From Folioceros fuciformis (lineage: Eukaryota): a stretch of 20,000 bases of DNA. The position numbers were made by a program, and so were the translations under genes. The stretch covers positions 131,897-151,896 of the forward strand of contig JBNGIO010005803.1 of the NCBI GenBank assembly GCA_049999805.1, given 5' to 3'. Below are positions 1 through 20,000 of this stretch, in pieces (within the stretch, counting starts at the first letter, position 1; the number at the start of each line of letters is the position of its first letter). The notes under the pieces were generated by a model, which worked only from the letters and a program-made list of their open reading frames with translations, was not told the DNA's origin and made no database searches.

Positions 1-2633
1 AGATGGCCTGCACGACCCAGGAGGTCCACCATGCAGGTGTAGTGCTCTGCAGTGGGAGTGATGCCATGGCATCTGCTCATGGCTTGGAAGTACTCTTTCC
101 CTTTGCTAACCAGGCCAGCATGACTGCACGCTGTTAGCAGACTGAGGAATGTGATGCTGTCTGGATGTACACCATCCTCGGTCATTTTCATGACCAAGTC
201 AAACACCTCTTTGCTGTTGCCTTGCCGGGCGTATCCTGTGATGAGGGAATTCCAGGCAACGATGTCTCGTTCGGGCAAAGCATCAAAAACCAGCTGCGCA
301 TCCATCATGCTCCCGGACTTTGCGTACATGTTGATCAAGCTCATGGCTATGAGCCGATCACCTTCGAGCCCTTTTGCTTCCATCTCAGCATGAAGCTGTC
401 TTCCCGACTGCACAGCTGCGAGATGTGCATATGCCTGGAGTAGGCACGCAAATGTCACGGAGTCTGGTGCAGCCACACCTTCTTCATGCATAGCCCTGTA
501 CACGCGAAGGGCTTCTTCGCCCATGCCCTGCTGAGAATAGCCTCCCATCAAAGCGGTCCATGTCACCACATTCTTTGAAACAAGACCGTTGAACACGCCC
601 TGTGCACTCTCTAGACTGCCGCACTTGGCATACATGTTCACCAGGCTGCAAGCTACATACGCATTGTCCTGGAGCCCATGTTCTGTGATGCGGGCATGCA
701 AATGCTTCCCTTTCTCGAGAGCCTCTGCACCCACACATGCACATGCCTGCAAGAGGCACACAAATGTCACAGAGTCCGGTGCAGCAATACCTTCTTCCTG
801 CATGGCAGTGTAAAGTTGGAGGGCCTCTACACCCTTCCCCTGTTTGGCATAACCTGTTATCACGGCATTCCATGTCAACACATTCTTGTGGGCAAGTCCA
901 TCAAAGACTAGCTGCGCATCTTCTAAGCTGCCACACTTTGCATACATGTTCACCAGGCTGCAACCTACAACGACGTCCTGCCCGAGACCATGTTCTCCAA
1001 TCTGTAAATGGAGCTCCTTCCCTTTCTCCAAAGCCGGGGTACCCATACTGGCACAGGCATGCAGGAGGCACGCAAATGTAGCAGAATCCGCACATACAAC
1101 GCCTTCTTCCTCCATAGCACTGTGGAGCTGAAGGGCTTCCTCGCCCATGCCCTGTTGACAGTACCCAGCCATCATGGCATTCCATACTACCACATCTTTT
1201 TCAGGAATCCCCTCAAACACACGCTTGGCCTCCTCAAGGCTGCCACACTTCGCGTACATGTCTACCAGGCTGCAACCTACAACTATATCAGTCTGGAGCC
1301 CTTGCTCCACAATCTGGGCATGAACATGCCTTCCCTGTTCCAAAGCCTGGGTGCCCATAATTGCACACGCGTGCAGGAGGGACACAAATGTCACACGATT
1401 GGGCGTAACAATGCCTTCCTGTCGCATGGCGCTGTAAAGTTGAAGAGTTTCCTGACCTTTGCCGTGCTGGGCATATCCTGCTAGCATGGCATTCCACGTT
1501 ACCACATTCCTTTCACCGACTTCGTCAAACACACGCTGGGCATCTTCTAAGCTGCCGCACTTTGCGTACATATTCACCAGGCTGCTGCCTAGAAACATAT
1601 CAGGCCAGAGCCCATGTTCCCGAATCCTAGCATGGAGCTGCATCCCTGTCTCTAACGCCTGGGAACCCATAGTTGCACACGCCTGTAGCAAGGACAGAAA
1701 AGTAACAGGATCAGGCTCAACCATGCTTTCTTCTTGCATAGCAGTGTAGAGCTGAAGGGCTTTCTGACCCATTCCCTGCTGAGAATATCCTGCTATCAGG
1801 GCATTCCATGTCACCACATCTTTTTGAGGAAGCGCATCAAACACCCTATGTGCGTCTCCCAAACTGCCACACTTGGCATACATATCTACCAAGCAATTGG
1901 ATACAAACATCGCAGGCTTGTCCCCACTCACCAACAACAAGTCAGCATGCACCTGCTGCCCAGTTTCTAAGTCTGCTTCTCTTGCACAAGCCTGTAGGGC
2001 TGCCACAAAAACATGGCCGTCTGCCTTCACACTCGCCCTATCCATCTCATGATACAATCGAATGGCCTGCTTAGTTTGCCCATGTCTAACATGTGCAGAT
2101 ATCATGGAGGACCACATGAAGGCATTTGGTTTTCCCACCCTGAAGAACACATCCATCGCTTCTTCCAACCTGCCATGAGCAGCGTACATTCGCAGGATAT
2201 GGTTGCACAAGAACGGGTCCGACTCGTACCCCCTCTCCACTGTGAGAGCATGGACACGGCGACCTAGAACCAGATCCTTCTTAACCGCACACTTTCTGAC
2301 AACAGTGTAGAAGAGAGTCTGGGAAATGCCGCAGTCTCTCTGCACCAGAACTCCCAAAGCCTCAACAGCCTCAGACAACTGCTCCTGCGCACACAATCGG
2401 GTAACAGTTTCGGCATCCATGTGCCGTTCGTATCCTGTACACCTGCAGTGGTCAGGGCCACGCCATGGGGATGTGTGGGAACGAGGTCCCTTCTTCATAT
2501 CCACAACAGCAAGCTGCCCATCCACCCGCCCCTCGGGAGATGTCGTCCCTCCAATTTCCGTCTGGTGGATCCAGGAAAGCTGTTGCCATCGATACCGTCT
2601 GCATGCATGAAGTGAAACCACCCTGACGGCCAT
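1..2633 (-). CDS. PLS-class pentatricopeptide repeat protein (putative organellar RNA-editing factor), 3'-partial
   Basis: Manual translation from ATG at 2633 gives MAVRVVSLHACRRYRWQQ...; then L-S, six P-L-S triplets (e.g. DVVTWNALIAGYSQQG, SLVNMYAKCGSLEDA), then P2-L2-S2, ending at the window edge in ITPTAEHYTCMVDLLGRAGH. No ORF in this frame appears in the track, consistent with the frame staying open to base 1. Collinear with the 3207-6425 protein. Confidence 0.93.
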   Translation of the reverse strand, partial: MAVRVVSLHACRRYRWQQLSWIHQTEIGGTTSPEGRVDGQLAVVDMKKGPRSHTSPWRGPDHCRCTGYERHMDAETVTRLCAQEQLSEAVEALGVLVQRDCGISQTLFYTVVRKCAVKKDLVLGRRVHALTVERGYESDPFLCNHILRMYAAHGRLEEAMDVFFRVGKPNAFMWSSMISAHVRHGQTKQAIRLYHEMDRASVKADGHVFVAALQACAREADLETGQQVHADLLLVSGDKPAMFVSNCLVDMYAKCGSLGDAHRVFDALPQKDVVTWNALIAGYSQQGMGQKALQLYTAMQEESMVEPDPVTFLSLLQACATMGSQALETGMQLHARIREHGLWPDMFLGSSLVNMYAKCGSLEDAQRVFDEVGERNVVTWNAMLAGYAQHGKGQETLQLYSAMRQEGIVTPNRVTFVSLLHACAIMGTQALEQGRHVHAQIVEQGLQTDIVVGCSLVDMYAKCGSLEEAKRVFEGIPEKDVVVWNAMMAGYCQQGMGEEALQLHSAMEEEGVVCADSATFACLLHACASMGTPALEKGKELHLQIGEHGLGQDVVVGCSLVNMYAKCGSLEDAQLVFDGLAHKNVLTWNAVITGYAKQGKGVEALQLYTAMQEEGIAAPDSVTFVCLLQACACVGAEALEKGKHLHARITEHGLQDNAYVACSLVNMYAKCGSLESAQGVFNGLVSKNVVTWTALMGGYSQQGMGEEALRVYRAMHEEGVAAPDSVTFACLLQAYAHLAAVQSGRQLHAEMEAKGLEGDRLIAMSLINMYAKSGSMMDAQLVFDALPERDIVAWNSLITGYARQGNSKEVFDLVMKMTEDGVHPDSITFLSLLTACSHAGLVSKGKEYFQAMSRCHGITPTAEHYTCMVDLLGRAGH

Positions 2634-3206
2634 GATTGGCAGAGGCGCACACTGAACCCATGGACTCGGGCCTGACACGATCCAGCTGCAGCACACCAGG
2701 CCTGCAAGGTGCGAACTTGATCTCCAGTAGTCCTACTAACGATCGCTGCGGCATCGAACTTGTTAGCTGCTGGACACCCACATCAGCATTTGTGTCACGT
2801 TTCGTTGCCCATCCAGATGTCGAGCAGTCCAATCGTAGCGCTTGCACCGGAAACGGGCACAAACTGGAGTATTGTGCCTCCAATTCACGAGCTATGACGC
2901 ATGCATGTATTATGAGCTGTGGAGCATTGCAGCAGGAGGCGGTCTGACGAGTATGGTAACAAATTGAGATGCCTGCTGCAAACCTTGTTGCAGAGGTTGC
3001 AGAATCAGGAATTTTCTGCCACCCCTTATGGATCTGCAAGGTGTCGAAAGCGCTACGGGCGCAATTGCTGGCTCGCCGGAGCTGGGTTTTGGTCTCTTGG
3101 CAGGACAGTCTCGTGTGTGCCAACAAACATCCAAGTTTGTGCACGCAAGTCGAAACCATGAAGATGCCTGCTCTGTAACGTGATGTGACGGGAGGACGAT
3201 GCAGCA
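2634..3206. promoter_or_regulatory. 573-bp intergenic spacer between divergent PPR genes, probable shared/bidirectional promoter and 5' UTRs
   Basis: Positional only: it lies between the two divergent start codons. No core motif was confidently identified. Confidence 0.4.
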
Positions 3207-6200
3207 ATGATGCTGATCATGGCTGCCAGAGTCGTTTCACTTTGTTCGCAAAGAAGCAGAAGTCGACGCTGGCAACAGCCTTTCTGGATCTGGCAGAGGG
3301 AAATTGCTGGGACTGCAGGTCACGCTGGCCTGCTTTCAAGGTCTGAATTGGTAGCAGGAATGAGAGTGTCCAGGAGCTGCAGCAGTGAGGATGGACCCCG
3401 TGAGTACTTTTGGCGACAGTCTTCTTCTGAGCATATATGTTACAAGTCAGCTTGGGCAGACGCACAGCATGCTGCTTTCGAAATGCAGGTGGGTCAGCTT
3501 GCCCCTGCATTCAGCTGGACCTTGACGGATCATCCCGACCCTTGCAGATGTCCAGGATATGAAGGGATGGTGGATGGTGAAACAGTGAGCAAACTGTGTG
3601 AGCAGGGGCAAGTCTCCGAGGCTGTGGAGGCTCTGGGAGTTCTGGTGCACACAGATTGGCATATTCCACAATCTCTGTTTCATACTGTCCTGAAAACCTG
3701 TGCGGTGAACAAGCATCTGGTTCTGGGTCGCCGTGTCCATGCTCTCAGCGTGTGGAAGGGGTATGAATCGGACAGGTTCTTGTGCAACCATATGTTACGA
3801 ATGTATGCCTCTCATGGCAGGTTGCAAGAAGCGATGGATGTGTTCAACCAGATTGCAGAACCAAATGCCTACATGTGGTCCTCCATAATTTCCTCACACG
3901 TTAGACATGGGCAAGCTAAGCAGGGCATACAACTCTATAAGCAGATGCGCAAGTCGTCTGTGAAGGCAGATGGCCACGTGTTTGTGGCAGCCTTGCAGGC
4001 TTGTGCAAAGGGAGAAGACTTAAAAGCTGGTCAGCAGGTGCATACTGACGTGCTGGCCAGTGGAATTGAGCCCACTCTATTTGTTACTAATGGCTTAGTG
4101 GATATGTATGCAAAGTGTAAGAGTTTGGAAGATGCTCGCCGTGTGTTTGACGGGCTTGTCCACAAGGATGTGGTGACATGGAATGCCATGATAGCAGGAT
4201 ATTCTCAGCAAGGCATGGCTGCGGAATCCCTCCATCTTTACAGTGTTATGCAAGGAGAAGGCATTTTGACACCTAATGCCGTAACATTTGTGTGCCTTCT
4301 ACAGGCTTGTGCAGCCGTGGGAGCCCCGGCTCTGGAGAAGGGGAGGCTGCTTCATGCACAGCTTCGAGAACAGGGATTTCAGGATGATGCAGTTGTGGGC
4401 TGTAGCCTGGTTCACATGTATGCAAAGTGCGGCAGCCTTGAGGATGCTGGGAGTCTGTTCGACAGACTGTCGCAGAAAGATGTGGTGACATGGACTGCCC
4501 TCATAGCAGGGTATTCCCAGCAGGGTAGGGGAAAGGAAGCACTCCAGCTGTACAGTGAAATGCAAGACGAATGCATTGCTCCAGCCAACTGTGTTACGTT
4601 TGTGTGCCTCTTGCAGGCATGTGCATGTGTGGGTGTCCCAGCTCTGGAGAAGGGAAAGCAACTCCATGCACAGATTCGAGAACAAGGCCTTCAGGACGAT
4701 GCGTTTGTAGGTTGCGGCCTTGTAAACATGTACTCAAAGTGTGGCAGTGTCCAGGACGCTAAGATGGTGTTTGACAAACTTGGTAAAAAAGATGTAGTGA
4801 CGTGGACCGCTCTGATAGCAGGATACTCCCAGCAGGGCTTGGGTGAGGAAGCTCTTAATATCTACAGTGCTATGCAACAAGAAGGGGTCACTCCACCCAA
4901 TTCGGTAACATTTTTGTGCCTCCTACAGGCATGTGCGAACGTGGGTATCCTGGCTTTGGAGAAGGGAAGGCAGCTGCATGCTCAGATTGGGGAACAACTG
5001 TTTCAGGCTGATGTGTTCATGAGTTGCAGCCTGATGAACATGTATGCAAAGTGCGGCAGCATAGAGGATGCGCAATGCGTGTTTGACGCGCTTGTCCAGA
5101 AAGATGTCGTGACATGGACTACTCTGATAGCAGGGTATGCGCAGCACGGCATGGTTGAGGAAGCCCTCCATCTCTACATTGGTATGTGCAGGGAAGGTAT
5201 CACTCCAGTCGATTCTGTGACCTTCGTGTGCCTCCTCCAGGCATGTGCAAACGTAGGGGCTCCGGCTTTGGAAACGGGGAAGCTGATTCACACACAGGTT
5301 GGAGAACAGGGACTCCAAACTGACACGGTTGTAGGTTGCAGTCTGGTGAACATGTATGCCAAGTGCGGCAGCCTTGTGGATGCCCGGGGCGTGTTTGATG
5401 GGCTCGTTGATAAAACTGTGGTGACGTGGACGGCCATGATAGCTGGATATTCCCAGCAGGGTATGGATGAGGAAGCCCTCAATCTGTACAGAAGCATGCG
5501 AGAAGAAAGTACAATCCTCCCCAACTCTGTGACATTTGTCTGCCTCCTGCAGGCATGTGCAAGTGTAGCAGCATTGCATTCGGGAAGACAGCTTCATTCT
5601 GAGATTAAAGAAAAAGGCCTGGAAAGAGATCCCACGGTGGCCCTCAGTTTGATTACCATGTACGCAAAGTCCGGAAGCATGGTTGATGCACAGCTAGTTT
5701 TTGATAGATTGGCCGAAAGAGATGTCGTCATTTGGAGTGCGCTTATTGCAGGATATGCCCGTCAAGGAGCTAGTGAAGTAGTCTTCGACTTGGTTCACAA
5801 GATGAAGGAGGATGCCATACAACCGGATGGCGTTACATTCCTCGGTGTCCTGACAGTATGCAGTCATGCTGGTCTTGTGCACAAGGGACAGAAGTATTTT
5901 GAAACTATGAGCAGACACTTTGGCATCACTCCCTCTGCAGAGCACTACACCTGTATGGTAGATCTCCTGGGTCGAGCAGGTCATCTGTACGAGGCACTTG
6001 CAGTGATAAAAGCAATGCCTGCTCTGCCTCATGCTGCAACTTGGCACACACTGTTAGGTGCTTGTCGGAAGTGGGGCAACGTGGAGGTGGGACTCCATGC
6101 ATTCCATGAGGCAGTGAAGATAAACGAAAAGGATGCCGAAGCGTATGTGTCGATGTCAAACATATTTACCCGTGCCCAGATGTGGGAGGAGGCACAGAGG

Positions 6201-6425
6201 ATTCAGACCAGGAGGAAAGGACTTGGGGCATGGAAGCAACCAGGGCAGAGCCGGTGGACAGACATGGACGGACTGGTGCATACCTTTCTCGTCGGAGACA
6301 AAGAGCACCGCGAGACTGAAGGTATATATCTAAGGCTGAGGCAGCTCGTTTCGCAAACCAAGAGAGCAAAGTGTGCGGCTGTCTCTCCGGACAGGTGCTC
6401 AGCGGCTGTAGACTGGGAGAGCTAG
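3207..6425 (+). CDS. PLS-class PPR protein with E1/E2 and E+ (truncated DYW) C-terminus; putative organellar RNA-editing factor
   Basis: 1072-aa intronless ORF: basic N-terminal extension, L-S, six P-L-S triplets (312-bp period), P2-L2-S2 (AEHYTCMVDLLGRAGHL), E1 (AATWHTLLGACRKWG), E2 (AEAYVSMSNIF), PG box (WKQPGQSRWTDMDGLVHTFLVGDKEH). No HSE/CxxC/DYW. Alignment with the paralog suggests the true start may be ATG 3219 (MAARVVSL). Confidence 0.95.
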   Translation: MMLIMAARVVSLCSQRSRSRRWQQPFWIWQREIAGTAGHAGLLSRSELVAGMRVSRSCSSEDGPREYFWRQSSSEHICYKSAWADAQHAAFEMQVGQLAPAFSWTLTDHPDPCRCPGYEGMVDGETVSKLCEQGQVSEAVEALGVLVHTDWHIPQSLFHTVLKTCAVNKHLVLGRRVHALSVWKGYESDRFLCNHMLRMYASHGRLQEAMDVFNQIAEPNAYMWSSIISSHVRHGQAKQGIQLYKQMRKSSVKADGHVFVAALQACAKGEDLKAGQQVHTDVLASGIEPTLFVTNGLVDMYAKCKSLEDARRVFDGLVHKDVVTWNAMIAGYSQQGMAAESLHLYSVMQGEGILTPNAVTFVCLLQACAAVGAPALEKGRLLHAQLREQGFQDDAVVGCSLVHMYAKCGSLEDAGSLFDRLSQKDVVTWTALIAGYSQQGRGKEALQLYSEMQDECIAPANCVTFVCLLQACACVGVPALEKGKQLHAQIREQGLQDDAFVGCGLVNMYSKCGSVQDAKMVFDKLGKKDVVTWTALIAGYSQQGLGEEALNIYSAMQQEGVTPPNSVTFLCLLQACANVGILALEKGRQLHAQIGEQLFQADVFMSCSLMNMYAKCGSIEDAQCVFDALVQKDVVTWTTLIAGYAQHGMVEEALHLYIGMCREGITPVDSVTFVCLLQACANVGAPALETGKLIHTQVGEQGLQTDTVVGCSLVNMYAKCGSLVDARGVFDGLVDKTVVTWTAMIAGYSQQGMDEEALNLYRSMREESTILPNSVTFVCLLQACASVAALHSGRQLHSEIKEKGLERDPTVALSLITMYAKSGSMVDAQLVFDRLAERDVVIWSALIAGYARQGASEVVFDLVHKMKEDAIQPDGVTFLGVLTVCSHAGLVHKGQKYFETMSRHFGITPSAEHYTCMVDLLGRAGHLYEALAVIKAMPALPHAATWHTLLGACRKWGNVEVGLHAFHEAVKINEKDAEAYVSMSNIFTRAQMWEEAQRIQTRRKGLGAWKQPGQSRWTDMDGLVHTFLVGDKEHRETEGIYLRLRQLVSQTKRAKCAAVSPDRCSAAVDWES

Positions 6426-6880
6426 CAGATATGGCAAACTGTAGACTAACACAATGTGGAATGGCATGAACAAAGGGAGGTTACGGGCCTTCATTTGTTG
6501 CAGAATGAAGGCAATGGATTCCTACAGATTGGCTGCACGCACTACCGTTGAGGCAAACTCGAGCCCTACGGCGTACCTAGCCAAACTCGAGCTACGAACA
6601 TTGTCCAACCACACGCGGACCCGATGGCGTGCTGATTCCGAGTCACTGACTTCGAGCTCTGATGTTGTACGCGGGAAATCGCGGTCCCGCCATTATCAAC
6701 CTTCGGAAAGAGTTGGAAAATCACCTCCCTACACTGCAGGCGACTCCTTAAACTCGTCAAGTTATTGCAAGCTTGTGTGCAGTCGTGGGGTCCACCACTC
6801 TGACACCCGTAGCCGATGGAGCGATCATGCCCTCGGTGGAGTGTGGCATGCACATAGTCATTACCTCATACATCCAAAGC

Positions 6881-6991
6881 CAACTCACATATGCCAGTGT
6901 ATGCCGGGGTCGAAACAACTCACATACCCCAGTGTATGCCGGGTTGAAACAACTCACATACGCCAGTGTATGCCGGGGTCGAAACAACTCA
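6881..6991. repeat. Minisatellite, ~35-bp unit x3.2
   Basis: Units start at 6881, 6916 and 6950, with a partial unit at 6985. Consensus CAACTCACATAYGCCAGTGTATGCCGGGGTCGAAA. Confidence 0.92.
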
Positions 6992-7559
6992 TGGACGGCG
7001 TTGCCATAGTTTGCGAGGTACATTCTAACCTTATGTGGCAAACACTTCACATCCCGTTTTTAAGTAAGGGTGTTTGTTTCCTTCAATATCAAAGAGAATT
7101 TCCCTTTAGTACCAAAGAGAAGTACAAAGGGCTCATTCTGAAGCTCACGTCAAGAGCTTTCTTCTGAATCAAGAATCTAAGTATACGAGTAAACATGGAG
7201 TCAGAAAATTATATTCAAAGAACGAGTTGCTTGCTATCTTCTTTGACACATAGCAAGACATATACTGAACCATAATAGCTTTTTCTGAAGCCTATAGTAA
7301 GACCATTTTTTCTAATCCATTCTTACACCCTAAGAATCAGTATAGACGCTGGTATAGACATTCAAAGAACTCATAACAAAGGATAAGTTGGTTTTCTTCT
7401 TTCACACACAGCTCGAGATATCTTCAACAAAAACATGGTACATATGACTCATTTTGAAGCTTGAATTGAGAGTGGTTTTTTAAATCAAGGCATGGAGTTT
7501 ATGGGTAAGTATGGAGACTACAAAAACCATTCAAAGATATGATGATAGAAGCTAGTTAT

Positions 7560-9693
7560 TGACGAAGATCACACTTGATTCTCATCTCACAGGAGGATCA
7601 CAGGAGGACTGTGGATTTCTCCTTTCTCATCTTCTTCAGATGCTTCTAGCTATTTGCAAGCTCAACAATGCTCTTTTCCCGTTTCAAACTATCGCCAAGA
7701 CCAATGTCCATTTTGTTGAGCTGAACAAAATTCAAGGTTTGTGCTCCACATAATCGAACTTCTACTTATCGAAGTTGACATAACAGAATGTTGGCTTCAA
7801 CATATGCATGCTGAAGCAAAGAAGGATTTGTAGATTGTACAAGATCTTGCAGTGCTTGAATGGTATACTCCCAGTCTTTGTATGAGCATTTTTATGGCAT
7901 AGCTTGAGGGTTGTTAGAAGCTTGCACCCCTTTAACACATGATGTGTCCTCTCCTACATGACAAGGTTCGGTGTTTGTTGAAGTACTATTACGTACAAGC
8001 GTGAGAAGGAGGTCCCGAGTTGAATGCAATTGCCCTTTCAGTTTGTAATACCTTTGCTTGGTGTTTGTAGAAAAAGCCTTGCATTCCTCTAAGACAATTG
8101 CAGCATGCCCTGTCCCCTACAAGATTGTAAATTGTGTACATCAACCTTTTATCTTTGCAACTTTGCACAAGAGCTGGTTCTTGATCGTTAGTAGGAAGTG
8201 TAACATAGTCCTCAGGTATAGAAAGAGAGCCCCTCACTACATTTTCAATAATCACCTCCATTGTGCTTGAAGCCATGTTGTGTTGTAAAGTGCTTGTGCC
8301 AATACACTTTGCATACTGTATCCGTTAGTGTATGGAGCAACAAATTCATACGCCGACCTCGTAGACAAATAAAATCATGGCTCAACATGGACTTTAAGAA
8401 GCCATGCCAAGCTTCAATTGATGAATTGCAGTCCTGGCCAGCATGTGGTATGGTCCTGGAATGCCACGTAGGTAGCACCCCCTCCCACTGATTCTTGAAG
8501 TACTAAATAAACTCTAGAGCTTCTCTTTCATAATCCACATATAAGTATTGTAGCATCTTCCTAGCCTTAGCTTCTGTGTGCCAACGACGAGAAACGTACA
8601 TGATGTCACCAAACTAAAGATTGCCACTCTTGTCCTCCACTGCATAACCTTAAGCAAAAGGTGACATAGCCAACATTTTCTAACATGCCATAAACATAGC
8701 AAGATTTGCACAGCCTCCCCCCATATGGTCCGTACACCACCTATTTCATCCACAAGGAAAGCACTGGGATACCATAGTGGACTATGATGCTGCATATGCA
8801 TTTGAAATGCATACAACCACGCCTAGATATCCTCCAGTTTACCACTATCCATGATAATCCAAGCAACAGGAACTCCACTATAGTAATTATCACAAACCAA
8901 CAAGGTGTACAAGTAGAACTTGTACTTATTAGTGTCAAAAGTGGCATCAAGGGAGATCACACTATTATTTTCAAATTGAAGCACCATAGACATGTGAAAA
9001 GCTCTTTGCACCCCTAGTGTAAAGGAGCTTGAATTGGAATGGTACCATACGATGTTATTGTGAGCTTCTATCCACATCTACACACTTACCTCATTATTCG
9101 GATGATACTGGTAAAAGCCTGTGGTAATAGCTGATGCAATGTTATCAATGTCATGAGGTTGAAGGAAGTCATCACGACAAGGTTCATAACCACATGTGAG
9201 TGCTTTCAAATCCACTCTTTGAACGTTCTTCAAATAGATTTGTCTTTTAGTGACTCCTGCAAAAAGTCTGTGTTGGAGAGTCTTAACATCTTGCCTTTAC
9301 GTTTCCTTGTGGTTTGAGATGCCTGTATAGCTAGCTCGTTGCTACGAAAATCTATTCCTCCAAAGACACACCAAGTATTGGTGTGCCTAAGCCAAGACCA
9401 CATGTTTTGTCTACGTACAACGTTAGTTTCCCTTGTTTTTTTATCAGTCTCTTTCCAGAACAAGGTAGGAAATGAGTGGTTTGTACAATCTCCGTGGAGC
9501 AAGCCCTCCACTCTATTCCACCGAATGATTGCGACATTAGACCACAACGGAGTACATTTTCTTTCAGGCAACACTTGTCAACCGATAACAAAAGAAGATA
9601 ATGTCAAATCAAGGACTCTGAAAGGATTTGCGGTGGTTCTCGTACCTCCCACCCGATCGTCCGATCAAGACCAACTATTGCTTCTACACTCAT
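7560..9693 (-). pseudogene. Decayed MULE (Mutator-like) transposase with SWIM zinc finger
   Basis: Fragments in several frames lie in the right order: N-terminal AIIRWNRVEGLLHG...PTLF...WCVFGG; SLDATFDTNKYKFYLYTLLVCD..SGVPVAWII (first D); PSAFLVDE (second D); LLCLWHVRKCW (CxxH); NSSIEAWHGFLK (E); CNCLRGMQGFFYKH (SWIM, third Cys lost). Multiple stops and frameshifts. Boundaries approximate. Confidence 0.85.
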
Positions 9694-9742
9694 AACTTGA
9701 AATGTTCGACACTTGATAGATCGACGTTCAGAGTGAGTGGTG

Positions 9743-9823
9743 AAGGTACTCATGAGTTTAAGCGATTGGTGAAGGCACTCATGAGTTTGAGTGCTTGGTA
9801 AAGGCACTCGTGAGTTTGAGTGC
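9743..9823. repeat. Tandem repeat, 29-bp unit x2.8
   Basis: AAGGYACTCRTGAGTTT... units start at 9743, 9772 and 9801, just upstream of the inferred transposase start. Confidence 0.85.
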
Positions 9824-10130
9824 ATAATGTAAGTGGAATATAGAGCCTAATAATGTTCATGGCATCATGATCCATTCTAAAAACAATTATGTTGTCCGTA
9901 GGCTTAACTACATATAATGATTGGATGGATGCATGGCCGTAAAGCCACCACCAGTATGCATCCCCATATGCTGGTGCATCCCATGGAAACAGGAAACCGG
10001 AATATGAGTGGTGTGGCCCACTTATGAAAACACGCATTAATAGTTTTAGTAATCAGGTGTACTACATGGATGGTTTCATTCAGGACTTTTTTTTGTGAAC
10101 GTGGCTCTAGATGAAGATTTGACTTCTATC

Positions 10131-10251
10131 ATCCATTGTCATTTTAATGAACTATTTTTTTAGGACTGCCTAGATTTGCTACTGTTGCCCATCCATTGTT
10201 ATTTTGATCAACTATTATTTCAAGACTACTTAGATTTCCTACTCTTTGCCC
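10131..10251. repeat. Degenerate tandem duplication, 60-bp unit x2
   Basis: ATCCATTGTYATTTT...ACTATT...GACTRCYTAGATTT...TTGCCC at 10131 and 10191. Confidence 0.8.
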
Positions 10252-10360
10252 TGTACTGAGCAAGGGATTGGGTTTTTCACCGACGAGTTCGGGATGTGGA
10301 CGTGGTCGAAATGACACAACACCTTGCTATGTAGCCCTAACAGTTATAACAACACTTTGA

Positions 10361-10627
10361 TGTGTGGCCATATCAATTATAAACGGGCCTCCATGAAAGG
10401 GTTGGTCTCCATAAAATTGGGGGATCAAGGCTTAGGATTGAGCTTTTCAACAACAAATTTTATTCCCACTTGCGAGAATTGGAATAGAGCTTTGTGTGGC
10501 CATATCAATTATAAACGGGCCTCCATGAAAAGGTTGGTCTCCAGAAAATTGGGGGATCAAGGCTTAAGATTGAGCTTTTCAACAACAAATTTTATTCCCA
10601 CTTGCGAGAATTGGAACAGAGCTTTGT
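10361..10627. repeat. Near-identical tandem duplication, 132-bp unit x2
   Basis: TGTGTGGCCATATCAATTATAAACGGGCC... starts at 10361 and 10493, with only a few substitutions. Confidence 0.95.
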
Positions 10628-10649
10628 ACGTGATCTAAATGACACCTTG

Positions 10650-10722
10650 AATTGGTGACTCTCAACAAATTGGTGACCCTCAACAAATTGGTGATTCTGA
10701 AGCAAATTGATGACCCTCAACA
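10650..10722. repeat. Tandem repeat, 18-bp unit x4
   Basis: AATTGGTGACYCTCAACA units at 10650, 10668, 10686 and 10705; one more isolated copy near 10804. Confidence 0.85.
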
Positions 10723-10859
10723 AAAGAACCTTCTCATTTTGTCCACCTATTTTGTAAACATGGCTTTAGATGAAGATATTGCTCATACAATTGACCATTC
10801 ACAAATTGGTGACTCTCATAATGCATTCGGTATTTCTCTTCATGCTTTGCATAATAATT

Positions 10860-11088
10860 AAGTTACCTCACAGGGAAGTTCTTGCACTTTCTCTAGCTTA
10901 CTTGTCCAATTTCAAGAAATTCAATAATTAGGTTATGAAGTTACCTCGCAGGAAGTTCTTGCACTTTTTCTAACTTACTTGTCCAATTTCAAGAAATTCA
11001 ATAATTAAGTTATGAAGTTATCTCGTAGGGAAGTTCTTGCACTCTTTCTAACTTTCTTGTCCAATTTCAAGAAATTTAAGAATTAGGT
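10860..11088. repeat. Tandem repeat, 77-78-bp unit x3
   Basis: AAGTTAYCTC...GGAAGTTCTTGCACT...CTTGTCCAATTTCAAGAAATT units at 10860, 10938 and 11015. Confidence 0.93.
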
Positions 11089-11885
11089 TTTGCAAGAATT
11101 TGGAAACACCCAACCACCTGTGAGTGTATTTCGGCCCTGAAGTCCACATCTAAGATTGCCAGTGGCCTTCGAGGAGGTTGGCCTTTCAACCATAAACACC
11201 TTTGCCCTAGCTACCTTCCTTTTTGGTTGGGTACTCTCGGCTCCAATTTTAGCCTCTCAATTTCTTCTCCAAGATTCCCCTCTTTTGGAGGACTTCATCT
11301 TGGGTTTGAAGAGGAGGGCTCTTCCTTTACAAGAATCTCTCAAGCAAATGAGAGACTTTTTACTATTGACGGCTTGAGAGGCCTTACTTTCTTTCACCTC
11401 GTTCCCTAGGGAAGAGTTGATGGTCTTTAGGCCTCCCTCGTAGAAAAGAAATCCGCCGCGCAAGTGCTGAAAGCACTTTACTTGAGCTTATCCATCCCAG
11501 GTCTTCTCGGGCTCATGCTCGCTCTTATTCTAGTAAAGGAGTGGGCTCTTGGCTTTTGGCTCAACTTTGCACTTAAGCTTTTTGAATTGCATCACCACCT
11601 TTCACAACTATAATGAGATTTCACCTTGGTTTGGCTCACGTGGTTTTTTCTCTCTACATGAAATTGTGAGGTTTTTGTTGTTGAAATTGTGAGGTTTCTA
11701 TTGTTGACTCAGGGTCCTATGAATGGCGTATTGTTCCATAAGGGAGGCACCCAAGTGTCACTCATGATCTAGTGGAATGTTATTTCCAATAGCTAGAGAG
11801 TGTGGTTTTCTTCTACACAAGGAGTGTTCAAATGCTTTGCCCAGTGGGGTTTGGCTCTGAGCTGACCGTTTTTTAACAAGGGTAC

Positions 11886-12108
11886 ATGGGGCACATGTTT
11901 ATATCGTTAATGTGGTTGTCATGGATCCCACTAGAAATTTGGTTTGTGAGCACATCATCAGCAACAAATTTCTAATTCTAATTGCCCACACCAATCGTCT
12001 GCCATATGGGGCACATTTTTATATGGTTAATGTGGTTGTCGCAAATCCCAATAGAAATTGGGTTTGTGAGCAAGTCATCATCAACAAATTTCTAATTGCC
12101 CACACACC
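11886..12108. repeat. Diverged tandem duplication, 120-bp period x2
   Basis: ATGGGGCACAT.TTTATAT.GTTAATGTGGTTGTC...TAGAAATT.GGTTTGTGAGCA...CAACAAATTTCTAATT at 11886 and 12006. Confidence 0.88.
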
Positions 12109-13127
12109 AATAGTGTGCGATATGGTACTTTCCATCTCGGCTAGGAACGCCTTGTGGTCGCCATAGCTACTAGCCATTGCACATGACTGCAATTTTAAAA
12201 CACAAAAGCTCAGGGTGAGCTCACACGTGGTTTTTTGTGGCACCAACGTCATGATATCACCCACCCACCACGCTCTCCTTCACGAAGTAGAACTTGGAGC
12301 TGGCGTTTGTGGTCTCCATAACAACTCCAATGTCCGAGTTTCACATCTCGTTTCAATTTGGCTCCCTCACTTGGGCAAACTATGCTGATCACTACTTCAC
12401 CTAGCCCATTAGTGTGTTTCATAACTCTACCGGTTTTTATTGAGGGCTCGCACGGGACTCAATCTTTGAGCTTTCTCTTGAATTATCTGCAAAGCAACAA
12501 AGAATTGGAAGAGGCTCATGAAGCCAATACTCAGTCCATTCAAAGGCTGGGAAGAATATGAAGGTAAGCATAGGCAAGGAGACAAAGCTATGTCCCGTAC
12601 TGCTTGACTAAGATATGGCGTTCTATTATGGCGCATGTTATATGCGTGGTAGCTCCAATGAAACCAACCACACAACTTACGGGATGCTGATCCTTAACAT
12701 ACTGGCACAATACATATGGAGCTTATCCACGAGAGGGATGGTGCTTAGCCGCCATTTTGTACGGGATGGGGTTCGTGGTCGGTTCTTATGAGAGTTTAGG
12801 GTACATGCTTCCTGTTAGTGAGATACCGTACATATACGACCTAGAGGCGTAGAACGGATAACCGTAGGTGCTAGTGGTGGACGGCCCACCGTTCTTCACC
12901 GTGCGGTGGAGTGGAGCGAACCTGGGGTAACGTGGATGATGACGACGGCAACGGCAGCACCACAAAGCAACATTCCGGAAACACGGCACGCACAGCCGAC
13001 GGCATTGCAATTGCTGTGTGTGGACAACCGTGGAACATTTTCACGACGAGAGTCTGGAACTCTGTGCATCTCCGGCAGGCTGTTGGTTGCGGTGATTTGA
13101 TCGCAGGCTGTGTTCTGTGTCCGGGAA

Positions 13128-14413
13128 ATGGCGCTGCTAGTGGGAGAGCTACAAGGATGCATGCGGTTAGGGATCGCGAGCGCCAACTGCAGTTCCCGGG
13201 GGCCTTGTAGCAGCGCAGATAGTGCGCCCCGGCAGAGATTTTGGTGCAGACCGGGGCACCTGCAGTGGGGGATTGCAACCAGGAGGCTCTTTCAGGAAGG
13301 AGGAGCGGAATTGCGTAGGGCAGAGGGAAGGCGGAGGGTTGGCGGATTGCTTTTGCAGGAGGAGAGGGTAGGGTGCTCGGTGCGGTCGAGCGCGACGCAT
13401 GATACTGCCGCGCAGCCCGCGGGATTGAAGGCAGGCAGGTATCCTGGAGAGAAGAAAGGGTTTGTGGAGGAGATGCGATTTGTGGCTATGAAGCTGCATA
13501 CGAAGGACCAGGCCAAGGAAGGGGAGCAGGAGGCGCAGACGCCGGTGGCCAAGTGGGTGCCGACGGTGGATGGTTACATTCAGTTTTTGGTGGACAGCAA
13601 GAAGGTGTACGATACCTTGGAAAAGATTGTTGAGGAGGCCGCTGACCCATCATGTAGGATACTTTTTTGTCTTGCGGGTTGATGTTGAGAAAGGTGTGGA
13701 GGCATGTGTACTGTCATGGTGGATGAGGTGTTAGATTGTTGTTGGCATGCTGGTTTCTGAGGGCCAGGAGGTCTGTTGTTTGCTTGAAGATGCTGTGTTT
13801 AGGAACACAGGATTGGAAAGATCAGCAGCTTTGGCACAGGATTTGGAGTGGTTCAGGAGTGAAGGTCATGACATCCCTGAGCCTGGCCCTGCAGGAAGGG
13901 ATTATGCTGATTACTTGCTCACTCTGGCTAAGGACGACCCGCCCGCGTTCATTTGCCACTACTACAATGTGTACTTCGCCCATACTGCTGGGGGCCGTTT
14001 TATTGGGAAAAAGGTACGTCACGGCCTGGCACGGAGAACCACCCTACACTGCCCTGCCATCTGCTGGGGGCAACAGCGGTATTTAACGATGCGTGCTGTG
14101 CTGTGCTACAGGTAGCGGACGATCTTCTGGACGGACGAACGTTGGAATTTTACAAGTGGGATGGAGATGTGAAGGAGCACTTGGCAGCTGTGAAGGAAAA
14201 GCTGAACAAGGTTGCTGAGGTAGGCGGCAGGGGTACTTACTCTCGTGTACGTTTTATTGAAAAAGCCTGCCCAAAGCGCACATGCTGATCGTGAACTCTT
14301 GTGGCGGTCAACAGGAATGGTCTAGAACAGCCAAGAACCATTGTTTGGAGGAGACTGAGTTGTCGTTCTCGTACTCAGGAAAGTTGTTGCGTCTGATAGC
14401 AACAGCGCAGTAA
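13128..14413 (+). CDS. HO1: Plastid heme oxygenase 1 (HY1-like; phytochromobilin synthesis), 318 aa, 4 exons
   Basis: Exons 13128-13653, 13790-14013, 14112-14219 and 14315-14413, all with GT-AG introns (136, 98, 95 bp), join in frame. The product has a transit-peptide-like N-terminus, then RYPGEKKGFVEEMRFVAMKLHTKDQAKEGE, FLVDSKKVYDTLE, FRNTGLER, AFICHYYNVYFAHTAGGRFIGKK, LEFYKWDG and KNHCLEETELSFSYSG, all characteristic of plant HO1 with the heme-ligand His retained. Confidence 0.96.
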
Positions 14414-14927
14414 CTGGACGGACTGCCCCATCCCAGGAGCGATCCGTGGCGGTGACTTCAGCCACCTAACATGGTCGTCTCTGGCTCTGCTTCCGGGATC
14501 TTCACCCGCAGAAATAGCCGTCTGCTGATGGCCGCTCCGCTCTGTAAATTATTGGTTGATCTCCACTCCAACTTAAAGTCTCTGATGGCTTTACGATCGT
14601 ACATACGCGATACCTTCTTTTGGCACACTCCAAAATGGCAACGAACTTTGTTTGAATCTGGGGACAATGAACTTCTGCTGTGGGGCCAACCAACTTTTCA
14701 TTTCTAGTTAACGTATTTTCCCTGGTGACCAGGAACTGCATCCGTCGTATTTAATTTTATGATGGTTGCGTGCTAACAAGTCACAATAAAAAAAACCATC
14801 AATGTTCATTTGGCCCTGTCATGGAACGATGAGAAAACGCTATAATTAATACTTGCAATTACAAGCGAGCAGGAAGAATAGTTAGAATACTAACAACAAT
14901 AAAGGCATTGATGAAATGATGGCTAAC

Positions 14928-15536
14928 CGTCACGATCCCGTCAACAGTCGTTAAGAGCAGACCCTTAGGATGAAGGAAGGGGACATTAGCAAGACAAGGC
15001 GGATTGCCAGATGTCTACTTAGGATGTGGTAGCTAGACGGATCCCAAGGGGCATCCTGATTGTCATGAAACACTGATTCTCTAGGAGTGCAAGGAGCCTT
15101 AATACATTAGGCAATCCGCCTTCTGCACCAAATACCAGAGGAGAACATAGTGAAATCGAGACGAGGGAGCCTAAAAGAAGTCAAATGCAAGGGCGTCTTG
15201 AGTGACACCTTGCAAAGGAGACACAAGTGGACTTTGAGTGACTGAATGAAGCAATGACAGATAACTCACTGTTGCGCTTTGTTGGCAAGACAAACTTGAC
15301 GATCTGCCAGTGCATTGGAGGTGGCGCTATAAGAATTTTGGCAACGACTGTGGATGAAAGTCATCTTGTCATGGCTAGCAGATTGGACAAGAGAGGGAAC
15401 AAACATTGATTTTGACAGCATGCCATATATAGTGTCATGTAGAGGATGAGATTAGAGGAGATGGTGTTTTTACGATCAGGCTGGACCAACGAAAGCACCC
15501 CTGAAGCTGGCACCTGTGCTCTGAGTTCACCACACA
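14928..15536 (+). repeat. Candidate 5' LTR
   Basis: Composition changes after the AT-rich HO1 3' region. Begins CGTCACGA (one base from the common TGTCACG LTR start), has a TATA-like CATATATAG near 15424 and a possible ...CACA end at 15536. The second LTR is outside the window and no PBS was recognised. Confidence 0.3.
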
Positions 15537-15613
15537 TTGTGATTCGTGGATCGCAAGTTGAGCGTGAGTGGAGTCAAAGCCCAGCAAGGGCATTGAGCTT
15601 TGAGTAAAGATTT

Positions 15614-17100
15614 ATGAGTAGGATCGATGCTAGAGGAGAGAGATCAAGAAGACGATAATTATATTAACGCGCACGCTCCTCTTAAATGAGGGAGGTGGCG
15701 GTTGGCCGCGTCCCATCGCCGGGACGGCGGTTGGTGTTTTAGGACACGACGTTTAGGTCGTGCCCGTTTACATGTGTTTACGTCGTATGACGTTTGACGA
15801 TTCGTTTATTTAACTATTATCTATTTAATATTAGCCTATAATTCAACCTTAAATTCTATATTGAGAAGCCAGAGCAAGTAGAGCTAGGAATGGAGCATGA
15901 GCCGATGCCCAGCAAAAATGATGTGTTTACTGGTAGGCATGGCAGCATGTCACTTGCTGATTTTGAAGAAAAATTCAGATGGGCGTTGGACGAAATGGTG
16001 CTGAAGTACAAGACCAAGTTCACCCCAGAGATGGCGTTGAGGAAGATGAGCACCTTCCTGGCTGGGGAGGCCTTGACGTGTTATCGCGACTACAAGGAGA
16101 AAATCATAGAGGAGTCACATGCTTTGACACGCGGGGGTAGGATGAAAGGAAGTCTGAAGGAGGACGGGATCATGGGTGGAGCATCAGCCTCAGCGGAAAC
16201 AGTCACATGTTTGGTCAATGACATATTTCAAAAGTTCGCTGAGATGTTTTCAATGTCACCCATTGAGAAGATCCAAGAACTTGCAAAATTTTTCATTAAG
16301 CCCAATGAACCATTGAGATTGGCTTACCTGAGATTACAACAATTGGTGAAGGGCACCAAGGTGAAGACCATGAGAGAAGCCGCTCAAATTTATATAGCGG
16401 CGTTGCCTGGGAGGCAGAGGAGAGTCATAGCTAACTTCTTACACATATTGCATGGTGCTGAATATGAGCTAGATCAAGCATACGAGATGGCAGAAAGGGT
16501 AATGAAGGCGATGTTGTCACTAACGTCTATTGGGAGGAGCATCATGTGCTGCGAACATCGTTGCATGCTCAGGTGAAGGGGTAGGGACGGTCTAGTCCAT
16601 GTGAGATGTCTCTAACCAACTCATAGAGAAGAACATATCCAGCAAATGAGAAGAATGCTAATAGTTCAGTAGCAAGCAAGTCAATACTCAAATGTCCCAG
16701 GTGTCGAGGAATGCATTGAGCCATTGACTGCAATTACAGGCAAGACAGGCCAAAGGAAAAGGAAACCTGGAGGGCATGTGGCATGATGGGACACATGGAA
16801 GCAGCATGCTGTCAATCGCATCCCGAACTCAAACCCAAGGGATTGAATGAAAGAAGTATGACCAACGCTGACCCAATCGCCAGTTACTCACGAAGGGCGT
16901 TGCTTGGAGAGGTGCACATGCTGCAGGAACAGCTGCTTGCTATGGGTGTGACTGTGAACAAGAGCATCGAGATGGGTGAGGAAGAATGCGACTCCGGTGA
17001 TGAAATGTGCACACTCATAGCGGAAAAAATGAACTTGACAGGGACAAGTGCGGAGTTTAGAACTGGAGTCAAGGCCAAATCATCGGGCACGCAAATGTAG
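15614..17100 (+). pseudogene. gag: Retrotransposon gag (disrupted) with two zinc knuckles
   Basis: ORF 15890-16576 (FTG...LADFEEKF...FLAGEALTCY...EPLRLAYLRL) is gag-like. After a frameshift come CPRCRGMH*AIDC (16693-16731) and WRACGMMGHMEAAC (16768-16809), both CCHC-type knuckles. An upstream in-frame ATG at 15614 is separated by an insertion. Confidence 0.75.
15655..15843. mobile_element. Small CpG- and hairpin-rich insertion flanked by ATAATT direct repeats
   Basis: ATAATT at 15655-15660 and 15838-15843. The interior is CpG-rich with several stem-loops and an AT-rich right end. Removing 183 bp joins the two gag-frame segments. Confidence 0.5.
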
Positions 17101-17317
17101 CCCGGCATGCCTCAGCCGTTTTGACAACTACAGGAGGAAGCTAAACCAAGCATGGAAGGGAAACAACCATCAGCAAATTGGATGTTTGAAGACATTATGA
17201 GCACACCGGTGATCAGTTTGTGTGATTTGGGAGTCAAAGGTGCGACACTCAAGCGAGTAATACGTACTTGGTCAAAATGGGAGCTGGACAGAACATAAGC
17301 TGTCGCAAGAATGCAAG

Positions 17318-18112
17318 GTGATCAAGGTGTTACAAGGTGATCATTTGAAGCCAGAAGCTAGGGGTAGAGGGGGCGTTGCCTTGGTAAGAAACCAAGGAAG
17401 AGAAATCACACTCAATGGTTTCGCTCCAGAAAATGTGTTGATTGACAGTGGGGCTGATCCAGTCATCCTAGGAGCTAGAGTGCAACGGGCACTGCAGTTG
17501 TTTGGAGAAAAGCTCGAAGCTAGCAATGTCAGGATCATGACTTCTGCAAGCACTGAGGAACAAGTACTAGGCATGACAAGGGAACCAATAAGCATCGAGT
17601 TCAAGCCAGGAACGAATGAAACGTGCATCGTCCGCGTGCAATGTTTGGTGTCAACAGCCATGAACTATGACATATTGTTGGGAGCGGACACCACTCATGG
17701 GCCAACCATGGGCGTGGACCTATTACATTCTATCGCATTCTACCGACCCGGATGGCAACAAGAGGATTTTATACAGGTGGCTAGCATACCTTTGGAGATG
17801 GCGAGGAATAGTGACAAACAAAAATGCGCACTGACCAGCATTTCCTATGCTACTCAAATCCCACATAGGGGGGAGTTATTGGTGGAGACGCTGGACCTCA
17901 TGAGCGAAGAAGTGGGAAATGAGCAAGAAGGACAGGTGGTTCTCGAAATTCAGGAGATGCCCGTGCTGCAAAGCAATTTAAATGTAGAGCGACAGCGGCA
18001 AGAGAAACGAATGGATGGTAGTCCAAGCAGTACATGTCCGGAAATTTGCTTGCCAAAGTCCAAGGAATTGAGGAGTGAAGAAGTGCTGATAAAAAACGAG
18101 GTCATAGCCTAG
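17318..18112 (+). pseudogene. Retrotransposon aspartic protease region of pol
   Basis: VLIDSGADPVILG (catalytic D at 17444) and the downstream YDILLGAD motif typical of retropepsins. Confidence 0.85.
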
Positions 18113-19046
18113 GCACCAATGGGTAAAGGAATACACCTAATGGAGTTACGCTCTGGAATCAGCAGTGGGCTGGACGTGGTATTGCGGTGTGGAATTCCGG
18201 TTAGAAAATATACATGTGTAGAAAGGGATGACTGAGCACGTGCAGTGGCCAAGGTACGCATAGTTGGTCTATGAAAAGAGTAGCTTGCTTGGCGAAGGGG
18301 CTATAAAAGGATGTATGAGCCGTCTTGCACAGGACATACAAATGGTCAGGAGACAGCAGTTGATGGCAATTGGATCACCAGTGGACATGTTACTAGTGGG
18401 ATGGGAGTGCAAATCCTTCTCCAAAGCGGGTCGCGGAAGTGGAGAAGGGCTAGATCAGGCAAGAGAAGTAATATGAATCCTTAAAGAGGTATAGCGGATG
18501 AACCCTTCACGCTGGTACATACTAGAGAATGTCTGTGGGGCCTTTGATCGACAAGAACGAGTAAGAAAGGATTATTCTCAGTTGCGAAAATGGCTTGGGA
18601 ATGAATTCATCATCGACGCAGTGCAGACGGGTTCATATGCACACCGCATTTGCAGCTTTTGGACGAACATCACTAGTGTGGAGACCTTGAGGCACCAGAG
18701 GAGGGCCACTCGACCGCCTGCGCAGCTCGTGGATGAAATTCTAGAAGAAGGCCGAAAGGCGCAAGAGGTAAAAAGGGGAGACAACCCTCCCAACTTTCTA
18801 GTCAATGTGGTAGGGGAACCAAGGAGGGCGTGGCCCACACTTTTTAGCAAACCACAATCCTATGCATTCAGGCATAACGGTGATGGGATGGTACTCAACC
18901 AAAAAAATGAGGAAGTCCGGGAGCTGTTGGTCATGGAACGGGAACGTGCAATGGCCTTCAGGACGGGCACGACTGCAACCCAAGGCATCACGGAAGCGTA
19001 CAGATGCAAGTTGGTGGGACAAGCGTATGACCTATGGTGTTTATGA
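18113..19046 (+). pseudogene. DNMT3-like C5-cytosine DNA methyltransferase domain embedded in retrotransposon pol (disrupted)
   Basis: Motif I IHLMELRSGISSGL (18131-18172); motif II YTCVERD; motif III/IV DI...VDMLLVGWECKSFSKAG (Cys 18408); motif VI YILENV (E 18525); motif VIII DAVQTGSYAHRICSFWTN; motif IX ERERAMAFRTGTT; motif X RCKLVGQAYDL. Stops at 18233, 18272, 18474 and 18492, and one frameshift near 18280. Confidence 0.9.
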
Positions 19047-19349
19047 TGGTTGATTTGGGTGGATATTGCCACGCAATTGATGAACTGTGTGCCAAGAGGA
19101 ATAAGAGGTTTACGGGTCACCAGAGATGACAAAAGGAAGCTTGTAGGACCACCGGGGGAGTTTCCACAAGGTGCTTGTGGAGTAGAAATCAATTCACCCA
19201 AAAGAGGGACGATGGATAGGCATGTTTGGCAAATCTGTCAAGAGTTACAAGAGGAGGATCAGCAAAGGATCCGAGTGATGTTAGAAGAGAACCGACAGGC
19301 CTTTGCATTTAGTTGGGAGGAGTTCGGCAGATATGATAAGATTAAGTTC

Positions 19350-19974
19350 AAAATCCTGACCAGCACCGATGAACCCGTAGATAGGTGAAGGCCTTGCCTT
19401 AGCCCCATGGAATGAGATATTGTCGATTAGTGTTATAAAGAGTTGGCAGTTGCAGGGCTTATTCAGAAATCCAAGTCCCAATACGCTGCTGCAATAGTTT
19501 TACCAATGAAGAAGGATGAAAATGGTGAGTGCACTAACAGACGCATGTGTGGAGACTATTGGGGACTATTGGGCACTGAATGATGTGACTCCCATGGAGA
19601 GATACCCTATGCCCACACCATATGAGATTTTTGATGCCATCGGAGAAGCTACTTATTTCACCATGCTTGATTTTCGATTTGGATTCAATCATATAGTCAT
19701 TGAGGAGAGTCACAAATGCAAAACCGCATTTTGGGGGAAAGATCAACTGTGGGAATGGGAGACAACGCCGTTCAGATTAACGAATGCATCGATATACTTT
19801 CAAAGGGTAGCTGACATGGAGCTGCAAGGTCTACCATTCGTCAGATGCTACATTGATGACGTATTGGTGTTCAACAACACTTTGAAAGAACATCTGGAGC
19901 ATCTGAGGATCCTGCTACAAAGACTGGCAGAGTCAGGATCAAAGGTACATGTGAACCTCCAAAGTTTGGGGTAG
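19350..19974 (+). pseudogene. Ty3/Gypsy reverse transcriptase (disrupted, partial)
   Basis: ELAVAGLIQKSKSQYAAAIVLPMKKD...RMCGDYW, then a 10-bp duplication frameshift, then ALNDVTPMERYPMP...YFTMLD..GF...KTAFWG...FQRVAD...RCYIDDVLVF (YIDD 19849-19860). Confidence 0.93.
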
Positions 19975-20000
19975 TAGTTTGTTTTGGTTGAAAAAGGGTT

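What the first reader, a model, noticed from the sequence alone, without database searches (positions are those of the whole stretch)
17318..19974. Gypsy retrotransposon carrying its own DNMT3-like cytosine methyltransferase fused between protease and RT
Seen: C5-MTase motifs I, II, IV (catalytic Cys), VI (ENV), VIII, IX and X lie in canonical order across 18113-19046. Motif I is in the protease frame, separated by one TAG at 18110. Motif X is in the frame of the RT N-terminus, separated by point stops at 19044 and 19386. So the ancestral element encoded a PR-DNMT-RT polyprotein, and this is not a chance nested gene fragment. Established: AHR...FWxN and ExER..GF...T signatures resemble DNMT3 (AHRARYFWGN, EMERVFGF); normal Gypsy pol has no MTase; DNMT-bearing retrotransposons have been reported from charophyte algae and dinoflagellates (de Mendoza et al. 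2018). Inference: this is a land-plant member of such a lineage. The MTase could be released by the protease inside the particle and methylate the new cDNA (self-marking, mimicry of host methylation, or protection). I cannot verify whether the family is already described in this host lineage.
Basis: partly seen in the sequence, partly recalled or inferred. Interest (0 to 1): 0.92.

Follow-up and report, generated by a model that had tools for sequence, protein, structure and literature searches.

The report
Dead DNMT3-carrying Gypsy retrotransposon copy
A decayed jumping gene in a land-plant genome once encoded its own DNMT3-type DNA cytosine methyltransferase between its protease and reverse transcriptase, and it belongs to a lineage already described from the green alga Klebsormidium.

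Summary
Window 17261-19949 reads protease, then a C5 cytosine methyltransferase (motifs I, II, IV, VI, VIII, IX, X in canonical order), then reverse transcriptase. It is collinear with intact 2138-2352 aa gag-PR-DNMT-RT-RNaseH-INT polyproteins from other assemblies.

The domain is DNMT3-type:
- A family profile hits DNMT3A at E 2e-26, DRM at 1.8e-13 and M.HhaI at about 1e-7.
- An AlphaFold model of the closest relative matches DNMT3A/B/C at TM 0.79-0.83, normalised to the target.

The host is a land plant: every organism named among the relatives of the neighbouring PPR gene is an embryophyte.

The kind is not new. Two Klebsormidium nitens proteins show the same PR-DNMT-RT order. They fall in the same DNMT clade as the window (support 100/99), together with Closterium proteins. 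This is the Gypsy-DNMT3 lineage of de Mendoza et al. 2018.

This copy is dead. It has 8 in-frame stops and 2 frameshifts, its RT homology ends at 19950, and conserved residues are lost. A bisulfite-like run suggests it is CG/CHG-methylated.

My six paper searches found no land-plant report, so I class it as a new member of a known kind. Enzyme activity and the target of the methylation remain inferred.

The parts
15842..16576 (+). gag-like ORF (244 aa) with no family match; probable 5' coding part of the element
   Evidence: ORF listed. Pfam gave nothing significant. A second, diverged contig of the same genome lies on 15863-17870, so this stretch is repeated together with the protease region.
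16720..17100 (+). gag C-terminal part with a degenerate CCHC zinc knuckle (16774-16809)
   Evidence: tblastn finds weak hits of the CCHC regions of P0192 (E 1.5e-4), P0164 (0.013) and P0080 (0.24) at 16765-16941.
17261..18109 (+). retropepsin-type aspartic protease ORF (DSG at 17438-17458) plus the linker to the methyltransferase
   Evidence: Pfam Asp_protease_2 and gag-asp_proteas score E 0.004-0.005, below their cut-offs. tblastn to the PR region of P0164, P0166, P0341 and P0080 gives 28-40% identity, with E from 2.6e-24 to 2.1e-19.
18110..18112 (+). in-frame TAG between protease and methyltransferase
18113..18232 (+). C5-MTase motifs I and II, in the protease frame, closed by TGA at 18233
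   Evidence: These align to GIVLVELFAGLGTGL...YTYVD of P0164.
18254..18263 (+). zone of the frame change (frame 2 to frame 0) inside the methyltransferase
   Evidence: The frame-2 HSP with P0164 ends at 18253. Frame-0 homology starts at about 18264.
18264..19043 (+). C5-MTase motifs IV, VI, VIII, IX and X (DNMT3-type), with stops at 18474 and 18492 and closed by TGA at 19044
   Evidence: One search found 599 relatives. Searches give 36-40% identity to the polyprotein DNMT domains. One search gives PF00145 at 19.3 bits. One search shows the family profile hitting DNMT3A at E 2e-26.
19047..19559 (+). linker and N-terminal part of RT, in the same frame as motif X; stops at 19386, 19413 and 19428
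   Evidence: tblastn to P0006 and P0163 runs up to ...RMCGDY. Stops are listed.
19552..19571 (+). 10-bp tandem duplication (2 x 10 bp) that shifts the frame inside the conserved RT motif
   Evidence: The sequence is read. 'GDY' is encoded in both frames.
19561..19949 (+). RT core (RVT_1), with YIDD at 19849-19872
   Evidence: Pfam RVT_1 scores E 2.4e-14, 54 bits against a cut-off of 29.6. tblastn gives 47-52% identity to P0006, P0163 and P0342, and 39% to K. nitens P0343. All these HSPs end at 19950.
19950..20000 (.). start of an unrelated, very high-copy repeat that cuts off the RT (inferred nested insertion)
   Evidence: In one search the summed contig depth jumps from about 20-55 to 68,157 in the last bin. 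Many contigs begin to match at 19948-19950 with unlike sequence before that point.

Best explanation
Window positions from about 15842 to 19949 hold the 5' part of a dead Ty3/Gypsy-type LTR retrotransposon. Its polyprotein once read gag (CCHC), aspartic protease, DNMT3-type C5 cytosine methyltransferase and reverse transcriptase, presumably followed by RNase H and integrase beyond a later insertion. It has the same domain order as the Gypsy-DNMT3 elements of the streptophyte alga Klebsormidium nitens and falls in the same DNMT clade. The clade also holds Closterium proteins and many unnamed environmental contigs. The copy sits in a land-plant genome, next to a heme oxygenase gene and two PPR genes.

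Shown here:
- the domain order;
- the DNMT3 affinity;
- the clade membership;
- the decay of this copy.

Inferred for the living family:
- The methyltransferase is translated as part of Gag-Pol.
- It is probably an active SAM-dependent C5-MTase, because its catalytic residues are kept across deep divergence.
- It acts on the element's own newly made cDNA, or on DNA near it. This is the hypothesis of de Mendoza et al. 2018.

This copy can make no enzyme. The host appears to keep it methylated at CG and CHG.
For: 1. Collinearity. P0006 aa 786-1016, 1037-1430 and 1428-1557 map to window 17375-18256, 18324-19559 and 19561-19950, in order. The same holds for P0342 and for K. nitens P0343 through PR, DNMT and RT.

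2. Pfam on intact relatives. P0006, P0163 and P0342 carry zf-CCHC, Asp protease, DNA_methylase, RVT_1, RNase H and integrase in that order. K. nitens P0145 carries zf-CCHC, PR and DNMT. K. nitens P0343 carries DNMT, RVT_1, RNase H and INT.

3. DNMT3 type. Profile A1 against the PDB gives DNMT3A 2e-26, DNMT3C 8.3e-24, DNMT3B 3.1e-23, tobacco DRM 1.8e-13, DRM2 1.8e-9 and M.HhaI about 1e-7. DNMT1 is not among the 57 hits. The AF2 model of P0169 (pLDDT 80.3) has DNMT3B/3A/3C as its top Foldseek hits, at E 1.5e-17 and TM 0.79-0.83 normalised to the target.

4. Trees.
- In the 124-row DNMT tree a branch with SH-aLRT 99 separates 29 rows from 95 rows. The 29 are all 20 rows with PR-MT or MT-RT order, 8 rows of unknown order and the window. 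The 95 are all 66 rows with RH-MT-INT order, 28 of unknown order and 1 odd.
- The careful 45-row tree gives 100/99 for the same split and places the window on the PR-MT-RT side.

5. Conservation in 123 family rows: catalytic Cys 121, Glu of ENV 123, the two Arg of motif VIII 122 and 121.

6. Decay of this copy. It has 8 in-frame stops and 2 frame changes. It differs at 8 of the 43 columns that are at least 85% conserved, including Arg to Cys in motif VIII.

7. It is not a one-off. A second, diverged contig of the same genome (depth 13 in X1 and 11.5 in X2) lies on parts of the DNMT region, about 18156-18222 and 18450-18790, and another lies on 15863-17870.

8. Host. All organisms named among the 120 listed relatives of the PPR ORF are embryophytes.
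Against: - Pfam PF00145 on the window itself is below threshold, at 19.3 bits against 22. A single-sequence search of the PDB found no methyltransferase.
- The window's position inside the PR-MT-RT clade is unresolved. It forms a polytomy and has a long end branch of 1.32.
- One row with a protease match (P0344) fell on the other side of the split.
- No host DNMT3 sequence could be put in the trees. A separate capture from a host gene is therefore excluded only by the shared architecture and signatures, not by a rooted tree.
- The residue before the catalytic Cys is Glu in 67 of 123 family rows and in the window, not the canonical Pro, which 47 rows have.
- The K. nitens Gypsy DNMT domain gave no detectable methylation in yeast.
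- LTRs, the primer-binding site and the 3' half are not in the window, so the LTR class rests on the pol genes alone.
Confidence: 0.88

Rival explanations
1. The family's DNMT3-like domain is not a DNA methyltransferase in practice. It could be a pseudo-enzyme or DNA-binding module, or an RNA methyltransferase, kept in pol for another role.
For: - The canonical Pro-Cys of motif IV is Glu-Cys in 67 of 123 rows.
- The KnitGypsy-Dnmt3 domain produced no detectable methylation in yeast (section 10).
Against: - The catalytic Cys (121/123), the ENV Glu (123/123) and both motif VIII Arg (122 and 121 of 123) are kept among representatives that share at most 50% identity.
- The authors called the yeast result inconclusive, because human DNMT3B was also negative.
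- SymbioDIRS-Dnmt3 domains did methylate CG in the same assay.
Confidence: 0.2
2. The land-plant element acquired its DNMT independently from a land-plant host DNMT3, converging on the Klebsormidium architecture.
For: - de Mendoza et al. 2018 document recurrent, independent captures (abstract and section 9).
- No host DNMT3 outgroup was available to me.
- The window's placement within its clade is unresolved.
Against: - The insertion point between PR and RT is the same, and the linker to RT is collinear with K. nitens P0343.
- The window shares family signatures that are absent from DNMT3A in the printed alignment: Trp two residues before the catalytic Cys, GSYAHR, and the long PRxALPTL...SxAFR segment.
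- The split that puts the window with the PR-MT-RT elements has 100/99 support.
Confidence: 0.07
3. The DNMT segment is a chance nested fragment of a host gene, or an assembly chimera, inside an ordinary Gypsy copy.
For: There is a frame change within the domain, and several stops, at the junction regions.
Against: - Intact polyproteins elsewhere have the same order within one ORF.
- Motif I shares the protease frame and motif X shares the RT frame.
- Contigs of two DNA runs of the same sample cover the junctions with 0 differences: 17842-18352 and 18761-19976. These runs may be the source of the assembly, so they are not independent.
- A second, diverged copy also covers parts of the DNMT region.
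Confidence: 0.02
4. The element reached the land plant by horizontal transfer from a streptophyte alga rather than by vertical descent.
For: - No named land-plant relative appeared among the proteins with names.
- The closest relatives, at 40-41% identity, are unnamed environmental or unannotated contigs.
Against: - No close donor is seen. The best identity is 41%.
- TE proteins are usually masked in plant annotations, so their absence among named proteins is weak evidence (the tool says so).
- The copy is old and decayed, and at least one more diverged copy exists.
Confidence: 0.15

Closest known systems
KnitGypsy-Dnmt3 of Klebsormidium nitens (de Mendoza et al. 2018, Nat Commun 9:1341, PMC5890265; outline, abstract, section 10 and passages of sections 6, 9 and 11 read)
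   Same: - It is a Gypsy-type pol with an unrearranged DNMT3-type domain inside the polyprotein.
- The order is PR-DNMT-RT, shown here on K. nitens proteins GAQ93235.1 (P0145) and KFL_009030040 (P0343).
- It is collinear with the window.
- It falls in the same DNMT clade, with 100/99 support.
   Different: - The host here is a land plant, not a charophyte alga.
- Identity to the K. nitens domains is only 32-35%.
- This copy is dead, whereas the K. nitens copies are reported to be under purifying selection (Ka/Ks < 0.2).
- The DIRS-like repeat arrangement reported for K. nitens (Fig. 4c legend) cannot be checked, because the 3' half is missing.
SymbioDIRS-Dnmt3 and SymbioLINE-Dnmt of Symbiodinium (same paper)
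   Same: They are retrotransposon-encoded C5-MTases. The DIRS ones are DNMT3-type, lie inside Pol, and methylate CG de novo in yeast.
   Different: They belong to different element classes: DIRS with a tyrosine recombinase, and LINE. The authors consider them independent acquisitions. The host is a dinoflagellate.
Host DNMT3A/3B/3C (animals) and DRM (plants)
   Same: They are the best solved-structure relatives by sequence profile and by fold. In the printed alignment with DNMT3A the motifs AHRxRxxWxN and ExERxxGxxxxxT line up.
   Different: - The element domain has no PWWP or ADD domains and is embedded in pol.
- The motif order is not rearranged as it is in DRM.
- It has Trp-(Glu/Pro)-Cys where DNMT3A has Ser-Pro-Cys.
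- It has a longer segment between motifs VIII and IX.
Gypsy elements with RT-RNaseH-DNMT-integrase(-PHD) order, found in Scenedesmus, Chromochloris, Haematococcus, Cymbomonas and many unnamed contigs (found here; I saw no name for them in print)
   Same: They carry a related DNMT3-like domain with the same signatures in a Gypsy pol.
   Different: - The domain sits between RNase H and integrase, often with a C-terminal PHD finger.
- They form the other side of the 100/99 split.
- All named hosts are chlorophytes.

Membership tests
C5 cytosine methyltransferase (Pfam PF00145) | Score at or above the Pfam gathering cut-off of 22 bits | tested here: not met
   The window read-through scores 19.3 bits, E 8.3e-4. 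The single ORF scores 13.4 bits. Its intact relatives pass at 30.5-58.4 bits. The shortfall fits decay of this copy.
C5 cytosine methyltransferase (Pfam PF00145) | Conserved motifs I, IV (catalytic Cys), VI (ENV), VIII, IX and X in canonical order | tested here: met
   Coordinates are and the alignment to P0164 and P0169. Motif I is degenerate in the window (ELRSG where the family has ELFGG), and the second Arg of motif VIII is Cys.
DNMT3 subfamily | Closer to DNMT3 than to DRM, DNMT1, DNMT2 or bacterial enzymes | tested here: met
   The family profile gives DNMT3A 2e-26, then DRM 1.8e-13, then M.HhaI about 1e-7, then DNMT2 8.8e-5. DNMT1 is not listed. The top Foldseek hits are all DNMT3A/B/C. 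This was tested on the family, not on the window sequence alone.
DNMT3 subfamily | Placement inside the DNMT3 clade in a rooted tree with all eukaryotic DNMT classes | not tested
   No reference DNMT sequences could be brought into a tree with the tools at hand.
Ty3/Gypsy LTR retrotransposon | pol order PR-RT-RNaseH-INT, with Gypsy-type RT | tested here: inconclusive
   PR and RT are present in that order. RNase H and INT lie beyond the truncation at 19950. Collinear relatives have RT_RNaseH, Integrase_H2C2 and rve after RT.
Ty3/Gypsy LTR retrotransposon | Long terminal repeats, primer-binding site, target-site duplication | not testable with these tools
   The 3' end is outside the window. 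No own genome is held.
Streptophyte Gypsy-DNMT3 (KnitGypsy-Dnmt3 lineage) | DNMT3-type domain between protease and RT of a Gypsy pol | tested here: met
Streptophyte Gypsy-DNMT3 (KnitGypsy-Dnmt3 lineage) | DNMT domain groups with the K. nitens element domains | tested here: met
   It falls in the same clade, with SH-aLRT 99 and 100/99. The exact sister is unresolved, and the tree is unrooted with respect to host DNMT3.
Streptophyte Gypsy-DNMT3 (KnitGypsy-Dnmt3 lineage) | Open reading frame with conserved catalytic residues (a functional copy) | tested here: not met
   There are 8 stops and 2 frame changes, and 8 of 43 conserved columns are changed. This copy is a relic of the lineage, not a working member.

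The most novel reading that the evidence does not exclude
A Gypsy-DNMT3 lineage survived the move to land, and intact, transcribed copies still exist in this host or in related non-seed plants. If so, land plants would harbour transposon-encoded de novo cytosine methyltransferases acting beside the host DNMT3, DRM and CMT systems. Three leads point this way. A second diverged copy covers parts of the DNMT region. The summed depth over motif I is about six times that of its neighbours. A contig from a run guessed to be RNA touches 18150-18192 and runs on into a paralogous motif I-II reading.
Probability: 0.2. Interest if true: 0.7.

Novelty: new member of a known kind. Interest (0 to 1): 0.42.

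Why it matters
Retrotransposons that carry their own DNMT3 reverse the usual picture of methylation as a host weapon. So far they are documented from dinoflagellates and from the charophyte Klebsormidium.

A relic of the same lineage in a land-plant genome shows that such elements were present in, or reached, embryophytes. This gives a concrete query for finding living copies in bryophytes, lycophytes and ferns.

The searches made here also show that the family is large. There are 599 representatives at the 50%-identity clustering level, and the family splits into two architectures. The PR-DNMT-RT form has streptophyte-alga named hosts. The RNaseH-DNMT-INT(-PHD) form has chlorophyte named hosts.

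For this locus itself the result is modest. It is a dead copy that appears to be methylated by the host.

Tried and rejected
- Own genome. None is held, so copy number, intact copies and LTRs could not be studied.
- Pfam on the 8 separate ORFs. Only RVT_1 passed.
- phmmer of the window's DNMT segment against the PDB. The single hit was a pyridoxal kinase at E 0.62. The family profile was needed.
- The search for homologous proteins with the single sequence, option 'longer'. It returned only 6 hits, none with an organism name.
- Metagenome locus scan with P0167. It returned one 1298-nt locus (L001) covering gag only, so the DNA of relatives could not be read.
- Idea: the frame change at about 19560 is a native ORF1/ORF2 boundary with programmed +1 frameshifting, because the P0164-type ORFs end about 130 aa after the DNMT. 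Rejected. The change lies inside the conserved RT motif and coincides with a 10-bp tandem duplication.
- Primer-binding-site motif search. It gave 3 matches, none in the element, against 1.9 expected by chance.
- ESM Atlas. It returned only generic PF00145 clusters (Streptophyta, Chlorophyta, viruses).
- Sequencing runs. No RNA holder is listed, so this says nothing on expression.
- The contig in X4, a run only guessed to be RNA, that touches 18150-18192 is a lead, not evidence of transcription.
- Earlier findings of this scan by place and by sequence: nothing.
- Paper searches for a land-plant Gypsy-DNMT3 report found none. Supplements of de Mendoza 2018 and of PMC12344493 were not seen and may list more hosts.
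- No dN/dS could be computed, because no DNA of other copies was obtainable.
Full report
**What is in the window**

ORFs were listed from stop to stop under the standard code. On the + strand from 15.8 kb to the window's end they give a gag-like ORF (15842-16576), a second gag piece (16720-17100), a 283-aa ORF with a DSG aspartic-protease motif (17261-18112), three short ORFs (18113-18235, 18264-18476, 18495-19046), a 113-aa ORF (19047-19388) and a 154-aa ORF (19510-19974).

Pfam on the 8 pieces taken separately passes threshold only for RVT_1 on the last one (E 2.4e-14, 54 bits). The protease models score E 0.004-0.005 and PF00145 scores E 0.052, all below their cut-offs.

I also read the frames through with X at each stop. 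On the frame-0 stretch 18264-19583 PF00145 then reaches 19.3 bits (E 8.3e-4), still under the cut-off of 22. A single-sequence search of the PDB found no methyltransferase.

**Relatives settle it**

I searched the 260-residue read-through of 18264-19043 with HMMER against 1.84 billion cluster representatives. It found 599 proteins at E<=1e-3, 338 at <=1e-10 and 27 at <=1e-30, with a best hit of 6.5e-38. In many hits the match lies deep inside proteins of 1000-3400 residues.

Pfam on these long proteins shows two architectures:
- P0006 (2188 aa), P0163 (2138 aa) and P0342 (2352 aa) read zf-CCHC, aspartic protease, DNA_methylase, RVT_1, RNase H, integrase. This is the order proposed for the window.
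- P0009, P0014 and P0026 read RVT_1, RNase H, DNA_methylase, integrase. P0009 and P0026 also carry a PHD finger.

tblastn of the first kind onto the window is collinear across the three frames. P0006 aa 786-1016 map to 17375-18256, aa 1037-1430 to 18324-19559 and aa 1428-1557 to 19561-19950. The same holds for P0342. The ancestral element therefore encoded a PR-DNMT-RT polyprotein, and the DNMT piece is not a chance nested fragment.

**Anatomy and damage**

Along the reading path there are in-frame stops at 18110, 18233, 18474, 18492, 19044, 19386, 19413 and 19428. There are two frame changes:
- one between 18254 and 18263, between motifs II and IV;
- one at 19552-19571, where a 10-bp unit is tandemly duplicated inside the conserved RT motif, so that 'GDY' is encoded in both frames.

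I had considered that this second frame change might be a native ORF boundary with programmed frameshifting. Its place inside the RT motif rules that out.

Compared with its closest relatives the window also lacks about ten residues between motifs IV and VI. It differs from the family at 8 of the 43 columns that are at least 85% conserved, including Arg to Cys in motif VIII.

Every RT alignment stops at 19950, about 18 residues short of the end of RVT_1 in the relatives. At the same position the summed contig depth jumps from tens to about 68,000. Many contigs start to match there, with unlike sequence before that point. I infer that a very high-copy repeat is inserted at 19950. The copy is dead.

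**DNMT3 or not**

A profile of 26 family sequences (A1) hits solved DNMT3A at E 2e-26, DNMT3C at 8.3e-24, DNMT3B at 3.1e-23, tobacco DRM at 1.8e-13, Arabidopsis DRM2 at 1.8e-9, M.HhaI at about 1e-7 and DNMT2 at about 9e-5. DNMT1 is not among the 57 hits.

An AlphaFold2 model of P0169, the closest relative, has mean pLDDT 80.3 and is above 90 over most of residues 20-385. Its best Foldseek PDB matches are DNMT3B, DNMT3A and DNMT3C, at E 1.5e-17 and TM 0.79-0.83 normalised to the target.

The family has its own signatures. Trp sits two residues before the catalytic Cys. The residue just before the Cys is Glu in 67 and Pro in 47 of 123 rows, and the window has Glu. GSYAHR and a longer segment between motifs VIII and IX are also typical.

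Catalytic residues are kept across the family: Cys 121/123, ENV Glu 123/123, motif VIII Arg 122/123 and 121/123. The rows are representatives clustered at 50% identity, so this argues for long-term selection on catalysis. It is not a dN/dS test.

**Which lineage**

I annotated PR, RT, RNase H, INT and MT with HMMs built from P0006 segments, over 209 family proteins. That set includes cluster members, so the counts are not independent:

| Order | Proteins |
|---|---|
| PR-MT, PR-MT-RT(-RH-INT) or MT-RT... | 39 |
| (PR-)RT-RH-MT-INT or parts of it | 78 |
| MT alone | 68 |
| PR-MT-INT | 1 |
| no MT match | 23 |

I then built a DNMT-domain tree of 124 rows. I kept only representatives P0004-P0153 and P0164-P0168 whose MT match spans at least 75% of the model, plus the window. 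The other 32 of those 155 were left out. A branch with SH-aLRT 99 separates two groups:
- all 20 rows of the first order, 8 of unknown order and the window;
- all 66 rows of the second order, 28 of unknown order and 1 odd.

A careful tree of 45 rows (LG+C20 PMSF) gives 100/99 for the same split. Inside the PR-MT-RT side the window is an unresolved long branch. It stands beside a Klebsormidium group, a Closterium group and a group of unnamed contigs. One added row with a protease match (P0344) fell on the other side.

Few proteins carry names:
- PR-MT-RT side: GAQ93235.1 and KFL_009030040 of Klebsormidium nitens, and seven proteins of Closterium strains NIES-53, -54, -65 and -68.
- Other side: Scenedesmus sp. 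PABB004, Chromochloris zofingiensis, Haematococcus lacustris and Cymbomonas tetramitiformis.

The two K. nitens proteins together show zf-CCHC, PR, DNMT and DNMT, RVT_1, RNase H, INT. KFL_009030040 is collinear with the window through PR, DNMT, linker and RT. The window element therefore belongs with the KnitGypsy-Dnmt3 elements described by de Mendoza et al. 2018 (PMC5890265).

**Host**

Two head-to-head PLS-type PPR genes (3-2732 minus strand, 3189-6425 plus strand) and a heme oxygenase exon (PF01126, 24.3 bits) lie on the same contig.

Among the 120 listed relatives of the PPR ORF, every organism named is an embryophyte: Cryptomeria, Adiantum, Diphasiastrum, Calypogeia, Ceratopteris, Selaginella and Centaurea. 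Identities run up to 47% for Diphasiastrum. I recall, from no call, that expansion of PLS-class PPR genes is a land-plant trait. I did not try to name the species.

**Other copies and methylation**

Two DNA runs of one sample hold the stretch (0.97 and 0.93 of the sampled words). They may be its source, so they are not independent.

I laid reads at 80% likeness. This shows:
- besides exact contigs, a 3711-nt contig at about 83% identity over 15863-17870;
- another diverged contig (depth 13 in X1, 11.5 in X2) over parts of the DNMT region;
- a summed depth about six times higher over motif I (18056-18196).

At least one further copy in this genome therefore carries the DNMT segment.

A third run of the same sample shows 302 C>T among 343 listed changes, which looks like bisulfite or enzymatic conversion. 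For seven of its contigs the number of differing letters nearly equals the number of CHH cytosines on the + strand: 86 vs 88, 118 vs 124, 37 vs 38, 38 vs 41, 19 vs 22, 21 vs 21 and 28 vs 24. In 18056-18340 the listed conversions hit 22 of 25 CHH, 1 of 10 CHG and 0 of 9 CG sites.

From this I infer that the copy is methylated at CG and CHG and largely unmethylated at CHH. The caveats are that these are consensus contigs and that the table of differences was truncated.

Differences between copies are mostly transitions. In X1, A>G 106, G>A 104, C>T 89 and T>C 72, against 9-24 for each transversion. CpG observed/expected is 0.57 in the element, which is not lower than in the neighbouring PPR genes at 0.49.

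**How it works**

For this locus: it does nothing enzymatic. It is a silenced relic.

For the living family the steps are inferred:
- translation as part of Gag-Pol;
- possible release by the element's protease, which is untested;
- SAM-dependent C5 methylation.

The target is unknown. It could be the element's own cDNA, as de Mendoza et al. proposed for Pol-embedded DNMTs in their discussion.

In their yeast assay the SymbioDIRS-Dnmt3 domains methylated CG. The KnitGypsy-Dnmt3 domain gave no detectable methylation. The authors call this inconclusive, because human DNMT3B was negative too. The frequent Glu in place of the canonical Pro before the catalytic Cys leaves room for altered chemistry or substrate.

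**Novelty**

The kind is in print.
- de Mendoza et al. 2018 describe it.
- A 2025 paper (PMC12344493, passages read) and a 2026 preprint (10.64898/2026.05.21.726589, passages read) both refer to retrotransposon-embedded DNMT3 'in streptophytes'.

Six full-text searches turned up no report of such an element in a land plant. I could not see supplements, which may list more hosts.

I therefore class the finding as a new member of a known kind. It extends the host range into embryophytes, but it is represented here by a dead copy.

Noticed in passing
window 19950-20000: A very high-copy repeat begins at 19950 (TGTGAACC...). Summed contig depth is about 68,000 in X1 against 20-55 over the element, and many contigs start matching there with unlike upstream sequence. 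It probably marks the end of another element inserted into the RT.
   Followed up: partly
window 15800-19963 (run X3): A run of the same sample behaves like bisulfite or EM-seq data: 302 of 343 listed changes are C>T. Converted sites are almost all CHH, while CG and CHG sites stay C. This suggests that the host keeps the relic CG/CHG-methylated.
   Followed up: partly
window 3-2732 (-) and 3189-6425 (+): Two divergently oriented PLS-type PPR genes of about 910 aa (running off the window's edge) and 1078 aa. They are inverted duplicates of each other (arms 70-78% complementary). Each has five 312-nt internal repeats, and the second has a C-terminal extension.
   Followed up: partly
window 13100-14300 (+): Exons of a heme oxygenase gene (PF01126, 24.3 bits, on 13735-14112) lie about 1.5 kb upstream of the element.
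   Followed up: partly
window 7000-12000: An AT-rich stretch (GC 0.38-0.43) with tandem repeats: 132 nt x2 at 10361-10624, 77 nt x3 at 10874-11105 and 92 nt x2 at 11886-12097. Its minus-strand ORFs (7989-8324, 8514-8822, 9230-9577) have no Pfam match. It may be another decayed mobile element.
   Followed up: partly
proteins P0009, P0014, P0026, P0011, P0117, P0376-P0380 (not in the window): A second, larger group of Gypsy polyproteins carries a related DNMT3-like domain between RNase H and integrase, often with a C-terminal PHD finger. Named hosts are all chlorophytes (Scenedesmus, Chromochloris, Haematococcus, Cymbomonas). I found no description of this architecture in the papers I read.
   Followed up: partly
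family alignment: In the retrotransposon DNMT3-like family the canonical Pro-Cys of motif IV is Glu-Cys in 67 of 123 rows and Pro-Cys in 47. It is almost always preceded by Trp.
   Followed up: partly
window 18150-18192 (X1, X2, X4): A contig that matches only these 43 bases runs on, on both sides, into a paralogous motif I-II reading. The same contig ends occur in a run guessed to be RNA. It may be another, possibly transcribed, DNMT-bearing copy or a host DNMT3 gene.
   Followed up: no
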